From positions 14,560 through 78,559 of the forward strand of contig DYIT01000004.1 in assembly GCA_020723505.1 (NCBI GenBank): a stretch of 64,000 nucleotides of DNA, in the 5' to 3' direction. A program made the translations under genes and the position numbers. The stretch is from Candidatus Kuenenia stuttgartensis. GTDB taxonomy: Bacteria > Planctomycetota > JAKEIC01 > DYIT01. Positions 1 through 64,000 of the stretch are shown one piece after another; within the stretch, counting starts at the first letter, position 1, and every line of letters starts with the position of its first letter. The notes below the pieces were generated by a model. That model worked only from the letters and a program-made list of their open reading frames with translations. It was not told the DNA's origin and did not search any database.

Positions 1-7
1 GCACTAT

Positions 8-724
8 TTGAAATTTGAAATAAATGGGCCTAAAAGCAGCGCGAATAAAAGTTATTCTGCAGGAGCCGGATATGAAGGATGGAAAAGAGTTGGGAAATTA
101 ATAACATTAAATCCATCAGAAAGATCAATAGGTGAATTCGACATTACAAAGGATAGCATTACAGTGACTCCGGGAAATTACTCAATCGTTGCAGTATATC
201 GCTTAGAATATAACGACAAAACATACTTTATTAAGTCTAAACCCATATCTTTCAAACTAGTTGAGCAAAACGAAGAAGATAGAGAAGTTGCTTCATTTCT
301 AGGATTGAGTAATTTTCGTAGGGTCTTAGGTATGCACAGACAAAATGACTCTCTTTTAAAGCTTCTAGGGTACGAGTCAAAGTATCTTTCTGTTCTGTCA
401 GGACATCCGAACTCTACTTTTACAAAGTATGTAGCTTTTAACCTTGCTAAATACTACTCGATGAAAGCCCGAAGCAAAGAGGCCATTCCAATACTGGAGA
501 ATCTCATAAAAACGCAACCGGTGTTTGCTCTCACGGACGATGCTATGTTACTGCTTGCAAAGAGCTATATAGAAGAGCCTGGTGAATGCGCCAAAGCCAA
601 GGAAGTCCTGGAACAAATCCTGACAAAGTTCCCAAAAGGAAATTGCGCGCGCGATGCCAAGGAGAAGCTTGACAAGATGAAGGAAGAAGATAAGAAGAAA
701 GAAGAAGATAAGAAGAAAGAATGA
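8..724 (+). CDS. Hypothetical protein, probably 5'-partial; beta-sandwich-like 'VTPGNYSIV' segment, then TPR/BamD-YbgF-like helical region and an EEDKKK x2 tail
   Basis: ORF track 8..724 begins on TTG with no in-frame stop upstream to the window edge. Strongly AT-rich (~35-40% GC by hand count), unlike the core. An 18-bp tandem duplication (683-700 / 701-718) encodes EEDKKK twice. Confidence 0.5.
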   Translation: MKFEINGPKSSANKSYSAGAGYEGWKRVGKLITLNPSERSIGEFDITKDSITVTPGNYSIVAVYRLEYNDKTYFIKSKPISFKLVEQNEEDREVASFLGLSNFRRVLGMHRQNDSLLKLLGYESKYLSVLSGHPNSTFTKYVAFNLAKYYSMKARSKEAIPILENLIKTQPVFALTDDAMLLLAKSYIEEPGECAKAKEVLEQILTKFPKGNCARDAKEKLDKMKEEDKKKEEDKKKE

Positions 725-739
725 TTTCAGACGTTCGGA

Positions 740-1381
740 ATGCAATCGCACGACCTCGTCAAGAAAATCAGAATCGTCGGCATTGACCCGGTCGTGTCCG
801 CGAGCAGGATAGGGGTCATTCCGGCGGGATTTCAGGTTACGTTCAATGCCAAGACGAAACCGGACGACATCCAGTATTACAATCGCATTTCCTGGAGGGT
901 GAACGGCGCGCTGGTCGGCCTTGGAAATGAAATAAAAATCGCGTTCCATGATCCCGGATGGAAAGCAGGGCAGGCGTTCGTCGGGCTTTCGGGAAGCGTC
1001 ATTGACGAGCAGGGCACTCTTTTCGAAGTGATCGGCGAAACCAAAGGCGAGACTACTAAGCCGGAGGCATTGAATCTTGCGGAAAAATACGTCAAGGAGA
1101 AATCGACCGCGTTGAAGGCAGCGGTCGATAATTGCACGGGCTTCGTGGATAAGCACGGCGAGAAATGGGAGGAATATCTTCCGCTCAACGTGACCATGAA
1201 TTCAAGACGGGCTATCCACATGGGGCTGATTTGCAGGGGGAATTTCAGGCTGTCGAACGAGTCCTATTACGAACCGATTCCGTCGAATATCAAGGGCTGG
1301 GTTTTCTCGCCATTGAGTCTCCTGGCGGACGATTTGCGGGTCTGCGCGGGCAGCAAGCTGTATTCGGGACCGTCTCCTTAA
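740..1381 (+). CDS. Hypothetical protein (213 aa), no recognisable family
   Basis: ATG-initiated ORF 15 nt after the previous stop. Normal amino-acid composition, in contrast to the Arg/Pro-rich overlapping antisense ORFs. Confidence 0.45.
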   Translation: MQSHDLVKKIRIVGIDPVVSASRIGVIPAGFQVTFNAKTKPDDIQYYNRISWRVNGALVGLGNEIKIAFHDPGWKAGQAFVGLSGSVIDEQGTLFEVIGETKGETTKPEALNLAEKYVKEKSTALKAAVDNCTGFVDKHGEKWEEYLPLNVTMNSRRAIHMGLICRGNFRLSNESYYEPIPSNIKGWVFSPLSLLADDLRVCAGSKLYSGPSP

Positions 1382-1384
1382 ATC

Positions 1385-1654
1385 TTGAAATTAATCCTGT
1401 TCCCAAACCATTACCACCTGCTGGTGTCCACCCCGCACGGGGGATTGGCGCGATGGATGCGGCACGTTAACGGGGATTATGTCCGCTATTTCAACCATAG
1501 GCACCGAAGGATGGGGCATCTTTGGCAAGGCAGGTACAAGGCGATTCTGGTTCAGGACGGGGAGTATCTCAATGAATGTTCGCGATACATCCACCTGAAC
1601 CCCAACCGCGCGAAGATCACGCGTCCCGCGGAGCGATACAAGTGGAGTCGTTAG
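1385..1654 (+). pseudogene. Truncated REP-associated tyrosine transposase (RAYT / IS200-like Y1 transposase) fragment
   Basis: The translation carries the HUH block (FPNHYHLLV), GHLWQGRYK, and the catalytic-Tyr block (CSRYIHLNPNRA...ERYKWS). About 60 N-terminal residues of the family are missing: the frame opens on TTG right after the stop of the previous ORF. The frame ends just after the YxWS block. Confidence 0.7.
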
Positions 1655-1741
1655 CCGCACGCCACCTGGAAGCGGAGTCGGCCCGGAACGCGGAATTCAG
1701 CGGAAAGTTGCAGGTGTTGGCCGGCCGCCTGGAACATAATA

Positions 1742-1870
1742 TCAAGAATTACACCCGATCACGATTCGCGCCCGCTCGCGGGGTTCGAGGACGACCCAGA
1801 CCGGGTCGAACAGAGAAAGCGCCGCCCGGGCGTCTTCGGGGTCGACGATGCTGTTCCTGATTTCCGTCAT
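1742..1870 (-). pseudogene. Possible fragment of a large serine recombinase (C-terminal block only)
   Basis: 43-codon ORF below the ORF-track cutoff: MTEIRNSIVDPEDARAALSLFDPVWVVLEPRERARIVIGCNS. The FDPVW..L.P.E.ARIV string resembles the conserved FDPLW..L.P.EQ.RI..LL.ERV block of large serine recombinases. By-eye match only. Confidence 0.35.
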
Positions 1871-1889
1871 CCATGCGACCAAGCCTCGA

Positions 1890-2648
1890 TCATCCCAGGT
1901 GGTACAAGGTCCGCAAGGCTGAAATCACCGACACGCGAGTCGTACCACGGATGCCGAGGGCGCGCAGATCTACCGTCTCGGTTTCCATGCGAGACAGAAA
2001 CTCGCGCAGATCTGCCCGGATCTTCTCCGGGGCAGAGATATCCCGGTCCGGCCGGACGACCTGGAAGAGCCGAAACACGTCGTTCTTGTGCTTCTTTATC
2101 GAGGCTCCCTGGACATCTTCCATATCCGTCCGGCGGCGGGTCAGGTCGAGCCAAGCCCTCGCCTTCAGCGGGATGAGGTGCTCCGCCCCGACGAAGGGCA
2201 ATCCATCCAGCTCCCTCCTCCCCGACAGCATGAACGCATAGTAGTCAGAGTCGAGAAGGATTGCAGACAGGCTGGAAACGTACTCATCCATGGGGAGCGG
2301 GGTCAGGTGACTGCCCTCGGCGACCTCGAGGAAATCCGGTACGCGCGAAAACAGCTCGATCATCGCCGGATAATCCGCGTCCTCGGGCTTGAGGAAGCGG
2401 TGGCACTGCCGCCTGCCTGTCGACTTCCGGTACGCGCGATACCCTCCGAGGCGGACGAACGACCAGATTGCATTCACGAACGGGCGATCCAAGGTTTCGG
2501 CGCACAGCACAACGTCCAAATCCTTGGTCGCGCGGAAGTCGATGGCGGCTTCGCCGAGGACGATCTCGCAGGCGGTCCCGCCGATTAGCAGGAATCGGTC
2601 GGAGAATCCGCGGAAGTGTTTCCGGAACACATCCAGGCCCTTCACCAC
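1890..2648 (-). CDS. Nucleotidyltransferase AbiEii/AbiGii-family toxin (type IV toxin-antitoxin)
   Basis: 252 aa. LLIGGTACEIVLG...RATKDLDVVL matches the GG.A...R.T.DlD nucleotidyltransferase signature of the family. The GTG start overlaps the stop of the upstream ORF (GTGGTGA at 2642-2648). Confidence 0.75.
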   Translation of the reverse strand: MVKGLDVFRKHFRGFSDRFLLIGGTACEIVLGEAAIDFRATKDLDVVLCAETLDRPFVNAIWSFVRLGGYRAYRKSTGRRQCHRFLKPEDADYPAMIELFSRVPDFLEVAEGSHLTPLPMDEYVSSLSAILLDSDYYAFMLSGRRELDGLPFVGAEHLIPLKARAWLDLTRRRTDMEDVQGASIKKHKNDVFRLFQVVRPDRDISAPEKIRADLREFLSRMETETVDLRALGIRGTTRVSVISALRTLYHLG

Positions 2649-3622
2649 GGCAGCCCCCGCATCATCTCTTCCAGCGCCACTTCGACCCGCTCGTCCGGGC
2701 TTCCACGAAGCGACAGGTATAGGGAAAGGCGGTCGACCACGCCCTTCTCAGCGAAGAGGGACGGCGGGTAGATCCATACCTCGACATCGTCGGCCTCCGG
2801 ATTGCGATCAGGCATCTCCTCTGTGTCCAGTAATCCTGATGCCTTCCAGTCCTCCCGTCCGAAGGCGAAGGTCTCGTAGGAGGGCGGGGACAGGATGGAG
2901 TAGCGGGACAGGGCCGAGAGCCCGGCCTGGATTCCATTCGAGACCCGATTTCGCCGGTGGACGAACCGGCGCTTCAGAACCGGACTTCGAAGAAGGGATT
3001 GCGCTCTCTTCCAGACCTCGCCCCTGCTCCCGTCGAAGCGGAGGCATCGCTCCTTCCCGCACGCGGAGGCCTCGGCCAGGCGGGCGGCACCAAGCTCGTC
3101 GAAAGCTCTGCTCATCGTCATGGGGGAGTAGCCAAGTTCCCCCGCCATCCGTACCGGGACCAGCGGCTCCTCCGATCCGCGGAGCAGCCAGAAGAGGACG
3201 ACGGTCTGGGTGGAGGGGCTGAAGACCTCGGGCTCCTCGCGGAGCCTGGAGAAGTGCTCGCGCAGGTCCATGCCCAGCATGGGAAGGTACATCTGGTTAC
3301 CTGGGACCACGAAGGGGACCTTCTGCTCAATCAGCCGTTTCCGGTGGAACGCGGTGACGCGGGAGCGGACATAGACGACCTCGCCGTTCCAATTATCCCG
3401 CACCGCGTCCATGTGCTTCCGGATGACGGCCGGCGGCTGTTCCGCGCGGCCGGAATCGACCATCAGGAGGATCTGCAGGCCGAGGAGGCGCGCACTGCGA
3501 AACCCATACGCGGCCTTCAGGAAGTGCGGCAGGTTCGACTCCTCGGTCCAGGAAGAGGAATCTATCTCCACGCCAAGCACCGCGCGAATATAGGCTTCAA
3601 GATTCTTTATTTCCCGCTCCAT
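2642..3622 (-). CDS. AbiEi-like antitoxin / HTH regulator partner of the AbiEii-like toxin
   Basis: Lies immediately upstream of the NTase toxin and overlaps it. Central HTH-like segment MAGELGYSPMTMSRAFDELG. Start chosen at MEREIKNLEAY (ATG 3622, preceded by GGAAAGG); the ORF track extends to 3700. Confidence 0.5.
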   Translation of the reverse strand: MEREIKNLEAYIRAVLGVEIDSSSWTEESNLPHFLKAAYGFRSARLLGLQILLMVDSGRAEQPPAVIRKHMDAVRDNWNGEVVYVRSRVTAFHRKRLIEQKVPFVVPGNQMYLPMLGMDLREHFSRLREEPEVFSPSTQTVVLFWLLRGSEEPLVPVRMAGELGYSPMTMSRAFDELGAARLAEASACGKERCLRFDGSRGEVWKRAQSLLRSPVLKRRFVHRRNRVSNGIQAGLSALSRYSILSPPSYETFAFGREDWKASGLLDTEEMPDRNPEADDVEVWIYPPSLFAEKGVVDRLSLYLSLRGSPDERVEVALEEMMRGLPW

Positions 3623-3703
3623 CGCCTTTCCGTACCATACAAATCGCACGCTATCATAAATGATGTTAGCGTGCGATACAAGAGATATTCTTGCTGGCAA
3701 TTA

Positions 3704-3901
3704 TATCACTGGGAGGGGCGCAACAGGTCAACCAAGGGAAGGCGGCCCGTCGAACTCGTCTACTTCGAGGAGTTACCGACGGCGGCGCAGGAGCGCGAAA
3801 GGGAGCGGTCGTTCAAAAACGGCAGGACGCGCATGAAAGTGATCGAGCATCTCATCGCGACATTCCCAAAATGCAAACTCGCTCCCTTTCGCGCGGTGTA
3901 G
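3704..3901 (+). pseudogene. C-terminal fragment of a GIY-YIG (UPF0213-type) nuclease
   Basis: Only the last ~65 codons of the long shadow ORF 2957..3901 look real: HWEGRNRSTKGRRPVELVYFEELPTAAQERERERSFKNGRTRMKVIEHLI. This matches the H.eG...T..rRPveLVy.E.f....A..rE...K.wsR.kK..LI tail of GIY-YIG proteins. The N-terminal GIY/YIG half is absent and that space is occupied by the AbiEi-like gene on the other strand. Confidence 0.6.
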
Positions 3902-3935
3902 TGTCAAGGGCCAGCCCACTTTTCAGGACGTCTTC

Positions 3936-4175
3936 CCTGCCTGCGCCGCGCAAGTTCGTGGCAAGGGCGCGGCAGGCAGGCAGATGATGGATCTCGAGGA
4001 TTTCCAGCAGGAGTACCTGCCTGCGCCGCGTAGGAGAGAAAATACGGCGCGGCAGGCAGACGAGCTCGGGCATAATGATGAGAGTCAGACGTTCTTCTCG
4101 TATGACCTGATCTTCGCTTGTTGTCAGCCTGCCTGCCGCGACGCCTGGCGATGTGAAGGTCGCGGCGCAGGCAGG
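3936..4175. repeat. Cluster of three REP-like imperfect palindromes; the third is inverted relative to the first two
   Basis: Hairpin 1 (3936-3980): CCTGCCTGCGCCGCG-N16-GCGCGGCAGGCAGG. Hairpin 2 (4016-4059): the same left arm, N15, then GGCGCGGCAGGCAG. Hairpin 3 (4128-4175): CCTGCCTGCCGCG-N20-CGCGGCGCAGGCAGG, the reverse complement of the same asymmetric stem. All lie in non-coding DNA. Confidence 0.7.
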
Positions 4176-4315
4176 GACGAGATGGAGACGAGCAGGACCA
4201 TACGGTCCCGAGCATGGTTCTATCGTAAGTCTAGAATAGTTCTCATCCGGAAAATTAAAACCGAATGTTAAAAAGGATTTATATCGGCAAGGGGACAATT
4301 GTCAATGCCGGTTTG

Positions 4316-4381
4316 GAACGAACCCACTTACCGGCGATTTTGAACCCACCTGCCGGTCAATTTGAACCCACCGCTGCCGGG
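4316..4381 (+). repeat. Three tandem 22-bp direct repeats (TTTGAACCCACC-N-CCGG), iteron-like
   Basis: Unit 1 (4316-4337): gaacgaacccacttaccggcga. Unit 2 (4338-4359): ttttgaacccacctgccggtca. Unit 3 (4360-4381): atttgaacccaccgctgccggg. The GAACCCAC core recurs at 4320, 4342 and 4364, an exact 22-nt period. Confidence 0.6.
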
Positions 4382-4645
4382 CACGCCGGCCCCTCGGATC
4401 TCAAAGCCGTGCGAACTCGTCTCGGTGCATGGCGCGCAAATCGTGCGGGCCGTGCCTGCGTTCCAGAATCCCTCTGGGAAATCGCCGTGCCCCCGGAAGC
4501 TTTCCAGGAATCGAACCAAGCGCGAAAAAATCCTGGCGAAAAAGCTTCCGGCTGGAGAAAATGTTTTCCTGAAACGGCACCGCCGGCGCAGGAATGATCC
4601 GGCCGCCGTCCGGAGGTGCATGTGCCCGGCAAGATCGACAGGTCA

Positions 4646-5506
4646 ATGACATGCACGGAATGCGGAATCAGGATTGACGTATCCATGCGCAATCCGGGGG
4701 AGCGGATAAGCTGCGCGTGCGGGAAGCCGCTTTACGTCCCCGAGCCGGCCAAAGCCGCGACGTCGCTGTCTTGCCCCGGGTGCGGATCCCCATGCGACAG
4801 GGACCTCCACCGCTGCCCGTACTGCGGCGCAGGACTTCAGACCGTATCCTGCCCCAAGTGCTTCGGAATGAATTTCAAGGGGGTGAAGCACTGCTGCCAC
4901 TGCGGGGAGAAGATTGAAAGAGCCGCGGTCGACCTCGACGAGGAGTCGGGTCTCCCCTGTCCCAGGTGCGGAGCGGGGCTCGCGAGGCGGCATGACGCGG
5001 GCTGCCTTCTCAACGCCTGCAGCACCTGCGGGGGCGTGTGGGTCGACTCGGAAACCCTTGACAGGCTTGTTTCCGGGAAGGATGGCGCGGCCGCGGTGAG
5101 GAAGGCGGCGCTCCCGTTCGAGGAAAGCGCGCGCGGCGGCGTTTCGGAGGACAAGGTCGCCTACATCCCCTGCCCTTCCTGCGGAACCATGATGCACAGG
5201 AGGAATTTCGGAAAGGCATCCGGCGTGATTGTGGACGTGTGCAAGGAACACGGCACGTGGTTCGACAGGGGGGAAATCCGGCACTGCGTGGAGTTCGTCC
5301 TGTCCGGCGGCCTGGAAAAAGCCGCCAGAATCCAGAAGGAGGAGCTCAAAAACGAGGTCGAGCACCTCAAATCCATGGCACGCGGCATCGGCACGGGCGC
5401 ATCATACACGGTGAGGGGCGCAAGGAAGGATTCGGTTTTCGAACTCGCAGGAGAAGCAGGGTTCGTCCTCGGTTTAATCCGAATCGTATTCAGGCTCCTT
5501 GGGTGA
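4646..5506 (+). CDS. Multi-zinc-ribbon protein with two TFIIB-type zinc-finger (PF13453-like) modules and a C-terminal hydrophobic helix
   Basis: CPRCGAGL...CSTCGGVWVDSETLDRL and CPSCGTMMHRR...VDVCKEHGTWFDRGEI match the CP.Cg...C..CgG.W.D.gEl pattern. There are additional CxxC pairs N-terminally. Start taken at MTCTECG; the ORF track starts at 4616. Confidence 0.7.
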   Translation: MTCTECGIRIDVSMRNPGERISCACGKPLYVPEPAKAATSLSCPGCGSPCDRDLHRCPYCGAGLQTVSCPKCFGMNFKGVKHCCHCGEKIERAAVDLDEESGLPCPRCGAGLARRHDAGCLLNACSTCGGVWVDSETLDRLVSGKDGAAAVRKAALPFEESARGGVSEDKVAYIPCPSCGTMMHRRNFGKASGVIVDVCKEHGTWFDRGEIRHCVEFVLSGGLEKAARIQKEELKNEVEHLKSMARGIGTGASYTVRGARKDSVFELAGEAGFVLGLIRIVFRLLG

Positions 5507-5654
5507 TTCCTCGCCCTTGACAGCGCTGCCCGACTCTGTTGTAATATAGCCGCGTTCGGAGTCCGGTTGCCGGACCTGGACGATATTCCGTCGGCCCATG
5601 GAAGTCCGACGGCCCTTTTCGACGGCCTTTCGCTTTCGCGGAAGGGGGGGATTG

Positions 5655-6782
5655 ATGCGTTTTCCGAACCTTGCAGCCCCTGCTGTCCTGATGGCGATGC
5701 TTTGCGTCGTGCCCGGCTGCGTTTCGGAAACCGAGAAGAAGATCGAGAGCCTCCGCGCCGACCCCGGACCCGAGAACTGCCTCAAGCACCTGTCCGATCC
5801 CGACCCGGTCGTTAGACTTGCGGCCGCCATCGCGGTGGAGAAGCATTGCGGCAAGGACGGGAAAGGGCTCCAGGGCCTGCTAGATGCCACGGCGGACAAG
5901 CACCCTGCCGTGCGCGTATCCGCAATCTCCTCAATCAAGAGGCTCGACGCCGCGGCCAGGAACGCCCTGCCCTATCTGCTCGACAGGCTCGCGGACGAGT
6001 CGGATCTCGTGCGAATAGCGGCCATCGACGCCCTTGGCAGGCTCGGCAACGGTGACAAACAGGTCACCTCAATGCTGGGGAGAATCCTCCTCGACGCCGA
6101 GGAATACTACCCTGCCCGCGTGGAAGCGGCCCTTGCGCTAGGAAGGGGGACGAAGAAGGACGGCTTCCATGCTGCCGAGACCGCGGAAAAGCTCGAAGTG
6201 CAGTCCGGGAAGACGGATCCTGTCATGTCGCTTTGCGCGACCTTCCTATCGCTTCAATCCGGGGGCGAGTTCGACAGGCTGGTCAAGCACGTCTCCAAAA
6301 GGATGAATGAGGGAAACGCAACCGAGAGGAATACGGCCGCAAGGATGCTCGGCATCCTGGGCCAGGCCGCCAAGAACTCGGTGCCGGATCTCCTGAGGGC
6401 GCTCGAAGACAAGGACGAGGGAGTGAAGGCTTCGGCTGCCGAATCCATAGGACTCCTCAATTCCGCCCCGGCCCAGGCGATTCCCGCCCTGCTGAAGACC
6501 GTGGTCTCGGAAACCACGCTCAGCCTGGAGACCTCCCTGGCGGCGGCCGGCGCCGTGGCGGAGTTCGGGTCCCAGTCCGTCCCATATCTCCTCAAGAATA
6601 TCGAGTCGCTCGACTCGAAGGACCGCTTCTGGGCCGTCTTCATCCTCGGCGAAATCGGCCCCAAGGCCCGTCCTTCCCTTCCGGCAATCCGCAGGCTTCT
6701 CCAGAGCCAGTTCGAGGATTCCGACGTCATCATGGCTGCCGATATAGCCGTGCGCAGAATCTCGAACTCGAACGGGCGCTGA
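5655..6782 (+). CDS. HEAT-repeat protein with N-terminal signal peptide, possibly a lipoprotein
   Basis: Repeated D.D..VR..A...L units (DPDPVVRLAAAIAVEK, HPAVRVSAISSIKRL, ESDLVRIAAIDALGRLG, DKDEGVKASAAESIGLL). N-terminus MRFPNLAAPAVLMAMLCVVPGC. ATG 5655 is preceded by GAAGGGGGGG. Confidence 0.75.
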   Translation: MRFPNLAAPAVLMAMLCVVPGCVSETEKKIESLRADPGPENCLKHLSDPDPVVRLAAAIAVEKHCGKDGKGLQGLLDATADKHPAVRVSAISSIKRLDAAARNALPYLLDRLADESDLVRIAAIDALGRLGNGDKQVTSMLGRILLDAEEYYPARVEAALALGRGTKKDGFHAAETAEKLEVQSGKTDPVMSLCATFLSLQSGGEFDRLVKHVSKRMNEGNATERNTAARMLGILGQAAKNSVPDLLRALEDKDEGVKASAAESIGLLNSAPAQAIPALLKTVVSETTLSLETSLAAAGAVAEFGSQSVPYLLKNIESLDSKDRFWAVFILGEIGPKARPSLPAIRRLLQSQFEDSDVIMAADIAVRRISNSNGR

Positions 6783-6821
6783 ATTCCACACGAAGCATCG
6801 GCCAGGCGCTTCGCGTGGAAT
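6783..6821 (+). terminator. Long stem-loop overlapping the HEAT gene stop; terminator-like but without a T-tract
   Basis: ATTCCACACGAAGC-N11-GCTTCGCGTGGAAT forms a 14-bp stem with one A.C mismatch. The stem sequence CCACACGAAGC recurs in the hairpin at 29396-29431. Confidence 0.4.
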
Positions 6822-6931
6822 CCATTAATACTCCTTCGTGAATTATCCGGGGCAAATCACGGCGGAAACCCCCGAAACTTATGCGGGAACGGAGTGTTAC
6901 TATATTTGACGCCTTTTCTGGGGATTAGGGA

Positions 6932-7924
6932 ATGCCGAAATCAATGAGCCTCGCAATTGTTTCGTGCTTCGCCGCCTGCATTGCCGGCCTTCAGACGGCA
7001 TCTGCCCAGGATCCCGTCCGGAGTCCTGCGGGGAGCGACATGGCAGGGAAGCTGGAAGCCCTCACCAACGAAGTGCTGATTCACGCTCTCCTGAGGAAGA
7101 TGGACGCGACGCAGGACCAGCTCAAGCGCTTCCTAGAGTGCGCATGGGGGGCCAGAACGGCGTCCGAGGCGTACAAGAAGGAAATGGAGCGCCTCAATCC
7201 CCTGTTCGAGGAGGCATGCAGGGGGCTTCACAAGGAGGACGAGGGGAACAAAGGCCTGTCGGAAGAGGTCATGCACAGGGCCGCAAGGCTCGAGCACGAC
7301 GTCAAGACGGCCTTCAAGGCTTTCAGCGACAAGGTGAACCGATGGGAGGACAGGGCTCTCGAATCGCTGACCGCGGCACAGAAGGCGATGGTCGAGGACT
7401 TGAGGTCCGAAGGCGGGGTGAGGAAGCTGCTCAGGCTGCTCGATCCCGCGAAACCGGGGGAGACCCCGAAGTCCGAGAAGCCGTCCTTGAAGGCCGTGCG
7501 CGTCACTCTGGAGGCGGCCAGGAATCTGACCGCCGAGCAGTGGAAGGAGCAGTCGGCCGGATTCGTGGAGAACCTGGTCAAGGGCTGGGAGACGTCCAGG
7601 GCTCCGCTTCCGGCGGAGGACAGGGAGCGGTTCCGCGAACACCTGTCGGATCTGCTCGACGAGGTGAGGGCCATGGACCGGAAGACGTTCGATGAATCCC
7701 TCCCCGGCATCGCGAGGAGCATGAGGCCGCCCGACAGGATTGAGGAGCTCAGGGCGGAGCTCAAGGAGATAACAAAGGCGAAATACGGGGCCATAGGCGA
7801 TGTCGGGAGGTTCCTCCTGAACGACCGGCTGATTCCGGTGCTGGAGGGGAAGCTCGGCATGAAACCGGGCGCCTCGGCCCCGGCGGATCCGGGCAGGGCC
7901 GGGGACGGGAGCGGGAAGAAGTAG
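6932..7924 (+). CDS. Secreted alpha-helical protein with LTxxQ-like motifs (CpxP/Spy-like motif only; much larger than Spy)
   Basis: Signal peptide MPKSMSLAIVSCFAACIAGLQTASA. LTAAQKAMVEDL and LTAEQWKEQ motifs. Paralogue of the next gene, sharing the C-terminal L(L/N)D.R(L/I)IPVLE..L block. Confidence 0.7.
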   Translation: MPKSMSLAIVSCFAACIAGLQTASAQDPVRSPAGSDMAGKLEALTNEVLIHALLRKMDATQDQLKRFLECAWGARTASEAYKKEMERLNPLFEEACRGLHKEDEGNKGLSEEVMHRAARLEHDVKTAFKAFSDKVNRWEDRALESLTAAQKAMVEDLRSEGGVRKLLRLLDPAKPGETPKSEKPSLKAVRVTLEAARNLTAEQWKEQSAGFVENLVKGWETSRAPLPAEDRERFREHLSDLLDEVRAMDRKTFDESLPGIARSMRPPDRIEELRAELKEITKAKYGAIGDVGRFLLNDRLIPVLEGKLGMKPGASAPADPGRAGDGSGKK

Positions 7925-7963
7925 CACGGCGCCGCGGCCGGTTTCCGTTCCGGCCCGCGGGGC

Positions 7964-7971
7964 TGTATAAT
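7964..7971 (+). promoter_or_regulatory. Extended -10 element TGTATAAT upstream of the 8030 gene
   Basis: Exact TGTATAAT 59 nt upstream of ATG 8030, in the 105-nt gap after the previous stop. The same octamer occurs at 12865 (+) and 60053 (-) in equivalent positions. Confidence 0.4.
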
Positions 7972-8029
7972 GAGGGACTGCGGATCGGTTTCAACGCCGT
8001 CCGCACGGTTTTCCGGAAGGAGGATTGAC

Positions 8030-9082
8030 ATGAAGGAACTGCTGCTGGCCGCGTCATTCGCGGCATTGTCGGCGTTCTGCGCGTCCGCGTTAGCCGCCGA
8101 ATCCGATTGCCCGGCCCCGGGGCCCGCGCCCCAGGCGAAGGGCGATCCGGCGGAAATCCACAGGCTGAAGGTCGAGATAAACGCCCTGAACCTCATAAAC
8201 GGCCTGCACCTGTCCGCGGCCCAGGTCCAGGCGCTGCTCGACGGCGCAAGGGAGGTCAAGGCGCTCAAGGAAAGGCATTTCCCGGAGAAGGAAAACGACC
8301 GGGAGGCGCCTTCGAACGCCGCGGAGCTGTGCATGCTTCTGGAAAAGGTCAAGGCCTGCTATGAAAAGGGCGAGGAGCCGCCGGCGGAGCTCCTGGCCGA
8401 GCTCAGGGAGAAATCGGGCAGGGGGAGGAAGCCGGCGGGAGACAGGCCGGATCCCGCGGAGTACGGCCGCAGAATCAGGGAAATCGAGGCGAAAGTCTGC
8501 GCCCTGCTCTCCGAATCGCAGAAGGAGGTCATCGCGGATTTCAAGCCGTGCCTCGTGCCTCCGAAGAACTTGAGGGACCCCGTGAGGGTCGGCCAGGCGA
8601 AATCCAGCGAAATCCAGGAAACGTTCCTGGAACACACGAGGAGAATTCCGGCGGACCGCTGGGCGAAACTGGGCAGGTTGATTGTGGAAAAAGCGCTCTC
8701 GAAATGGGAGGAGAAGAACGGGGCCATACCGGAGAAGAAGCGCGCGGAGGAGATGGAAAAGGCCATGGCGGTCATAGAGAAGGCCCGGGCCCTTTCGGAC
8801 GTGGATTTCCAGATTGAGAAGACCCCCCTTGCCGAGAAGATAACATTCATCGACAGGAAAGAGGTCGTCATGAAGGAGCTCGAGGGGCTCATTACGAGAC
8901 GAATCGCCCCTGCGGGCAAGGTGGCCAACGTGCTCCTCGACCCGAGAATCATCCCGGTGCTCGAACGCAGGCTCGAGCTCGCTAAGAAGGCCGAGAAGGA
9001 CCCCGCGGTGGACCTCGATGGAATCGAGGGCGCGGATTCGTGCAAGGGCGGGAAATGCGGAACGCCGGTGAAGAAGGACTAG
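8030..9082 (+). CDS. Secreted alpha-helical protein, paralogue of 6932..7924 (LSxxQ/LTxxQ-like motifs)
   Basis: Start at MKELLLAASFAALSAFCASALA, preceded by GGAAGGAGG. LSAAQVQALL and LSESQKEVIADF motifs. The C-terminal LLDPRIIPVLERRLEL parallels LLNDRLIPVLEGKLGM in the upstream protein. Confidence 0.7.
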   Translation: MKELLLAASFAALSAFCASALAAESDCPAPGPAPQAKGDPAEIHRLKVEINALNLINGLHLSAAQVQALLDGAREVKALKERHFPEKENDREAPSNAAELCMLLEKVKACYEKGEEPPAELLAELREKSGRGRKPAGDRPDPAEYGRRIREIEAKVCALLSESQKEVIADFKPCLVPPKNLRDPVRVGQAKSSEIQETFLEHTRRIPADRWAKLGRLIVEKALSKWEEKNGAIPEKKRAEEMEKAMAVIEKARALSDVDFQIEKTPLAEKITFIDRKEVVMKELEGLITRRIAPAGKVANVLLDPRIIPVLERRLELAKKAEKDPAVDLDGIEGADSCKGGKCGTPVKKD

Positions 9083-10299
9083 GCAGCGAGGCGGGCGCAT
9101 GCGGCGGCTGCGGGGCGGCATGGAAGCCGCTTGGCAGGCGCGGGTTCCTGAAAAGGCTCGCCGCGCTCGCGGCAGGGGCCGCAGCTTCGCCGGCCATATC
9201 CGCGCTCATGGGTTTCGCAAGGAGCGCGTCCGCCTCCCCGGCCGGCTGGCTGGAGGTGGAGTTCTACGAGAAGCTCAAGAACAACGAAATCCTCTGCCAC
9301 GTCTGCCCCTTCGACTGCCACCTCTTCGACCAGGAGATGTGCCGCTGCCGCACGCGCACGAACCTGGGCGGAAAACTCCTCACCCCCGCCTGGAACAACC
9401 CGTGCATCATACGCAGGGATCCGATTGAGAAAATGCCGCTGAACCACTTCCTCCCGGGCGAAGAGCAGGTCTCGCTCGCGGTCGGGGGCTGCATGCTCAG
9501 GTGCCTTTACTGCCAGAACTGGCAGCAGTCCCAGAGCATGCCCCAGAACTTGAAGAACTTCGCATGCACGCCGGAGGACGCGGTTTCGGGCGTGCTCAAG
9601 CAGACCCCGGAAGACGGCGCCAAGAAGTGCAGGACCATCGGTTTCACGTACACCGAACCCATAGCATGGCTCGAATACGCCAAGGCCGTGGGCCTTCACG
9701 CGAAATCCAGGAACGTGAGGGTCGCCATGGCGACCTCCATGTTCTTCAAGGAAAAGGCGCTCAGGGACGCCTGCAAGTACGTGACCGCCTTCGCGGCCGC
9801 CCTCAAGGGGTGGGGGGAGCTCTTCTACAACAAGGTCATCGGCACGCGCGACCCCAAGGAGGAGCGCGGCGATTTCAAGGCTGTCCTCAAGGCTCTCGAG
9901 GTTGTGAAGGAAGAGGGAGTGTGGATGGAAATCACGAACCTCGTGGTGCCCACGTACAACGACGACATGGCCGGGGTGAAGGAGATGTGCGGATGGATTG
10001 CGAAGAACCTCGGGACGTCCGTGCCCCTGCACTTCGGCAGGTTCGTGCCTGAATTCAAGCTAAAGAACCTGCCCAGGACGCCCGTGGAAACGCTGGACGA
10101 AGCGAGGAAAATCGCCCTGGATGCGGGAATAAAGTACGTCTATACCTCGAACATCGCCCCCCACACCGGCAACAACACCTACTGCCCCAAATGCGGCGAG
10201 AAGATTATCTCGAGGCTGGGTTTCAAAATACTCTCTAACGGTCTCCGGGACGGCGCATGCCCGAAATGCGGGGAAAAGGTGCCGGGCGTGTGGTCGTGA
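9040..10299 (+). CDS. Radical SAM enzyme of the AmmeMemoRadiSam / PflA-like type carrying an N-terminal twin-arginine (Tat) signal
   Basis: CxxxCxxC cluster GGCMLRCLYCQNW. The N-terminal Cys-rich block LCHVCPFDCHLF..CRCRTR and the C-terminal CPKCG...CPKCG are typical of the family. Tat motif GRRGFLKRLAALAAGAAASPAISALMGFARSASA. The start is GTG 9040 or ATG 9055, both overlapping the end of the upstream gene. Confidence 0.8.
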   Translation: MQGREMRNAGEEGLGSEAGACGGCGAAWKPLGRRGFLKRLAALAAGAAASPAISALMGFARSASASPAGWLEVEFYEKLKNNEILCHVCPFDCHLFDQEMCRCRTRTNLGGKLLTPAWNNPCIIRRDPIEKMPLNHFLPGEEQVSLAVGGCMLRCLYCQNWQQSQSMPQNLKNFACTPEDAVSGVLKQTPEDGAKKCRTIGFTYTEPIAWLEYAKAVGLHAKSRNVRVAMATSMFFKEKALRDACKYVTAFAAALKGWGELFYNKVIGTRDPKEERGDFKAVLKALEVVKEEGVWMEITNLVVPTYNDDMAGVKEMCGWIAKNLGTSVPLHFGRFVPEFKLKNLPRTPVETLDEARKIALDAGIKYVYTSNIAPHTGNNTYCPKCGEKIISRLGFKILSNGLRDGACPKCGEKVPGVWS

Positions 10300-12743
10300 G
10301 CGGGGAACACGGAGCCCGCCCCGGCCCGTGCGGACCTGCGGCCGGGCCGGTCCTGGCCCTTGCCGCGGGTGCGGCCGGTTTCGAAGCCCAGGTCCTCCAG
10401 CTCGTTCTCATGCGCGAGCTCCTCACCTTCTTCTCCGGGCTTGAGATCGTAATCGGCGCGACGCTCAGCGTCTGGATGGCGTTCACAGCCGCCGGCGCGT
10501 TTGCCGCGGGCAGGATTCCCGCCCGGAACCCGGCCGCCAGGCTCGTGATTGCCCTTTCGGCGGCCGGCGTCTGGACCGCCGTGGCGCTCGCGGCAATCCG
10601 CGTAAGCCGCGGCCTCCTCGGCATCGAGTCAGGCGAGGAGCCGTCGCTGCCCGCGTCGGTCCTGCTCTCCATGATTGCTGCAGGCCCGTCCGCGGCGTTT
10701 CTCGGCGCGGCTTTTCCCGCGGCAGCCGCGCTCCTGTCCGGATTGGGCAGATTCGCCCCGGGCAGGGCTTTCCTGTACGAGGCCGCCGGAGGGGCGTTTG
10801 CAGGAGCGGTTTTCACGTTCGTCATGGCCCATCTCCTGAATCCGTTCCAGTCGGCCTTCCTGGCCTCGGGCCTTGCGCTGACGGCAGCCGCAGCCGCCGC
10901 GGGCCGCTCGTTCAGGCTCGGAGGCGCGGCCGCCGCGCTGTTCGGCTTCCTTCTGGCAGTCGCCGGCCCCCTGGACCGTGCCACGGAAAAGGCGCGCTGG
11001 CGCGACTGGAACGAGGGGTACTCCATGGAGGAGACCGCGGACTCGAAGTACGGCAGGATTTCAGTGCTCCGGTATCGGGACCAGACAAGCTTCTTCGAAT
11101 CGGGCCATCTCGCGTTCTCCATCCCGGACATGGAGTCCGGAGCGGAACTGGCGGGCATGGTGATGGTCCAGCACAGGAAGCCCGGATGCGTGCTCGCAAT
11201 CGGGGGGGGAATCTCGGGTCTCGCGCGTGAAATCCTCAGGTTCCCGGTCGAGTCCCTGGACGTAGTCGAGCTGGACCCGAAGCTCGTGGAACTCGCGATG
11301 CGGCGCCTCCCGGCCGAAGAACGGGGAATCTTCTACAAGCCGGGCGTGCGCATGCACTACGCGGACGGCAGGCTGTTCGTGAAGCGGAGCGACCCTGAAT
11401 CCTTCGACCTCGTGCTGATCTGCCTGCCTGATCCGTCCACCGCGTCGCTGAACAGGTTCTACACCAGGGAGTTCTTCGAGGAGGTCGGACTGGCCCTCCG
11501 GCCCGGCGGCGTGTGCGCGTTCACGCTCTCATCGGCGGAGAACTACCTCGGGTCCGAGCTTCTCCTGCGGAACGGGACCGAATACCACACGTTCCTGTCG
11601 GTTTTCCCGCACGTGCGGGTGGTGCCGGGCGACCCGGCGATATTCCTGGGATCGCGGGATCCGTCGTACCTGAGCCTGGACCCGGACGTGCTCGCAGACA
11701 GGCTCCTCGAGAGGAGGCCGGAGCTGGCCGGAGAAGGCGGGGAAGGCAGGCACGGCTGGTTCAGCCCGCACCATTACCACATGAGGCTCGGCTCCGGCGA
11801 CCCCGCCGAAGTCAACAGGCAGCTCCGGACCTGGCCTGCGCCGGGGTCCGCAGGCGAACCGGAAGGAGGCGGCCCGAGACCACTGCCGTCCTTCCTTTCG
11901 GGCGGCCGGGACGGGAAGGACCCATGGGACGAGGACGTCCCGGAGGCGGAGAGGACGCTCAATTCCGACCAGAGGCCGGGCGCCTCGCTTGCGACCCTGC
12001 TCGTATGGGCCCGGAAGATGGGGCATCCGCTGCTCGCGGACGCGCTCCGCGGGCTGTCGTCCCTGCCGGTGGCGTTCCTCGCCCTCCCGGGACTGCTCCT
12101 CCTGGTTCCCGCCCTGGCGCTCCGCGCCGCCGGAAGGCCGGGGGGCGCGGCCGGATGGTCGGCTGCCTCGGCCGTGTTCGCCGTGGGGCTCGCGGAGATG
12201 GTCTTCGAGCTCTCGGTGCTGTACTCGTTCCAGGGATACTACGGGTACGTCTACGGCGAGATGGGGTTCCTGTTCGCGGTCTTCATGGCCGGTCTGGCGT
12301 CGGGATCATGGGTTTCCGGCAGGTGGTTCGCAGAGAGGGGGAGGCCGGCGTTCGTTCCGGCGCTGCTCCTCTGCTGCATCGCCGGATCCGTCTGCCTGCC
12401 CTGGGCCCTGGCAGCCGCCGGATCGGCCGGGAGCCCCGCGATAGTGCTCTCGATTTTTTCCCTGCTCACGTTCCTCTCGGGCCTGCCGGTCGGGCTCCTG
12501 TTCCCCCATGCCTCGGCCTCGGGTGAAGGGGGCCTCGGCAGGGCCTCCTCGCTGTACGCGGCGGATCTCGCTGGCGGCATCGCCGGGGCGCTGGCCGCCG
12601 CGCCGCTTCTGATTCCCTGCGCAGGGCTCTCCGCCACGCTGCGGGTTTTCGTCCCGGCGATCCTGGCGGCGGCGCTGATTGCGCACCTGGCATCGGCATG
12701 CCGGACGCCTGGACGAGAGATTCAACCACCCCCGCCCCTGTAG
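10257..12743 (+). CDS. Polytopic membrane protein fused to a spermidine synthase-like (aminopropyltransferase-fold) domain
   Basis: Central VLAIGGGISGLAREILRFP.ESLDVVELDPKLVELA...ADGRLFV...FDLVLICLPDPSTASLNRFYTREFF matches the SpeE fold. Hydrophobic multi-helix regions lie on both sides. The alternative GTG start at 10296 gives a GTGA overlap with the radical SAM stop. Confidence 0.75.
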   Translation: MPEMRGKGAGRVVVSGEHGARPGPCGPAAGPVLALAAGAAGFEAQVLQLVLMRELLTFFSGLEIVIGATLSVWMAFTAAGAFAAGRIPARNPAARLVIALSAAGVWTAVALAAIRVSRGLLGIESGEEPSLPASVLLSMIAAGPSAAFLGAAFPAAAALLSGLGRFAPGRAFLYEAAGGAFAGAVFTFVMAHLLNPFQSAFLASGLALTAAAAAAGRSFRLGGAAAALFGFLLAVAGPLDRATEKARWRDWNEGYSMEETADSKYGRISVLRYRDQTSFFESGHLAFSIPDMESGAELAGMVMVQHRKPGCVLAIGGGISGLAREILRFPVESLDVVELDPKLVELAMRRLPAEERGIFYKPGVRMHYADGRLFVKRSDPESFDLVLICLPDPSTASLNRFYTREFFEEVGLALRPGGVCAFTLSSAENYLGSELLLRNGTEYHTFLSVFPHVRVVPGDPAIFLGSRDPSYLSLDPDVLADRLLERRPELAGEGGEGRHGWFSPHHYHMRLGSGDPAEVNRQLRTWPAPGSAGEPEGGGPRPLPSFLSGGRDGKDPWDEDVPEAERTLNSDQRPGASLATLLVWARKMGHPLLADALRGLSSLPVAFLALPGLLLLVPALALRAAGRPGGAAGWSAASAVFAVGLAEMVFELSVLYSFQGYYGYVYGEMGFLFAVFMAGLASGSWVSGRWFAERGRPAFVPALLLCCIAGSVCLPWALAAAGSAGSPAIVLSIFSLLTFLSGLPVGLLFPHASASGEGGLGRASSLYAADLAGGIAGALAAAPLLIPCAGLSATLRVFVPAILAAALIAHLASACRTPGREIQPPPPL

Positions 12744-12864
12744 CCACGGCGCTCCGCTGTAGCCACGGCACTCCGCTGCCGTGGTCGCCCCGGCCCGCCT
12801 TCGCTTCGTATTCAAATGGAGTTCTATCCTGCGAACGCCCGGATGGAAGGAGCTGCCGCGTCGC

Positions 12865-12872
12865 TGTATAAT
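12865..12872 (+). promoter_or_regulatory. Extended -10 element TGTATAAT upstream of corA
   Basis: Exact TGTATAAT 57 nt upstream of ATG 12929. A GGAGG Shine-Dalgarno lies at 12917-12921. There is no good -35. Confidence 0.45.
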
Positions 12873-12928
12873 CCCCTGGCTTGAATCCCTGCCTGGTTCC
12901 GGCTCGTCCGGGTTATGGAGGCTTTCCC

Positions 12929-14008
12929 ATGGATTGGGAGGAGATATTCTCGAGGCGGCCGCCGCCGGGCACGCCGCCCGGCACAATCAGGTTCAACCCT
13001 GCGGCGCCGGAATCGTCGGTCAGCGTCGTGTCCTACGGCCCCTCGGAAATCGAGGAGAGGAGGATTGCAGCGGAGGACGAGGTCCGTCCCTTCCTCGGGA
13101 GAAGACCCGTCACATGGGTCAACGTCGAGGGGCTGGGAAGCAGGCAGATTATAACCGGCCTGATGGAAGCATTCAGGATACACGGCCTCGCGATGGAGGA
13201 CGTGCTCGACTTGAGCCAGCGCACGAAGGTAGAGCACTACAAGGAATACGTCTTTTTCATAGCGGATTTCGTTTCGGCCGGGGGCGGGATTGCGATTGAG
13301 CAGTTCAGCATGTTTCTCGGAAAGGATTTCGTTCTCACGTTCCTCGAGAAGCCGGGGAAATGGCTCGAACCGGTACTGGAGCGCGTGAGGCAGGGCAAGG
13401 GATCCCTTCGTTCCGCCGGGCCCGACCACCTCGCCTACGCCCTGCTCGACGCCCTCGTGGACAACTACTACCCGGTGCTCGAATCATGCAGCGAGAAGCT
13501 GGACGAAATCGAGGAGGAGCTCCTGGGCGGCTGCGGGAAGGGAACGCTCGGAAGGATGCACAGGATAAAACAGGACCTGAGGACGCTCCGGAGGACGGCG
13601 TGGCCCATGAGGGAAGCCCTGAACACGCTCCTTCGCGACTCGTCGCCGCTCATTTCCGAGGATACCCGCCTTTACCTCAGGGACTGCGCCGATCACGCGG
13701 TGCAGATTATTGATCTGGTCGAGCTCTACAGGGAACTCACGGCCGACCTCGTTGACCTGCACTACTCAAACATATCGAACCGGACGAACGACGTGATGAA
13801 GGTGCTCACGATAATCGCGACCATCTTCATCCCATTGAGCTTCGTCGCGGGAGTCTACGGGATGAATTTCAACACCGAGGCTTCCTGCCTCAACATGCCC
13901 GAGCTCAACTGGGCTTTCGGCTATCCCTTCGCGCTCGGCATAATGGCCTCGATCGCGCTCACGCTGCTGGCATTCTTCTGGCGAAGGGGCTGGATTGGCA
14001 AATCCTGA
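12929..14008 (+). CDS. corA: CorA-family magnesium/cobalt transporter
   Basis: Signature YGMNF before two C-terminal TM helices (VYGMNFNTE...GYPFALGIMASIALTLLAFFW). Start at MDWEEIF is chosen because the upstream ATG 12881 sits only ~10 nt from the -10 element. Confidence 0.85.
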   Translation: MDWEEIFSRRPPPGTPPGTIRFNPAAPESSVSVVSYGPSEIEERRIAAEDEVRPFLGRRPVTWVNVEGLGSRQIITGLMEAFRIHGLAMEDVLDLSQRTKVEHYKEYVFFIADFVSAGGGIAIEQFSMFLGKDFVLTFLEKPGKWLEPVLERVRQGKGSLRSAGPDHLAYALLDALVDNYYPVLESCSEKLDEIEEELLGGCGKGTLGRMHRIKQDLRTLRRTAWPMREALNTLLRDSSPLISEDTRLYLRDCADHAVQIIDLVELYRELTADLVDLHYSNISNRTNDVMKVLTIIATIFIPLSFVAGVYGMNFNTEASCLNMPELNWAFGYPFALGIMASIALTLLAFFWRRGWIGKS

Positions 14009-14054
14009 ATTTTCGCGGCAGTTCAATAAATGCTTGCGAAGATTCAGGACGATG

Positions 14055-14081
14055 TTTTTCACCCGCCTTGCGGGTGAAAAA
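14055..14081. terminator. Bidirectional intrinsic terminator between the convergent corA and rimK-like genes
   Basis: TTTTT-CACCCGC-CTT-GCGGGTG-AAAAA. A 7-bp GC stem flanked by a T5 run and an A5 run. It overlaps the last codons of the rimK-like ORF. Confidence 0.6.
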
Positions 14082-14916
14082 TGGAGAGCCCGAGCTCGGC
14101 GATTTGCTCGGCCAGGCGGACGCCCGTCGCCGCCTCGATTCCCTTGAGCCCGGGGGAGGCGTTCACTTCGAGGAGATACAGGGTTCCGCGGTGTTCCAGG
14201 AAATCCACTCCCGCGACGGAGAGGTCGAGCATGCGGGCGACGGCCTCGGCCGGGGCAGCCCATGGCCCGCCGGCAGGAAGAGCCTCGGCTCCCGCTCCTC
14301 GGTGTATGTTTGCCCGGAAATCGCCTTTCGCGGGCTTCCTGGACATGGCGGCGGCCGACTTGCCGCCGATTACGAAGACCCTGACGTCCTTGCCGCCCTC
14401 GAGGTACGGCTGCACGAGCGCGTCCTCTCCGAACGCCGAAAGAGCGGAAACGTAGGCTGCGGCGGATGCCCGGTCATGCACCACCGCTGCGCCTATACCC
14501 TGGGTACCGACGTCGGGCTTGATTACGACGGGGAAACCGAAACGCTCCGCCTCGCGAGCGGTCGATTTCCCGCCAGAGGCGAGCGCCGATGGAACGGGGA
14601 CCACGCCCGCGGGCAGCGGGCCCAGCAGCACGGATGACTTCCTCCTGCACTTCCTGACGCCTTTCGGGTCCTGCATGCTCGCGCATCCCCGCGCGACGAG
14701 CGCCTCGAGGAAGGCGAAGGATCTGGCAAAGAACCTGCTCCCCAGACGGGGGACCAGGAGGTCGAAAGGCGGAGGCCCCGCTTCGATGCCCTGCAGGAGC
14801 GGTTCCCTCGCGGGGTCGATGACCGTCACCGCCGAGCCGAGGGCCTCGAAGGCCGCCTTGAGCCTAGACGTCGAATGAAAGGATTCATCGCTGGAAAGTA
14901 TTGCTGTTCCGGGCAT
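14059..14916 (-). CDS. RimK-family ATP-grasp ligase (alpha-L-glutamate ligase-like)
   Basis: ATP-grasp blocks FPVVIKPDVGTQGIG, VQPYLEGGKDVRVFVIGG, GDFRANIHRGA and DFLE..GTLYLLEVNASPGLKGIE. Start taken at MPGTAILSS (family-typical N-terminus). The ORF extends to ATG 14961, 4 nt from the upstream stop. Confidence 0.75.
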   Translation of the reverse strand: MPGTAILSSDESFHSTSRLKAAFEALGSAVTVIDPAREPLLQGIEAGPPPFDLLVPRLGSRFFARSFAFLEALVARGCASMQDPKGVRKCRRKSSVLLGPLPAGVVPVPSALASGGKSTAREAERFGFPVVIKPDVGTQGIGAAVVHDRASAAAYVSALSAFGEDALVQPYLEGGKDVRVFVIGGKSAAAMSRKPAKGDFRANIHRGAGAEALPAGGPWAAPAEAVARMLDLSVAGVDFLEHRGTLYLLEVNASPGLKGIEAATGVRLAEQIAELGLSIFHPQGG

Positions 14917-14965
14917 GGCAGAATCGCGTCTCCTCCACGTTTCCTTCCGAACCCCGGACATGACA

Positions 14966-17482
14966 TCAGGATTTCAGTCCTTGCTTGTCCAGTAGTAGTT
15001 CCTCGAATACAGCGTACAAGCTTTCGTAGACGGGCCGGCTTTCTTCAGTAGGTTCCGAGTAGCAGTGCCCCATCACTTCGCGAGAGAGCCGGCAGGAATC
15101 AATCAAGACCACGACCCGGCCCAATCCTTCGTCCTTCCAGACGCAACGAAAATTCTTGTCCGGGAGGTCGAACGACTTCCCGCCTTCGATACCGCCCATC
15201 GCGACCGGTTTGATTTCGATTTCATAAGGCTCCAGAATAACGGTGCCTGCTGAGATACTCGCAAGACCGGTGCAATCAACCAGAAGCAGTTTCCCGCCTT
15301 CGCGCACGAAATTCCAAATAATCTCATACTCCTCGGATTCAAAGGCGCGCACTGGATTAATCAGGAGCAGGATGTCAGCTTCCTTCACGGCCCTTTTTAT
15401 TGAATGTTTAATCGAGGGAATGCAACCGAGGCGTTGTAGAGTTACGAAGGGTGTGTCAAAAGCTCTCTTTAGGGGGATTCCGGGTGATCCGACTGCCCCG
15501 GGGAATCCGGCCTCGCATTTGCCACTTAGAAACACCACTCTCGGCCTCTTTACGAACGGCTCCGGAAGGCGATAGTTACGCCGGTTCACCTCCGAAACAA
15601 TGAAAAGCCCGGCTAGACAGCCCACGAAAGCCGCAGGAAGCCCCGCAGCATAAAGCGTGGAGGGTCCCCTCTTCCAGTGAGAAAGAAGCACAGTAGCGAG
15701 ACCTATCGCCCCGGTCAGTAAAAAAACAACGTTCAAGGCATACCCAAAGACGTTCCTCTGATTAAGGTAGTTCATGAACCCCAGAAGAAGGCGGTAGTGA
15801 TCATGCCTGAATAGTGCAAAGGTTGAAAAAACAGTCTCATCCCCCCACACGACGACCCGGCCTTTCCCGACCTTTGTCGCAGCACCGACCATCAAAGTGC
15901 CAAACCGGGAATTCAAATCAGGCCGGAATTCTCCAAAGTTGCTGGGATTCGCCACGTCTTTCCAGTCAGAATAGCAGTTATTCGTGAGGGCTACCGTCTC
16001 ACTCAGGATAGGAGCCTCGACTGAGCAGGACGTCATGAGCTCGAAGGGCTTCTCGACTCGACAAGCTGCAGGATGAAACCCTAGAGGTCCTTCATCGAAA
16101 AGCGTATAGCCCCCGGTGGTGAGCCCGCTCAGCGCGTCGGGCCTGAACCTGAGTCCGAACCGATCCACGAGACGGTTAGAGTTCGTAGTCATCCCCATGA
16201 GGTCGTTGTGGTCGGAAAGTACCAGGAGCCCTCCTCCGCGGCGGACGAAATCCTCCACGGCATTAATTTCCCCATCTTTCAGAGGAATCGTTGGTGTCTT
16301 GACGATCAGGACATCGTGGTCTTCCAGCAGCTCCGGCGTGAAATCCCCTTTCTCGTGAATGTTCACGACATAATATGAGGTGAGCAAGGAAACAGCGTTC
16401 GAGTAGCTGTAAGCCGCGAGGTCGCCATACCAATTCTTGTCGAACTTCTTTGAGACCTGTTCCCAGTAGTCGCTATGGCTGCCGTCCACGAGAATTCGCC
16501 CCTGTTTTTGCTTTCCAGGGTCGTGAAACGTAAGACCTGCCAGAATCAGGAATACCGAGCCTAAGATTGCCGCGGGGAGGCGAAGCGGAACCTGCCTGTA
16601 GATCTGCAAGGATTCGCGGCTTGTTGAGAACGCCCCTCGGAGGTCCAGGGGCAAGAACTTGCCGAGTATCAGGGCAAGCGGCAGGAACGTGGCGATGAGG
16701 AACCATGGATCCCAGAAAACCTCCATCGGAGGCGGAATCGAGTGGTCCTTATCCACATTGGGGAAGTCGGCATATATCGCGAGGACGATAATGAAGCGGA
16801 AGAACGAAAAAGCGAGCAATACCGTCATGAAGAACAGGAACCGCCGCATCCGACTTCCAAAAGCTCCTGCCAGGAACAGAACTAGACCAGCGAAGGCGAA
16901 GCAGGTCATCGGTAAAAAAGCGATCTTGCCCGTGCTGACCACAACGGGAAGGAGGGTTGAAGAACCCTCAAGGTAGGCAGTACCGCCGGAGACGGCGCAG
17001 TCATAACCGAGAATTCTCATCGTCCAGCAGACTGGCCATGAGAGGGCCGTGAAAAATTGTGTCCTTGGTTCAAGGTGCCGGAAGAGAGCACGGAGGACGA
17101 GTTGACCCGGGAAAATCGACAGGAAGACTAACACCGCTGAGAAGGAGATCATCAAAGCTGCTTTCATGCCTGATGCAATCCTGCTGATGCGAGTAAGCGA
17201 AGGCGAAGGTGTCCTATCCACGTGTTGTTCCTGGCGGGTCATCCAGGCAACGAGCAAAAATCCGGAAACGATGAAAGCGATACCCCACCCCCACCCGTGG
17301 TTGCCGTAGTTTCCCAACAGAAATGGCCATGAAAAGGACGCAGTTAGGACCCCGACCCAGATACCGTACCCACGTATCGAGGTCGTCCGAGTAGTCGGGC
17401 TGTCCTCTCCATCTGCAAGGACTCGGCGTGCGCTCTCTATTCCCGATGGCTCGTTTCCGACGCTAATCTGATTATCCCCCAT
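14966..17482 (-). CDS. Polytopic membrane protein (838 aa) with two alpha/beta 'GG.LL.L.DH' modules (GldG/DUF4350/GATase1-like by eye); paralogue of the next gene
   Basis: About 9 N-terminal hydrophobic helices, then module 1 (DVLIVKTP...EINAVEDFVRRGGGLLVLSDHNDL ... GKGRVVVWGDETVF). More helices follow, then module 2 (ADILLLINP...EIIWNFVREGGKLLLVDCTG ... GLGRVVVLIDSCRL). GC is in the mid-50s %, lower than the core. Confidence 0.7.
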   Translation of the reverse strand: MGDNQISVGNEPSGIESARRVLADGEDSPTTRTTSIRGYGIWVGVLTASFSWPFLLGNYGNHGWGWGIAFIVSGFLLVAWMTRQEQHVDRTPSPSLTRISRIASGMKAALMISFSAVLVFLSIFPGQLVLRALFRHLEPRTQFFTALSWPVCWTMRILGYDCAVSGGTAYLEGSSTLLPVVVSTGKIAFLPMTCFAFAGLVLFLAGAFGSRMRRFLFFMTVLLAFSFFRFIIVLAIYADFPNVDKDHSIPPPMEVFWDPWFLIATFLPLALILGKFLPLDLRGAFSTSRESLQIYRQVPLRLPAAILGSVFLILAGLTFHDPGKQKQGRILVDGSHSDYWEQVSKKFDKNWYGDLAAYSYSNAVSLLTSYYVVNIHEKGDFTPELLEDHDVLIVKTPTIPLKDGEINAVEDFVRRGGGLLVLSDHNDLMGMTTNSNRLVDRFGLRFRPDALSGLTTGGYTLFDEGPLGFHPAACRVEKPFELMTSCSVEAPILSETVALTNNCYSDWKDVANPSNFGEFRPDLNSRFGTLMVGAATKVGKGRVVVWGDETVFSTFALFRHDHYRLLLGFMNYLNQRNVFGYALNVVFLLTGAIGLATVLLSHWKRGPSTLYAAGLPAAFVGCLAGLFIVSEVNRRNYRLPEPFVKRPRVVFLSGKCEAGFPGAVGSPGIPLKRAFDTPFVTLQRLGCIPSIKHSIKRAVKEADILLLINPVRAFESEEYEIIWNFVREGGKLLLVDCTGLASISAGTVILEPYEIEIKPVAMGGIEGGKSFDLPDKNFRCVWKDEGLGRVVVLIDSCRLSREVMGHCYSEPTEESRPVYESLYAVFEELLLDKQGLKS

Positions 17483-17487
17483 TCGCC

Positions 17488-19980
17488 TTATCCTTTCCCT
17501 CTCAACTGCTTCATGCGCGTAAGCATGTTACGGATGAAAGTGATGTTCCCGAGGTGCCACGCCACCATGCTCTCAACATTCCTGTTTGTAAAAAAGCGGC
17601 TATCCGACACAAACAGCATGCCTCCCTTCCCGTACTCCCGGTAAGTTGCGAGCAAATCCCCTTTGGAAACGAAGAATCTGTGAACGGCGCCGGGCGCGAG
17701 ATCTCCTTTGCTAGAGGGAGCCGGCTCGCGCACAATGATGGGCCATGCATCCATGAACTCGGGGTCCATGGGTTTCTTGTCCTTGTAGTACGTGTTCGGT
17801 GCCCGTCCGAGTGACCGGCCTTCAATGTCCAACCCAATGGCCTCAAGGAGCCGCTGTGATCCCTCCCTTTCCTCGTACCCGACGCTTAGAATGACCTGGC
17901 CTCCCTTAGCCATATAGTCCGTGATTAGATCGACCTCGTGGCATTGAATCGTTTTGAGGGGAGAAAGGATGACCAGGAGTTCAGCCTCGGATATGCTCTT
18001 CCGGTCGAAACAATTCAGAGAAACCGGAATGAACGCATTCCGTTCCAGATTAAGGTACAGGGCGCCTATTCCCCTTCCCTCGTCTCCGCCCCGGGAGGCC
18101 CAGGGGATGTGGTAGTAGTCAATTGCGGCCAGAGGGCCGGCGATAGCAGGGCCGCTCATCCGCTCCTTCGAGATTACGTCGGAAACCGGTCCGGAAAGCG
18201 CGAGGAAGAATGGGAAGATCAACGCAAGCAGCCTGGAGCCGCCGGACGCGCCCAAGGTGGTCGTCAGCAGAATCACCCAGACCAGGAATGCCAGCGGCTT
18301 AAGCCAGTACCAGCGCCCGTACACCGTTTCGCAGGAAAGCCATGTAAAGACGTTGTGCAGGAAGGGGGTGTATATGGAAGTTACAGACCCGTTCTGAAAT
18401 GATGTCGTATCTCCGAAAACCAGCACTTTCCCCCTCCCGTAGAAGGCCGCCGCGAGCAGGCACATGTCCCCCAGCTTTTCCCCATGCTCGTAGGAGTAAT
18501 TCCCGAGAAGGGATCCGCCAACGTTGTAAGGATTGCCTCCGTCCGAGAAGGAGAGCGGCCCCCATATTATGGAAATCGCAGGCGGGCCGATGGTTAGAGA
18601 TGCGCCGACGTCTATCCCTGTCTCATCCCGCGATCGCGCGCCTGCCAAAACCGGATGCCGTGCGAAAGACTGGCAGTAACTCCAGCCTCCGCGGCACGGG
18701 AACGCGGAGTCGAATTCGAACCGAACGTTGATTCTGTCGAGAAGTTCGTTGTAGGTGTCCTGGAGCCCGAAGACGTTCGTGTGGTCGCCCAGGATGAGCA
18801 AAGCCCCGCCCCTTTCCACGAACCCCCAGATTGCCCGGATCTCCCCCTCCTCCCACCGACGCCCCAGGTTGATTATGGCGAAGATGTCAGTCTCTTCAAG
18901 TTGTTCGGGCTTGAGGCGTTCGGCGTCGAGTTTCGAGACCCGGAACCCGTCCAGTTCCAGGAAGGCGGGAAGATGTCCAAACATGCCTCCCGAGTACGAG
19001 CCGTACTTTCCTAAGACTGCGGTGTCCCAGTCTAGATAGCCCTTATTCCAGAACATAATCCGATTTCTTCGAGGGGACAGGATTTCCCATGATTGCATCT
19101 GAAAGAGCGTAATCGGGACAAACGCGGCAAGCGCAACTAAGCCGACTACCCTACTGCGACTCGAGAATAGTGCAGAAGGGATCCTCTCCTTCGCGGGAAA
19201 AAGCATGGAGAGCCCGGCCAATGGCATGAGCAGTACCGGAAAAAGCCATCGGACCGAATTGGCAAGCACACCCGCCTCTTGTGGAAAGACGGTCGACGAG
19301 CTCTGGATGACCAGGAAGGCCGTCCAAGCCCCGAAGACCACTATCAGAGCTGCCGATAAAACCCGCCATGCAAAAATTCGGAAGGCAGCGGTCCCAATCA
19401 AGTAGACAATCGCAAACAGAAGCACCCAGAGACCGGAAACGGATGGACCGATTGTAATCTCGGCATTGATTAATATGCGTCCAAGCAGACCTGTGTACTC
19501 GTTGCTGAAAACTTCGAAGAAATTGTAGACAATCGGAACGGTTTCCAGGGCGAACCCCAGCGCCCACGCGAAGTACGAAAGAAGGCGCAAAGGACCGGCG
19601 CATAACGCCGGGCGTCCCCAAATAGCCGATGCCCTTCCGAACCCCCAGAGAAAGACGATAAGTAAGCCAAGGACATAGAGCCGGTCGGTCGAGAGGAAGA
19701 GAAGAAAGCCAGGGAATGCCATTGAGAGATAGGGAAGAAGCGCGTTTCGACGGAAGATAGCTTCACGTTTCGAAGGAGCCTGGAAGAGAAGAAGTCCTGC
19801 AAGGAGAAGGGCGATAAACAAGCGGCCGTTTAAAGGGCTCAGGATGCCGAAAGTGCCCCATGCTATGAGAAGTATCAGGAGAAACGTGGAATGGATGACA
19901 AGGTTCCTTGCGACTTCGGAAACCCGCAGGTTGGTGATTTTCCCCCTCAATCTCCCGAGAATGGATTCACCTGCGCTCAT
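17488..19980 (-). CDS. Polytopic membrane protein (~830 aa), paralogue of 14966..17482 with the same two-module layout
   Basis: Module 1: DIFAIINLGRRWEEGEIRAIWGFVERGGALLILGDHTNV ... GRGKVLVFGDTTSF. Module 2: AELLVILSPLK...DLITDYMAKGGQVILSVGYEE ... GKGGMLFVSDSRFF. Start at MSAGES (ATG 19980, preceded by GGAGAAG) is preferred; the ORF track extends to 20055. Confidence 0.7.
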   Translation of the reverse strand: MSAGESILGRLRGKITNLRVSEVARNLVIHSTFLLILLIAWGTFGILSPLNGRLFIALLLAGLLLFQAPSKREAIFRRNALLPYLSMAFPGFLLFLSTDRLYVLGLLIVFLWGFGRASAIWGRPALCAGPLRLLSYFAWALGFALETVPIVYNFFEVFSNEYTGLLGRILINAEITIGPSVSGLWVLLFAIVYLIGTAAFRIFAWRVLSAALIVVFGAWTAFLVIQSSSTVFPQEAGVLANSVRWLFPVLLMPLAGLSMLFPAKERIPSALFSSRSRVVGLVALAAFVPITLFQMQSWEILSPRRNRIMFWNKGYLDWDTAVLGKYGSYSGGMFGHLPAFLELDGFRVSKLDAERLKPEQLEETDIFAIINLGRRWEEGEIRAIWGFVERGGALLILGDHTNVFGLQDTYNELLDRINVRFEFDSAFPCRGGWSYCQSFARHPVLAGARSRDETGIDVGASLTIGPPAISIIWGPLSFSDGGNPYNVGGSLLGNYSYEHGEKLGDMCLLAAAFYGRGKVLVFGDTTSFQNGSVTSIYTPFLHNVFTWLSCETVYGRWYWLKPLAFLVWVILLTTTLGASGGSRLLALIFPFFLALSGPVSDVISKERMSGPAIAGPLAAIDYYHIPWASRGGDEGRGIGALYLNLERNAFIPVSLNCFDRKSISEAELLVILSPLKTIQCHEVDLITDYMAKGGQVILSVGYEEREGSQRLLEAIGLDIEGRSLGRAPNTYYKDKKPMDPEFMDAWPIIVREPAPSSKGDLAPGAVHRFFVSKGDLLATYREYGKGGMLFVSDSRFFTNRNVESMVAWHLGNITFIRNMLTRMKQLRGKG

Positions 19981-22585
19981 CTTTCTCTTCTCCAGGCGCT
20001 GGCCCATGTTCCGGAGCAAGCAAGACTCGCAACGCTGCCGCGTTTCCCCGGACAAGGTTCAAGGGCCCCGCCTCTCCCGGGCTGAAACCCCTTGCCTCCG
20101 CGCGAAAAGTATACGTCCCCTGCTTAAGAAGTAATGAGACCTTGCCGTCTTCGCCGGCGATGGGATTGATGAGCCTCCTCTCCTTTCCTCCAGCCGTGAA
20201 GGCATGCAGTGAAGCTCCAGGAATCGGTTTGCCCTTGTCATCCAGGATCTCGGCCTCAACCTTCACGCCCATACCTAGGGAGAAGATTGCACTGAAGCCG
20301 TAATTGTTGTGCGAAACCTCTATCTCGTCGTTCACTTCCGGGGCGAGTTCATTACCCTGACCCACGAGCATGTACTTGCCCGGGTCGAGGTACTTGAAGG
20401 CGCCGAACGCCTTTGCCTCGAAGTCCTTGAATCTAGCCGTGCTGTGGATCGCCCAGGCGGGACTTCCCGGCGGTATATGATAGAGGACGACTTCCACGCT
20501 TCTGCCTGCGAGACTGCATCCCTCGCTCCTTACCTCGATGTTGATTTCCCCTCTCGGCAGGCTGATGTCTGCAACCAAGTGCCCGACCTTATCCTTGACT
20601 TCGATGTATTTGCGGTAAGTATCGCCTCGGCGTCTTACTTCGAGAGTGTACTTCCCGGGGCGGACTGTCTTGTATATGTAGCGCCCTTCCTTCATCTCAG
20701 CTTTCTGAGCAAATCGGGCGGTACGGTCCCATGGGTAGAGGAGGAAAATCTCGGCATCCTGAACCGGGAGCCCGCCGTAAATCAAGTTGCCTTCCAGAGA
20801 AGGGCTTAACCCGTACATCTTGTCGTTGAACTCAAGCTGTGAGCTCATTTCGTTATCAAGAATAAACCCGGTAACGGGATGCCTTTCCATTCCCTTGAGG
20901 GCACACAGGGAAGTGAGGTAGGAGAAGCCTGGATTTACACCCGTGAGATTGAAATTGCCATTACCGTCGGGGAAGGTGATACGGAAGAAGCCCTCCTCGT
21001 CATAGACGACTAAAGGCTCGAACTTGCAAAGAGCTTTCCCTGAAATACGCCCCCCTTTGGAGAGTTGGATGACGAGAGGTTCCGATGGTTTCTCTCCTTC
21101 CTTCCCTTTCTCCGTGCTCGGTCCAATCGAGACGAACCTCGTGGTTGCGTAGTCCGGGTGAACTACGAGAAAAAAGGATGGGTATGCCGGGACGCGGTCG
21201 AAGCAGAATCGGCCTCCAGCATCCGTCGCGGTCCAGCGCCGAATTACGGCGCCCCCTATATTCTGGACTATCGAACCAAGAAGCTTCCCGGCACGGTTGG
21301 AAGGTTCCCAACAGACCATGGCGTCAGACAGCGGCTCTCCAGTATCCTGCGCATGAACATGGCCTTTGACCTTGCGGCCGGCATTGAACCTAAGATCCTC
21401 TGGGTTGACTCTGCCGTCGGAGATCAGACGAAACGGATAGTATAGGTCCGCAAAGGCCGGATTTTCGGACCGGATTAGGTAGTTGCCTGCCGGAAGCGCA
21501 GGCAGCTCTATCCTGCCATCGTCATCTGATTTCACGGGTAGTGAAAATGCATCTTCCGGAATGTTCGGGATTGCGATGCGGAAGGCGGATTTCCCGATGG
21601 GATTTTTCCCTTCGGTGTCGGAAGCCCTGATAGTCCCTGCATCGGCCTTTGGCATGTCAATCTTCACCCCCTGGGATCCGGAGATCACGTTTTCGACTAG
21701 GGAAATGAATTTTCCTTTATTAAAGAGAAGCAGTGTGTATGGTCCGCCGGGGAGGTGCTCGAATCGGAAGGAGCCGTCATTCGCGGGGTGAATGATGAAT
21801 CGGAAGGGCACGGCAGGGGTCAGTGCGACCAACTCAATGTCCTCTGGGGCCATGTCCGTACTCGTCCTGACTGATCCCTCTAACCAAGCTCCTTCTTCGA
21901 GGCGAATCTTAAGCTCCTTCAACAAGACGCCGGGTCTGATGACTGCGCCCTTGCATGCAGGGGCAAAACCCTGTGACCAGGCATAGACCTTGAACGCGCA
22001 AGGCGGAAGTTCCGTTTTGAAGGCACCGTCTTTTTCTGAGACTAATGAAGCGACAGATGGGGAGGGCGAGCTCCTCGACTCTGCTCGGGGCAGGCTTCCT
22101 GACGAGCTGTTCCCGCCATGCGGCCACCCGAAACCCGGAAGTCCTGAAACACCTGAGGCAATGTCTTGCATGGCGAGGACACCGTCTTTGACCAGTAAAA
22201 CCGGCTCCGGATTCCACACTCCGTTGAATGGAACGAAAAATATCCGACATCCTGAAATTGATTTGGCTGAAGGGTTGAGTACCAATCCTTCAATCAAGCC
22301 CCGGTTCCCAGGGACTTTTTCCAGGGTTTTCGACGCATCACGCTCTTTATCTCCAGCCTTGTCCGAATCGTGTTCTCCTTTCTTTTTATCATCCACGGAA
22401 TGCTGTGGGTCGTTCGGAAACCAAATTCGATCATCACGGCGCCCTGCTGATCCCCAGAGCAAGAACGCGGAGACAATCGGAACGGAGGCGATAAGACCCC
22501 AAGAGGCGATCGTTACTGAAACTCTCAGGGGCGGCCAAGAAGCCGCCCCTGAGAGGAAATCCCGCATTTTACCGAAGGCATTCAT
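19967..22585 (-). CDS. N-terminally membrane-anchored protein (872 aa) built of repeated CarboxypepD_reg-like beta-sandwich modules
   Basis: Single N-terminal TM (VTIASWGLIASVPIVSAFLLW). Recurrent 'PG.Y' strand motif: LPGGPYTLLLF, LPAGNYLIRSE, VRPGKYTLEVR, LDPGKYMLVGQ, LKQGTYTFRAE. ATGA overlap with the upstream gene at 22582-22585. Confidence 0.75.
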   Translation of the reverse strand: MNAFGKMRDFLSGAASWPPLRVSVTIASWGLIASVPIVSAFLLWGSAGRRDDRIWFPNDPQHSVDDKKKGEHDSDKAGDKERDASKTLEKVPGNRGLIEGLVLNPSAKSISGCRIFFVPFNGVWNPEPVLLVKDGVLAMQDIASGVSGLPGFGWPHGGNSSSGSLPRAESRSSPSPSVASLVSEKDGAFKTELPPCAFKVYAWSQGFAPACKGAVIRPGVLLKELKIRLEEGAWLEGSVRTSTDMAPEDIELVALTPAVPFRFIIHPANDGSFRFEHLPGGPYTLLLFNKGKFISLVENVISGSQGVKIDMPKADAGTIRASDTEGKNPIGKSAFRIAIPNIPEDAFSLPVKSDDDGRIELPALPAGNYLIRSENPAFADLYYPFRLISDGRVNPEDLRFNAGRKVKGHVHAQDTGEPLSDAMVCWEPSNRAGKLLGSIVQNIGGAVIRRWTATDAGGRFCFDRVPAYPSFFLVVHPDYATTRFVSIGPSTEKGKEGEKPSEPLVIQLSKGGRISGKALCKFEPLVVYDEEGFFRITFPDGNGNFNLTGVNPGFSYLTSLCALKGMERHPVTGFILDNEMSSQLEFNDKMYGLSPSLEGNLIYGGLPVQDAEIFLLYPWDRTARFAQKAEMKEGRYIYKTVRPGKYTLEVRRRGDTYRKYIEVKDKVGHLVADISLPRGEINIEVRSEGCSLAGRSVEVVLYHIPPGSPAWAIHSTARFKDFEAKAFGAFKYLDPGKYMLVGQGNELAPEVNDEIEVSHNNYGFSAIFSLGMGVKVEAEILDDKGKPIPGASLHAFTAGGKERRLINPIAGEDGKVSLLLKQGTYTFRAEARGFSPGEAGPLNLVRGNAAALRVLLAPEHGPAPGEEKDERR

Positions 22586-22725
22586 TTCCTTTTATCGCTC
22601 TTGTCGTTATTTGCAGGCGGAGGAGGCGGATCAGCGAAGAACTCCACGCCGGCGGAAATCGGGGAGAGGTTCCCCGCCGCATCCCGCGCCTGCGCATGGA
22701 TCGTGTGCCAGCCGGGCGACAGCGG
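22569..22725. repeat. Direct repeat copy A (~157 bp): 3' end of the Ig-repeat gene plus the first 6 codons of the 872-aa gene
   Basis: Aligns by hand with 26840-26988. The first ~120 nt differ at about 7 positions. The last ~30 nt are more diverged, with a 9-nt indel (ccagccggg present only in copy A). Confidence 0.85.
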
Positions 22726-24981
22726 TTTGACGACCTGGAAAGAGAACAACCCGCCCCCATCCGCAGGCGTCTCCCCTTCCGGATTTGCATCAATAAGGAT
22801 TGACACGATGCTCAGAGGCTCTGAGGTTCCCCTGATTATTGGGGTCTTTGTCGTCATCTCGCCGTTCACCGGCGATCTGATGAGGGGTGCCGCCGGAGGC
22901 ACAGTGTCTACTTTGAATACGATGGTCTCGGAGGTTGCAGTGTTTCCTGCGCCATCTGAGGCTACGGCGTAGACTGTGTGGAGACCCTCAGCCAAGGGGG
23001 CGGTCAGAGTGAATGAGAACACTCCGCCCGGTCCGGTAGTTGTGGTTCCGGCCAGGTTCTCGTCAACCACGATTGCGATTTCTGCGTCAGAGTCCGTGCC
23101 TGCGCCGGAAATTGTCGGCGTGCTGTCGTTTGTCAGTTCAATTGGGTTGAGAATCGGTGTCCCGATGAGCGTATCCACAGTGAATGAAACTGTTTTGGAT
23201 GCGGCCGTGTTTCCCGCAGCGTCAGTCGCCACGGCGTAGCCCGTGTGCAGACCGTCGCCAAGCGCAGTGGGTACCGTCATATTGAACCCGCCGCCTTCGT
23301 TTGCCGTGACCAAACCAACCAGATCGCCATCAACGTATACATGCACTAAAGCGCCCACATCTGTTCCTGAACCCACAACATCAGGTGTGTTGTCCGAGAT
23401 TACGCTCCCGTTGGCCGGACTCGTGATAATCGGCGTTCCAATCACGGTGTCAATAATAATATGCACATAGTTTGACGGTTCTGTGAATACTCCTTCCGGA
23501 CTCACGCCAATTGCAAAAATAACATGCTCACCATCCTGTAAAATAATTTCCGTTTCATATTCGAATTGTCCGCTTGGACATGATATTTCTTCAATCTCAA
23601 TGCTATCAATATAGAATTTGCAATTAAATCCAACTTCCACTGTTCCAATTATTTCTGGTTTACTATCATTTGATATCAGATAATCAGGAGGGGAAACAAT
23701 ATGTGGCGGAGAATATCCATGCTCTCTACCACATGTTCCACTCTCATCTGGGACTTTTTTTGTTTTCCTTACACTGCATCTAATAGCCTCACCACTTTGG
23801 TTATTGCCAATACTGCAGACTCCTTTTTTCTCTTCATTCAATAATGTGCAAATCCCTTTCCCAACATCCTCAACAGAACAAAATGCATTGTTCTTTTTTC
23901 CGACCTGATTCTCAGAAGGAGTAAATACTGAACATTGTCCAGTATTTGCTTCCTGCATAATGCTGCAGTTCGAAAAGTGCCCGGATCCGCCACCGTCCAT
24001 AACTGAGCAAAATGCATCAAATGCACCTTTTTCAATTGAACATCTTGCTTCTCCCGTTTGAGTGCTTTGCACACTGCATTTAGCTACCCCCATTCCTCCG
24101 CCATCAGAGTCAATAGCACTGCATTCTGGACTTCTTTCACCATCGAGTGGAGAATCATGAAAGACACTGCAACTAGAATTGTTACCGCTGTCATTGCTAA
24201 AAACTGAACAAAAAACCTCCTCCGTTTCTTTTTGTACAACCGAGCATTTCTGTTGTTCTCCGCGATCCATGAAAACGCTGCACATGTCGCTCGATCCAAT
24301 TCTAGTTCTCGATTTACCTACGCTGCAATTTGCTTTCCCACCTTCCCCTGCATTATCAACAGAACACCATTGATCTGATTCTTTTGACCAGCTTACGACC
24401 GAACAACCTGCTTGCCCTGCCGATTTAGTACTTTCTAGAACACTACAACTATTTCGATGAGGAGGTCCCTCTGTCGATCCCTCTTGTACGCTACAACTTG
24501 CCCTACCCGAATCAACCCATGCCGAGCAAAACGTATTCTCTTTGCTTGTATCGAATACCGAGCATGAACTTTTATTTGAGTTTCCATAAACTGAGCATCG
24601 TGCCTCTCCAATATCATTTTCACCAACAACAGAGCATTGCTTCCTATCTTCCGCTACAGAACAGTGCTGACTCTCCCCCGATGTTGAGCATCTTCCTCCA
24701 GCATATATATCGCAATCAACTGAACAATTTTTATCTGGCCGCGGGAGATGCTCTGTACTACATACAATATTTTGAATAGAAATAACACCGGATTCTGCAA
24801 TACCAAAAGGATTCTGGATTTTAATTTCATTTGATAAAATCCTAGAACCGATATTTTCACAATCCAGTTGGCCTAGATAATTATAGTTCAATTCAGCAAA
24901 ACAAACATCAACCTGAAAAGAAAGTAACGAAATTACAAGAACCAAACCGTATCTGATATTTCTATAGCTTGTGCTACTCAT
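22582..24981 (-). CDS. Secreted chimeric surface protein (799 aa): signal peptide, ~27 'C-S-V' repeat units, one AT-rich Ig-like module, then three GC-rich bacterial Ig-like repeats and a Pro/Lys tail
   Basis: Signal peptide MSSTSYRNIRYGLVLVISLLSFQVDVCFA. C-S-[VIA] units span residues 74-417. Three ~90-aa repeats end in ...GLHTGYAVATDAAGNTA / ...GLHTVYAVASDGAGNTA / ...GWHTIHAQARDAAGNLS. GC jumps from the mid-30s % to roughly 55-65% near 23450 inside the ORF. Confidence 0.8.
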   Translation of the reverse strand: MSSTSYRNIRYGLVLVISLLSFQVDVCFAELNYNYLGQLDCENIGSRILSNEIKIQNPFGIAESGVISIQNIVCSTEHLPRPDKNCSVDCDIYAGGRCSTSGESQHCSVAEDRKQCSVVGENDIGEARCSVYGNSNKSSCSVFDTSKENTFCSAWVDSGRASCSVQEGSTEGPPHRNSCSVLESTKSAGQAGCSVVSWSKESDQWCSVDNAGEGGKANCSVGKSRTRIGSSDMCSVFMDRGEQQKCSVVQKETEEVFCSVFSNDSGNNSSCSVFHDSPLDGERSPECSAIDSDGGGMGVAKCSVQSTQTGEARCSIEKGAFDAFCSVMDGGGSGHFSNCSIMQEANTGQCSVFTPSENQVGKKNNAFCSVEDVGKGICTLLNEEKKGVCSIGNNQSGEAIRCSVRKTKKVPDESGTCGREHGYSPPHIVSPPDYLISNDSKPEIIGTVEVGFNCKFYIDSIEIEEISCPSGQFEYETEIILQDGEHVIFAIGVSPEGVFTEPSNYVHIIIDTVIGTPIITSPANGSVISDNTPDVVGSGTDVGALVHVYVDGDLVGLVTANEGGGFNMTVPTALGDGLHTGYAVATDAAGNTAASKTVSFTVDTLIGTPILNPIELTNDSTPTISGAGTDSDAEIAIVVDENLAGTTTTGPGGVFSFTLTAPLAEGLHTVYAVASDGAGNTATSETIVFKVDTVPPAAPLIRSPVNGEMTTKTPIIRGTSEPLSIVSILIDANPEGETPADGGGLFSFQVVKPLSPGWHTIHAQARDAAGNLSPISAGVEFFADPPPPPANNDKSDKRK

Positions 24982-26411
24982 TTAGGACCCCCTTTTCCGA
25001 AAAAGTCCTCGAGAAACCCTTCAGCTGCTTCTTCAGGAGACAACCGCTTGATATATACTTTAGCTTCTATGTCTGGGCCATCTATAACTAACGTGTTATC
25101 AGCGCCAGGAAATACACTGATTAGCTTGTAATAGTCTGATTGAATTTTAAGCACATGTGTGCCGATTGGGACATTTGATACAATAGTATATCCGGCTGTA
25201 TTTGAGTTAAATTTAATCGGCGCAAACCTGTGCGACTTTTCAATCAACAGGAATTTAATTACATCAGAAAAGGGGGCACGGTTATCATCATTAATAAAAT
25301 GAATATTCAATTTATAAGCCTTTTCCAGAAGGAAATCAATTCTGTTAATATTCTGTTTATCATTTATTATAAAAGTAGTGGACATTTTCGCAAATCCTTC
25401 GCAACCAATAACCAAATCGTACTCTCCGAAAGGGACATTACGCAAAGAAAATGTACTCTCGGAGAAAACGCCGGATTTCCTTAAACTGTATATTTCATTG
25501 CAATTTGGCGAGATTGAGATAAGCTCATATGAGAATTCACATTTATCATGGTTGAAACAAGGGTTATTTATCTGAATCTGTAGCTCTGCAACCGATAAGA
25601 AAATATCGAACTTAACGGGCAGGTTATTAAAAACGACATTTCTTGAAAGTGTGACTGAATTTTCGTTAGGTAGAAATATATAAATATAATAATCCTCAAG
25701 AAGCATTCCAGGAAAGATATAAAAACCATCCGACATAGTAAGATAAGATTGGAAAAGTCTATGATTCTGATGCAATTCTATCCGTGCATTTTCAACTGGG
25801 ACGTAATGCTTATCATAGATAGTGCCATAAAGAGAATCATCGCCAATTAAGAAAAAGTCAGGGAGAACTAGATTCAGTCTCTTAACGTCATTTGGAAATA
25901 GAGAAATCTTTACTGATTTGTAAATCATACTATTTTCAGGAAGAAAAGCGATAATCGAAACAAAATGAGGTCTTGCAACCAAAGTCTGAATAGAATAGAA
26001 TGTGCCGTCTTCAGATGCAAAGAGAATCTTCTGCCTGGAACTGGGATTATTTACAATGATTTTTGCGTTTGAACATGGGGATCCATCTGCTTTTAGGACT
26101 TTGCCGAGCACCATGGCTTCATTAAATCTCAGATTCGATATATTTGTTTGGAAATCTGTCAATCTATTTTGACAAATCTGATTGTAAGATTGCTCTGATG
26201 AAACAGAATCAAAAAAGGTTTGATTTAATCCAACTGAATTCGCAGCATTTTGTGATAAGGAATAGCCAGCTAGGGTTATGGAATCACCTGCTTTTAAAAA
26301 ATGAATAAATAGAAAAATAGCAAATAAACAAATAAAAACTATTATAAAGAAGGAAAGATAAATAGATTTACAATTCCAATGGGAGTTCTTTATATTATCA
26401 TATTTAATCAT
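24978..26411 (-). CDS. N-terminally membrane-anchored protein (477 aa) with ~4 CarboxypepD_reg-like beta-sandwich modules; very AT-rich
   Basis: TM IYLSFFIIVFICLFAIFLFIHFL. Module starts such as GKVLKADGSPCSNAKIIVNN and GTIYDKHYVPVENARIELHQ. 'P.G.Y/H' strands NVPFGEYDLVIG and NVPIGTHVLKIQ. ATGA overlaps at both ends. About 32-35% GC. Confidence 0.7.
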   Translation of the reverse strand: MIKYDNIKNSHWNCKSIYLSFFIIVFICLFAIFLFIHFLKAGDSITLAGYSLSQNAANSVGLNQTFFDSVSSEQSYNQICQNRLTDFQTNISNLRFNEAMVLGKVLKADGSPCSNAKIIVNNPSSRQKILFASEDGTFYSIQTLVARPHFVSIIAFLPENSMIYKSVKISLFPNDVKRLNLVLPDFFLIGDDSLYGTIYDKHYVPVENARIELHQNHRLFQSYLTMSDGFYIFPGMLLEDYYIYIFLPNENSVTLSRNVVFNNLPVKFDIFLSVAELQIQINNPCFNHDKCEFSYELISISPNCNEIYSLRKSGVFSESTFSLRNVPFGEYDLVIGCEGFAKMSTTFIINDKQNINRIDFLLEKAYKLNIHFINDDNRAPFSDVIKFLLIEKSHRFAPIKFNSNTAGYTIVSNVPIGTHVLKIQSDYYKLISVFPGADNTLVIDGPDIEAKVYIKRLSPEEAAEGFLEDFFGKGGPK

Positions 26412-26629
26412 GATGCCAACCCCATTGAGGTTTTGTAATAAAACTTACAGATGTCGACAAATAGGTAGTTAATAATAGCTGTACGTGCTGAAGAAAATCT
26501 TTGAAATCCATTGAACATGTCCTTCATCCTAAGCCAAATTTCCCATCGCATCGATTTAACCAAATGAGGGTGGATGTAAAATAATGAGCAAATAACATCC
26601 ATAATCCCTCCATGTTTATAGAATCCCAA
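26408..26629 (-). CDS. Possible small ORF (73 aa) heading the AT-rich part of the operon
   Basis: Its stop overlaps the start of the 477-aa gene in an ATGA arrangement. A 73-codon open frame is fairly unusual in ~33% GC DNA. No recognisable motif. Confidence 0.25.
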   Translation of the reverse strand: MGFYKHGGIMDVICSLFYIHPHLVKSMRWEIWLRMKDMFNGFQRFSSARTAIINYLFVDICKFYYKTSMGLAS

Positions 26630-26839
26630 TCCCCATCCTTAAAGTCAAGAAAAATCAGAAAAACAAAAAACGTGTGAAATGTTATTGGGGAGTTCGGAAA
26701 CCGAGTACAGTCAAGTGTGGTTACAGTTCTCTTGGATATCCTTCGGTTGATTCAAAACGACGCAACAACCAGTAGGCCAATGTGTTACAACGCAGCTACG
26801 AAAACGGAAGCCTCATAATTTCATAGAAAAACCCGTTTC

Positions 26840-26988
26840 TTACCGAAGGCAATCATTTCTTTTTATCGCTCTTGTCGTTATTTGCAGACGGAGGAGGCGG
26901 ATCTGCGAAGAACTCCACGCCGGCGGAAATCGGGGAGAGGTTCACAGCCGCATCTCGCGCCGCGCAATGGACCGTGTGTGACAGCGGG
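26840..26988. repeat. Direct repeat copy B (~149 bp), same orientation as copy A, at the right edge of the AT-rich block
   Basis: Encodes ...HTVHCAARDAAVNLSPISAGVEFFADPPPPSANNDKSDKKK*, versus ...HTIHAQARDAAGNLSPISAGVEFFADPPPPPANNDKSDKRK* in copy A. It then retains ATGATTGCCTTCGGTAAG (MIAFGK; copy A has MNAFGK) before AT-rich DNA starts at 26839. Confidence 0.85.
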
Positions 26989-27257
26989 GCGCGCTCGAAA
27001 AGGACCCTGTTCGTGATTTCAGCGCCCACGTACTTGAGGGCACGTGAGAGCATACCCACTGCGTAATTCGCGGCAGCCGGATCCGAGTCGACGGGCGGAA
27101 GAACCAGCACGACCTTCTTGCCCTTGAACGGGAACTTGCGGATTGCGTCGAACCAGCGGTACACGAAAGCCTTGAACTGGGCGGTGGGCCCCCACCAGTA
27201 CTCGGGCGTCCCCAGAACCGTTCCCACACCCCGCTCTCCTCCACATTGCGGCTTCAT
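26853..27257 (-). pseudogene. Chimeric remnant: internal fragment of a flavodoxin-like/NADPH-dependent FMN reductase-type protein fused to a duplicated tail of the Ig-repeat gene
   Basis: LGTPEYWWGPTAQFKAFVYRWFDAIRKFPFKGKKVVLVLPP...YAVGMLSRALKYVGAEI resembles the middle of flavodoxin-family proteins (GtPvYw...t.q.KafiDR). The N-terminal FMN-binding part is missing, with an in-frame TGA 3 codons upstream of the ATG. The C-terminal 40 aa are repeat copy B. Confidence 0.55.
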
Positions 27258-27372
27258 TTTCTCTCACCGTAAGTAGGCAGCTGCAATCTGACATGGGTCA
27301 GGAGAGGATTCCGAGGGAACCTGCTCTCTGATGAGAAAAGAAAAATCAGGAGCGCGTTCGGGATGAACCCCC

Positions 27373-28473
27373 CTACAGCCCTGCTTCGCGGAGCTTCTGG
27401 ACGGCTTTCTTCTGATCAGCCGTGAGCGTCTCGGGGATTTCAATCCTCACTGTCACGTGGTGATCGCCCTTTGTACCGTCGTCCTTCTGGACGCCCATGC
27501 CCTTGAGCCTGAGCACGGATCCGTCCCGGATGCCTGCAGGAATCTTGAGGCTCGCGGTGCCCCAGTAAGTCGCCACGTCGATTTTCGTGCCGAGCAGGGC
27601 GTCGGAGATTCTGATGGAGACTTCGGATACCACGTCGGTCCCCTTGCGGGTGAAGGTCTCGTGGGCTCCGATTGCGACCTTGAGAATCAGGTCGCCGTCC
27701 GGGGCGCCGCCAGCCCCGACGTCGCCCAAGCCTGCAAGTCTTATCTTCGCCCCTTCGTTGATTCCGCGCGGGATTTTCACCGAAACCGTCTTCGTAGTCT
27801 CGACGCGGCTGCGCCCTCCGCACGCCCCGCACGGCGCGCTCGTCTTCTGCCCCGTGCCGCTGCAGTAGGGGCACTGCCTGTTGAACGCGAAGGCTCCCTG
27901 GGAGAACTGCATCACTCCCGCCCCGCCGCATGCGGGGCAGGGTTCCCGGGAGGCGCCGGGCGCAGAACCCGTGCCTCCGCACTCCCCGCACTCCTCTATC
28001 CTCGGCACCTTGACCGTGCTCTTGCCGCCCTTCATGGCCACGTCGAACGGGACGGTGAGAGTGAACTCCCTGTCTTCTCCACGCCTCGGCTGTGCGCCCC
28101 CGGAATCCCTCGCGAATCCTTCGCCCGGGTCGAAGAACGAGCCGAAGAGGTCGCGGAAACTCCCCAAATCGTCGAACTTGAACGAGGTGCGACGCCCGCC
28201 CCCCCCGCGCGCCCCCCTGCCGAAGAGGTCCTCGAATCCCGAAAAGCCCGAGGCCCTCGCCGCCGAGAGCTCGTCGTATTTCCTCCGCTTGTCCGGGTCG
28301 GAAACCACGTCGTAGGCCTCGTTGATTTCCTTGAACTTCTCCTCCGAGGCCTTGTTTCCCGGATTGCGGTCGGGGTGGTACTTCTTCGCAAGCGTCCTGA
28401 ACGCCTTCTTTATCTCGTCGATGCCGGCGTCCTTCTTGACGCCGAGTATGTCGTAGTAGTTCTTTCCGGCCAT
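27373..28473 (-). CDS. dnaJ: Molecular chaperone DnaJ (type I, with zinc-finger domain)
   Basis: J domain NYYDILGV...YHPDRNP. G/F-rich linker. Four CxxCxGxG motifs ([32 protein letters not shown]). Start at [12 protein letters not shown]; the ORF track extends to 28536. Confidence 0.9.
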
Positions 28474-28489
28474 TGGATTCCCCGGCGCC

Positions 28490-29149
28490 TCAATGCTTGG
28501 CCATGAGGTCGACGTTCTTGTCCCGCCCGATGACAATCAGGACGTCGTCCTGCTCTATAACGTCCTCGGCATACGGGACGTTTATTATGTCCTTGGAACC
28601 CTTCCTTCCGCGCTTGATGGCCACCAGGTTGACGTTGTACTTCTTGCGGATGTCGAGATCGATGATGGACTTCCCGACGAAATGGGCGGGGGCCTTGATT
28701 TGGACGATGACGTGGTGCTCGGCGAGCTCGATGAAATCCATGAGGTTCGGACGGGACAGCCTCTTCGCGAGCCTGTGGGCCGCGTCCTCCTCGGGATTGA
28801 TAATCTCCCCTATGCCGAGGTGCTGGAGTATTTTTGCCTGGGTCTTGGTCATCGCCCTCGCGATGATTGTCTTGACGCCGATTTCCTTGAGCAGGAGGGA
28901 GGTCAGGATGTTGCTCTCGAAATCTTCGCCTATGCTTACTATGCCCACGTCAACGTCCTTCACCCCCTGCTCGATTAGCGCGGCCTTGTTCGTAGAGTCG
29001 AAGGCGACGGCGACCGAGACCAGGTCCTTTATCTCGTTGATGATTGCCGGTTTCCGGTCGATGGCGATGATCTCGGCGCCCTCGGCTGCAAGCTCCCTCA
29101 CGAGGTCCATCCCGAACCTGCCAAGCCCGATTACCGCGAAGCGCTTCAT
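28490..29149 (-). CDS. trkA: TrkA/KtrA-type potassium uptake regulatory subunit (RCK, NAD-binding)
   Basis: [32 protein letters not shown] Rossmann start. TrkA_C-like end ...[26 protein letters not shown] 29149 is preceded by GGAGG. Confidence 0.85.
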
Positions 29150-29395
29150 CTGACCTCCGAGAATCCGGAAGAGCCGGAACCGAACAGGTTGATTTTTCCG
29201 GCTCTCCCGGATTATCAACGAGGGATATTAGAAATCAGAAGACCGCCCGCCGTCAAGGGCGCTCGGCAGGGATCAGCGGTGAAGAGTCGTGCGCGGGGTC
29301 GGTCGGGCCGGCAACCGGCAAGGGAGTCGTGGGGTTCGGGAAGGACTTGCGAGATGGAACTGCCGCGCTTCCCGGTTGCGGTTGTCATGTCGTAT

Positions 29396-29431
29396 CCCAC
29401 ACGAAGCTTGTTGCTTCCCGCTTCGTGTGGG
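29396..29431 (-). terminator. Perfect 12-bp stem-loop 7 nt after the trkH stop, in the trkH-trkA spacer
   Basis: CCCACACGAAGC-N12-GCTTCGTGTGGG. It shares the 11-mer CCACACGAAGC with the hairpin at 6783-6821. No U-tract. Confidence 0.45.
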
Positions 29432-29437
29432 CGGAAA

Positions 29438-31273
29438 TCATCCGATCATCACGGATTCCTCGGGGTAGGAATAGCGGACGGGCCTGGCTCCCGCGGCCAG
29501 GGCGAGCACGATTGTGATTGGGCCCAGCCTGCCTGCGAACATGACCAGGGAGATGATGATCTTTCCGGCGTACGAGAGGTCCGGGGTGATTCCCGTGGAA
29601 AGCCCGACTGTTCCGAACGCGGAGACCACCTCGAACAGGATGGCTCTGAGGGGCCGGCCGGGCTCGGTGCAGGCGAGGAACAGGGACGCGAAGAAGACCA
29701 GGAGCAAGGCGCAGAAGACGATGGCCAGCGCCTTGTTGACCGTCTCCTTCGGAATCCTGCGCTTGAAGACCTCGACGTGTTCGCGGCTCCTGAAGACCGA
29801 CCAGACCGCAAGGCACAGGACGGCGAAGGTGGATGTCTTGATGCCACCGCCCGTTGATCCCGGCGAGGCGCCGACGAACATGAGGAACATCAGGACGAGC
29901 AGCCCGGCCGAACCCACGGCGCCGATGTCGACCGTGTTGAAGCCTGCCGTCCTCGCCGAGACCGAATGGAAGACCGAAGCCGCGACCTTGCCGCCCGCGC
30001 CAAGGCCGGAAAGTGAGCTCCCCCACTCGGTGGCGAGGAAGCCCGCCGCGCCGGTCGCGGTGAGGACGAGCGAGGAGAAAAGGACGATTCTGGAGTGCGA
30101 GGTCAGCCTTCCGGCCACGGCAGCCTTTCTGCGCCCGCGCCTGCCGAGAAGGAGCAGGCCGAGGGGCAGAATCCTTTCCTTGAAGACATCGGCAAGCACG
30201 CCGAATCCCAAGCCGCCCGTAATCACGAGCCCCAGGATGACGGCATTGAACCCGGGCATGTCCCTGTACTGCGTCAGGCTGTCGCCGTTGAGCCCGAACC
30301 CGGCGTTGCAGAACGCCGCGACGGAATGGAATACCGAGAACCACAGGTTCCCAGCGGGGTGGGATTCCCCGGCCCCGCCCGCGTAGATCAGGAGCGCCCC
30401 GGCGGCCTCGATCGCGAAAGTGGCGACGAAGATGGAGACCAGGAACCTCCTGATTTTTCCCACGGCCTCGACGTTCATCGCGTCCCTGATGACGAAGCCC
30501 TCGCCCATTGTCATCTTCTCGCCGATGGCCATGGCGAAGAACGCGGCGAAGGTCATGATGCCGAGGCCGCCGAGCTGCATCAGGATGAGCAGGATGACCT
30601 GTCCGAAGGGAGAGAAGAAGGTGCCCGTGTCCACCACGGTCAGGCCGGTCACGCACGCGGCGCTCGTCGAGGTGAAAAGCGCGTCTATGAAATTCATGCC
30701 GTTTCCGGCCGAGGTCGCGTTCGGCAGCAGGGCCAGCGCAGAGGTCCCGAGGATGATTATGGCGACGAAGCTCAGCACGAGCACCTGGATGGGCCGGATG
30801 CGAATCGAGAGGAGGAACCGCTCGAAGGAAACTATCTTGAGCAGCACGTTGAGGGCCAGGTAGAGCTCGACGGCGATTAGCGCGGCATGGCCCGGCCCGG
30901 CGAAGGATTCGCCGGCGGCCGGGAAGAGCGCGAGCGCGCCCAGGAACAGCGCGAGTATGCCGAACTCGCCCTTGTGCTCGGCCAGGAACCCCGCGCGCCC
31001 CGGCGAGGAGAGCCAGCGCAGGAGCAAATCAAAGGAGAACAGGGCTGCCAGGATCGTTTCGGCCCAGTTCACCGCCTCCATGAATCCCGGGTCCAGGTCG
31101 AAGCCGTACTTCACGGGAATTACGAACGCCGCGGATATGGTGCAGAGCCCCGCCATGATTCCGCGTGCAATCCCGGGGAAGTTGTCGAGCCCCTTGCGTC
31201 CAAGCGGAAGCCGTGCGGAGTCGTCCAGGCTGCGCCCATCGAACTTTTCGTCCCTGACGTCTTCGACTGACAA
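29438..31273 (-). CDS. trkH: TrkH/KtrB-family potassium transporter with an N-terminal extension of extra helices
   Basis: Repeated pore-loop segments of the family: TSTSAACVTGLTV, FHSVAAFCNAGFGL, SVSARTAGFNTV, SAFGTVGLSTG. 611 aa. Confidence 0.85.
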   Translation of the reverse strand: MSVEDVRDEKFDGRSLDDSARLPLGRKGLDNFPGIARGIMAGLCTISAAFVIPVKYGFDLDPGFMEAVNWAETILAALFSFDLLLRWLSSPGRAGFLAEHKGEFGILALFLGALALFPAAGESFAGPGHAALIAVELYLALNVLLKIVSFERFLLSIRIRPIQVLVLSFVAIIILGTSALALLPNATSAGNGMNFIDALFTSTSAACVTGLTVVDTGTFFSPFGQVILLILMQLGGLGIMTFAAFFAMAIGEKMTMGEGFVIRDAMNVEAVGKIRRFLVSIFVATFAIEAAGALLIYAGGAGESHPAGNLWFSVFHSVAAFCNAGFGLNGDSLTQYRDMPGFNAVILGLVITGGLGFGVLADVFKERILPLGLLLLGRRGRRKAAVAGRLTSHSRIVLFSSLVLTATGAAGFLATEWGSSLSGLGAGGKVAASVFHSVSARTAGFNTVDIGAVGSAGLLVLMFLMFVGASPGSTGGGIKTSTFAVLCLAVWSVFRSREHVEVFKRRIPKETVNKALAIVFCALLLVFFASLFLACTEPGRPLRAILFEVVSAFGTVGLSTGITPDLSYAGKIIISLVMFAGRLGPITIVLALAAGARPVRYSYPEESVMIG

Positions 31274-31446
31274 AACTGTGCCTGTTCAAGGATTCCGGGA
31301 GACCCGCGCCTGCCGGATGCCGGCGGCGTCCGGGATGCATAGATGATATCGGGGAAGCGCCGGTTGGCAACACGGCGCAAACGCCCGGCGCGGGATTCTC
31401 CAACCTCTTTATTCGAAGGGCCGCCGGGCGGTTCGCGGAAAGCCGG

Positions 31447-32712
31447 CTATTCCTCCGGCGGTTCCTCGGGAGGGATGACGACCGGTTCCGGCTCGATTTG
31501 GGTTCGCTTGGAGATGACGACCACTCCGCCCGGAGAGACGTAGTACTTCTCCCTGTCTTTTTCGAGGTCGAAGCCGATTTCGATTCTCTCGGGAATGACG
31601 ACCTCCTTGTCGATGATGGCCTTCTTGATTCGCGCATGCCTCGAGACGTGGACGTGGTCCATCAGGATGGATTTCTCGACCACCGCGAACGAGTTGACCC
31701 TCACGCCGGGCGAAAGGATGGACCTGCGGACCTCGCCGCCCGAGATGATGCACCCGGACGAGACGATGGAGTCGAAGGCAACGCCCCTTCTCCCGCCGGG
31801 CCAGTCCTGGGCGAACACGAACTTGGGCGGGGGCATCTGCGGCATGTGCGTCCTCAGGGGCCACTCGGGACTGTAGATGTCCAGTATGGGGGACACGCTC
31901 ACGAGGTCCATGCTCGCCTCGAAGAACGCGTCGACGGTGCCGACATCCCGCCAGTAATGGGGCTTGCCCGTCCCGGGGTCCGTGAAGTTGTACGCGTAGA
32001 CCGGCGCCTTGTCAATCATGCCCGGGATGATGTTCTTGCCGAAGTCATGTGCGGAGGAGTTGTCCCTCGCGTCCTCCAGGAGCACCTGCTCGAGGACGTC
32101 CCTGTTGAACACGTAGACGCCCATGGATGCCAGGCAGGCGCCCGGTTTTCCGGGGATTTCCGCGGGCTTCTTGGGCTTCTCCTGGAACCCGATGATTCGC
32201 CACTCCGGATCGACCTGCATGATTCCGAAGCTGCTTCCCTGCTGAACCGGGACCTCGATGGCGGCCACGGTGAGCACCGCCTTCTTCCGGAGGTGGAAAT
32301 CCAGGAGGAGGGTGTAGTCCATCTTGTAGATGTGGTCGCCCGAGAGAATGAACACGAATTCCGGCCCCTCCTCGATGATGTATCTCAGGTTCTGGTAGAT
32401 TGCGTCCGCCGTGCCGAGGTACCACGAATCCCTTACCCACTGGTGCGGGGAGAGGGGCATGACGAATTCGTCGAGGCTGTGGGGAAGGAATCCCCAGCCC
32501 TGGCGGAGATGCTTTATCAGGGAGACGGACTTGTACTGGGTGAGGACGAAAATCCTCCTGAGGCCCGAGTTGATGCAGTTGCTCAGGGTGAAGTCGATGA
32601 GCCTGTAGACTCCTCCGAACGGCACCGCGGGCTTCGCGCGCTGCTCTGTGAGCGGGCCCAGGCGTTCGCCGCGCCCGCCCGCGAGGAGCATCACCAGCGC
32701 CTTGTTCATCAT
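31447..32712 (-). CDS. glgC: Glucose-1-phosphate adenylyltransferase
   Basis: LAGGRGERLGPLTEQRAKPAVPFGG..RLIDFTLSNCINSG signature, and the left-handed beta-helix C-terminus. Start at MMNKALVMLLAGG, a 4-nt overlap with the pgi stop. The ORF track extends to 32883. Confidence 0.9.
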   Translation of the reverse strand: MMNKALVMLLAGGRGERLGPLTEQRAKPAVPFGGVYRLIDFTLSNCINSGLRRIFVLTQYKSVSLIKHLRQGWGFLPHSLDEFVMPLSPHQWVRDSWYLGTADAIYQNLRYIIEEGPEFVFILSGDHIYKMDYTLLLDFHLRKKAVLTVAAIEVPVQQGSSFGIMQVDPEWRIIGFQEKPKKPAEIPGKPGACLASMGVYVFNRDVLEQVLLEDARDNSSAHDFGKNIIPGMIDKAPVYAYNFTDPGTGKPHYWRDVGTVDAFFEASMDLVSVSPILDIYSPEWPLRTHMPQMPPPKFVFAQDWPGGRRGVAFDSIVSSGCIISGGEVRRSILSPGVRVNSFAVVEKSILMDHVHVSRHARIKKAIIDKEVVIPERIEIGFDLEKDREKYYVSPGGVVVISKRTQIEPEPVVIPPEEPPEE

Positions 32713-34091
32713 CGGACGGCCTCGATTTCCTTTCTTACCTTCTCCAGCCCTTCCTTGCCCAGCAGGGCGGCGGCCACGACTTTCCCGCGCTCCACTCCGG
32801 GCTGGTCGAACGGGTTGACGTTGTACAGCCTGCCTGCGAAGACCGTGGAAGCCATCAGCATCTGGAAAGCGTAGCCCGCGCAACGCTCGTCCACCCTGGC
32901 CAGGGTGAGCCTGGCGGTCGGCCTTTGGGCCTCCCTCAGCGCGACCTCGGTGCCTATGAACTCCGCTTCGAACAGCTCCGATATATTGTGCCCGCCAAGG
33001 TACGAAAGGCTCTTCATTTCGGGATACAGCTTTGGAATCTGCACGTCCGCCCCCGGGCTTCCCACCCTCAGGAACACGATGAACTTGTCGTTCGGCCCCT
33101 CGGCGTAGAGCTGAATCTGCGAATGCTGGTCGGTGGTGCCGAGCGCGCGTATGGGAGTCGAGCCGGCGAACACTTCCGACCCGTCCAGGGCGATGCGCTT
33201 GCCCAGGCTCTCGGCCCAGAGCTGCCTGAACCAGTCGGCGAGGTCGTAGAGCTTCTGCGAATACGAGAACAGCACGACGACCGGCTTGCTCCTGAGCGAA
33301 TGCATGGCATGGCAGGACGCGGCGAAGGAGTAGGCGGGGTTTTCCAGGGGCTTCAATTCAATCCAATCCCTGTCGAATTCCCTCGCGCCGCCCATCAGGG
33401 CATGGACGTCGATTCCGGCGGCGGCGGCGGGAAGGAGGCCGACCGCCGTGAAGAGCGAATACCTGCCTCCCACGTCCGGCGGGACCGGGAGGGTCCGGAA
33501 CCCCTCCTTCTTCGATATCGCGCGCAGGTCCCCCTTTTCCGGATCGGTCGTCACGAAGATGCGGCCGGCAAGCTTCCCGGGCGCGGCTTTCTTGATCATC
33601 CCGCAGGCGATGAGGAACTGCGCCATGGTTTCTGGAGTCGACCCGGACTTGGTGACGACGTTGAAGGCGGTGTTTCGGAGATCCAGCGACCCGAAGGTCT
33701 CCGATACGTAATCAGGGTCCACGTTGTCCACGATGTGGATGCGGAGCTTCCGGCCGGATTTCGCGCCCTTGCCCGCGGCCGGTGCGAGGGCGCTCAGCAG
33801 CGCCCTCGCGCCGAGGGCGGACCCGCCGATGCCAAGGACCACCAGGTCGCTGAACTCCTTCGCGATGTCCTCGGCCGCGCGGACCGAGGCTTCCTCGGCG
33901 GCGCCGTCATGGACGGCGTTGGCGAACCCGAATTTTCCGGCCTTTCGTTCGGCAATCAGGGCGGCGTGCTCCTTCTCGATTCTCTTCTCCATGGCTTTCG
34001 CCTCCGCCCCGGACAGGCCGTGCCTGCCCACCGCCTCGGAGAGGGCGTTCTTCGGATCAAAGGCCAGCGGTTTCTCGGATATTCCCGGCAT
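32709..34091 (-). CDS. pgi: Glucose-6-phosphate isomerase
   Basis: SIS-domain blocks VVLGIGGSALGARAL, FNVVTKSGSTPET, GGRYSLFTAVGLLPAAAAG and GTTDQHSQIQLY..GP. Start at MPGISEKPLAFDP; the ORF track extends to 34196. Confidence 0.85.
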   Translation of the reverse strand: MPGISEKPLAFDPKNALSEAVGRHGLSGAEAKAMEKRIEKEHAALIAERKAGKFGFANAVHDGAAEEASVRAAEDIAKEFSDLVVLGIGGSALGARALLSALAPAAGKGAKSGRKLRIHIVDNVDPDYVSETFGSLDLRNTAFNVVTKSGSTPETMAQFLIACGMIKKAAPGKLAGRIFVTTDPEKGDLRAISKKEGFRTLPVPPDVGGRYSLFTAVGLLPAAAAGIDVHALMGGAREFDRDWIELKPLENPAYSFAASCHAMHSLRSKPVVVLFSYSQKLYDLADWFRQLWAESLGKRIALDGSEVFAGSTPIRALGTTDQHSQIQLYAEGPNDKFIVFLRVGSPGADVQIPKLYPEMKSLSYLGGHNISELFEAEFIGTEVALREAQRPTARLTLARVDERCAGYAFQMLMASTVFAGRLYNVNPFDQPGVERGKVVAAALLGKEGLEKVRKEIEAVR

Positions 34092-34362
34092 GACATGACC
34101 CTTCAAAGCGCAAAAAGTCCAGAACCCGAGTATATTAACGATTAAGCTTTTTATCAACATAACCAGGACGAGCCCGGAAAGCGAAGGAGGGTTCATATCC
34201 GTATTCGGATTTAAATAGCCGCAAAGAGGCGCAAGAGGCGCAAATGGTGATTTCCGCTTGCCGACGGGGGCACGGAAGTGCGCGGTGAATTATCCGTTGC
34301 GGCGTGATAGTGGAATCCCATTCGCGTGAATTGGCGTTTATCAGCGGTTCCCCGGTTGCCGC

Positions 34363-34992
34363 TCAGGCACGTCGGGTGTTCTTTGAGTTGGCTATCATGC
34401 CGCCGCGGGTTTCCCTGGCGAGCCCGGAGTCGATGAGCAGCCGCCCGGCGGTTTCCGGCAGGAATTTCCCTCCGATGACCGCCGAATAGACCTGGGCAGC
34501 CTCGTCGAGGGTGAAGCGTCCGGGGAGGAATCGAACCGCGAAGCCGCGGAACAGCACGGCGGCAGAGAGCCTTTCCATCGCTTTTCCAAGTATGCCGGGG
34601 TGGTCGAAGGCGAGCCTGGGAGGCCTGCGGGCCGGGAACCAACCGGCCTTTGCGGCGTCGTCCCCGGCCCGGGCGGACGATTTGCTCCTAGCCACCGCGC
34701 CGAAGAATCCCACCGCTATCACCCGGCCTCTCGGATCGCGGCCGGGGTCGCCGAATACGTGGAACTGCTCCATCGCGACTCCCGAAAGCCCGGTCTCCTC
34801 GCGGAGTTCGCGCGCGGCGGCTTTCTCGAGCGGTTCTTCCATTTCGACGAAACCGCCCGGGAACGCCCATGCGCCCTTGAACGGAGGCCTGCCCCTCTTC
34901 ACGAGAAGGACCTCGAGGATTCCATCCCGGACGCGGAAGACCGCGCAGTCCACAGTGACCATGGGCCTCGGGTATTCGTACGTGTACGGCAT
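34363..34992 (-). CDS. Nudix hydrolase with a C-terminal NrtR-type winged-helix domain (Nudix-related regulator family)
   Basis: Nudix box GAWAFPGGFVEMEEPLEKAAARELREETG. C-terminal LAFDHPGILGKAMERL...FLPGRFTLDEAAQVYSAVIG matches the LAFDH..Il..A..RL....lLp..FTL.eLq.vYe.ilG block of NrtR. Confidence 0.7.
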   Translation of the reverse strand: MPYTYEYPRPMVTVDCAVFRVRDGILEVLLVKRGRPPFKGAWAFPGGFVEMEEPLEKAAARELREETGLSGVAMEQFHVFGDPGRDPRGRVIAVGFFGAVARSKSSARAGDDAAKAGWFPARRPPRLAFDHPGILGKAMERLSAAVLFRGFAVRFLPGRFTLDEAAQVYSAVIGGKFLPETAGRLLIDSGLARETRGGMIANSKNTRRA

Positions 34993-35006
34993 GCGTCAAT
35001 TCCAAA

Positions 35007-35816
35007 TCAGGAACCGCGGCGCTTGGATTCCATCATGGGCCTGACCGAGGAGACGCCGGATTTCACGGCCAGGATCTCGGCGAATATCGAGACTGCAATC
35101 TCCGCGGGCGTCTCGGCACCGATGTCGATTCCGACGGGCGCGCGCACGGCGCCGAGCTTCTCCGCGGGCGTACCTTCCTTCTGAAGCGCTGCGGTTATGG
35201 CCGCGACCTTTCTCGCGGATCCTATCATGCCCACGTAGAAGGCGCCGGTCCCAATCAGGTTCGCAAGAGCGGCTGCGTCTCCCGTGTGGGCCTCGGTGGC
35301 GATGACGATCGCCGTCCGGCCGTCCGCCAGCTCCCTCAGGGCCGGATCCCCGTACCCGGCGGTGCGCAGCGCAATCGCCTGCGGGAAGCGCTCTCTCGAC
35401 GAGAAAGCGGGCCTGTCGTCGGCGATCGCAACCTCCCACCCGAGCTGTTGCGCGAGCTTGTAGAGCTCGAGCCCGATGTGGCCCCCGCCCAGGATGAGCA
35501 GCCTCGGTCCGGCCCCGAAAGCCTCGATGAAGACGGTGACCTCGCCGCCGCATTCCGCGCCTATTCCGCCCTGCTTTTCCGGCCTGAGCGGGTATGTCCT
35601 GAGCGAAGTGCCGCCCGTGGCGAGGAGCGCCGCCGCGTCCTCGACGACCTTCTTCTCGAGGATGCCGCCGCCCACCGTTCCCTCGGAACGGCCGTCCTGA
35701 AACACGACCATCCTGGCGCCGGGCGCCCTGGGGGCCGAGCCGCTCGATGCGACCACGGTTGCGACCGCTGCCCGGGGCCGCTTCCTCAAGGATTCGGCTA
35801 TTTCGTCGTATTTCAT
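35007..35816 (-). CDS. xdhC: XdhC-family molybdoenzyme maturation protein
   Basis: N-terminal AVATVVASSGSAPRAPGARMVVFQDGRSEGTVGGGILE and Rossmann-like LLILGGGHIGLELYKLAQQLGWEVAIADDRP. Start at MKYDEIAESL; the ORF track extends to 36110. Confidence 0.75.
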   Translation of the reverse strand: MKYDEIAESLRKRPRAAVATVVASSGSAPRAPGARMVVFQDGRSEGTVGGGILEKKVVEDAAALLATGGTSLRTYPLRPEKQGGIGAECGGEVTVFIEAFGAGPRLLILGGGHIGLELYKLAQQLGWEVAIADDRPAFSSRERFPQAIALRTAGYGDPALRELADGRTAIVIATEAHTGDAAALANLIGTGAFYVGMIGSARKVAAITAALQKEGTPAEKLGAVRAPVGIDIGAETPAEIAVSIFAEILAVKSGVSSVRPMMESKRRGS

Positions 35817-36101
35817 GACCGTTGTTCCTACGGGAAACAAATGGCCGGTCCGCGCCCTCGGGCGCGGCTGCGGCGCGAAAATCGTCCCAGAAACTGCAAT
35901 GATGCGCAATACCGCAGACACTTCAATCAGTGAAGAGTCGCGCAGCGCGGGGGATGGACGGGAGACGGTTTGGAAAGCCGGGCGGTTTGGGGATGGGCGA
36001 GAAGGTTCGGATTTTCGAATGGCCGCAGGAGGCATAAAAAGCGCACGGGGGGTTGTGAAGCGATTCACAGCCGAAGACGCCGAAGGAAGGGAGGATGCAA
36101 T

Positions 36102-36286
36102 CCCCCTCACCCTTGCCCTCTCCCGCGGCGGGGAGAGGGTCGCTGCTCACGAAAGATCACCTCCGCGTCGTTGCGCTTGCGTGATCGTCTTGCTTATGAA
36201 GTCCAGTGCCGGATGTGGATGGATAGAAGACTCCGCCAATGTTCCCTCTCCCCCGGGGCTTCGAGGGAGAGGGAGGGGTGAGGGGG
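36102..36286. mobile_element. MITE-like element: two inverted copies of a CCCCCTCACCC/CCCTCTCCC hairpin module flanking ~100 bp
   Basis: Left (36102-36139): CCCCCTCACCC-TTG-CCCTCTCCC-GCGGC-GGGGAGAGGG. Right (36244-36286): CCCTCTCCC-CCGGGGCTTCGA-GGGAGAGGG-A-GGGGTGAGGGGG, the reverse complement of the same module. It lies in the 500-nt gap between xdhC and the yqeC-mocA fusion. Confidence 0.45.
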
Positions 36287-36313
36287 CGTAGACGGCAGGT
36301 GACGCCTGAAATA

Positions 36314-37669
36314 TCACTTCGACCCGCCCAGCCTCTCCAAATCGTCCCTGACGTCAACGTCCTGCTGCGTTGAGGGGTCCACGTCCACCGCAAGTACGCG
36401 ATCGCAGTTCGCTTCCATTATTCCCCTCGCCCCCCTGTCGCCCGGAATGACCTTGAGATCCGCGAAGAAACGCTTCCTGAAGACGGCGGGATGTCCGGGC
36501 GTTCCGGAGCAGACCGCGGCGCAGATGGATGCCGCGCTCCGGCGATAGGCATGCAGCACGGGCCCGATTGTCTCCGGGCCGGCAAGAGGCTTGTCGCCCA
36601 GCATGATGGCAGCGGAGTCAAAGCCTCGGCTTTCGACGGCCTCGATGCCCGCACGGACCGAGGAGCCCATCCCGCTGCGGAAGGCCGGATTGCGGACGAT
36701 TTCCACTCCATTCAAGGCCGCCTCGCCCAGAGAGAGGAGAAGCATATCCGCCTGGTGCCCGACGACGAGGAAAATCGAGTCGAAACCGGATGAACGCGCG
36801 TTCCGCAATACGGCGCCCAGGAGGGTTCCCCGTCCGAATCCGGCTGCGAGCTTGGGTGATCCGAACCTCTTGGATTCGCCCGCCGCCAGGATGACGCACG
36901 CCATGCGGTCCTTCGAGTTGTCGATGATGCGGACGAAGGCGCCGGGTTCCCGCAGGGAGGAAACCGCCACGCCGCCGAGAAGCGGGGAGTAGGCAGCCCT
37001 GGCATAAGCCTCGGCGGCGTCGGCCCCGCAGGCGTCGGCCTTGTTGACGAGAAGGAAGAGGGGCATGCGGCCGCCGAGCATGTAATACCCTCCCCTGCGC
37101 GCGACGATGCCGAAGGCCTCCGGACCGAGGATATCTCCCCGGGCGATGATTCCTGATTTGCAGGCTGCTTCCAGGTTGAAGAAATTGCCGTCGGAAACCG
37201 CGGCACCGAAGGAGTCGGCGCCGAAGACGACGAGCGTCTTGTTTGCGAATTCCGGCACGTCCGGCTCGTGGGCTGCGGGGATCTTCACGGGCTTTCCCCT
37301 GGACCCGTCCGACTCGAGTAACGAAACGTCGGCTGCCGAGACCAGCTTTCTGAGAATCGAGGCAGGAGGGCTCCCGACCTTTCCGGGCGCGGTTTCCACG
37401 CCCGTCACAAGGCAGGCCTCTTTGCATGCCCATGCGGAAAGGCATGCCCCTTCGATGCCGGAGAGGTCGGCTCCGGGGCCGATTCTGACCGTGCTCGGCA
37501 GGGTTTCGCGGGAGGAGAGGTGCGTGGTCGTGGAGCAGAGGACCCGGAACCTTCGTCCGAGTTCGGCGGCCATCCTGAACATGGCGGAGGTCTTGCCTCC
37601 CGCGCCGACGAAGGCTATCGAGTCGCCGCGCGAGACCCCCAGGAAATCAGCCAGTCCCTGTCCCTGCAT
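36314..37669 (-). CDS. Fusion of a YqeC-like selenium-dependent hydroxylase accessory protein (N-terminal) with a MocA/MobA-like molybdenum-cofactor nucleotidyltransferase (C-terminal)
   Basis: N-terminal P-loop-like IAFVGAGGKTSAMFRMAAEL and DGSRGKPVK as in YqeC. C-terminal ACVILAAGESKRFGSPKLAAGF.RGTLLGAVL...FLVVGHQAD as in MocA/MobA. Start at MQGQGLADF; the ORF track extends to 37711. 23-nt overlap with the cdd end. Confidence 0.7.
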   Translation of the reverse strand: MQGQGLADFLGVSRGDSIAFVGAGGKTSAMFRMAAELGRRFRVLCSTTTHLSSRETLPSTVRIGPGADLSGIEGACLSAWACKEACLVTGVETAPGKVGSPPASILRKLVSAADVSLLESDGSRGKPVKIPAAHEPDVPEFANKTLVVFGADSFGAAVSDGNFFNLEAACKSGIIARGDILGPEAFGIVARRGGYYMLGGRMPLFLLVNKADACGADAAEAYARAAYSPLLGGVAVSSLREPGAFVRIIDNSKDRMACVILAAGESKRFGSPKLAAGFGRGTLLGAVLRNARSSGFDSIFLVVGHQADMLLLSLGEAALNGVEIVRNPAFRSGMGSSVRAGIEAVESRGFDSAAIMLGDKPLAGPETIGPVLHAYRRSAASICAAVCSGTPGHPAVFRKRFFADLKVIPGDRGARGIMEANCDRVLAVDVDPSTQQDVDVRDDLERLGGSK

Positions 37670-38129
37670 TCCCTTTCCTCCTCCGGCGCCCCTTCGGGCC
37701 AGGTTCCGCACGCCCGCTTGCGCCGGGTTTCGCCATGCCCGTTCCAGCGCAGAATGGATCCCTGAGGAGGCTTCCGAGCCTCAATCTCCTGAGAATCCCG
37801 GACGTCGTGGCCATCAATACCTCGATGTCCGGCGCGAACTCGGCAATCGCCTGCAGGCAGGCCCCGCACGGGGCCATGGGAGCGGCCGCATCCACCACGA
37901 GGAGGAGCGCGTCGAAATCCCGCGCTCCGGCGGATACGGCCGCGCACAGCGCGCTGCGTTCCGCGCAGATTGTAAGGCCGAACGAGGCGTTCTCGACGTT
38001 GGCGCCGGAGAAAACCTCGCCCCGGGCCGAAAGGAGGGCGGCGCCGACCTTGAAGCCGGAATATGGGGCATGGGCGTTCTGTCGGGCGGCGGTCGCGGCC
38101 ATGAAGAGCTTTTTCGAGGCTCCGACCAT
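37647..38129 (-). CDS. cdd: Cytidine deaminase
   Basis: APYSGFKVGAALL, zinc ligand motifs CAERSA and PCGACLQ, and the family-typical ...LLRDPF end, followed by a ~30-aa Gly/Arg-rich tail. Confidence 0.85.
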   Translation of the reverse strand: MVGASKKLFMAATAARQNAHAPYSGFKVGAALLSARGEVFSGANVENASFGLTICAERSALCAAVSAGARDFDALLLVVDAAAPMAPCGACLQAIAEFAPDIEVLMATTSGILRRLRLGSLLRDPFCAGTGMAKPGASGRAEPGPKGRRRRKGNAGTGTG

Positions 38130-38186
38130 AAGTCACTCAAGCAAAAAGACACATGCAGGAACAAAAGGGATATTCGGCAAGGCGGT

Positions 38187-39008
38187 TCATCTTCCCCATC
38201 CGAGCTCCTCGAGAATCGCCTCGATGACCACGCCGGCGTTTTGCGAGGCTTTCCCGGCGGTCTCGAGGACTTCCGCGTGGGTCATCCGACAGCCGTCGCG
38301 GGAGGCGGCATGGTTTGTTATCACGGAAAGCCCTATTACGCGCATTCCGGCGTGGAAGCCTGCAATCGCCTCATGCACGGTGGACATTCCCACGGCGTCG
38401 GCCCCGAGCCTTCGCAGCATTTCGATTTCAGCCGGGCTTTCGTACGCGGGGCCGCGAACTCCGGCGTAGACCCCGCGGGATATTTCGACTCCCGCGGCAT
38501 AGGCGAACTTCGAAGCCTGTTCGATGAGCACCGGGTCCCACAGTGCCGCGAGGTCCGGGAATCTCTGGCCGAGGGAGTCGATGTTCGGGCCTTCGAGCGG
38601 GTTTTGGCCGGTGAAGTTGATATGGTCGCTTATGAGCATGAGGCTTCCCGGATCGAGGCCGGCGCGTATGCCGCCCGCCGCGTTGGTGAGAATAATGGCA
38701 GGGACGCCGAGCGCCGACATGACCCGGACGGGGAAGACCACTTCGTGAGGCGCCCATCCTTCGTACAGGTGGACCCTTCCCCTGAGCACGACTGCCGCTC
38801 CTCCCCCGAAGCCATGGACTTCGAGCGTTCCCTGGTGCCCTTCCACCGAGGGGGGCGGGAAACCGGGTATGTAGGCGAACGGGATGCTCGTAATGGGGCG
38901 GCGGGAGGCGGCGAATCCCGACAGGCCGGACCCAAGGACAACGGCGGCGGTCGGGCGGGCATCGAACGACTTCTTCACGGTTTCCGCAGCGCGGGCTATC
39001 AGACTCAT
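38187..39008 (-). CDS. punA: Purine nucleoside phosphorylase (trimeric PNP/PunA type)
   Basis: VVLGSGLSGFA, SVEGHQGTLE, GRVHLYEGW and ILTNAAGGI signature blocks. Start at MSLIARAAETV; the ORF track extends to 39146. Confidence 0.85.
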   Translation of the reverse strand: MSLIARAAETVKKSFDARPTAAVVLGSGLSGFAASRRPITSIPFAYIPGFPPPSVEGHQGTLEVHGFGGGAAVVLRGRVHLYEGWAPHEVVFPVRVMSALGVPAIILTNAAGGIRAGLDPGSLMLISDHINFTGQNPLEGPNIDSLGQRFPDLAALWDPVLIEQASKFAYAAGVEISRGVYAGVRGPAYESPAEIEMLRRLGADAVGMSTVHEAIAGFHAGMRVIGLSVITNHAASRDGCRMTHAEVLETAGKASQNAGVVIEAILEELGWGR

Positions 39009-39198
39009 GTATTCATCAGGGTCCGGGAATGAATCCACGTTATTCTCCGAAACACGACGGAGCCGCCGGGAAGACCGAATGCGCCGGAATCCCGTTATAA
39101 CATGCCGGTGACGCCGGTCAAGAATCTCGTTTCCCCTGGCCGGCACTCACGGAAGAGCGCTGCTTTCGTGTAGAATCTACCCGGGGCGGAGGTGCGAC

Positions 39199-39756
39199 AT
39201 GCGGTCCATGAGACTTGCGGTTGCCGTGCTGGCGGCGTTTTCATTTCCGGCGCCGCATGCGGCTTTGGGCGGAGACGAAGTCCGGGCGGCGGCGCTCAGG
39301 TATATCGATTCCGGCGGAACCGACGCGAGGGCGCTTCAAATAATTGAACGTGCGGGTGACGCGGCGCTCCCGGTCGTGCGCGCGATTGCCGCCGAAGGAA
39401 GGAAATACGCTCCCGCGCCCAAAGGGATAATCGAGGGCTTCGCGAAACTGACTCTCGATCCCGGGTTCGAGGTGAAATACTCGCTCTACGTGCCGGACGC
39501 ATACGACCCTGCCGTTCCGTGTCCGCTGCTTCTGTACGTGCACGGGACCCACTCGTCGGGAGGGGAGGCGCTCAAGTCGGTCCTGCCCGGTTTCCGAGAC
39601 GATGTTCGATATCGCGAAGCCGATAGAGACGGTGGTGAACGGAAGGAGCGCATTCAAGGCAGTCGTGAAGCCATCTGCGCCGTACATGCTCAAATACATG
39701 GCCGCAACTTGCGACTGGTCGGCTGTCTACGTAAACGAAATAAAAGTAAAGGCTGA
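39199..39756 (+). pseudogene. Probable remnant of a secreted alpha/beta-hydrolase (esterase/PHB-depolymerase-like); only the N-terminal ~130 aa look genuine
   Basis: Signal peptide MRSMRLAVAVLAAFSFPAPHA and the block YSLYVPDAYDPAVPCPLLLYVHGTHSSGG are family-like. After ~39590 the frame decays into Arg/Lys-rich sequence with no nucleophile-elbow GxSxG. The DNA composition there drops, and a different frame (39602-39760) reads as an unrelated 52-aa peptide. Confidence 0.4.
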
Positions 39757-39775
39757 GTGACTGATCGGCGGTTTT

Positions 39776-40828
39776 ATGCACGGAAAGAAATCGGACGACC
39801 TTGAACTGATCCGCGGAATGCCCAAGGCCGAGCTGCACATACACATCGAGGGGGCGTACAGGTGGGGCACAATCAGGGAGCTTCACCCTCGCGGATCGTC
39901 GTTTCCCTCTTCGCCGCCGTGGCTTGCGAGCCACAATCCGTTTCCCGATTTCAACGACTTCAGGGCGGTCTTCATGGATTTCGTGAAGCCGTCCACCGGG
40001 ACGCGCGCGGCGATAATCCGCCACACGTTCGAGGTCATCGAGGATCTCGACCGCCAGCGCGTGAGATACGCGGAGCTCAACACGGGGCCGGTCTTCCACA
40101 CGGCGCTGGGGCTTCAAGTTCCGGAGGTTCTCGATGCGCTCGGCGAGGCAAAGAGGGCTGCGGATGCCGCTTTCCGAATCCGGACGGTCTTCGTTATGGG
40201 GCTGAACCGGCACGACCCCGTGGAAAAAGCGGGGGCGGCGTTCCGGGAAGCTGTTTCCGCCGCCGGCCCGGCGGGGTCCGGGCTGCTCTCGGGTTTCGAC
40301 ATCCAGGGCGACGAAAGACTGCCGCTTCCGGCGGAGTTCAATGCCATGGTGGAGGAGGCGCGGTCGCTCGGGATGAGAGTCAAGGGTCACGCGGGCGAAC
40401 TCGCCGGTCCGGAAAGCGTAAGGAGCATGGTTTTCGATTTGGGCGTGAGGCACGTGTCCCACGGCGTGCGCGCGGCCGAGGACCCTGCGCTCATGCGCAG
40501 CCTCGCCGAGTCGGGCGTGTTCCTGCATGTCTGCCCCACGTCGAACGTCATGCTCCATGCTGCGCCTTCCTACGAAGCTCACCAGCTGCGCGTTCTGTAC
40601 GAGGCCGGCGTGAAGGTCACGATTAACTCGGATGATCCGCTGCTGTTCGGGTCTTCAATCACGGACGAATACATCCATGCGCGCACGCGCATGGGATTTT
40701 CCATGGCCGATCTGAGAAGGATGGCCGCATGGGCGTTCGAGGCTTCGCTGCTTCCCGAGGACGAGAAGGCGGGCTTCATTGGGGAATTAAGGGGGGCTGG
40801 AACCGGAAGTCCCGGGTCCGGCGTCTGA
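39776..40828 (+). CDS. add: Adenosine deaminase
   Basis: Metal and catalytic motifs ELHIHIEGA, GHAGE and INSDDP in the canonical order and spacing. 350 aa. Confidence 0.9.
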   Translation: MHGKKSDDLELIRGMPKAELHIHIEGAYRWGTIRELHPRGSSFPSSPPWLASHNPFPDFNDFRAVFMDFVKPSTGTRAAIIRHTFEVIEDLDRQRVRYAELNTGPVFHTALGLQVPEVLDALGEAKRAADAAFRIRTVFVMGLNRHDPVEKAGAAFREAVSAAGPAGSGLLSGFDIQGDERLPLPAEFNAMVEEARSLGMRVKGHAGELAGPESVRSMVFDLGVRHVSHGVRAAEDPALMRSLAESGVFLHVCPTSNVMLHAAPSYEAHQLRVLYEAGVKVTINSDDPLLFGSSITDEYIHARTRMGFSMADLRRMAAWAFEASLLPEDEKAGFIGELRGAGTGSPGSGV

Positions 40829-41040
40829 AGTCCAAGGCGAAGGACAAAGGCAATAGATTATCGGTAATCGGTATTTACTAATAAGTGCGAAATAGTTTTT
40901 GCCAGACCATGGCTTTCGACACCGACGACACTGAAAAAGAGCTGACCACGCTGAAGGGCGTGGGCGGTAGTTCGTCGAGCCGTCAGCCCGGACTCCGCCG
41001 AAAACCATCTCCGGCGGTCTTCATGCCGGGTCCGTTCGGT

Positions 41041-41919
41041 TCAGGGCTCGCGTAGGACGATTTTCTTCGCGTTGTGGAACAGGGCCACGCGCATTCCTGC
41101 GGGCATGGCCTTGGCTGCATTGCGGACCTTTTCCTCGATTTCCGCCGACTTGTAGCGCGTAGACACGTGTATCAGCATGACTGCGCCGACGCGGGCGTCG
41201 GCCGCGGTCCCAAGCGCTTCGTCGAGGGACGCGTGGACGTTGAACTCCCTGTCCTCCCCTGCGAGGAAGGTGGAATCGTGAATCAGGAACTCGGCTTCCA
41301 TGATGTCGGCGGGATCGAGGGCGAGCGAATCGCCGCTGTATGCCATCAGCACGTGTTCGTACTGCTCGGATACGGCCTCCCTCCCCTTCTCCTTCGCGAT
41401 GGCCGCGATTTCCCTCTCGCTCAAGCCGTTGAGCCCGCTCTTGAGCCTCGTCCGCTTTTCAACCAGCTTGTATCCGAGGGTTGTCTGGTTCCTGACATGC
41501 CTGGTCCTGAACGCTTGTATCGTCCACGACCCGGATCCCGCGGCGAGCGGGACGCCTTCGCCGTGGGATAGGCCCTTCCACGAGAGCTCGTAGCCCAGCC
41601 CGCGGGCGAGATGCAGTATGTACTCCCTCTGGAGCTGCACGTACGGGTCGCCGGCGGGGTGGAACACTTCGAGCGGCAGGGTTTTCTCGCCCATGGCGGA
41701 GTTCCTCGCCAGGACGATACCGGGAAGCCCTCCGATGTGGTCGTGATGGCCGTGGGTGAGAAAGACGGCGCGGACGCCGAATACCGTATTCGCGAGCCTT
41801 GACGCCGCGCCCTCGCCCGCGTCGAGCATGATGCCCGCCGGGGGGTAGTAGAACCAGGTGGAATACATGGCTTTCGAGAAGCCGCGGAGGTTCTCGAAGA
41901 TGTCCTGGGGAAGGCTCAC
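41041..41919 (-). CDS. MBL-fold metallo-hydrolase (RNase Z/BN-like)
   Basis: HxHxDH motif THGHHDHIGG, later His/Asp ligands, 292 aa. 4-nt overlap with the upstream AIM24-family gene. Confidence 0.75.
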   Translation of the reverse strand: MSLPQDIFENLRGFSKAMYSTWFYYPPAGIMLDAGEGAASRLANTVFGVRAVFLTHGHHDHIGGLPGIVLARNSAMGEKTLPLEVFHPAGDPYVQLQREYILHLARGLGYELSWKGLSHGEGVPLAAGSGSWTIQAFRTRHVRNQTTLGYKLVEKRTRLKSGLNGLSEREIAAIAKEKGREAVSEQYEHVLMAYSGDSLALDPADIMEAEFLIHDSTFLAGEDREFNVHASLDEALGTAADARVGAVMLIHVSTRYKSAEIEEKVRNAAKAMPAGMRVALFHNAKKIVLREP

Positions 41920-42581
41920 GATTCTCCCCTGGCGGCCTTGGCCTGGAGGACGCGCTTCAGGGACTGGACGAACACCTTTCCAGGGCCGGTGAGTTTCGTC
42001 ATGAACACGCCTTCGCCGCCGAAGATCATCTTTAGGCAGCCGCCGACGCTCGTGACGCTGTAGTCCACGGTCGCCTGGAAGGCCGCGAGGTTGCCGGTCG
42101 AGACAAGGATGCTCTCCCCGGGTTTGAGGTCGTACTCAACGAGATCGCCTGCGACCGAGAGGAAAGCCAGGCCGTTGCCCTTGAGGTGCTGGAGCAGGAG
42201 TCCGCCTCCGCCGAAGAACATCGCGCCCGCGCGCCTCGCCATGGTGACGGATATGTCGATTTCGCCCACGGCGGCCAAAAAACCGCCGCGGAGCGCAACG
42301 AGGTCCCCTGCCTGGCCGAGGTTCCAGACGACCACCTTGCCCGGCGACCTCGACGCGAAGTTGATGCGGCCGGCGCTTTTCGCCGTGCAGTGCGTGAGCG
42401 TCAGCGACTCGCCCGAGAGCATGCGCGAGACCGTCTTGCCCATGCCGCCGGGGATTTTCAGCGTCCAGTCGATTGTGTCGTCGTAGGAGACAATCGACCC
42501 CTTCGACGCCCAGCAGCTCTCGCCCTGATCGAGTTCGAAGGAGAGGGTCTGGTTAATCACGCCTTCAATCTGGTATTTCAT
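41916..42581 (-). CDS. AIM24/TIGR00266-family protein (DUF124)
   Basis: MKYQIEG...LSFELDQGES...SGESL...FFGGGGLLLQHLKGNGLAFL...GESILVSTGNLAAF...DYSV...IFGGEGVFMTKLTGPGKVFVQSL follows the family pattern end to end. Confidence 0.75.
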   Translation of the reverse strand: MKYQIEGVINQTLSFELDQGESCWASKGSIVSYDDTIDWTLKIPGGMGKTVSRMLSGESLTLTHCTAKSAGRINFASRSPGKVVVWNLGQAGDLVALRGGFLAAVGEIDISVTMARRAGAMFFGGGGLLLQHLKGNGLAFLSVAGDLVEYDLKPGESILVSTGNLAAFQATVDYSVTSVGGCLKMIFGGEGVFMTKLTGPGKVFVQSLKRVLQAKAARGES

Positions 42582-42583
42582 GT

Positions 42584-43264
42584 TCAGCTCGGAATCATTT
42601 CCAGCAGTTTGAAAATGCCCTTCACGGTCTTGGGCTCACGCTTTATATTCTGCACCAGCACCTTGCCTGGACCTTCCATGCGGGTCATGAAAATCCCTTC
42701 GCCGCCGAATATCATCTTGAAGCACCCTCCGACGCCCTTGATGCTGTAGTCGACGGTCGTGGCGAACGCGGCGAGGTTGCCGGTCGAGACCAGGATCGAC
42801 TGGCCGGCGGCGAGGTCGTAGTCGATTAGGTCGCCCTGGACCGAAATGAATGCGCGGCCAGTGCCGGAAATGGTCTGCAGCAGAAGGCCGGCGCCGCCGA
42901 ATAGGGCCGCCAGGGGATTGCGCGCGATGTTCACGTCTATCGAGACGTCGCCGACGGCGGCGAGGAAGTTGTGCTTCAGGGTGGTGACCGGCCCCTTGGT
43001 CAAATCCCAGTCGTAGATGAGCGACGGCCTGTGGCAGGCCAGCTGCAGCCTCCCCCTGGCTTCGGCGACGACTTTCAGCAGGAATACGGATTCGCCGGAG
43101 AGGCGCCTCGAGACAATCTTGAGGGGGCCGCCCGGGATGCGCGGGGACCAGTCAACGCCTTCGGTGAAGCTCATCAGGGCGTTCTTGGCCGCCCAGAGCC
43201 GCTCGCCGGGCTCGAGGTCGAAGGACACCACCTGATTGAGGATTCCTGCTATTCCGTATTGCAT
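42584..43264 (-). CDS. AIM24/TIGR00266-family protein, tandem paralogue
   Basis: MQYGIAG...VSFDLEPGER...SGESVFLL...LFGGAGLLLQTISGTGRAFI...GQSILVSTGNLAAF...DYSI...IFGGEGIFMTRMEGPGKVLVQNI. 2-nt gap to the downstream paralogue. Confidence 0.75.
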   Translation of the reverse strand: MQYGIAGILNQVVSFDLEPGERLWAAKNALMSFTEGVDWSPRIPGGPLKIVSRRLSGESVFLLKVVAEARGRLQLACHRPSLIYDWDLTKGPVTTLKHNFLAAVGDVSIDVNIARNPLAALFGGAGLLLQTISGTGRAFISVQGDLIDYDLAAGQSILVSTGNLAAFATTVDYSIKGVGGCFKMIFGGEGIFMTRMEGPGKVLVQNIKREPKTVKGIFKLLEMIPS

Positions 43265-43273
43265 GGGCGCCGG

Positions 43274-43786
43274 TCAAAACCTCTGCCAGGCGTTCGTGTT
43301 CATGGATCCGGGGCTCAGGAGGCTGAATATGAACAGCCCGACCCCGAGGATGATGCCGATTATACTGCAGATGATTCCCGCGATTGCGAGGCCCTTGCCC
43401 TTGTACATCTGCGGGTTCGAGGAAATCTGGGACAGGGCCACGGCCCCGAAAATGATGCCGGCGAGGCCGGGAATCACGCTGAATATGCTGCACAGGCAGC
43501 ACGGCAGGGTGAGGATTCCGGAAATGAGGGAAACAATGGCGAACGCGTTTGTCCTCTCCTCCTGCACGACATGCGCTCCGCCTTGAGGGTCGTAATAGCC
43601 GCCCTGCTGCGGCTGGGGCGGGGGCGGAGACCAGCTCTGCTGCCTCTGCGGGATGGGCGGCGGGCCTGCCTGAGGCCTTTGCGGAGGCGGGGGGCCGGGT
43701 CTGTTGGTCGACTCGATGGATCTGCCGCAGCTGCCGCAGAACCTCGAATCCTGGGGCAAATCCGCCCCGCAATTCGGGCAGTTCAT
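43274..43786 (-). CDS. Zinc-ribbon + Pro/Gln-rich linker + DUF4190-type two-helix membrane domain protein
   Basis: MNCPNCGADLPQDSRFCGSCG. A PPPPQRPQ-rich linker. C-terminal AIVSLISGILTL...GLAGIIFGAVALSQI...GKGLAIAGIICSIIGIILGVGLFIF is typical of DUF4190. Start at MNCPNCG; the ORF track extends to 43846. Confidence 0.65.
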   Translation of the reverse strand: MNCPNCGADLPQDSRFCGSCGRSIESTNRPGPPPPQRPQAGPPPIPQRQQSWSPPPPQPQQGGYYDPQGGAHVVQEERTNAFAIVSLISGILTLPCCLCSIFSVIPGLAGIIFGAVALSQISSNPQMYKGKGLAIAGIICSIIGIILGVGLFIFSLLSPGSMNTNAWQRF

Positions 43787-44075
43787 TCCATTTCCTCTCA
43801 AGCTGAAGAATTCGGCGGCATTATAGACCGGAAGGAGGCCGGACAACAGAAAAAATCAGTCGAAGAAGCTCCGAGCTTCCGAACATATGCGTCATGCGGG
43901 CAGGAGGATCGGTTTTCGGCATCCGCCACTGCACGGCGGAAAAAGCTTTTATTCGACCTGTCCGGCGGTTCTAATGGCGATTTCCTCTACGAAGCGGAGA
44001 GACGCAATGGCGCTCGGCAATGGCATCACGGATTGCGGCAAGGCCGGTGACGGAGCGGATTCCGGGTCCGCGAAG

Positions 44076-45398
44076 ATGGGTCTCCCTGCCTTCAAGCACG
44101 TCTCGCTCAAGGGCGGCGTGGACCTTCACGTCCTCGAGACGCGCAGGTTCAAGACCGTCCTCATCGAGGCCGTGATTTCGGAAGACCTCTCCGGGAACGC
44201 GTCCATGACCGCCCTCCTGCCTGCCGTGCTGCGCAGGGGAACCGCCGCCTTCGCGGACATGCAGGAGATGGCGAGGCATCTGGACAACCTCTACGGCGCC
44301 TCGTTCGGCGCGGACGTGCTGAAAATCGGCGAGAGGCTGATGCCGTACTTCAGGATGGAGTTCCCGTCTCCCGCGCTCGTGGATCCGTCGGCGAATCTGC
44401 TTGCCGAGGCGGTCGATTTCATGGCCGAGGTGATGCTCAAGCCCCGGATCGAGAACGGGGGATTCGTGTCCGAGTTCGTGGAAGGCGAGAAGGCGAATCT
44501 CATCAGCCAAATCAGGAGCCTGGTGACGGATTACGACCATTATGCCGCGCAGAAGTGCATAGAACACATGTGCCTCGGCGAACGTTTCGCCTTCTACGAG
44601 TACGGCACCGTGGAGGACGCGGAGAGAATCACTCCGGGCGCCCTCTACGACTACTACCGCGGCCTGGTCAGGACGAAGCCGATGGACGTGTATGCGGTCG
44701 GCGACCTGGACGCCGGCGCTCTGGCCGCGGAGATCGGCAAGGCGTTCAGGAGGAAGGGCTATTCGCCGGTTTCGCTCATGGACACGGAATTCATCCGGAC
44801 GGCCTCATCGGAGAAGACGTTCTTCGAGGAGATGCCCATAGAGCAGGCGAGGCTGGCGGTCGGATTCCGTACCGGCGTCAGGTACGCGGACCCGAACCTG
44901 ACGGCCCTGGTGTTCTACAACGGCATCTTCGGCGGATTCGCGTTCTCGAAGCTGTTCAAGATAGTGCGGGAACGGGAGGGGCTGGCGTATTTCGCCGGAT
45001 CGCAGCTCGAGAGGACGAAGGGAATAATGCTCGCGACGACCGGGATAGACGCTGCGAACTTCGACCGCGTGATGGAGCTGGTGCGCGGGATTGTAGGATC
45101 CATGGCGGACGGGGACATCTCGGAGGAGGAGATGGAAAGCGCGCGCGCGAGGCTGATGTCGAGGTTCAACTCCACGGCCGATTCGCAGACGGCGCTCATA
45201 AACATGCACCTCGAGGGGATGGTCAACCGGCACCACGTGGACGTGGCGGACGTGCTCGAGGCAATCGGGAATGTGACGGTCGGCGACGTCGTATCGGTCG
45301 CCAGGGGAGTGAAGATGGACACCGCGTTCCTCCTGAGGCCGAAAACGGGCGCGGACGGCCCGTCCAGGCGTCAGCCCGGCGGATGCGGAGGGCCTTGA
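44076..45398 (+). CDS. M16-family (pitrilysin/insulinase-like) peptidase subunit lacking the HxxEH zinc motif (probably the non-catalytic partner)
   Basis: Two-domain M16 layout by length and conserved hydrophobic pattern, with no HxxEH. Start at MGLPAFKHVSL is uncertain (alternatives at 44007 or 43887). Confidence 0.7.
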   Translation: MGLPAFKHVSLKGGVDLHVLETRRFKTVLIEAVISEDLSGNASMTALLPAVLRRGTAAFADMQEMARHLDNLYGASFGADVLKIGERLMPYFRMEFPSPALVDPSANLLAEAVDFMAEVMLKPRIENGGFVSEFVEGEKANLISQIRSLVTDYDHYAAQKCIEHMCLGERFAFYEYGTVEDAERITPGALYDYYRGLVRTKPMDVYAVGDLDAGALAAEIGKAFRRKGYSPVSLMDTEFIRTASSEKTFFEEMPIEQARLAVGFRTGVRYADPNLTALVFYNGIFGGFAFSKLFKIVREREGLAYFAGSQLERTKGIMLATTGIDAANFDRVMELVRGIVGSMADGDISEEEMESARARLMSRFNSTADSQTALINMHLEGMVNRHHVDVADVLEAIGNVTVGDVVSVARGVKMDTAFLLRPKTGADGPSRRQPGGCGGP

Positions 45399-45446
45399 GG
45401 TCGCGTCCGAGAACCCCGCGCGCGGTCCGCTCGCATGCGGGGCTGA

Positions 45447-46757
45447 TTGAGAGGCCGAATGGAAGCAACCGTCGAGAGATCGGAGAGGCTTTCGGAGGAG
45501 TACTCGTTCGCGAGGCTCCCGTCCGGGCTCGGCGTCTGGTACATTCCCAGGAAGGGATTCGCGAAGAAGGTCGCGATTCTGTCGGTGCGGTTCGGGTCTA
45601 TCCACGAGGCGTTCTCGGGCGACGGGTCGGGCGGAATCACCCGGGTGCCGGCGGGAACCGCGCACTTCCTCGAGCACAGGATTTTCGAGACGGGGCACGG
45701 GGACGCCTTCGACCTGTTCGAGAGGCTCGGCGCGAGCTCGAACGCGGCGACCGGGCACACCACCACCACCTACTTCTTCTCCTGCACCGAGAACTTCTAC
45801 AAGTCGCTCGAGATTCTCCTCGGGTTTCTCGACAGAATCGTAGTGGACGAAGGGATGGTGGAGCGGGAGAAGAAGATCATCATCCAGGAGATCCTCGGAT
45901 ACCAGGATTCGCCGGACTGGCAGGGATTCATGGGCATATTGCAGGGCCTGTACTGGACGCATCCCGTGAGGCTGGATATATCGGGCACGGTCGAGTCGGT
46001 GGCCGGGATTGACGCGGACGCGCTCAGGCTGTGCTATTCGGCCTTCTACCATCCCTCGAACGTGGACCTTTTCGTGAGCGGGGACCTCGACATGGACGAG
46101 CTGCTCGAGTTCGTGGGAAGGACGCATTCCTCCCCGAGGCCGAAGACGGAGGCGAGGCCGGTCGGCCACGACGAGTCAACGGGCGCATGCATCCGGTACG
46201 GCCGCAAGTTCATGCCGGTGCCGAAGCCGAGGCTCCATATCGGGTTCAAGGAGCTTCAGAACGGGCTTCTGGGCGAGGATCTGTTCAGGAGGAACCTGGC
46301 GACCAACATGCTCCTGTACGCCATGTTCGGAGCGTCGTCGGACTTCTACATGACGCACTACAGGTCCGGACTGATTGACACGAGCTTTTCCGCGTCTTTC
46401 CGCGGGGAAGCGGAGTTCGCCTACACGGTGGTCTCGGCCGAGACCGACTCGCCCGGGAGGCTGAAGGACGCGGTTCTCGACAGGATAGCGGAGGCGAGGA
46501 GGGAAGGCGTTCCGGCCGCGGACATCGCTCGGGCGGCCAGGAGGTTCAAGGGGAGGTTCCTCAAGAACTTCAACTCGCCGGAGTCCGCCGCGTTCTCGCT
46601 CATGTTCTACGCGCAGAAGGGGGCTTCGCCCTTCTCCTTCGAGCATGTGCTGGACGTAATCGACGCCGGCGATATCAAGTCGCGGGCCATAGAGCACTTC
46701 GATTTCGCGAACCAGTCGGTGTTCGTAGTGTCGGGAAATCCGGACGAGCACGAGTAG
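45447..46757 (+). CDS. M16-family zinc peptidase with an intact HxxEH motif
   Basis: GTAHFLEHRIFE inverted zinc-binding motif, with a downstream Glu region (EKKIIIQEI). 436 aa. Follows the inactive-type paralogue by 48 nt. Confidence 0.8.
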   Translation: MRGRMEATVERSERLSEEYSFARLPSGLGVWYIPRKGFAKKVAILSVRFGSIHEAFSGDGSGGITRVPAGTAHFLEHRIFETGHGDAFDLFERLGASSNAATGHTTTTYFFSCTENFYKSLEILLGFLDRIVVDEGMVEREKKIIIQEILGYQDSPDWQGFMGILQGLYWTHPVRLDISGTVESVAGIDADALRLCYSAFYHPSNVDLFVSGDLDMDELLEFVGRTHSSPRPKTEARPVGHDESTGACIRYGRKFMPVPKPRLHIGFKELQNGLLGEDLFRRNLATNMLLYAMFGASSDFYMTHYRSGLIDTSFSASFRGEAEFAYTVVSAETDSPGRLKDAVLDRIAEARREGVPAADIARAARRFKGRFLKNFNSPESAAFSLMFYAQKGASPFSFEHVLDVIDAGDIKSRAIEHFDFANQSVFVVSGNPDEHE

Positions 46758-46778
46758 GGGAGGTTCGCGAACCGCCCC
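46757..46778. terminator. Palindrome between the convergent M16 peptidase and dinB genes
   Basis: GGGGAGGTTCGCGAACCGCCCC, containing the perfect palindrome GGTTCGCGAACC. It abuts both stop codons. No T-tracts. Confidence 0.45.
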
Positions 46779-47989
46779 TACTTCGTCAGGCATGGCGTGC
46801 GAAGGACGAAGCCGTGGCAGTCGCGGGTGAGTAGCGCAAGGAGGCCGAGGGACCTGCCTGCAACGACCGCGGAGTGGCCGTGGCGGCCGCGGATTTCGTC
46901 GAGGGCACGATAGAGCGCCGCTCTGCGCTGCTCCCCGCCATGCGAGAAGAAATCGAGCTGGCACCCTCCGGAGTCGCGCGAAAAGCCTGAGATAGCCACG
47001 CCGACGAGCCTCAGGTTCGCCCTCCTCCCCAGCAGGCGCCTGAGCAGCGAGAGGGCTGCGCCGAAAATGACGTCGTCGCGCTGCGTCGGGGCGTCAAGGA
47101 CTTCGCGCTTTTCGTCCCCGCGCAGATCGGAGAAGCGGACCTTCACCGAAACCGCGGACGCGGCGAGTCTCAGCCTGCGCGCCTCCCTCCCCGCCCTCTC
47201 GCAGAGGTAGAACAGCATTCCCTCGATTTCGGCGGAATCGGAGGTCTCCACGTGGAAGGTCGTCTCGCGCGAGATGCTCCCGGGGATTTCCCGCTCTTCG
47301 CAAGCGGACTTCTCGATTCCCCTGCAAAGGTCGTACAGCTTCCTCCCTCGCACGCCGAAGACCGCGCACAGCGCCTCCGCCCCCATCATTCTAAGCTCCC
47401 CGACCGTGCGGACGTTGAACTTCTCGAGAGCGCGACGGGTCGCGAATCCCACGCCGGGAATCGCTCCCACCGGCATCGGGGTCATCATCTCGAAGAGCTC
47501 CTCCCTGGACACCGCCCGCACTCCGCCGGGCTTCACTGTCTTTCCGGCGATTTTCGCCGCCATCCGGCCCGGGCCAATCCCCACCGTGACCGACAGGCCG
47601 GACCTCCTCATCACTTCCGCGCGGACGCGCCTGCCGAACTCCAGGAGCTTTTCCGGGGGAACCCCCGAGCCTTCCATATTGCAGTACGCCTCGTCGAGAT
47701 GGGTTTCCACATGCGGGAAGAACGACTCGAGCGCGGAAAACACCTTGGCCGCATGGGAAGCATAGACGTGCCGGTCGCCCGGAATCACCACAGCCCCAGG
47801 ACACAGGCGCGTAGCGTCGCGAATCGGCATTCCCGCATGAAGCCCATGACTCCTCGCCTCGTACGAGCATGAGGCGATCACCCCCGCTCCCACTATCACG
47901 GGCTTTCCGCGCAGCGGGGGATTGAGCAGCTGCTCGACCGACGCGAAAAACGCGTCGATGTCGCTGTGGAGCACATTGCCGGCGCTCAT
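46778..47989 (-). CDS. dinB: DNA polymerase IV (Y-family)
   Basis: VLHSDIDAFFASVEQ..NP.LRGKPVIVG, SYEAR..G...GMP, DEAY and the little-finger region. Start at MSAGNVLHSDIDAFF; the ORF track extends to 48028. Confidence 0.9.
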   Translation of the reverse strand: MSAGNVLHSDIDAFFASVEQLLNPPLRGKPVIVGAGVIASCSYEARSHGLHAGMPIRDATRLCPGAVVIPGDRHVYASHAAKVFSALESFFPHVETHLDEAYCNMEGSGVPPEKLLEFGRRVRAEVMRRSGLSVTVGIGPGRMAAKIAGKTVKPGGVRAVSREELFEMMTPMPVGAIPGVGFATRRALEKFNVRTVGELRMMGAEALCAVFGVRGRKLYDLCRGIEKSACEEREIPGSISRETTFHVETSDSAEIEGMLFYLCERAGREARRLRLAASAVSVKVRFSDLRGDEKREVLDAPTQRDDVIFGAALSLLRRLLGRRANLRLVGVAISGFSRDSGGCQLDFFSHGGEQRRAALYRALDEIRGRHGHSAVVAGRSLGLLALLTRDCHGFVLRTPCLTK

Positions 47990-48267
47990 CCCATCCAAAC
48001 CCCAAATCCTAACGCAGCAGAGCCGCAACCCCTGCTTCGCTTAAGAGCCTTGATGAAGCTACGCAGGGCTTCGCGAAGGCTAATCGCGTTAAATCCCAAC
48101 CACCAATAGCCAAATCCCAATGAAATCCCAACCTCCAATTTCCAATGAAGTTACGGGCTCAACGCTATGAATGTTCTACACCCTGTGGGAGGCGAATGTC
48201 CCGAGCAGCGTCGAGGGACTTCGCCGATTGCTTGCGCTCTCAATTTACATGGGATGCGCAATCCCGG

Positions 48268-48522
48268 TCATTGGAACGCCACGCAGGTGAGCCGCCAGCA
48301 GGCCTCGCCCGGCCTGAAAGCCACCTGGAACACGTCTCCGGAGTCGACCGTCAGCGAGAAGCAGAAAATCCTGTACAGTCCTTCGCGGTCCTCCCACCTG
48401 CCGTTGACTTGCATCACCCTGAAGGTCTTGGCCCCGCGCTTGAGGATGATTGGGTTGATGGTGCCGCCTTCGTTGAAATCGGCCCGCACCTTGATGGCTT
48501 CGTCGGTTTTCTCGATTTGCAT
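48268..48522 (-). CDS. Small hypothetical protein (84 aa) upstream of and co-oriented with dinB
   Basis: Balanced amino-acid composition. Directly downstream of a consensus sigma70-type promoter with a GAGGCAGGGG RBS. No family recognised. Confidence 0.5.
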   Translation of the reverse strand: MQIEKTDEAIKVRADFNEGGTINPIILKRGAKTFRVMQVNGRWEDREGLYRIFCFSLTVDSGDVFQVAFRPGEACWRLTCVAFQ

Positions 48523-48550
48523 GCCCCTGCCTCAATCTCATCACAACAGC

Positions 48551-48579
48551 ATTATATCCTACAAAGATACTAAAGTCAA
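48551..48579 (-). promoter_or_regulatory. Near-consensus sigma70-type promoter (TTGACT-17 nt-TATAAT) driving the 84-aa gene and probably dinB
   Basis: Minus strand reads TTGACT (48579-48574), a 17-nt spacer ttagtatctttgtagga, then TATAAT (48556-48551), about 28 nt upstream of the ATG at 48522. Confidence 0.6.
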
Positions 48580-48813
48580 GTAATAAACCTAAAAATATAC
48601 TAAGTATAGGGGGAGCATCAGAGCAAAGCATCGATGAGCCGGGCGAGCCGGAATCCAATGGTAATCCGCTTCGGGTCCGGGAACGGAATGCCGAGATTTT
48701 TTTTCTATTTTTTCGCCGTTTTGTTCGTATGGAAAAAAAGAGGACTTTATACTAATATATTAGTGACAAGGTATCCCCGCTTTGGGTCCGGTAAGTTGTT
48801 GGGGGATTGGAAG

Positions 48814-49155
48814 ATGATTCGCAGGACTATGGTGCTGCTCGTGATTGCTTTCGCGGTCGGGGCCTTTCTTCTCTACGGGGTAGCCCAGGGCTGGGGCTGG
48901 GGCGGCGGTGGAGGCGGTGGAGGGGGTGGCGGCGGCTGGGGCGGCGGCGGAGGACCTCCGCGTCCTCCGAGCGGCGGGGGCAGGGGCAATAATCCCCCTG
49001 CACCGGATCCGGGCAAGAACCCGGGCGATCCGGGCAAGAATCCCGGCGACGTCCTGAAGGGAGAGCAGTACAACAAGGAGTTCGAGTTCTCCTTCGAGGA
49101 GAAGGACGAGAACGCCCTCCACAGGGACGGGGTGTATTTTGCCCTGAACAAATGA
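48814..49155 (+). CDS. Small single-pass membrane protein with a Gly/Trp run and a Pro-rich repeat
   Basis: MIRRTMVLLVIAFAVGAFLLYGV (TM), then GWGWGGGGGGGGGGGGWGGGGGPPRPP and DPGKNPG x2. ATG 48814 is preceded by GGGGGATTGGAAG. The ORF track starts earlier, at 48634. Confidence 0.6.
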   Translation: MIRRTMVLLVIAFAVGAFLLYGVAQGWGWGGGGGGGGGGGGWGGGGGPPRPPSGGGRGNNPPAPDPGKNPGDPGKNPGDVLKGEQYNKEFEFSFEEKDENALHRDGVYFALNK

Positions 49156-49237
49156 GGCGTCTTGCGTCCCGGAAGACAGGGGAGCCCGGACTGTCGCGGG
49201 CGGTCTTCATTTCCAAGGCATCTTTCGCGGTGATTCC

Positions 49238-50455
49238 ATGAAGCGGCTTTGCATGGCGATGGTTCTGATCTGCGCTGCAGCGCAAGCCGCAGGCGCCGAT
49301 GTCGTCGTGACCAAGGACGGCAAGGAAATCAGGGGTAAGATTCTCGGGGAGGAAGGCGGGAAGATTACGGTCAAGACCCAGTCCGGCGAGGTCGCCGTCC
49401 CGGCGGAGAGCGTCGCGAGAATCGAGGACGAGGCGTCCCTTCTGAAGGCCTTCGACCAGAGGACGAAGACCGTGTCGGACACGGACGCGGATGGTTTCTT
49501 CAAGCTCGGCGAATGGTGCGGGGAGAAGGGGCTGTTCGAGAAGCAGGAGGAGGTTTTCGAATGGGTGCTCGCGATTGACTTTGATCACGAGGGCGCGCGC
49601 AAGGCGCTGGGCTACGTGCGGGACCGGTCCGGGGCATGGATGAGGATAGCGCGCGAACAGGGAGGCGGATCGAGCGCGGAATTCAAGAAGGCGCTCCGGC
49701 ATTTCAAGGACAACGAGGACGAGAAGGCGGACGAGCTTCTGGACAAGATTATCGAGCAGCAGCCCGGATTCCTGGAAGCGCGCTACCTGAAGGCCGAGAT
49801 TCTGATAAGCGCGGGCAAGTACGGCCAGGCGATAGAGGTCTTCGGGGAGATGCTCAAGGTGGACAAGAACTCGGCGCTGGCTCATTACGGGACCGCCTAC
49901 GTCAGGTACCTCGAGAGGAAGTATCCCGACGCCCTTGGTTCGCTCAAGACGGCGGCCGACTGCGCGAACCGTATTGCGTCGCAGGCCGAGAAGAAGACGG
50001 TCCTCTCGGAGATTCTGTATCTCTCCGGCGTCACGCACGTGGGCATGGGCGAGAAGCACATCGACGAGGCGGAATCGGACTTCGTGAAGTGCCTTGCACA
50101 GAATCCCAAGCATTACAGGGCATGGACGGACGTGGGGATAATCTACGGGCAGAAGGGCGTCGTCAAGAAGGCGGCGGACGCGTTCGCCAAGGCGCTGGCC
50201 TCGAACTCCAAGCACATAAAGGCGAGGTACAACTGGGGCGTGCTCCTGTACAGGCAGGGGGACATGCCGCAGTGCATGTCGAAGATTCAGTCCCTGACCA
50301 CCGGTTCCAACCCCCACCTGCCGTCGGTCCTCATAATGGGACGGTGCTATCAACGGGGGGGGAAGAATACAACGGCAAAGAAATACTTCCAGCAATACTT
50401 GAAGCTCGGCGGCACTGATCCGAGGGCGCAGGAGTGGCTCAGGGAGGTGGAGTAG
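49238..50455 (+). CDS. Secreted TPR-repeat protein with an N-terminal small beta module
   Basis: Signal peptide MKRLCMAMVLICAAAQAAGA. VVVTKDGKEIRGKILGEEGGKITVKTQSGEVAVP module. Multiple TPR units (AHYGTAYVRYLERKY.DA, YLSGVTHVGMGE, AWTDVGIIYGQKG, ARYNWGVLLYRQGD). Confidence 0.75.
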   Translation: MKRLCMAMVLICAAAQAAGADVVVTKDGKEIRGKILGEEGGKITVKTQSGEVAVPAESVARIEDEASLLKAFDQRTKTVSDTDADGFFKLGEWCGEKGLFEKQEEVFEWVLAIDFDHEGARKALGYVRDRSGAWMRIAREQGGGSSAEFKKALRHFKDNEDEKADELLDKIIEQQPGFLEARYLKAEILISAGKYGQAIEVFGEMLKVDKNSALAHYGTAYVRYLERKYPDALGSLKTAADCANRIASQAEKKTVLSEILYLSGVTHVGMGEKHIDEAESDFVKCLAQNPKHYRAWTDVGIIYGQKGVVKKAADAFAKALASNSKHIKARYNWGVLLYRQGDMPQCMSKIQSLTTGSNPHLPSVLIMGRCYQRGGKNTTAKKYFQQYLKLGGTDPRAQEWLREVE

Positions 50456-50532
50456 CCCCTTGACCTTGCAGGCTTCCGGACATGCGGCTTGCATGCCGGC
50501 CGGCGTCCGACTCCTCTTTTTATTCTATCGCG

Positions 50533-53500
50533 ATGGCGAAAAGCCCTGAAAAGACAAAGCCCGACAAGGACGACCTTTCGTACGGCAGGACGGCGGTGGC
50601 TATGGGGCTTATCACCGCCGATCAGTTGAAGAAATGCCTCAACGACGTCCAGAAATCCGCCGCCAGCGGAGCCCCGCAGAAGAAAATCGACGAGGCGCTC
50701 GTCGAGGCCGGCCTGCTCAACCAGGCCCAGGTCGAGATGGTGAGGCAGGAGGCCGTCCGCAGGTCCGAGGCGGCGCGGAGGATCGCGGGATACGAGCTCG
50801 TTTCCGAAATCGGCCGCGGCGCGATGGGTGTCGTGCACAAGGCGCGGCAGATAAGCCTCGACAGGTTCGTGGCCCTCAAGCTCATCCCGAAAACCAGCAT
50901 CTCCGAGAAGGACAAGGTCCACCTCATCACCGAAGCCCAGGCGGCGGCCAAGCTGAATCACGAGAACATAGTGCAGGCGATTGACGCCGGCGAGACCGAA
51001 TCCCACGTCTACTTCGCGATGGAGCTTTTCGAAGGCAGGAACCTGCTTGAAATCCTGCGCGAGAAGGGGAAGCTTGCCGAGCCGCTGGTTTGCGAAATCG
51101 GTGTCGCGGTGGCAAAAGCCCTCGAGCATGCGCACGCCAACCGCATGATCCACCGGGACATCAAGCCGGAAAACGTGCTGATGGACCGCGAGGGGAGAAT
51201 CAAGCTTACGGACATGGGACTTGCCAGGTCCGCGGAGCGCGGAGCCGCGGACGATCCGCTCAAGGGATCAGTGGTCGGCACGCCGTACTACATAAGCCCC
51301 GAGCAGATCAAGGCCATGCCCGACATCGACATCAGGACCGACATATATTCGCTCGGCGCCACGCTCTACTACCTTGCGACGGGGAGCAGGCCTTTCGAGG
51401 CCGAATCCCCGGTCCTCGTGCTCAAGAAGCACCTTTCGGAGCCCCTTGATCCCCCCGTCTCGCGCAATCCCGGCCTTTCCGCGGAGTTCGACCGCATCGT
51501 GCGCAAGGCCATGGAGAAGAACCGCGAGAAGCGCTACGGCACGCCTTCGGAGCTCAAGGAGGACCTGTCGAACCATCTCCGGAAGGGGCCGGCAGCGATG
51601 CGGGCGCAGGCCCCCTCGTCCAGGGGGCGTGCGGCTGCGCAGGCGGGCGGGGGAGCGAACAAGGCCGTAATCGGCGGCGTTCTTGCGGCCGCATGCGCCG
51701 GGGCGGTAATCGCAGGAATCGTCATATTCGGCGGCGGTAAGGATAAGCCGCAGCAGGGCGGAAAGACGGCCGTTCCTGCCCCGTCGCAGGGCGGTCAGAA
51801 GACGGATGATCCCGGAAGCGAAACGGCTGGGAACCCGAAGGACGAGCCCGGCATCGAGGAATTCAACGCGCTCAAGGCCTGGGGAGCCGAGAAACCGCTC
51901 GAGAGCGACGAGGTCATCAGAAGGCTCGAGGACCTGAGGAAGAAATATCCCAGGACGAGAGTCGTCACGCTCTGCAGGGACGAAATCAGCGCGCTGCAGG
52001 AGAGGAAGAGGAAGGCTACGTCCGAGGCGTTCGAGAAGGCTCGGCAGAAGGCCGCCGGGCTCGCATCCGAGAAGAAGTTCGGCGAGGCCGTGGAAAGCCT
52101 GCGGAAGTTCCCGGAGCAGCTGCTCAACGACCAAATCAAGGCAGGGCTGGACGCGGCGTGCGACCGGATCCTCAAGGAGGCGGCGGTCGAGGCCGAGGCC
52201 CAGGCGGCCCGTGCGGACGCGGCGGCGGATGCGGGGGATTTCGCTGCCGCCGCCGAGGCGGTCAAGGCAATTCAGGCTTTCGGAGTCCCTTCCCTCTGGG
52301 ACAAGTACAAGGGCAGGCTGGAGGAGTATTCGGAGTCGGCGTTCGCATCGGCCCACCTCGAATTGCACCGGAAGCTGCTCGAGGAGATTGCTTCCAAGGG
52401 GCCCGGCGCGGGGGCCGCCTTCGTGGCCGCGAAGCTGTCCGAGGACGTGGATCCGAACGTGAAGGACCTCCTCAGGGAGGACAGCCTGAACGTCGACTGG
52501 GCCAGGGGCGCTCTCCAGAGGCTCTGCGCCCTCACGGCGGGCATGAAGGGCTCGAACGCGTTCTTCCTGCTGAGGACGGGCGAGGCGGTTTCCGGCCAGG
52601 TGACGGGCGTGGAGGGCGAAAAGATCTCCTTCAAGGCGCAGTCCGGCGCGAAGTCGGCGGGCGTCCGCGACTTGAGGGCCTCCGACGCCTCGGGAATCAT
52701 GTCGGCCTCGGACCCGGCGGGGCGATTCCAGATGGCGTGCTACTCCTGGTACATCCAGAACGACGGATCGGCTGCATGGGCGTTCCTCTCGGGACTCGAC
52801 CATTCGCGGCGGGAAGTTCGCAGGCTGGCCTCGTCGATTGAGAGATTCGAGTGCGCGCGAATCTCGGAGATACTGGCGCGCGCGGGCGCCGAGGTCGAGA
52901 AGGGCAACCTGGAGGCCGCGTCGGCCGCACTCAGGGAGGTCTTCGCCCTATACCGCGGAAGGCCCTCGTATTTCAAATCTGAAAGGGCCGTGCTGGACCT
53001 CCTGGCGCGCGCCAACGCAAGGACCGGGAGGCCCCCTCTCGCCGAGGCCGTGGTGTCCTGCCCCATGGAATGGCCCGGGAGGACGAAGCTCAGGCTAATC
53101 TACGACTTCCGCAATCCTGCGCACGCCTCGGACCTGTGGTTCAGGGGAGGGAGATGGTCCGCTTCCGAGGGATTCCTCGTCCAGGGGGAATCGCAGGGCG
53201 GGCAGATGGAGGCGGGTCTTCCGGGCTCCTTCAGGGACGTGACGGTGCTCATGGAAGTAATGCCGCTTTCCGGCAAATTCCACGGCATCGGGGTCAATTT
53301 CCTCGGGCAGGCGGACGGCCGCAGATGCGCGTTCGACATGCGGGGGAACGGGGCCGAGGTCAGCGCCTCGTTCTTCTTCCGCGGCAAGGCGGACATGCCG
53401 TATATGAAGGCGATGTCGGCCTGGAAGCAGGTCGGCGGGGAAGCGGCCGGGGAAGGATTCCGCAAGGTCCTGCTGGTGGCCGGGTCGAGGGAGTTCAGCG

Positions 53501-54237
53501 CGATGGTCGGCGGTCTCGGCGCGGACGCAATCAGGGTCGGGGCCGGGGAATGGGATGGGCTCAAGGCGGACGGATTCCAGCGGTTCGTCTCGGGAACGGC
53601 CGGAATCCGCGCTTCCAGCCCGGCCGCGGTGCGGAAGCTGGAGGCTGTGGGCGATCCGGAAGACGGGTGGGTCCGCACGGTGGAGAGGCTCTGTCCTGCG
53701 GCGGCCGCCCTGTCGGCATGCGGGGAGTTCTCGCTCATGAAGGGCGGCCTGCACGAATGCTGGACCGTATCCGCCGGGTCGGTCCAGCTCGACGCGGAAG
53801 CCGTGTCGATGGAGGGGCTTCCCGCGATAATCTCGCTGCAGCAGGCAGCGGCGCTTGCGGCGGGGAGGAGATGCGAGGTATCCCTGGACCTGGAGTGCGG
53901 CCAGGGAATCTTCTTCATCCGCCTTCCCGCGGGATACGACTCGGCGCTTCTCGTGCTTCGGGGGCCGAACGCGGCCCTTGTCCCGGGAGTGAGCGCGGAG
54001 ACGCATCCGCTGTCCGTGGACCTGAACGCCCAGCAGGGGCAGGCGGTGAAGCTAAGGTTCGTGCTCGGGCGGGAGGGCGCAAGGATGTTCGCGGGCGACA
54101 CGGAGATTCTGAATTCGCCCGGCTCCGAGCTCGCGAGGGCCGCCGGATCAGAGCCGGGCGGTCCCGCGTTCACGATGGGATGCTTCGGAGAGGCATGGAA
54201 AGTCAGGGATTTGAGGATAAAATCAAATCCGCAGTAG
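50533..54237 (+). CDS. Giant Ser/Thr protein kinase: MshEN/T2SSE_N-like N-terminus, kinase domain, TM helix, long helical region, small beta module, C-terminal DUF1080/LamG-like jelly-roll
   Basis: Kinase motifs GRGAMGVVHKA, HRDIKPENVL, DMGLAR and GTPYYISPE. TM VIGGVLAAACAGAVIAGIVIFGG. The end ...FGEAWKVRDLRIKSN resembles the DUF1080 terminus. Start at MAKSPEK. Confidence 0.85.
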   Translation: MAKSPEKTKPDKDDLSYGRTAVAMGLITADQLKKCLNDVQKSAASGAPQKKIDEALVEAGLLNQAQVEMVRQEAVRRSEAARRIAGYELVSEIGRGAMGVVHKARQISLDRFVALKLIPKTSISEKDKVHLITEAQAAAKLNHENIVQAIDAGETESHVYFAMELFEGRNLLEILREKGKLAEPLVCEIGVAVAKALEHAHANRMIHRDIKPENVLMDREGRIKLTDMGLARSAERGAADDPLKGSVVGTPYYISPEQIKAMPDIDIRTDIYSLGATLYYLATGSRPFEAESPVLVLKKHLSEPLDPPVSRNPGLSAEFDRIVRKAMEKNREKRYGTPSELKEDLSNHLRKGPAAMRAQAPSSRGRAAAQAGGGANKAVIGGVLAAACAGAVIAGIVIFGGGKDKPQQGGKTAVPAPSQGGQKTDDPGSETAGNPKDEPGIEEFNALKAWGAEKPLESDEVIRRLEDLRKKYPRTRVVTLCRDEISALQERKRKATSEAFEKARQKAAGLASEKKFGEAVESLRKFPEQLLNDQIKAGLDAACDRILKEAAVEAEAQAARADAAADAGDFAAAAEAVKAIQAFGVPSLWDKYKGRLEEYSESAFASAHLELHRKLLEEIASKGPGAGAAFVAAKLSEDVDPNVKDLLREDSLNVDWARGALQRLCALTAGMKGSNAFFLLRTGEAVSGQVTGVEGEKISFKAQSGAKSAGVRDLRASDASGIMSASDPAGRFQMACYSWYIQNDGSAAWAFLSGLDHSRREVRRLASSIERFECARISEILARAGAEVEKGNLEAASAALREVFALYRGRPSYFKSERAVLDLLARANARTGRPPLAEAVVSCPMEWPGRTKLRLIYDFRNPAHASDLWFRGGRWSASEGFLVQGESQGGQMEAGLPGSFRDVTVLMEVMPLSGKFHGIGVNFLGQADGRRCAFDMRGNGAEVSASFFFRGKADMPYMKAMSAWKQVGGEAAGEGFRKVLLVAGSREFSAMVGGLGADAIRVGAGEWDGLKADGFQRFVSGTAGIRASSPAAVRKLEAVGDPEDGWVRTVERLCPAAAALSACGEFSLMKGGLHECWTVSAGSVQLDAEAVSMEGLPAIISLQQAAALAAGRRCEVSLDLECGQGIFFIRLPAGYDSALLVLRGPNAALVPGVSAETHPLSVDLNAQQGQAVKLRFVLGREGARMFAGDTEILNSPGSELARAAGSEPGGPAFTMGCFGEAWKVRDLRIKSNPQ

Positions 54238-54334
54238 TCCGCGCGGGCGGAATGGGGCCCGTGCCGTTCCCGGTTTTCACCCCCCCCTTGCCGGTCCCGG
54301 CGGCTTTCCCGGCGGATGAAGGCGCGCAGCAAAC

Positions 54335-57300
54335 ATGGCCAAGATAGACGAGTTGAGGCTGATAGGCGAGATTGCCGTCAAGCTCGGGCTGATAACACGC
54401 TCCCAGCTAGAGGAATGCCTGGCCCTCCAGCGGATGCGCAAGGAGGAGGACCAGTTCGACAGGCTGGGGAGCATTTTCCTCGAAAAGGGCTACCTGGACA
54501 TCGACAAGCTCGACATAGTCCTTTCGCACCAGCAGAGGGTGAGCGAAGCGAAGGACCGCATAGGCCGGTACGAGATCATAGCAGAGATTGGCAGGGGAGC
54601 GATGGGCGTGGTCTACAGGGCGAAGCAAATCGACCTGGACCGCGAGGTGGCCCTCAAGGTGATTCGGAAGGGGATTAGCCAGGACAGGGACTACCGGAAG
54701 CGTTTCATGCGCGAAGCGAGAATCGCCGCGAGCTTGAACCACCCGAACATAATCAGGGCGATAGACGCGGGCGAGACCCAGCAGCACTTCTATTTCGCGA
54801 TGGAGCTTTTCGACTCCCCCAACCTGCTTAAAATCCTGAAACGCGGGAAGGAGCCGCTGGGGGAGAATCTCGTTCTAAAGGTCGCGATACAGATGTCGCG
54901 CGCACTGACGCACGCCGAGGAGGTGAAACTCGTCCATCGCGACATCAAGCCCGAGAACATCCTGTTCGACGAGAACTCCGGAATGGCCAAGCTCACGGAC
55001 ATGGGGCTCGCGAAATCCACGGAGAACGAGAAGGCCAACCTCACGCAGGCGGGATCAACCCTCGGCACGCCGTACTATATAAGCCCGGAGTCCATCGAGG
55101 CCGAGAAAATGGTGGACATCAGGAGCGACATCTACTCGCTGGGGGCGACGATGTATCACCTCCTGACCGGCGTAGTGCCGTTCGAGGCCGAGACCGTCTT
55201 CAAAATCCTCAAGAAGCACGTCGGCGAGCAGCCCGTGCCTCTCAGGTCCAGGAATCCGGTAATCTCGCAGGAGATGAACCGGATTGTGCTCAAGACCATG
55301 GAGAAGGACCCGGACCGGAGGCACCAGTCGCCGATGGACCTCGAGGAGGACCTCGTGCGGCTCGAGAAGCTGGGGCCCGAGAAGGCTTTCGCGGCCGCGA
55401 AGGCCGAGGAGGCGTCGCCGAGGCCGCCGAAGCGGAGGCGCAGAAGGGGGAAGGCGGCGCATCCGCTGCTGCTGATAGGCGTGCCGGTAACAGTCGCGGT
55501 CGTGGCGGGCGTGATTCTTATAGCAATCGCCGCCGGCGGGGGCGGAGGAGGCGACAAGCCCGGCCCTTCGAAGCCGGGCGAAGAGAAGAAGGCGGCGCAT
55601 GAACCTTCCTTGCCCGGATCCGGGTCCAGAAAGCCGGATGACCCTCCGAAGAAGGCCGTGGACGCGGAGAAGGAGGAGCTTGCGAAGATCAGACGGTTCG
55701 CGGTCGAGAAGCCCGACGATTTCGACGGAATCATATCGAGGTACAAGGACCTCGCCGCGTCCGCATCGAACGACGAGGTGGCTGCGAAATGCATCGAGGA
55801 GGCGTCGGAGTGGGAGAAGAGAAGGCACGAGGCGCGCCTGAGGAGCCTCGACTCGGAGTTCAAGCTGGCGGAAGGGCTTGCGCTCAAGAAGGAATACGGG
55901 CCTGCGATTAACGTCCTGAACGCCCTGCAGGCGAAGCTTCCCGAGGGCGCGGACCTGAAGAAGGCCAAGGAACTCGAGTCCCGGTTCTGGGACGAGGCGA
56001 GGGCGCAGTCGAAATCGCAGGTTCTCAAGGCCAAGGGACTCGCGAGGAAGGGCGACTACGCCGGAGCGGCGCAGGCGGTACGCTCGGTGGAGGCGATGGG
56101 TCTTCCGACGGTATGGAAGGAAGTCGAGCATTTGGTCGCCAGGTACGAGCGCATGTTCAGGGAATCGCAGGCGGTCGCGTTCCACCGTTCCGTGGTCGAG
56201 AAGGCGTATGCGGAGGGCGCGAAGGCTGCTGCGGATTTCGTGGCAAAGGCCGCGGCGGAGGGGAAAGCCAGGGACGCGGACTTCGAGAAGTCGAACCTGG
56301 AGAAGGCCGGGAACAGGCTCGAAGGCCTCCTTTCGCACATCGAGTCGCTCAAGGGCCGCGAGGTGACCCTGGGGCTCTTGCAGGGCGGCGAGGTCCGAGG
56401 CACGCTCAGGGAGATTTCGAACGGGAAGGCGGCAATCGTGGGCGAACGCGGAGTGACGGACTGGGTGGAGTTGAGGTCAATCGATCCGGCGGTGGCGCGG
56501 AGCGGGAGCGCCCTCGCGGAATACGCGGAGGCCTGCTATCTCTGGTATCTCGCCGGTCCCGAGGCGAGGCTCAAGGCCTACATGCTGGCGTCGGGGATAG
56601 CGCCGGGGGCTGTGGCCGAGGCGCCGCTTCTGGCATCCAGGATGGGCGGGGTCATGGATCTCGACCTGTCCGAGGAGGTGGACGAGCTTGCACAGGCGCC
56701 CGCCGAGAACGCGTTCAGGAAGTCGCTGGAGATCATAAGGTCGTTCAGGTCCACGCCGTTCTACGCGAAGATTGAGGCGGCTGTAGAGAAGGCGTTCTCG
56801 ACCGCCGCGTCCGCGCTCGGCGAGGACCCGGATCTGCTGCTCGCGTTCTCGTCGAGGCTCGAGAAGTCTTCAGGCGACCGGCTGTCGGCGGTTTACGATT
56901 TCGTCTACCCGGGCCAGGACGAAGACTTCGAGTTCGAGGGAAGGGGGCGCTGGAACGCATCGGCCGGGGCGCTGCGCCAGACCGAATCGGCCACCAGGGC
57001 GTCGGCGATGCTCTCCTCGTCCTGGTCGTCCCTTAGGCTGGAGGCAGTCATGGCGGGATCGTCGCGGGATTCCGGCCTCGTCTGCATGGACAGGCAAACG
57101 GGCGTGAAGTACGTGCTCAGGGTCGCCGAGGAGGAAGGGGCGCCGAAGCTCCTGTTCGAGACGCAAAAGCCGGGCAAGTCCCCGGAGGAGGCCGCCAAGC
57201 CGCTTCAGCTCCCCGTGCAGTTCCTTTCGGCCAAGGACTCGCGGCTCGCGGTTTTCATCGAGTCCGATGGGGCCTCGCTCTGCGCGGGCTACAGGGCTGG

Positions 57301-58003
57301 GGGTTCGGAGAAGAAGACGTCGGCCGTGAAGAGGCATGCTGCCGGCGCCGGGATGAATCCCGGCGTGTTCGCGGATTCGTGCGCGGTCTTCCACCGGATA
57401 TCCGTGGCTGGGGCGATAGACGCGAAATGGCTCGCGAACCTGAAGGCTGCGTCGAAACTGAAGCAGAAATTCGGATCGGGCGGGTGGGCCGAACTGACCC
57501 TGGGCGCGGGTTCCCTGGAAGGATTGAAGACCTTCGGCGCGGTGAAGGCCGAGGCCGGCGCGATCGGGATTTCCGGCGAGCACTCGGGAATCGAGCTGCC
57601 CAGGGCCAGGCGAATCATTGGCGACGGCATGAGCATGCAGTTCGCGTTCAAGGCGCGCAGGGTCTCGGACCTCGGCTGGTGCGCGATATCGTTCTTCCTG
57701 GGCGATAAGAACCTATCATGGGTACTCAGGACGGAGGTGGACGAGACCGCTCCGGCGGGAATCCCCGAGGACCATGCCGTCGCCTCGCAGGGGCCTTTCC
57801 AGGACGGTGCATGGCACGATGTGACCCTGGACGTGGGCACCGAGAACGGCAGGATCTACATCGACGGGGCCCTGAGGGAGGATTTCAGCCTGGGGATGCT
57901 TGCGGATCTGCAGGGATCGATCAAATCTTCAGGATTCGGGCTTTCGGTCTTCGGCGGCTCATGGGAGTTCAAGGAGCTCAGGATCAGAAAGCTGCCGAGG
58001 TGA
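54335..58003 (+). CDS. Giant Ser/Thr protein kinase, tandem paralogue of 50533..54237 with the same architecture
   Basis: GRGAMGVVYRA, HRDIKPENIL, DMGLAKS, GTPYYISPE. TM LLLIGVPVTVAVVAGVILIAIAAGG. End ...FGGSWEFKELRIRKLPR. Confidence 0.85.
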   Translation: MAKIDELRLIGEIAVKLGLITRSQLEECLALQRMRKEEDQFDRLGSIFLEKGYLDIDKLDIVLSHQQRVSEAKDRIGRYEIIAEIGRGAMGVVYRAKQIDLDREVALKVIRKGISQDRDYRKRFMREARIAASLNHPNIIRAIDAGETQQHFYFAMELFDSPNLLKILKRGKEPLGENLVLKVAIQMSRALTHAEEVKLVHRDIKPENILFDENSGMAKLTDMGLAKSTENEKANLTQAGSTLGTPYYISPESIEAEKMVDIRSDIYSLGATMYHLLTGVVPFEAETVFKILKKHVGEQPVPLRSRNPVISQEMNRIVLKTMEKDPDRRHQSPMDLEEDLVRLEKLGPEKAFAAAKAEEASPRPPKRRRRRGKAAHPLLLIGVPVTVAVVAGVILIAIAAGGGGGGDKPGPSKPGEEKKAAHEPSLPGSGSRKPDDPPKKAVDAEKEELAKIRRFAVEKPDDFDGIISRYKDLAASASNDEVAAKCIEEASEWEKRRHEARLRSLDSEFKLAEGLALKKEYGPAINVLNALQAKLPEGADLKKAKELESRFWDEARAQSKSQVLKAKGLARKGDYAGAAQAVRSVEAMGLPTVWKEVEHLVARYERMFRESQAVAFHRSVVEKAYAEGAKAAADFVAKAAAEGKARDADFEKSNLEKAGNRLEGLLSHIESLKGREVTLGLLQGGEVRGTLREISNGKAAIVGERGVTDWVELRSIDPAVARSGSALAEYAEACYLWYLAGPEARLKAYMLASGIAPGAVAEAPLLASRMGGVMDLDLSEEVDELAQAPAENAFRKSLEIIRSFRSTPFYAKIEAAVEKAFSTAASALGEDPDLLLAFSSRLEKSSGDRLSAVYDFVYPGQDEDFEFEGRGRWNASAGALRQTESATRASAMLSSSWSSLRLEAVMAGSSRDSGLVCMDRQTGVKYVLRVAEEEGAPKLLFETQKPGKSPEEAAKPLQLPVQFLSAKDSRLAVFIESDGASLCAGYRAGGSEKKTSAVKRHAAGAGMNPGVFADSCAVFHRISVAGAIDAKWLANLKAASKLKQKFGSGGWAELTLGAGSLEGLKTFGAVKAEAGAIGISGEHSGIELPRARRIIGDGMSMQFAFKARRVSDLGWCAISFFLGDKNLSWVLRTEVDETAPAGIPEDHAVASQGPFQDGAWHDVTLDVGTENGRIYIDGALREDFSLGMLADLQGSIKSSGFGLSVFGGSWEFKELRIRKLPR

Positions 58004-58041
58004 ATCCCGCAAGATGCTCGGCGCCGCCGCAACTGGTGGAA

Positions 58042-59982
58042 TCATTGCACCGAGAAAGTCCTCTCCTGCGAGTTCGACATCCGCATGGTCTTGCTCATGA
58101 ACGCGATGTTCGAGAGACCATCCTGCGGGAACTGGTCGATTGTGAAATCGTCGATATTGAATCCCGAAAGAGTCATGGCTGCGATTGTCCACTCGTAGGT
58201 CTCGCCGCTCAGGAGTTCGAGGGCCGACACAGCAGAGGGAAGCGCCGGGAGAGCGAATGACGTCGCCTGGTGCTGAAGCCTCACTATCCAGACTTTCTCT
58301 CCCGTCGAGGAATCGGTGATGTCGAACTGTATGAGCCCCTCGGAAGTGACGTTCGTGGCCGCCCATGAGAAGGCGACCTGCGGTAGCGGCTGCGTGGACG
58401 CGTCAAGCGGCGAGGAGGGGACCGGAACGTCGAGCAGCGGTATCTGCATCGGGGTCGCGAGGTCCGCGGCAGGGTCGGTTATGCCGCCCTTGATGTAAAT
58501 CGTTTCCGCGTCCGTGACGGAATCAGTGTCAGTCGCCATGAGAACGTATGTGTGCCCCTGTCTCCGGCCGTAACCGAAAGTCGTGAAAGCGATGTTGGAT
58601 GCCCCGGCGGTACCGGACAGCATGTACGTCGGGACCGCGACGGTCCTGTCCGGGTACGCGGTTAATATCGCCGCGCTGGGGTCGTGCGAGGAGATCCCCG
58701 ACGGCAGGTTGGCCGAGGTCAGGGCGAGCTGGGAGGCGGGGAAGCCGTTGAAGTCGAAATTCCTTACCGAATCGGCGGAGTACGGCCCGTAGGTGGTTTC
58801 GATGAACCAGTCGAGGACGATGGCGGGATAGGTGCCGGTGAAGGCGCCGACCGCGGCCTGGGCGGTGAGGTTCTTCGGGACGCGGAGCGTATAGCCCGAG
58901 GCCGGGAAGTTGGGGACGAGTGTCTGGCACCTGCCGTATTTCAGGACTACGGCTGCTCCGGTCGAACCGCCGTAGTTCAGGAACGATCCGGAAATCTGGG
59001 CCATGTCGAGTTGCAGGTCGGCCTGGACGGGTGAGGCGTTGTCCGGCGAGCCCGAGGAGGCGGCGAACTCCTGGGCTTCCTGGGGGAAGCCCATGCCGAG
59101 TATGGAGGTATATGACTGGACAACGAGGCTCATCGAAGCCGAAGGCGGGACCTGGAGCAGGTAGGTCCTGGTAGTGCCTGATCCGGTGACGCTGTAGGCG
59201 TCATAGGAATCGTCGCCAATCCAGGCCCTGACGTCCACGCCGAAGATGAGTCCGGAGGAGAGGCCGGTGATTGTCCCGGCCATGTTGCAAAGGCCGGTAG
59301 TGGCGTCGAAGGTGACGTTCACGCCGGTCTGATCGGAAGTGAACGGCCCGATGGGGAGGAGCTTCCGGTTCACGATTTTGCCGTTCCCGTCGGTCTCGGT
59401 GAACACCAGGCTGTCCGTCGCTCCCGCGTCGAAGAGGACCTCGTATGCCGGGGGGAATCCGGTCGGCGACTGGACGACCGATCCGTATTTCGGCTCCGAT
59501 CCGCCCATTAGGTCCTTGTTCTGCGCCAGGAAATCGACCGAACACGTCGTCCCGGAAGGGGCGCTGGCGTTGATGATTCCCTGGACGCTGAGCCTTCTGC
59601 GCCGTTCCATGGGCATGGCTATGTACCTTGAACTGATTCCAATCAGCGACAGATTCGCGTATCCGGACGCGGCGATCGTTATGTCGAGCATGCCGGTGGT
59701 CAGCCCGGAAAACGAAGCCCGGCCCGAGGAGTCGGTCTGGCCCTGCACCACGGCGCCATGGTCCACGAGCACCCAGGCGGAAACGATGGGCTGTTTCGTG
59801 ATATCGTCGAAAACGGCGACCGTTATTTCGCCGGTTTGGGGGCCTCCTCCGATGCCTCCGTCGTGGTTTATGAGGTTGGTCAACGGGTCGACGGGAGGGT
59901 TGTCGTCATTGTCCTTTTTCGAACAGGAGGAAATCAGCACGGCAAACGACAGCATCACCGAAATAACGACGGCTTTCTTCAT
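58042..59982 (-). CDS. Lipoprotein (646 aa) with an N-terminal CarboxypepD_reg-like module; otherwise unrecognised
   Basis: Lipobox MKKAVVISVMLSFAVLISSC. GEITVAVFDDITKQPIVSAWVLVDHG...TDSSGRASFSGL...LDITIAASGY beta-sandwich pattern. Confidence 0.75.
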   Translation of the reverse strand: MKKAVVISVMLSFAVLISSCSKKDNDDNPPVDPLTNLINHDGGIGGGPQTGEITVAVFDDITKQPIVSAWVLVDHGAVVQGQTDSSGRASFSGLTTGMLDITIAASGYANLSLIGISSRYIAMPMERRRRLSVQGIINASAPSGTTCSVDFLAQNKDLMGGSEPKYGSVVQSPTGFPPAYEVLFDAGATDSLVFTETDGNGKIVNRKLLPIGPFTSDQTGVNVTFDATTGLCNMAGTITGLSSGLIFGVDVRAWIGDDSYDAYSVTGSGTTRTYLLQVPPSASMSLVVQSYTSILGMGFPQEAQEFAASSGSPDNASPVQADLQLDMAQISGSFLNYGGSTGAAVVLKYGRCQTLVPNFPASGYTLRVPKNLTAQAAVGAFTGTYPAIVLDWFIETTYGPYSADSVRNFDFNGFPASQLALTSANLPSGISSHDPSAAILTAYPDRTVAVPTYMLSGTAGASNIAFTTFGYGRRQGHTYVLMATDTDSVTDAETIYIKGGITDPAADLATPMQIPLLDVPVPSSPLDASTQPLPQVAFSWAATNVTSEGLIQFDITDSSTGEKVWIVRLQHQATSFALPALPSAVSALELLSGETYEWTIAAMTLSGFNIDDFTIDQFPQDGLSNIAFMSKTMRMSNSQERTFSVQ

Positions 59983-60052
59983 GCGGGTGCCCTCGAATCG
60001 CGAAAATGAGCCCGGTTGCAGGCCTCAACTGCCCATCCCGGGTCGAAAGGAT

Positions 60053-60060
60053 ATTATACA
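60053..60060 (-). promoter_or_regulatory. Extended -10 element TGTATAAT (minus strand) upstream of the lipoprotein gene
   Basis: The plus strand reads attataca at 60053-60060. About 70 nt upstream of ATG 59982. Confidence 0.4.
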
Positions 60061-60171
60061 AGACCGGGCCGACAATATCCCGGATTCTGCTTCACGTCGC
60101 CGCCGCCGCCCGGCCGCTTTGCATTGCACGGCCGCCAACGCGCCGGCGCACGGTCCTGCGCCCTGTACTCG

Positions 60172-60200
60172 CTGGACAGCCGGTCTTGTCCGCATATAAT
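60172..60200 (+). promoter_or_regulatory. Near-consensus sigma70-type promoter (TGGACA-17 nt-TATAAT) upstream of the DUF4388 gene
   Basis: TGGACA (60172-60177), a 17-nt spacer, then TATAAT (60195-60200). 128 nt upstream of ATG 60329. Confidence 0.5.
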
Positions 60201-60328
60201 AATGTGTCGCGGCAGGCCCCCGGAAGGGAGGCCCGGCCCGTCGGACGGGATTCGGCGCGGAGGGCGCGATCCAGGAAGCGGTCGCGGATTCCCCGCACTC
60301 CCCCGGGAAGACCCGTGTTGGTGAGCAG

Positions 60329-63300
60329 ATGGCGGCAGGCCCGGTTCCTTCGGACAAATCGGTGTCGGGATCGTTCAATCCCAAGGCCTTCAAGAAGGTC
60401 CTCGGGATGCTCGAACGCAGCGGTTTCGTCGGCTGCCTCCAGGTGACGAAGGGCGACGCGACCAAATACGTCTACTTCACCGTGGGAGGAGTGCGCCTCC
60501 ACGTCGTCGGGGCCAAGCAGAAGGTCCCCATAGGCAAGCTGCTCGTGAGGTACGGGAAGGTGAAGCCCTCGCAGCTCGACGACGCGATCGCGATACAGAA
60601 CCGCACGGGCAGGCGCATGGGCGAGGTGCTGACGAAGTTCATGAAGGTGGTCACTGCCGAGACCATGCAGGATATGGTCCGCATCCAGGTTGAGAGCGAG
60701 ATTTACGACCTGGTGGCCTGGGACGGCGGGGCGTACCAGTTCCACGAGAAGATGCAGAACACCCTCTTCGACGAGAAGCTCAAGGCGACCACAATCTCGG
60801 TGGACATCGAGGAGCTGGCCGGCCGAATCCTGTCCAAGGTCGACAAGTGGGCAGAGATTCAGGAGAAGGTTCCGGACATGCGGGGGGCGTACAAGCTGAC
60901 CAAGGCGGGGAAGGACGAGCTCGCGAAGGGCAATTTCGGCGGATTCTACGCCGAGTTCGCCAACCTCCTCGACGGACAGAGGGCCCTCTCGGACGTGGCG
61001 GAACTCGGAAACTTCGGACTCTACGAGACCTGCGAAATCGCGGCGGAGCTCATCGGAAAGCAATGGATTGTCCGGGTGGGGGGGGGCGGGGGCAAGGACG
61101 AGTTCGACGAGGTCCAGGACGTCTTCCAGGAAATCGCAGTGCTCGAGAAGGCGCTCGAGTCCGCGCCGGACGACGAGCTTCTGAGGTTCAAGCTCGCGCA
61201 CGCCTATCAGGAATCCGGCCAGAAGGAGAAGGCCGCGGTAAACTACACGATTATCGGCGAGCAGAAGATAGACAACTACCGAATAGACGAGGCCGTCGAG
61301 CTCTACGAAAAGGCCGTGCTCCTGAACCCGAACGATTTCGACTCCCAGGAGAGGCTGTTCGAGCTGTACAGGAGCCTCCGAAGGGAGAGGGCGGCGGCCC
61401 ACGGGATAAAACTCGCGGAAATCTACAAGTCCAACAGGCTTCCCAACCGCACCAAGAACATCCTCCTGCAGACCGTGGACCTCGATCCGAAGAACCACCG
61501 CGCGAGGCGGCTCCTGGCCGAGGTCTACACGATGCTGGAGGAGACCAAGCCTGCGGTGGCCCAGTACGAGCAGCTCGCCCAGCTCCTCAGGGAGGAGAAG
61601 AAGGACGAGGCGAGGCTCAGGGAAATCTACGAGAAAATCCTGATTCTGGACGAGGAGCACAAGGTCGCCCGCAAGGAGCTGAAGAGGCTCTATTACCGGA
61701 CGGGCCAGGAACTGGGAAGGTTCCTGATGGCCGCCGCCGTGGCTGTCGCACTAATCGCGGGTGCTGGTTCGCTGGTCTACGAGCTCTTGGGGAGGCTCGA
61801 ATACAAAACCCTTGCCGCCGAAGTGAAAAGCCTTGCCGCCGAGAAGGAATATTCCAAGGCCCGGGACAGGGCGGAGGAATTCAGGGGCAAGTTCTTCCTC
61901 ACTTCCACGGCCCCCCGGGTGGACGCGGTCGTCGAGGCGCTGGATTCGCTCATCGCCGCGGAGAGGAACGCGGAGACATGGCGCAGGCTGGCCGCGTTCG
62001 AGGACGCCATCGCCGCAGGAGACGTGCGCGAGCTGCGCGACGCCCAGGAGGAAATCGAGAAAATCCTCGTGTCGCCCGACGTGTCCCCGGCGCTCCGGAC
62101 CCTGGCACAGTCCATTGGCCGGAGGGTGGGGAGTTTCCTGCAGACTGCCGGGCGCGTCCAGGAGCTGGCCGAGAACGGTTCGAACGAGCAGGCGCATGCC
62201 GCCCTCGTGTCCATACTCAGGGAGAGCAGGGGACTGATTCCGGAGCGCGAGGTCGCCATCGAGTTCCCGCTCAGCGTGGAGCCCGAGGGCGCCTCGGTGT
62301 TCGTCAACGGCGCGGCCTGGGACAAGGACTACGTGAAGCTCGGACTGGCAGCGAAGACCAAGATGAGGTTCGAGCTCCCTGGCTACGAGACGCTGACAAT
62401 CGAGACAGACGCCGCGGTCGCACCCTGGCCCCTCAAGGTCCAGATGTGCAAGCAGATGTTCTGGAAGACCTACGTCGGCGGCCCGGTCGCGTCGCGGCCC
62501 GCGCAAATCGGCGAGGACCTAATCGTCTCCACAGACAACAACAGGATCGCCTCCGTCGTCCGGGAATCTGGCCACGTCAGGACATCATGGCCTTTCCAGG
62601 GCGCCTGCGGACTGGCCGCGCCGCCGCTCGTCGACTTGAGGACCGTCATGTGCCCTCTCGCGGACGGCGACGTCGCGGTCCTCGACGCGCAGACCCTCGT
62701 CCCATCGGCAAGGATTGCCACCGGCGGTCCGCTCGTCGCGACCCCGGCGAGGACAGAAACACCCGCCAGGGGCCTGGTGGCGATGCGCCGCGACGGGAAA
62801 ATCATGTTCATGGCCTCGGACGCGGCCGCCTTCGAGGAAATCGCCTCGCTCGGCGAGAACATCGAGACCTGCGCGGCCCTGAGCGGCGACGTCCTGGTCG
62901 CGGCTTCCGCGTCGGGAAGGCTGTACGCCTACGACCTCAAGGTCGGCAGGGTAAGCTGGACGGCGAACCTCGAATCCGCCCCGGCGGCGGCGCCAGTGGT
63001 CTCGAAGGGGGTAATCCACGCCTCCACCAGGGCCGGGGACCTCTGGGCCATAAGCCTCATAACAGGCAAGCCCCTCCTCGGCTGGCCCTTCCGCAGCGGG
63101 TCCGTGTTCGCGCGCGGGCCCGAGGTCTCGGAAAGCCTCGTGTTCATCGGCTCCCCGGACAAGCACGTGTACGCGGTGAACGTCGCGACCGGAAGGCTGG
63201 AGTGGAAAATCTACGTGAATTCGCCCGTCACTTCCGAATGCGCCGTTTCCGGGACGTCCCTGTACTTCGGGACCGAGGACGGGAGGCTCTGCTCCATAGA

Positions 63301-63427
63301 CATCGTGAACCGGAGAATCAGATGGTGCTTCCAGACGGGCGGGCCGGTGGCGACTAAACCCCTGCCGGCTGGGAAGAGCGTCATTTTCGGGTCCGCCGAC
63401 GGCCGCCTCTATTCGGTTTGGGAGTGA
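60329..63427 (+). CDS. Multidomain protein: DUF4388 (PATAN-like) N-terminus, TPR repeats, TM helix, PEGA-like module, C-terminal PQQ/BamB-like beta-propeller
   Basis: GFVGCLQVTKGDATKYVYFTVGGVRL...IGKLLVRYGKV...QLDDAIAIQ fits DUF4388. TPR units (LAHAYQESGQKEKA..., AVELYEKAVLLNPND). TM FLMAAAVAVALIAGAGSLVY. PEGA-like LSVEPEGASVFVNGAAW. Repeated G.LYA.D...G...W propeller blades. Confidence 0.8.
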   Translation: MAAGPVPSDKSVSGSFNPKAFKKVLGMLERSGFVGCLQVTKGDATKYVYFTVGGVRLHVVGAKQKVPIGKLLVRYGKVKPSQLDDAIAIQNRTGRRMGEVLTKFMKVVTAETMQDMVRIQVESEIYDLVAWDGGAYQFHEKMQNTLFDEKLKATTISVDIEELAGRILSKVDKWAEIQEKVPDMRGAYKLTKAGKDELAKGNFGGFYAEFANLLDGQRALSDVAELGNFGLYETCEIAAELIGKQWIVRVGGGGGKDEFDEVQDVFQEIAVLEKALESAPDDELLRFKLAHAYQESGQKEKAAVNYTIIGEQKIDNYRIDEAVELYEKAVLLNPNDFDSQERLFELYRSLRRERAAAHGIKLAEIYKSNRLPNRTKNILLQTVDLDPKNHRARRLLAEVYTMLEETKPAVAQYEQLAQLLREEKKDEARLREIYEKILILDEEHKVARKELKRLYYRTGQELGRFLMAAAVAVALIAGAGSLVYELLGRLEYKTLAAEVKSLAAEKEYSKARDRAEEFRGKFFLTSTAPRVDAVVEALDSLIAAERNAETWRRLAAFEDAIAAGDVRELRDAQEEIEKILVSPDVSPALRTLAQSIGRRVGSFLQTAGRVQELAENGSNEQAHAALVSILRESRGLIPEREVAIEFPLSVEPEGASVFVNGAAWDKDYVKLGLAAKTKMRFELPGYETLTIETDAAVAPWPLKVQMCKQMFWKTYVGGPVASRPAQIGEDLIVSTDNNRIASVVRESGHVRTSWPFQGACGLAAPPLVDLRTVMCPLADGDVAVLDAQTLVPSARIATGGPLVATPARTETPARGLVAMRRDGKIMFMASDAAAFEEIASLGENIETCAALSGDVLVAASASGRLYAYDLKVGRVSWTANLESAPAAAPVVSKGVIHASTRAGDLWAISLITGKPLLGWPFRSGSVFARGPEVSESLVFIGSPDKHVYAVNVATGRLEWKIYVNSPVTSECAVSGTSLYFGTEDGRLCSIDIVNRRIRWCFQTGGPVATKPLPAGKSVIFGSADGRLYSVWE

Positions 63428-63431
63428 TTCC

Positions 63432-64000
63432 ATGCCCTACGACCAGAGAGGATCGCAGATGCTGGCCTGCGCCGCGTGCGGCGCCGAGGTCCCCATCTCG
63501 AAGGACCCGAAGTTCTGCCCCGTATGCGGCGCGCCTTTCGTCGCCGCGCCCGCAAAGCCCGCCCAGGCCGAGAAACCCGCCTCCACGGCCGAGGACGTGC
63601 TCAAGTCCGTGGATGACCTGCTCCTGGGGCTTTCATCCCCGGGTTCGCTTGACCCCTCCGCCCGGCCGCCGGCCCCGCCGAAAGCCGCGCCCTCCTCCTC
63701 CTCCGCGTCCGATGCCCCGCTGCTAGCGCCTCCGGACTCCGTCGCAGCCCAGTTCCCGTCCGCGAAGTCCAGGCCGGCCGGCGCGACCGGACTCAAGAAG
63801 TCCCTCGAATCGTACATCGAGGAGGCCGAAAAGGAGGAGGCCGAACACAGGATTAAGCGCCTGACCGTCGTTGAGAGGAAGACGAAGCAGTACGATACTT
63901 TCCATTCCAAGGAAAGGCTCGTCTGCCAGAATTGCAAGCAGATCTACTCCGGACAGAACATCCACGTGCAGAAATGCATGACCTGCGGGTCGTCCTACCT
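63432..64000 (+). CDS. Zinc-ribbon protein, 3'-partial (runs off the window)
   Basis: Not in the ORF track because it is unterminated. My own translation from ATG 63432: MPYDQRGSQMLACAACGAEVPISKDPKFCPVCGAPF..., a Pro/Ala/Ser-rich linker, then ...LVCQNCKQIYSGQNIHVQKCMTCGSSY. No stop through 64000. It starts 4 nt after the upstream stop. Confidence 0.6.
   Translation, partial: MPYDQRGSQMLACAACGAEVPISKDPKFCPVCGAPFVAAPAKPAQAEKPASTAEDVLKSVDDLLLGLSSPGSLDPSARPPAPPKAAPSSSSASDAPLLAPPDSVAAQFPSAKSRPAGATGLKKSLESYIEEAEKEEAEHRIKRLTVVERKTKQYDTFHSKERLVCQNCKQIYSGQNIHVQKCMTCGSSY

What the first reader, a model, noticed from the sequence alone, without database searches (positions are those of the whole stretch)
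23731..24762. About 27 consecutive 'C-S-V' units in a secreted protein: a one-cysteine-per-turn repeat I cannot assign to a known family
Seen: residues 74-417 of the 799-aa protein consist of units ending or starting with C-S-[V/I/A]. Examples are KQCSVVGEN, ARCSVYGNS, SSCSVFDTS, ASCSVQEGS, QWCSVDNAG, DMCSVFMDRG and AFCSVMDGGG. By my count the Cys-to-Cys spacings are 9-18 residues, mostly 11-13. A hydrophobic or aromatic residue usually follows CSV, and a D/S/N/G-rich turn follows that. At the DNA level the motif is written with different codons: Cys as TGC or TGT, and Ser as AGT (24166-24168), AGC, TCG or TCA. The two Ser codon boxes cannot interconvert by a single synonymous step. So the periodicity is old and maintained by selection on the protein, not by recent DNA duplication. 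It is not CxxCH (heme), not the Myxococcus Cys-rich repeat, and not the 12-mer TCT repeat of insect antifreeze proteins. Inference: the spacing suggests a beta-solenoid or stacked-hairpin stalk with an internal or aligned Cys ladder. Alternatives are a thiol/metal-reactive surface, or sites for an unknown Cys/Ser crosslink.
Basis: partly seen in the sequence, partly recalled or inferred. Interest (0 to 1): 0.8.

Follow-up and report, generated by a model that had tools for sequence, protein, structure and literature searches.

The report
New cysteine-serine repeat surface protein
The repeat is real: it belongs to a so far undescribed family of secreted bacterial proteins built from many short "Cys-Ser-Val" units, probably a rigid beta-strand rod on the cell surface, and here it sits in a 12-kb acquired gene island whose function is unknown.

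Summary
ORF 22582-24981 (-) encodes a 799-aa exported protein. Residues 74-417 hold 27 C-[S/T]-[V/I/A/T/L] units, written with mixed codons and with no DNA tandem repeat.

No Pfam, NCBIfam or PDB sequence relative exists. A profile of the unit finds 249 protein clusters among 1.84 billion representatives. They share a signal peptide, an N-cap (CSxxCD), a C-cap (CT-CS-CSV-G.C), a preferred unit number (mode 17) and position-specific spacing. So this is a folded module, not a loose linker.

AlphaFold places one short strand on each unit, but with low confidence (pLDDT 50-65). The Foldseek matches are not significant, though all are parallel beta-helices. Cys-count parity is 76 even to 70 odd, which argues against obligatory all-paired disulfides.

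The gene lies in a conserved cluster: CarboxypepD_reg-type membrane-anchored proteins, the CS-repeat protein, and two polytopic GldG-like membrane proteins. The cluster recurs in at least six independent loci. In this window it forms a 12.4-kb island between dnaJ and rimK that a related genome lacks.

Best reading: a beta-solenoid-like rod with an internal Cys/Val ladder, acting as the distal part of an Ig-domain surface protein. The function is unproven. This is a new repeat family of a known general kind.

The parts
22582..24981 (-). Gene for the 799-aa exported CS-repeat / Ig-like surface protein (P0001)
   Evidence: ORF. Identical protein in the public collection on a 95.6-kb NCBI contig.
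24895..24981 (-). Residues 1-29: signal peptide-like N-terminus (basic stretch, hydrophobic 9-27, 'CFA|E')
   Evidence: Sequence and hydrophobic segment. The cleavage site is inferred.
24763..24894 (-). Residues 30-73: N-terminal pre-repeat region with 'LNYNYLGQ.D..IG', shared with P0004 and P0008
   Evidence: Alignment A2 and sequences.
23731..24762 (-). Residues 74-417: array of 27 C-[S/T]-[V/I/A/T/L] units plus the terminal Cys (the finding)
   Evidence: Profile score 188 bits, E 1.6e-51.
24709..24726 (-). Residues 86-91 'CSVDCD': the family's N-cap feature (an extra Cys four residues after a unit Cys, followed by Asp)
   Evidence: The same 'CSxxCD' occurs with 4+6 spacing in about half of the 17-unit members.
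23731..23850 (-). Residues 378-417: C-cap, C-T-L-L / C-S-I / C-S-V / ..G-T-C
   Evidence: The same order CT - CS - CSV - G.C ends the array in P0004, P0008, P0003 and the short family.
23422..23709 (-). Residues ~425-520: first, divergent Ig-like domain after the 'SPP..PPDYLISND' linker
   Evidence: AlphaFold pLDDT 76-82 with beta strands. 54% identical to the same region of P0004.
22627..23421 (-). Residues ~521-785: three Big_13 / Ca_tandemer Ig-like domains
   Evidence: Pfam Big_13 E 1.7e-37 and NCBIfam Ca_tandemer E 6e-26. Foldseek match to SiiE BIg domains at E 3e-14.
22585..22626 (-). Residues 786-799: Pro-rich, basic C-terminal tail 'ADPPPPPANNDKSDKRK'
   Evidence: The same kind of tail is in P0008.
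24978..26411 (-). Upstream partner gene: 477-aa protein with an N-terminal membrane anchor and CarboxypepD_reg beta-sandwich domains. Its stop overlaps the CS-repeat gene start.
   Evidence: A CarboxypepD_reg protein sits in the same position in L002, L095, L097, L099 and L100.
19967..22585 (-). Downstream partner gene: 872-aa protein with an N-terminal membrane anchor and several CarboxypepD_reg domains
   Evidence: Orthologue in L002 at 38% identity, E 7e-93.
17488..20055 (-). 855-aa polytopic membrane protein with a GldG-like DUF4350 / ABC_transp_aux / GIFT domain
   Evidence: Orthologues in L093 and L095-L100.
14966..17482 (-). 838-aa paralogue of the 855-aa protein (polytopic, GldG-like)
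   Evidence: Orthologues in L093, L095 and L099.
14919..27376 (.). 12.4-kb accessory island holding the whole cluster, between rimK and dnaJ
   Evidence: In the related contig L101, dnaJ and rimK are 22 bp apart and the flanks are colinear. Island GC is 30-59% against about 62% in the flanks.
22554..22707 (.). Direct repeat copy A (3' end of the CS-repeat gene)
26825..26978 (.). Direct repeat copy B (88% identical). It forms the tail of the chimeric 134-aa ORF 26853-27257, a remnant of another Big_13-type gene end.

Best explanation
The 27 C-S-V units are this genome's copy of an uncurated family of Sec-exported 'CS-repeat' modules. Each unit (x-C-S-[V/A/T/I]-hydrophobic, then a Gly/Asn/Ser/Asp/Pro-rich turn of 5-14 residues) supplies one short beta-strand. 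I infer that the strands stack in parallel and in register into an elongated beta-solenoid-type rod. The rod is closed by its own N-cap (C-S-x-x-C-D) and C-cap (C-T.. / C-S.. / C-S-V.. / G-x-C). Cys and Val/Ala side chains would form internal ladders, as in the reduced Cys ladders of InlJ and the FdlA beta-helix. In the window protein, the roughly 345-residue rod is the N-terminal, distal half of a surface protein. The other half is four Ig-like (Big_13, Ca-stabilised type) domains and a basic tail. The gene is co-transcribed in a 12.4-kb acquired island with two membrane-anchored beta-sandwich-array proteins and two polytopic GldG-like membrane proteins. I infer that these partners export, anchor or assemble the protein in the envelope. 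SHOWN: the motif, the family, the caps, the preferred unit number and position-specific spacing, the synteny, and the island. INFERRED: the solenoid geometry, the buried and largely unpaired state of the Cys, and the structural (stalk or fibre) role.
For: Family: a 3-unit profile built from the only three word-index homologues scores left-out members at 110-130 bits, against 4 bits or less for shuffles. It finds 249 clusters at E<=1e-3 and 79 at E<=1e-10 among 1.84e9 representatives. Over 154 members and 2754 units, the composition is C 100%, S 93% / T 7%, then V 44 / A 26 / T 19 / I 7, then F/L/I; 90% of all Cys in these proteins sit in C[ST].
Folded rather than linker: the unit number has a sharp mode at 17 (65 proteins, with 21 at 18). 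The spacer length at each of the 17 positions varies by only 0.3-2.4 residues (SD) across 40 members. The N- and C-caps are conserved from 270-aa proteins to the 799-aa window protein.
Strand per unit: two AlphaFold runs (a 3-sequence and a 60-sequence MSA) both put a strand on most C-S-x motifs (nearly every one in the window protein). All 15 Foldseek matches of the short-form model are parallel beta-helix/solenoid proteins, including pectate lyases, Ag43, the CsgA fibril and tailspikes.
Parallel stacking: the same directional motif recurs in every strand. There is also a weak period-3 signal in unit profiles (lag-3 correlation positive, permutation p=0.03).
Cys not obligatorily paired: the Cys count is even in 76 members and odd in 70.
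Precedent for reduced Cys ladders in solenoids: FdlA (PMC9410043) and InlJ (Bublitz 2008, cited in PMC3196904).
Envelope system: the order CarboxypepD_reg protein, then CS-repeat protein, then two GldG-like membrane proteins recurs in L093 and in all 4 loci fetched via the 855-aa protein that had enough upstream DNA. Other members end in a C-terminal TM helix plus a basic tail. DUF4350/GldG-like proteins with Ig-like or S-layer neighbours were predicted to form a secretion or membrane-remodelling complex (PMC5898192).
Against: Both AlphaFold models are low-confidence in the repeat (pLDDT 50-65) even with 60 sequences. The Foldseek hits are non-significant (best E about 1, TM about 0.15). I could not read coordinates, so no Cys-Cys distance or ladder was seen. 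Ser at +1 is more conserved (93%) than the presumed core Val at +2 (44%), and a simple core-ladder model does not explain this. The period-3 signal is weak and is absent from spacer-length covariation. Planctomycetota short forms are not in the GldG-like cluster, so the module does not depend on that machinery. No experimental datum exists for any member.
Confidence: 0.45

Rival explanations
1. Disulfide-cross-linked envelope or matrix protein. The regularly spaced Cys would exist to form intra- or intermolecular disulfides that harden a proteinaceous wall layer, as proposed for the Cys-rich YTV wall proteins of Planctomycetales or the chlamydial Omc proteins.
For: The protein is extracytoplasmic. 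The canonical short form has 18 Cys (17 units plus a terminal Cys), an even number. The family is multi-copy in a Planctomycetota MAG, and the window's dnaJ is closest to a Planctomycetota MAG (55%). Cys-rich YTV wall proteins are documented (PMC8567305).
Against: Cys-count parity is 76 even to 70 odd, and about half of the short forms carry a 19th Cys. The adjacent Ser and the position-specific spacing are conserved beyond what cross-linking needs. Pfam YTV does not match any of the 13 members scanned.
Confidence: 0.2
2. Thiol rail for metals or sulfur. The stacked or regularly spaced thiolates would bind a chain of metal ions or (poly)sulfide, serving sequestration, mineral nucleation, sulfur handling or electron conduction.
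For: There is one thiol per roughly 12 residues and almost no other Cys. The parity is not even, which is compatible with free thiols. In one Planctomycetota locus the neighbours include ferritin and a CobW-type metallochaperone.
Against: There are no CxxC or CxxCH pairs and no His enrichment. The metal-related neighbours are not conserved in other loci. No cofactor-biogenesis genes lie in the island.
Confidence: 0.1
3. Array of post-translational modification sites. The invariant C-S dipeptide would be recognised by an enzyme, for example for thioether/lanthionine formation, heterocyclisation, or S- or O-glycosylation.
For: C-S is the most conserved feature, more so than the hydrophobic positions. 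A PMT_2-type glycosyltransferase lies upstream in L095. A radical SAM gene (8986-10299) and a RimK-type ATP-grasp gene (14059-14961) are in the window.
Against: No modifying enzyme is conserved across the loci. RimK and the radical SAM gene lie outside the island, and rimK directly abuts dnaJ in the relative that lacks the cluster. These are large Sec-exported proteins, not leader-peptide RiPP precursors.
Confidence: 0.08
4. Largely disordered, low-complexity spacer with short linear motifs, or an intertwined homo-oligomeric fibre (triple beta-helix or beta-spiral type) that a monomer prediction cannot capture.
For: pLDDT is low in both models. The spacers are rich in G/S/N/P/A/T. Spacer lengths differ between subfamilies: 9-18 here and up to 22 in P0004.
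Against: For disorder: the preferred unit number, the per-position spacer SD of 0.3-2.4 residues, and the conserved caps. The oligomeric-fibre variant is not excluded and would be a sub-case of the best explanation.
Confidence: 0.12

Closest known systems
Reduced cysteine ladders inside solenoid proteins (Listeria InlJ leucine-rich repeats; FdlA fucoidan lyase parallel beta-helix)
   Same: One Cys per repeat or coil at an equivalent core position, stacked and not disulfide-bonded. The proteins are extracellular, and InlJ is an adhesin. Sources: PMC9410043; Bublitz 2008 as cited in PMC3196904.
   Different: InlJ repeats are 21-residue LRRs with a Leu skeleton. FdlA has only five ladder Cys in a catalytic pectate-lyase fold. 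No LRR or pectate-lyase model matches here. The unit here is about 12 residues with an invariant C-S.
Tenebrio/Dendroides-type antifreeze beta-helix (12-residue TCTxSxxCxxAx)
   Same: A repeat of about 12 residues, Cys-rich, with a Ser/Thr-rich beta-solenoid (from my own knowledge of the family).
   Different: The antifreeze helix has two Cys per 12 residues, forming one internal disulfide per coil, and a T-x-T ice-binding face. Here there is one Cys per unit, no TCT, no even Cys parity, and variable spacer lengths.
RTX beta-roll and curli CsgA-type two-sheet solenoids
   Same: A short single-strand unit with a Gly-rich turn is repeated many times, with two units per rung. The proteins are secreted and the fold needs caps. 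The CsgA fibril is among the (non-significant) Foldseek matches.
   Different: There is no GGxGxD nonapeptide and no Ser/Gln/Asn ladder motif. No Pfam hit was found. Calcium binding was not tested.
YTV Cys-rich cell-wall proteins of Planctomycetales
   Same: Secreted, Cys-rich, repetitive envelope proteins named after a three-residue motif. They occur in the PVC-group taxonomic neighbourhood (PMC8567305).
   Different: The motif and sequence family differ, and Pfam YTV is not matched. YTV genes are reported only in Planctomycetales.
Giant Ca-stabilised Ig-repeat adhesins (SiiE BIg, Big_13 / NCBIfam Ca_tandemer)
   Same: The C-terminal half (residues ~521-785) is a bona fide member: Big_13 E 1.7e-37, Ca_tandemer E 6e-26, Foldseek to SiiE E 3e-14.
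   Different: Those adhesins are much longer and usually T1SS substrates. None is known with a CS-repeat head.
GldG / DUF4350-containing envelope complexes
   Same: The two 838- and 855-aa partners carry DUF4350 / ABC_transp_aux / GIFT domains. In archaea, DUF4350 proteins with Ig-like or S-layer neighbours were predicted to form a secretion or membrane-remodelling complex (PMC5898192).
   Different: Here the domain is embedded in polytopic proteins with 8-9 hydrophobic segments. There is no ABC ATPase/permease and no MoxR/vWA partner in the island. The TIGR03521 GldG score is far below cut-off.

Membership tests
CS-repeat family (defined here; not in Pfam/NCBIfam) | N-terminal signal peptide followed by a 50-130-aa pre-repeat region | tested here: met
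   Window protein residues 1-73. Same layout in members read.
CS-repeat family (defined here; not in Pfam/NCBIfam) | At least 12 consecutive C-[S/T]-[V/A/T/I]-hydrophobic units, 8-22 residues apart, holding about 90% of the protein's Cys | tested here: met
   27 units. 29 of the 33 Cys lie in the array (27 unit Cys plus C90 and the terminal C417). Profile score 188 bits.
CS-repeat family (defined here; not in Pfam/NCBIfam) | C-cap: a C-T unit, then C-S, then C-S-V, then a lone Cys preceded by Gly or a small residue | tested here: met
   C378-T-L-L, C389-S-I, C402-S-V and G-T-C417, compared with units 15-18 of the short family.
CS-repeat family (defined here; not in Pfam/NCBIfam) | Optional N-cap 'C-S-x-x-C-D' | tested here: met
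   C86-S-V-D-C90-D. The 4+6 spacing is seen in about half of the short forms.
Big_13 / Ca_tandemer Ig-like repeat adhesins | Tandem Big_13 domains scoring above the curated cut-offs | tested here: met
   Pfam Big_13 128 bits (cut-off 27). NCBIfam NF033510 90.6 bits (cut-off 50).. This applies to residues ~521-785 only.
Multihaem c-type cytochromes | CxxCH haem-binding motifs | tested here: not met
   No CxxCH or CxxC anywhere in the protein.
TmAFP-type antifreeze beta-helix | Strict 12-residue TCTxSxxCxxAx repeat with two Cys per repeat | tested here: not met
   One Cys per unit, spacing 9-18, no TCT.
Planctomycete YTV wall proteins (Pfam YTV) | Match to the Pfam YTV model | tested here: not met
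   No YTV hit at E<=1 for the window protein or 10 family members.
Parallel beta-solenoid fold (structural class) | Stacked parallel strands, one or more per repeat, seen in a confident model or a solved structure | tested here: inconclusive
   One strand per unit but pLDDT 50-65. Only non-significant beta-helix matches.
GldG (TIGR03521) gliding-motility ABC auxiliary protein (for the 838/855-aa neighbours) | Score above the equivalog cut-off; partner ABC ATPase and permease | tested here: not met
   17 bits against a cut-off of 390. Only the domain-level Pfam hits DUF4350 / ABC_transp_aux / GIFT pass. No ABC genes lie in the island.
RiPP / graspetide-type substrate of the adjacent RimK-like ATP-grasp | The modifying enzyme is conserved next to the precursor | tested here: not met
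   rimK abuts dnaJ in a relative that lacks the cluster. There is no RimK homologue in the other loci.

The most novel reading that the evidence does not exclude
The CS array is a new protein fold whose 17-35 in-register thiols (plus the invariant neighbouring Ser) form a continuous reactive rail. That rail would bind a linear chain of metal ions or sulfane sulfur, giving an extracellular wire or sulfur/metal-handling rod. It would be assembled by a previously unrecognised envelope machine built from two polytopic GldG-like proteins and membrane-anchored beta-sandwich arrays, and this machine would spread as a mobile island.
Probability: 0.08. Interest if true: 0.9.

Novelty: new variant of a known kind. 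Interest (0 to 1): 0.55.

Why it matters
If the reading holds, this defines a new repeat family with at least 249 clusters at 50% identity. It has no curated model (Pfam or NCBIfam) and no solved structure, and AlphaFold does not model it with confidence. It would be by far the longest one-Cys-per-strand ladder known, with 17-35 rungs against 5-12 in FdlA and InlJ. That raises a concrete and testable question: why are a thiol and a neighbouring hydroxyl kept at every rung of an exported protein?

The finding also links the module to an uncharacterised five-gene envelope cluster with GldG-like membrane proteins. This gives those domains of unknown function a candidate cargo or partner. Finally, it shows the cluster moving as an accessory island.

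Tried and rejected
- Known families: Pfam and NCBIfam on the window protein and 10 relatives gave nothing for the repeat. PDB sequence searches with two profiles gave nothing. Literature searches for a CSV/Cys-Ser-Val repeat gave nothing relevant.
- Haem and antifreeze motifs are absent.
- The word-index homology search is nearly blind to this family: 3 hits and 16 hits. Single-sequence phmmer is weak at 40-50 bits. The 3-unit profile was needed.
- RimK as a graspetide-like modifier was rejected, because rimK is flanking DNA. The radical SAM gene at 8986-10299 lies outside the island. The ferritin/CobW neighbours of one Planctomycetota locus are not conserved.
- The obligatory-disulfide model was weakened by the Cys parity of 76 to 70.
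- Spacer-length covariation gave no lag signal.
- The promoter/terminator scan was at background level. Rfam gave no hit. TRF found no DNA repeat.
- A genome-contig scan with the protein itself found nothing. A dnaJ scan of species representatives gave only about 43% matches. Exact look-ups of the window proteins found no record, so the source organism is only loosely placed.
- The second AlphaFold run with a 60-sequence alignment did not raise confidence.
Full report
OBSERVATION

The minus-strand ORF 22582-24981 encodes a 799-aa protein. Listing every Cys with its codon gives 27 units of C-[S/T]-x between C74 (24760-24762) and C402. They break down as 19 CSV, 3 CSI, 2 CSA, 2 CST and 1 CTL. 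One extra Cys sits in 'C86-S-V-D-C90-D', and a lone terminal Cys is C417 (23731-23733). Unit spacing is 9-18 residues with a median of 12.

Cys is coded by TGT 11 times and TGC 16 times. Ser is coded by AGY 11 times and TCN 15 times. Tandem Repeats Finder sees no DNA repeat. The protein has 24 CS[VIA] against at most 6 in 20,000 shuffles. There is no CxxCH or CxxC. The N-terminus has a basic stretch and a hydrophobic segment at 9-27.

WHAT THE REST OF THE PROTEIN IS

Pfam and NCBIfam recognise only the C-terminal part: Big_13 (E 1.7e-37) and Ca_tandemer (E 6e-26), with nothing N-terminal of about residue 519. AlphaFold models residues 425-690 as Ig-like domains at pLDDT 76-91. Foldseek matches them to SiiE and other giant adhesins at E 3e-14. 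The architecture is therefore: signal peptide, 45-residue pre-repeat region, CS array, 'SPP..PPDYLISND' linker, four Ig-like domains, and a Pro-rich basic tail.

THE REPEAT BELONGS TO A FAMILY

The word-index search found only two relatives, P0002/P0004 (856 aa, same architecture) and P0003 (433 aa, almost pure repeat). Across these three proteins, 85 units show C 100%, S 98% and V 74%, and little else is conserved.

A profile of overlapping three-unit segments scored left-out members at 110-130 bits, while shuffles reached 4 bits. Run exhaustively against 1.84 billion representatives, it found 249 proteins at E<=1e-3, 79 at E<=1e-10 and 4 at E<=1e-30.

The members I read are all signal peptide, then an N-terminal region, then 12-35 C-[S/T]-[V/A/T/I] units. 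A few obvious false positives occur, such as P0040. Over 154 members and 2754 units, 90% of all Cys are in C[ST]. None of 10 members hits Pfam or NCBIfam. Neither profile hits a PDB sequence. I found no paper describing the repeat.

A FOLDED MODULE, NOT A LINKER

The commonest form is about 280 aa with exactly 17 units plus a terminal Cys: 65 proteins have 17 units and 21 have 18. Its Cys-to-Cys spacings are conserved position by position (for example 12, 11, 10, 14, 10, 15, 13, 11, 13 ...). The SD per position is 0.3-2.4 residues across 40 members.

The array begins with a Cys-less pre-unit 'LPTSV'. In about half of the members it also has an extra Cys in 'CSxxCD'. It ends with CT-Phi, then CS, then 'CSVIGG..G..C'. 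The window protein keeps both caps: C86-S-V-D-C90-D at the start, and C378-T-L-L / C389-S-I / C402-S-V / G-T-C417 at the end. Its 27-unit array is therefore a longer version of the same module. Only P0001, P0004 and P0008 fuse it to Ig-like domains. Several others end in a C-terminal TM helix and basic tail.

STRUCTURE

Two AlphaFold runs were made: the window protein with a 3-sequence MSA, and the short-form P0060 with a 60-sequence MSA. Both place one short strand on essentially every unit, but pLDDT stays at 50-65.

Foldseek of the short-form model gives no significant match (best E about 1, TM about 0.15). Even so, all 15 listed targets are parallel beta-helix or solenoid proteins. Unit profiles of the short family show a weak period of three. 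V-rich units fall at positions 2, 5, 8, 11, 14 and 17. The lag-3 correlation is positive while lags 1, 2 and 4 are negative, with permutation p=0.03. Spacer-length covariation shows nothing.

The same directional motif recurs in every strand, which is more natural for parallel in-register stacking than for an antiparallel meander. This point is an inference.

The Cys count beyond the signal peptide is even in 76 members and odd in 70. An all-disulfide design is therefore not conserved. Reduced Cys ladders inside solenoids have precedents in FdlA (PMC9410043) and InlJ (Bublitz 2008, cited in PMC3196904). I had no access to model coordinates, so no ladder was actually seen.

One thing remains unexplained by the simple ladder picture: Ser at +1 (93%) is more conserved than the presumed core residue at +2.

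GENOMIC CONTEXT

On the minus strand the genes overlap or abut in this order:
- a 477-aa protein with an N-terminal TM anchor and CarboxypepD_reg domains;
- the CS-repeat protein;
- an 872-aa protein with an N-terminal TM anchor and CarboxypepD_reg domains;
- an 855-aa and an 838-aa protein, both polytopic, with a GldG-like DUF4350 / ABC_transp_aux / GIFT domain.

In L093 a CS-repeat protein (P0009) is followed by orthologues of the 855-aa (E 2e-74) and 838-aa (E 1.5e-70) proteins. L002 carries two CS-repeat/Big_13 paralogues, CarboxypepD_reg proteins and an orthologue of the 872-aa protein (E 7e-93).

I then fetched loci through the 855-aa protein alone, which gave six metagenome loci. All four with enough upstream DNA carry a CS-repeat ORF on the same strand. 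The order there is: CarboxypepD_reg protein, CS-repeat protein, an unknown protein of about 380 aa, and the two GldG-like proteins. Short forms in a Planctomycetota MAG are not in this cluster. That MAG has at least 5 paralogues, three of them around an ECF sigma factor and a Ser/Thr kinase.

DUF4350/GldG-like proteins with Ig-like or S-layer neighbours have been predicted to form a secretion or membrane-remodelling complex in archaea (PMC5898192).

THE CLUSTER IS AN ISLAND

A related contig (L101, dnaJ 76% identical) has glmU-like, trkH, trkA, dnaJ, rimK and corA in a contiguous run, with 22 bp between dnaJ and rimK. In the window the same flanks are separated by 12.4 kb (14919-27376), which is the whole cluster. 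This removes rimK and the radical SAM gene at 8986-10299 as candidate modifiers.

The island's GC is 51-59% for most genes. It drops to 30-44% from about 23400 to 26700, covering the 477-aa gene, the CS array and the first Ig-like domain. The flanks are at about 62%.

A 154-nt direct repeat (22554-22707 and 26825-26978, 88% identical) duplicates the gene's 3' end. It forms the tail of a chimeric 134-aa ORF that starts with an FMN-reductase-like fragment. This suggests cassette replacement or a deleted tandem paralogue.

The host is poorly placed. The best named dnaJ relative is a Planctomycetota MAG at 55%. The window also has two 1200-aa Ser/Thr kinases.

INTERPRETATION

Most likely (about 0.45), the CS array is a beta-solenoid-type rod with internal Cys/Val ladders and its own caps. 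It would serve as the distal stalk or fibre part of a surface protein that the co-encoded membrane proteins export, anchor or assemble.

The rivals are:
- a disulfide-cross-linked wall protein (0.2);
- disorder or an oligomeric fibre (0.12);
- a metal or sulfur-binding thiol rail (0.1);
- a modification-site array (0.08).

None of these is excluded by direct evidence. The decisive data are a confident structure and thiol/metal/modification mass spectrometry on a purified member.

NOVELTY

This is not a member of any curated family I could test. It is a new repeat family within the known general class of beta-rich tandem-repeat surface proteins. It has an unusually long one-Cys-per-strand periodicity and a conserved, uncharacterised gene cluster. 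Interest is moderate to fairly high (0.55). The family and the synteny are solid. The structure and the function remain inferences.

Noticed in passing
window 14919-27376: The whole five-gene cluster is a 12.4-kb insertion/deletion difference relative to a related genome (GCA_041308265.1 contig JBFZBW010000006.1). In that genome dnaJ and rimK are 22 bp apart. Island GC is 30-59% against about 62% in the flanks.
   Followed up: yes
window 22554-22707 and 26825-26978; ORF 26853-27257 (-): A 154-nt direct repeat (88% identical) brackets 4271 bp. The upstream copy is the tail of a chimeric 134-aa ORF whose N-terminal part resembles an FMN reductase fragment and whose end copies '..RDAA.NLSPISAGVEFFADPPPP..KKK' of the CS-repeat protein. 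This looks like a scar of cassette exchange or of a deleted tandem paralogue.
   Followed up: partly
window ~23400-26700: There is a sharp GC mosaic inside the island and inside the gene. The 477-aa gene, the CS array and the first Ig-like domain are 30-44% GC. The three Big_13 domains and the downstream genes are 51-59% GC. This suggests a second, more recent replacement from a low-GC donor, with a junction near residue 520.
   Followed up: partly
L002 1452-4022 and 5488-8007: A metagenome contig carries two tandem CS-repeat/Big_13 paralogues (P0004, P0008), each next to a CarboxypepD_reg-like protein. P0008 has the same 'EFFADPPPP..KKK' tail as the window protein.
   Followed up: partly
L091 4432-5283, 9045-9899, 10001-10846 (Planctomycetota MAG GCA_004295085.1): Three 281-284-aa short-form CS-repeat paralogues flank an ECF sigma factor and a 962-aa Ser/Thr kinase/TPR protein. 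The MAG has at least five paralogues in all.
   Followed up: partly
P0009, P0017-P0021, P0026, P0030, P0033 (family members): A subgroup of CS-repeat proteins ends in a hydrophobic helix plus a short basic tail. This is either a sorting-signal-like feature or a C-terminal membrane anchor. No PEP, LPXTG or other known sorting motif was noticed.
   Followed up: no
L095 1145-2992: A PMT_2 / GT-C type glycosyltransferase lies two genes upstream of the CS-repeat gene in one locus. It was not found in the other loci.
   Followed up: partly
window 50464-54237 and 54320-58003 (+); 58042-60024 (-); 60203-63427 (+): Two adjacent Ser/Thr protein kinases of about 1250 and 1230 aa, another CarboxypepD_reg protein (660 aa), and a DUF4388/TPR/PQQ beta-propeller protein. 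This gene content is typical of PVC-group or myxobacteria-like genomes.
   Followed up: no
window 5550-12743 (+): A plus-strand run of genes: a HEAT-repeat protein, two proteins without Pfam hits, a radical SAM protein (8986-10299), and an 828-aa protein with a spermine/spermidine synthase domain. All lie outside the island and their function is unknown.
   Followed up: no
P0040 (hit): A 184-aa protein with eight perfect copies of 'GNQTIEQKPFCSV' matched the profile. It looks like an unrelated recent tandem repeat (a false positive), unlike the true family.
   Followed up: no

Follow-up and report, generated by a model that had tools for sequence, protein, structure and literature searches.

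Does a gene whose base composition changes abruptly halfway along its reading frame record a recent fusion of unrelated parts, a faulty assembly, or something else? The question is raised by a gene for a secreted protein of 799 amino acids (aa), which lies in a stretch of 64,000 nucleotides (here termed the window) from a metagenome-assembled genome (MAG) of 207 contigs that is 89% complete, with 4.4% contamination. An earlier note on this DNA had proposed that the gene is a mosaic, in which a foreign 5' module was fused by recombination to resident Ig-like repeats, thus creating a new surface protein. Intragenic composition steps of this kind are easily misread as new fusions or as misassemblies. 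Comparison with related loci gives a third option, namely that the layout of the protein is conserved, while its front half and a partner gene turn over and its rear half is homogenised by gene conversion. Overall, the proposed interpretation holds in part: the gene is indeed mosaic and its 5' part looks foreign, but it is not a newly created fusion.

Anatomy of the Protein and Its Gene Neighbourhood

The gene is a member of a small, undescribed family, the products of which combine a signal peptide, CSV (Cys-Ser-Val) repeats, four Big_13-type Ig domains and a tail rich in proline and lysine. Residues 511-785 match Big_13 (PF19077) in three stretches (E=1.7e-37; 128.4 bits versus a Pfam gathering cut-off of 27), and Big_6 and Big_7 are further Pfam matches of the protein. 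The domains Ig1-Ig3, which are 37-48% identical to one another, also match the NCBIfam model Ca_tandemer (NF033510, E=6.1e-26). Ig0 (residues 424-510) is the fourth domain of the protein; it is more divergent, with 22-26% identity to Ig1-Ig3, and lies on the low-GC side of the gene. In an AlphaFold model, residues 424-799 adopt four beta-sandwich domains (mean pLDDT 88.8). The CSV-repeat region has no match to any curated family.

The features surrounding the step are compiled in Table 1. The stop codon of the upstream gene p477 overlaps the start codon of the 799-aa gene (ATGA).

Table 1. Features at and around the composition step (window coordinates).
Feature	Position	Strand	Description
872-aa transmembrane (TM) protein gene (p872)	19967..22585	(-)	CarboxypepD_reg repeats; downstream of the 799-aa gene, translationally coupled via ATGA
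R1, functional repeat copy	22554..22707	(-)	3' end of the 799-aa gene, continuing into the first codons of the 872-aa gene
799-aa secreted protein gene	22582..24981	(-)	Signal peptide, ~27 CSV repeats, Ig0-Ig3, Pro/Lys-rich tail
GC-richer 3' part, codons 511-799	22585..23451	(-)	Ig1-Ig3 and tail; GC 0.58
Junction	23380..23530	(-)	Change point 23451, between the last beta-strand of Ig0 and the DTVIGTP linker
Low-GC 5' part, codons 1-510	23452..24981	(-)	Signal peptide, CSV repeats and Ig0; GC 0.40
477-aa gene (p477)	24978..26411	(-)	N-terminal TM helix, CarboxypepD_reg-like beta-sandwich repeats (PF13620, E=3.4e-11); GC3 0.31
Spacer, 413 nt	26412..26824	(-)	GC 0.385; upstream end of the low-GC block; no convincing ORF
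R2, upstream repeat copy	26825..26978	(-)	154-nt direct repeat, 88-90% identical to R1
FMN-reductase gene fragment	27000..27218	(-)	Residues 89-161 of a 205-aa paralogue; internal

The Composition Step and the Low-GC Block

A single-step maximum-likelihood fit to GC3 along the reading frame places the change point after codon 510, at coordinate 23451, where GC3 rises from 0.29 to 0.63. The log-likelihood gain of this step is 43.7, whereas 200 codon shuffles averaged 2.4 and did not exceed 8.6; the 2-unit support interval of the step covers codons 498-518. The same shift is seen at four-fold degenerate sites, with a GC content of 0.26 upstream of the step versus 0.61 downstream. Bins of 20 codons across the step yield GC3 values of 0.20 and 0.35 before and 0.75 after it, with one noisy dip (0.30 at +20), and hence the profile is stepwise and lacks a smooth gradient. 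Both the abrupt switch at ...SNYVHIII/DTVIGTPI... and the unbroken reading frame across it, as described in the earlier note, are confirmed by these results. In the AlphaFold model the change point falls into the linker between the Ig-like domains Ig0 and Ig1, where strand E83-87 (VHIII) is followed by coil 88-94 (model numbering).

The low-GC sequence had been thought to make up the 5' part of the gene. It does so, but it also runs past the gene start, and the entire block, from 23451 to about 26824, comprises the 5' part of the 799-aa gene, p477 and the spacer. Codon usage and GC3 of p477 and of the 5' part both fall below the 0.1st percentile of the long ORFs of the genome, and the two look foreign to it. 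The median GC3 of the long ORFs is 0.81, a value also found for the adjoining dnaJ. The GC-rich half had been considered close to this core, which proved wrong: its GC3 differs from the core median and instead matches the genes of a 12-kb island, p872 (0.61), p855 (0.67) and p838 (0.63).

Integrase and transposase ORFs are absent from positions 22-27.4 kb, and there is no tRNA at the low-GC block. A mobile-element origin of the block was considered and rejected, since searches of plasmids, phages and PHROGs yielded no match for it, Rfam yielded none for the spacer, and promoter and terminator scans of the block remained at background level. Silent-cassette antigenic variation of the pilE/pilS type, which relies on several partial copies of the variable part that lack promoters, is not supported either, as neither residues 1-510 nor p477 have a paralogue in the 4.95-Mb assembly, an absence that is not absolute given the completeness of 89%.

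Homologues and the L011 Locus

When residues 1-510 and p477 were used as queries, word-index homology searches retrieved nothing beyond the queries themselves. An exhaustive HMMER search with residues 1-510 mostly retrieved Ig0 matches in giant repeat proteins, and the only homologues spanning CSV repeats and Ig0 are P0024 (856 aa) and P0026 (839 aa). These proteins are tandem paralogues encoded on the metagenomic contig L011, where their genes are termed modules A and B, respectively. P0026 features the whole layout, i.e., a signal peptide, CSV repeats, Ig0, Ig1-3 and an EFFADPPPP...KK tail, and the 856-aa protein has the same layout but stops after Ig2. The junction motif is kept in P0026 and in the 856-aa gene (SNTVHIIIDTIIGKPIIT and SNTVYFVIDTVIGKPV). 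The window protein shares 35-40% identity with the L011 proteins in its N-terminal part and 56-60% in its C-terminal part. For residues 511-799 the nearest relative is P0026 (57% identity), and all other matches have at most 44% identity.

The gene order on L011 is a 442-aa CarboxypepD_reg-like gene (a442), the 856-aa CSV-Ig gene, an ORF of 61 aa, a 394-aa gene, the 839-aa CSV-Ig gene and a p872 homologue. The p872 protein is 38-41% identical to a 410-aa partial ORF beside the homologous L011 gene. Close relatives of p477 were not found, and its similarity to a442 is weak (22.5% over 120 aa, E=0.004). In the window as in L011, the CSV-Ig gene is preceded by a gene of the TM/CarboxypepD_reg type and followed by one of the p872 type. 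An orthologue of p872 is absent from 40 phylogenetic relatives, and two scans of 185,579 species genomes, one with the junction motifs and one with p872, came up empty. A metagenome scan for relatives recovered further copies of the L011 organism and nothing else. Carriers of the CSV-Ig family were found in two organisms only, and therefore the recurrence of the step discussed below rests on three genes.

Recurrence of the Step and Signs of Recombination

Both L011 homologues possess a GC3 step of their own near the domain boundary. In the window gene the change point and the Ig0/Ig1 boundary coincide at codon 510. In module A the change point lies at codon 680 and the boundary at codon 661, and GC3 rises from 0.36 to 0.77 (gain 47.6); in module B the respective positions are codons 534 and 550, with GC3 rising from 0.40 to 0.80 (gain 65.8). 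Accordingly, the join is either inherited or recurrent in the family rather than a one-off. Relative to the boundary, the offsets of the three change points range from -16 to +19 codons, a scatter that fuzzy edges fit as well as independent events do.

Similarity is distributed unevenly along these genes. The Ig0 domains of the window protein and module A are 51% identical, those of modules A and B 40%. In Ig1-2, modules A and B reach 84.5% identity, and the window protein shares 60% with module A (56-60% with either). At the DNA level, the identity between modules A and B climbs in stages, from approximately 55% via 75% to 95%, and breaks off precisely at the Ig2/Ig3 boundary. Together, this profile and the incongruent similarity along the gene imply gene conversion or duplication, by which the conserved 3' block of one tandem module was passed on to the other; the 5' cassettes remain highly dissimilar.

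The window contains a 3'-end duplication, too. In either copy of the direct repeat R1/R2, the final 38 codons of the Ig gene (Ig3/tail) are followed by the ATGA overlap and by some 9 codons that form a p872-like start. The longest exact run shared by the copies is approximately 39 nt, as read off the alignment. Beyond the repeat, putative homology is limited to a 28-nt patch downstream, which scores 14 compared to a shuffle maximum of 16, and upstream there is none. The two copies flank a segment of 4.1 kb (22708-26824) that contains the low-GC block but also takes in the GC-rich Ig1-3, and hence the limits of the repeat are not those of the block. Upstream, the FMN-reductase fragment is fused in frame to R2, which results in a chimeric ORF of 134 aa (26853..27257). 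Intact FMN-reductase paralogues reside on other contigs, and the fragment shares 75% aa identity with the gene on contig C152. R2 is probably what remains of a module that once lay upstream, namely of its 3' end. The duplication in the window is of the same kind as that in the L011 modules, with different break points.

A Probable Mosaic Surface-Protein Locus

With moderate confidence we favour the view that the window harbours a mosaic surface-protein locus, where a variable low-GC 5' cassette has recombined onto a conserved Ig1-3 block. The 5' cassette would comprise the TM/CarboxypepD_reg-like gene along with the part of the CSV-Ig gene that encodes the signal peptide, the CSV rod and Ig0; it is highly divergent, and its GC content is much lower than that of the host. 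The conserved, GC-richer 3' block would consist of Ig1-3, the tail and the p872-type gene, and would serve as a substrate for duplication or gene conversion between modules. The step at codon 510 would then mark the edge between the variable 5' and the conserved 3' compartment.

In the window, the cassette at 23451-26824 would have been joined to the Ig1-3 block of the island at the Ig0/Ig1 linker. Recombination between homologous family members may have produced this join, in that either a tandem array gained a new module or the 3' part was converted. A former upstream module would have been lost later, leaving R2 fused to the FMN-reductase fragment. We infer the direction and order of these events as well as a low-GC donor. 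Points against this view are that the exhaustive HMMER search yielded no donor, i.e., no low-GC relative above 37% identity, that neither integrase, transposase nor tRNA is present at the block, and that the family is confined to two organisms. Functionally, the variable half of the protein may be the exposed part and the conserved half the docking part. In this case p872 and the GldG-like p855 and p838 probably represent conserved docking machinery for the rear half, and the variable surface would be located in the front half.

A more elaborate scheme is a dedicated cassette-exchange system. Here, Ig1-3 and the tail would function as recombination anchors, on which low-GC “head” cassettes (the CarboxypepD_reg-like partner gene, the CSV rod and Ig0) are stacked in tandem, converted and swapped within a genome or from one genome to another, and a G13 tract upstream of module B of L011 might be an on/off element. 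This scheme is speculative and we consider it improbable; if true, the surface would vary in a manner similar to the switching of pilins or tail fibres.

Is the Mosaic Old?

According to the principal alternative, the mosaic is old and has not seen recent transfer, and the GC3 gap is kept by a local bias, be it GC-biased gene conversion, selection or mutational bias. This reading accommodates the step at nearly the same place in three genes with 35-60% identity. It also fits the finding that GC3 is highest where recombination is evident, i.e., in the R1 region of the window (codons 736-780, 0.83-0.87) and in the L011 Ig1-2 tract, where modules A and B are 84.5% identical (0.77-0.80). However, neighbours that are single-copy and free of repeats share the GC3 of Ig1-3 (0.61-0.67 in the window, 0.72 in L011), which identifies the low-GC side as the anomaly. 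Moreover, the low GC content extends to the non-coding spacer and to the unrelated p477. The recombination reading has a difficulty of its own: if the cassette and the 3' block have coexisted since the two organisms diverged (35-60% aa identity), synonymous sites should have equilibrated, and a persistent GC3 gap then needs repeated import or a putative regional bias.

CSV genes elsewhere bear on this point as well, since their GC3 ranges up to 0.87 (in L019; 0.59 in L018). The idea that CSV repeats are intrinsically AT-rich was ruled out by the L019 gene. In a third organism (L017, an NCBI MAG), a CSV gene and a CarboxypepD_reg gene form a low-GC island of two genes (GC3 0.41, flanks 0.74-0.86), which adjoins an IS3-type transposase. 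This neighbour is at odds with an old mosaic, and it supports the notion that such cassettes may move. Altogether, we regard an old mosaic maintained by local bias as unlikely, and prefer the recombination of a variable low-GC cassette onto a conserved block. Short repeats are common to L017 and the genome of the window. In C21, a low-GC island is located beside a WYL/WCX regulator, a homologue of which flanks the L017 cassette; this island contains no CSV cassette.

Assembly Artefact or New Fusion?

Much less probable still is a contig chimera, in which the homologue of a low-GC organism was joined to the resident gene during assembly. The fragmented and slightly contaminated MAG would allow for such an error, the exact protein occurs on one contig only, and the upstream edge of the block coincides with R2. 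Yet, the block is internal to a contig of 95.6 kb with GC-rich sequence on both sides, and R1 and R2 share no more than 88-90% identity, with a longest exact run of ~39 nt. The sides of position 23451 are so unlike in composition that shared k-mers are unlikely, and the order of domains and the motif at the join match those conserved in the family. Furthermore, 3-4 assemblies made independently from different samples (L011-L016) agree fully in the DNA across the equivalent steps of L011, and therefore such mosaics are not assembly artefacts in the L011 organism.

Least credible is a shuffling event specific to this lineage, in which an imported signal peptide and stalk were joined to unrelated resident Ig repeats to yield a new layout: the step is indeed sharp, sits at a domain boundary and keeps the frame, but the layout and the junction motif are already found in the homologues, the low-GC side already bears a homologous Ig domain (Ig0), and both halves have the same nearest relatives. 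The earlier note had argued along these lines. Its mosaic with a foreign 5' module agrees with the extreme GC3 of that part; its new fusion does not hold, because P0026 already possesses the whole layout and motif, and the different lineage affinities expected for residues 1-510 and 511-799 gave way to a shared affinity to the L011 genes.

Comparison with Known Systems

The cassette architecture recalls several systems of surface variation. Pseudomonas aeruginosa reportedly possesses pilA allele groups with linked accessory genes. Similar to these groups, the window features an intragenic junction: one end of the surface-protein gene is conserved, and the other makes up, along with a neighbouring accessory gene, a variable cassette that differs in composition and would be exchanged by recombination. 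In contrast to the pilA groups, the polarity is reversed, as in the window it is the 5' end that varies along with the gene upstream of it; moreover, the proteins belong to unrelated families, and a tRNA is missing nearby. With two organisms at hand, allele groups cannot be defined for the window family.

O-antigen and capsule clusters are low in GC and are flanked by conserved recombination anchors. They resemble the window in that a surface locus is hypervariable, has a GC content far below that of the genome and is bordered by conserved flanks, which are sites of crossover. Unlike in these clusters, the anchor in the window is situated inside a protein-coding repeat region, and hence exchange would yield a chimeric protein instead of replacing a set of genes. 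In phage tail-fibre mosaics, the attachment end is conserved, the receptor-binding end is variable, and a chaperone gene is included. They share with the window the modular exchange at domain boundaries, the co-transfer of a neighbouring gene and blocks that differ in composition and divergence; the window, in contrast, has no phage context, as judged by phage records and PHROGs.

At the level of the protein, Ig1-3 match the Big_13/Ca_tandemer adhesins. These adhesins are typically giant proteins with tens of repeats, whereas the window protein has four domains behind its CSV region. With regard to mechanism, homology-facilitated illegitimate recombination, which has reportedly been described in bacteria, offers a parallel: one end of the exchanged segment lies in homologous Ig repeats and the other abuts the patchwork of R2 and the FMN-reductase fragment. 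The difference is that in the window the mechanism is deduced from the end-state. The locus provides a concrete case to study how low-GC variable cassettes are kept in high-GC bacteria. As a kind of event, the mosaic is ordinary; the newer element is the protein family.

Low-GC stretches in the genome and on a contig of a third organism

Across the whole assembly to which the window belongs (61.5% GC), 26 stretches, each 1 kb or longer, have a GC content below 45%, the largest being C124:33501-39000 and, on the window's own contig, C13:38001-41500. A further low-GC islet lies on another contig of the same genome (C21:8500-10000; GC 0.37-0.46), where it codes for a 372-aa membrane protein; a gene for Cys-Ser-Val (CSV) repeats was not found in this islet. 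It adjoins a WYL/WCX-type regulator, a homologue of which flanks the CSV cassette on L017, a contig of a third organism.

On L017, the two genes of this cassette (Table) jointly form a low-GC islet, which adjoins an IS3-family transposase and an AbiEi-like gene. Moreover, the L017 contig and the window's genome have in common 139-nt repeats that are 93% identical.

Table. Positions of additional features in the window and on L017
Feature	Location	Strand	Matches, structure or source
Chimeric ORF, 134 aa	window 26853-27257	-	Fragment from within an FMN-reductase gene, joined in frame with the duplicated Ig tail
Two polytopic membrane proteins in tandem, 838 and 855 aa	window 14966-20055	-	DUF4350, ABC_transp_aux/GldG-like and GIFT-like matches
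CSV-only gene (433 aa) and overlapping TM/CarboxypepD_reg gene (466 aa)	L017:4394-7086		GCA_041310525.1, JBFYXN010000277.1

Possible sequence variation at the tandem CSV-Ig locus

Parts of the tandem modules A and B of the related organism's contig L011 were also recovered from other samples. In L013, one sample's contig, the module A gene is missing 62 nt of its CSV repeats (L011:2302-2363) and is thereby broken into ORFs of 284 and 526 aa; the remainder of L013 is identical to L011, except for a single mismatch close to the L013 end (L011 position 4136). The gap represents either a deletion variant in the population or an assembly error.

Module B begins with a 394-aa gene, and approximately 115 nt upstream of this gene is a run of 13 G residues (within L011:4140-4170). 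Five independent assemblies terminate at most about 160 nt from this run, and mismatches are concentrated at the assembly ends. The run could be a phase-variable tract, or merely a trouble spot for sequencing or assembly.

Neighbouring genes in the window

Intact paralogues of the FMN reductase, with 75% and 71% amino acid identity, are encoded on contigs C152 and C115 of the window's genome, respectively. The tandem membrane proteins share about 26% identity across the alignable 399 aa, and the GC3 of their genes (0.63-0.67) is unlike that of the core, but resembles that of the Ig1-3 block, the GC-richer 3' part of the gene for the 799-aa secreted protein.
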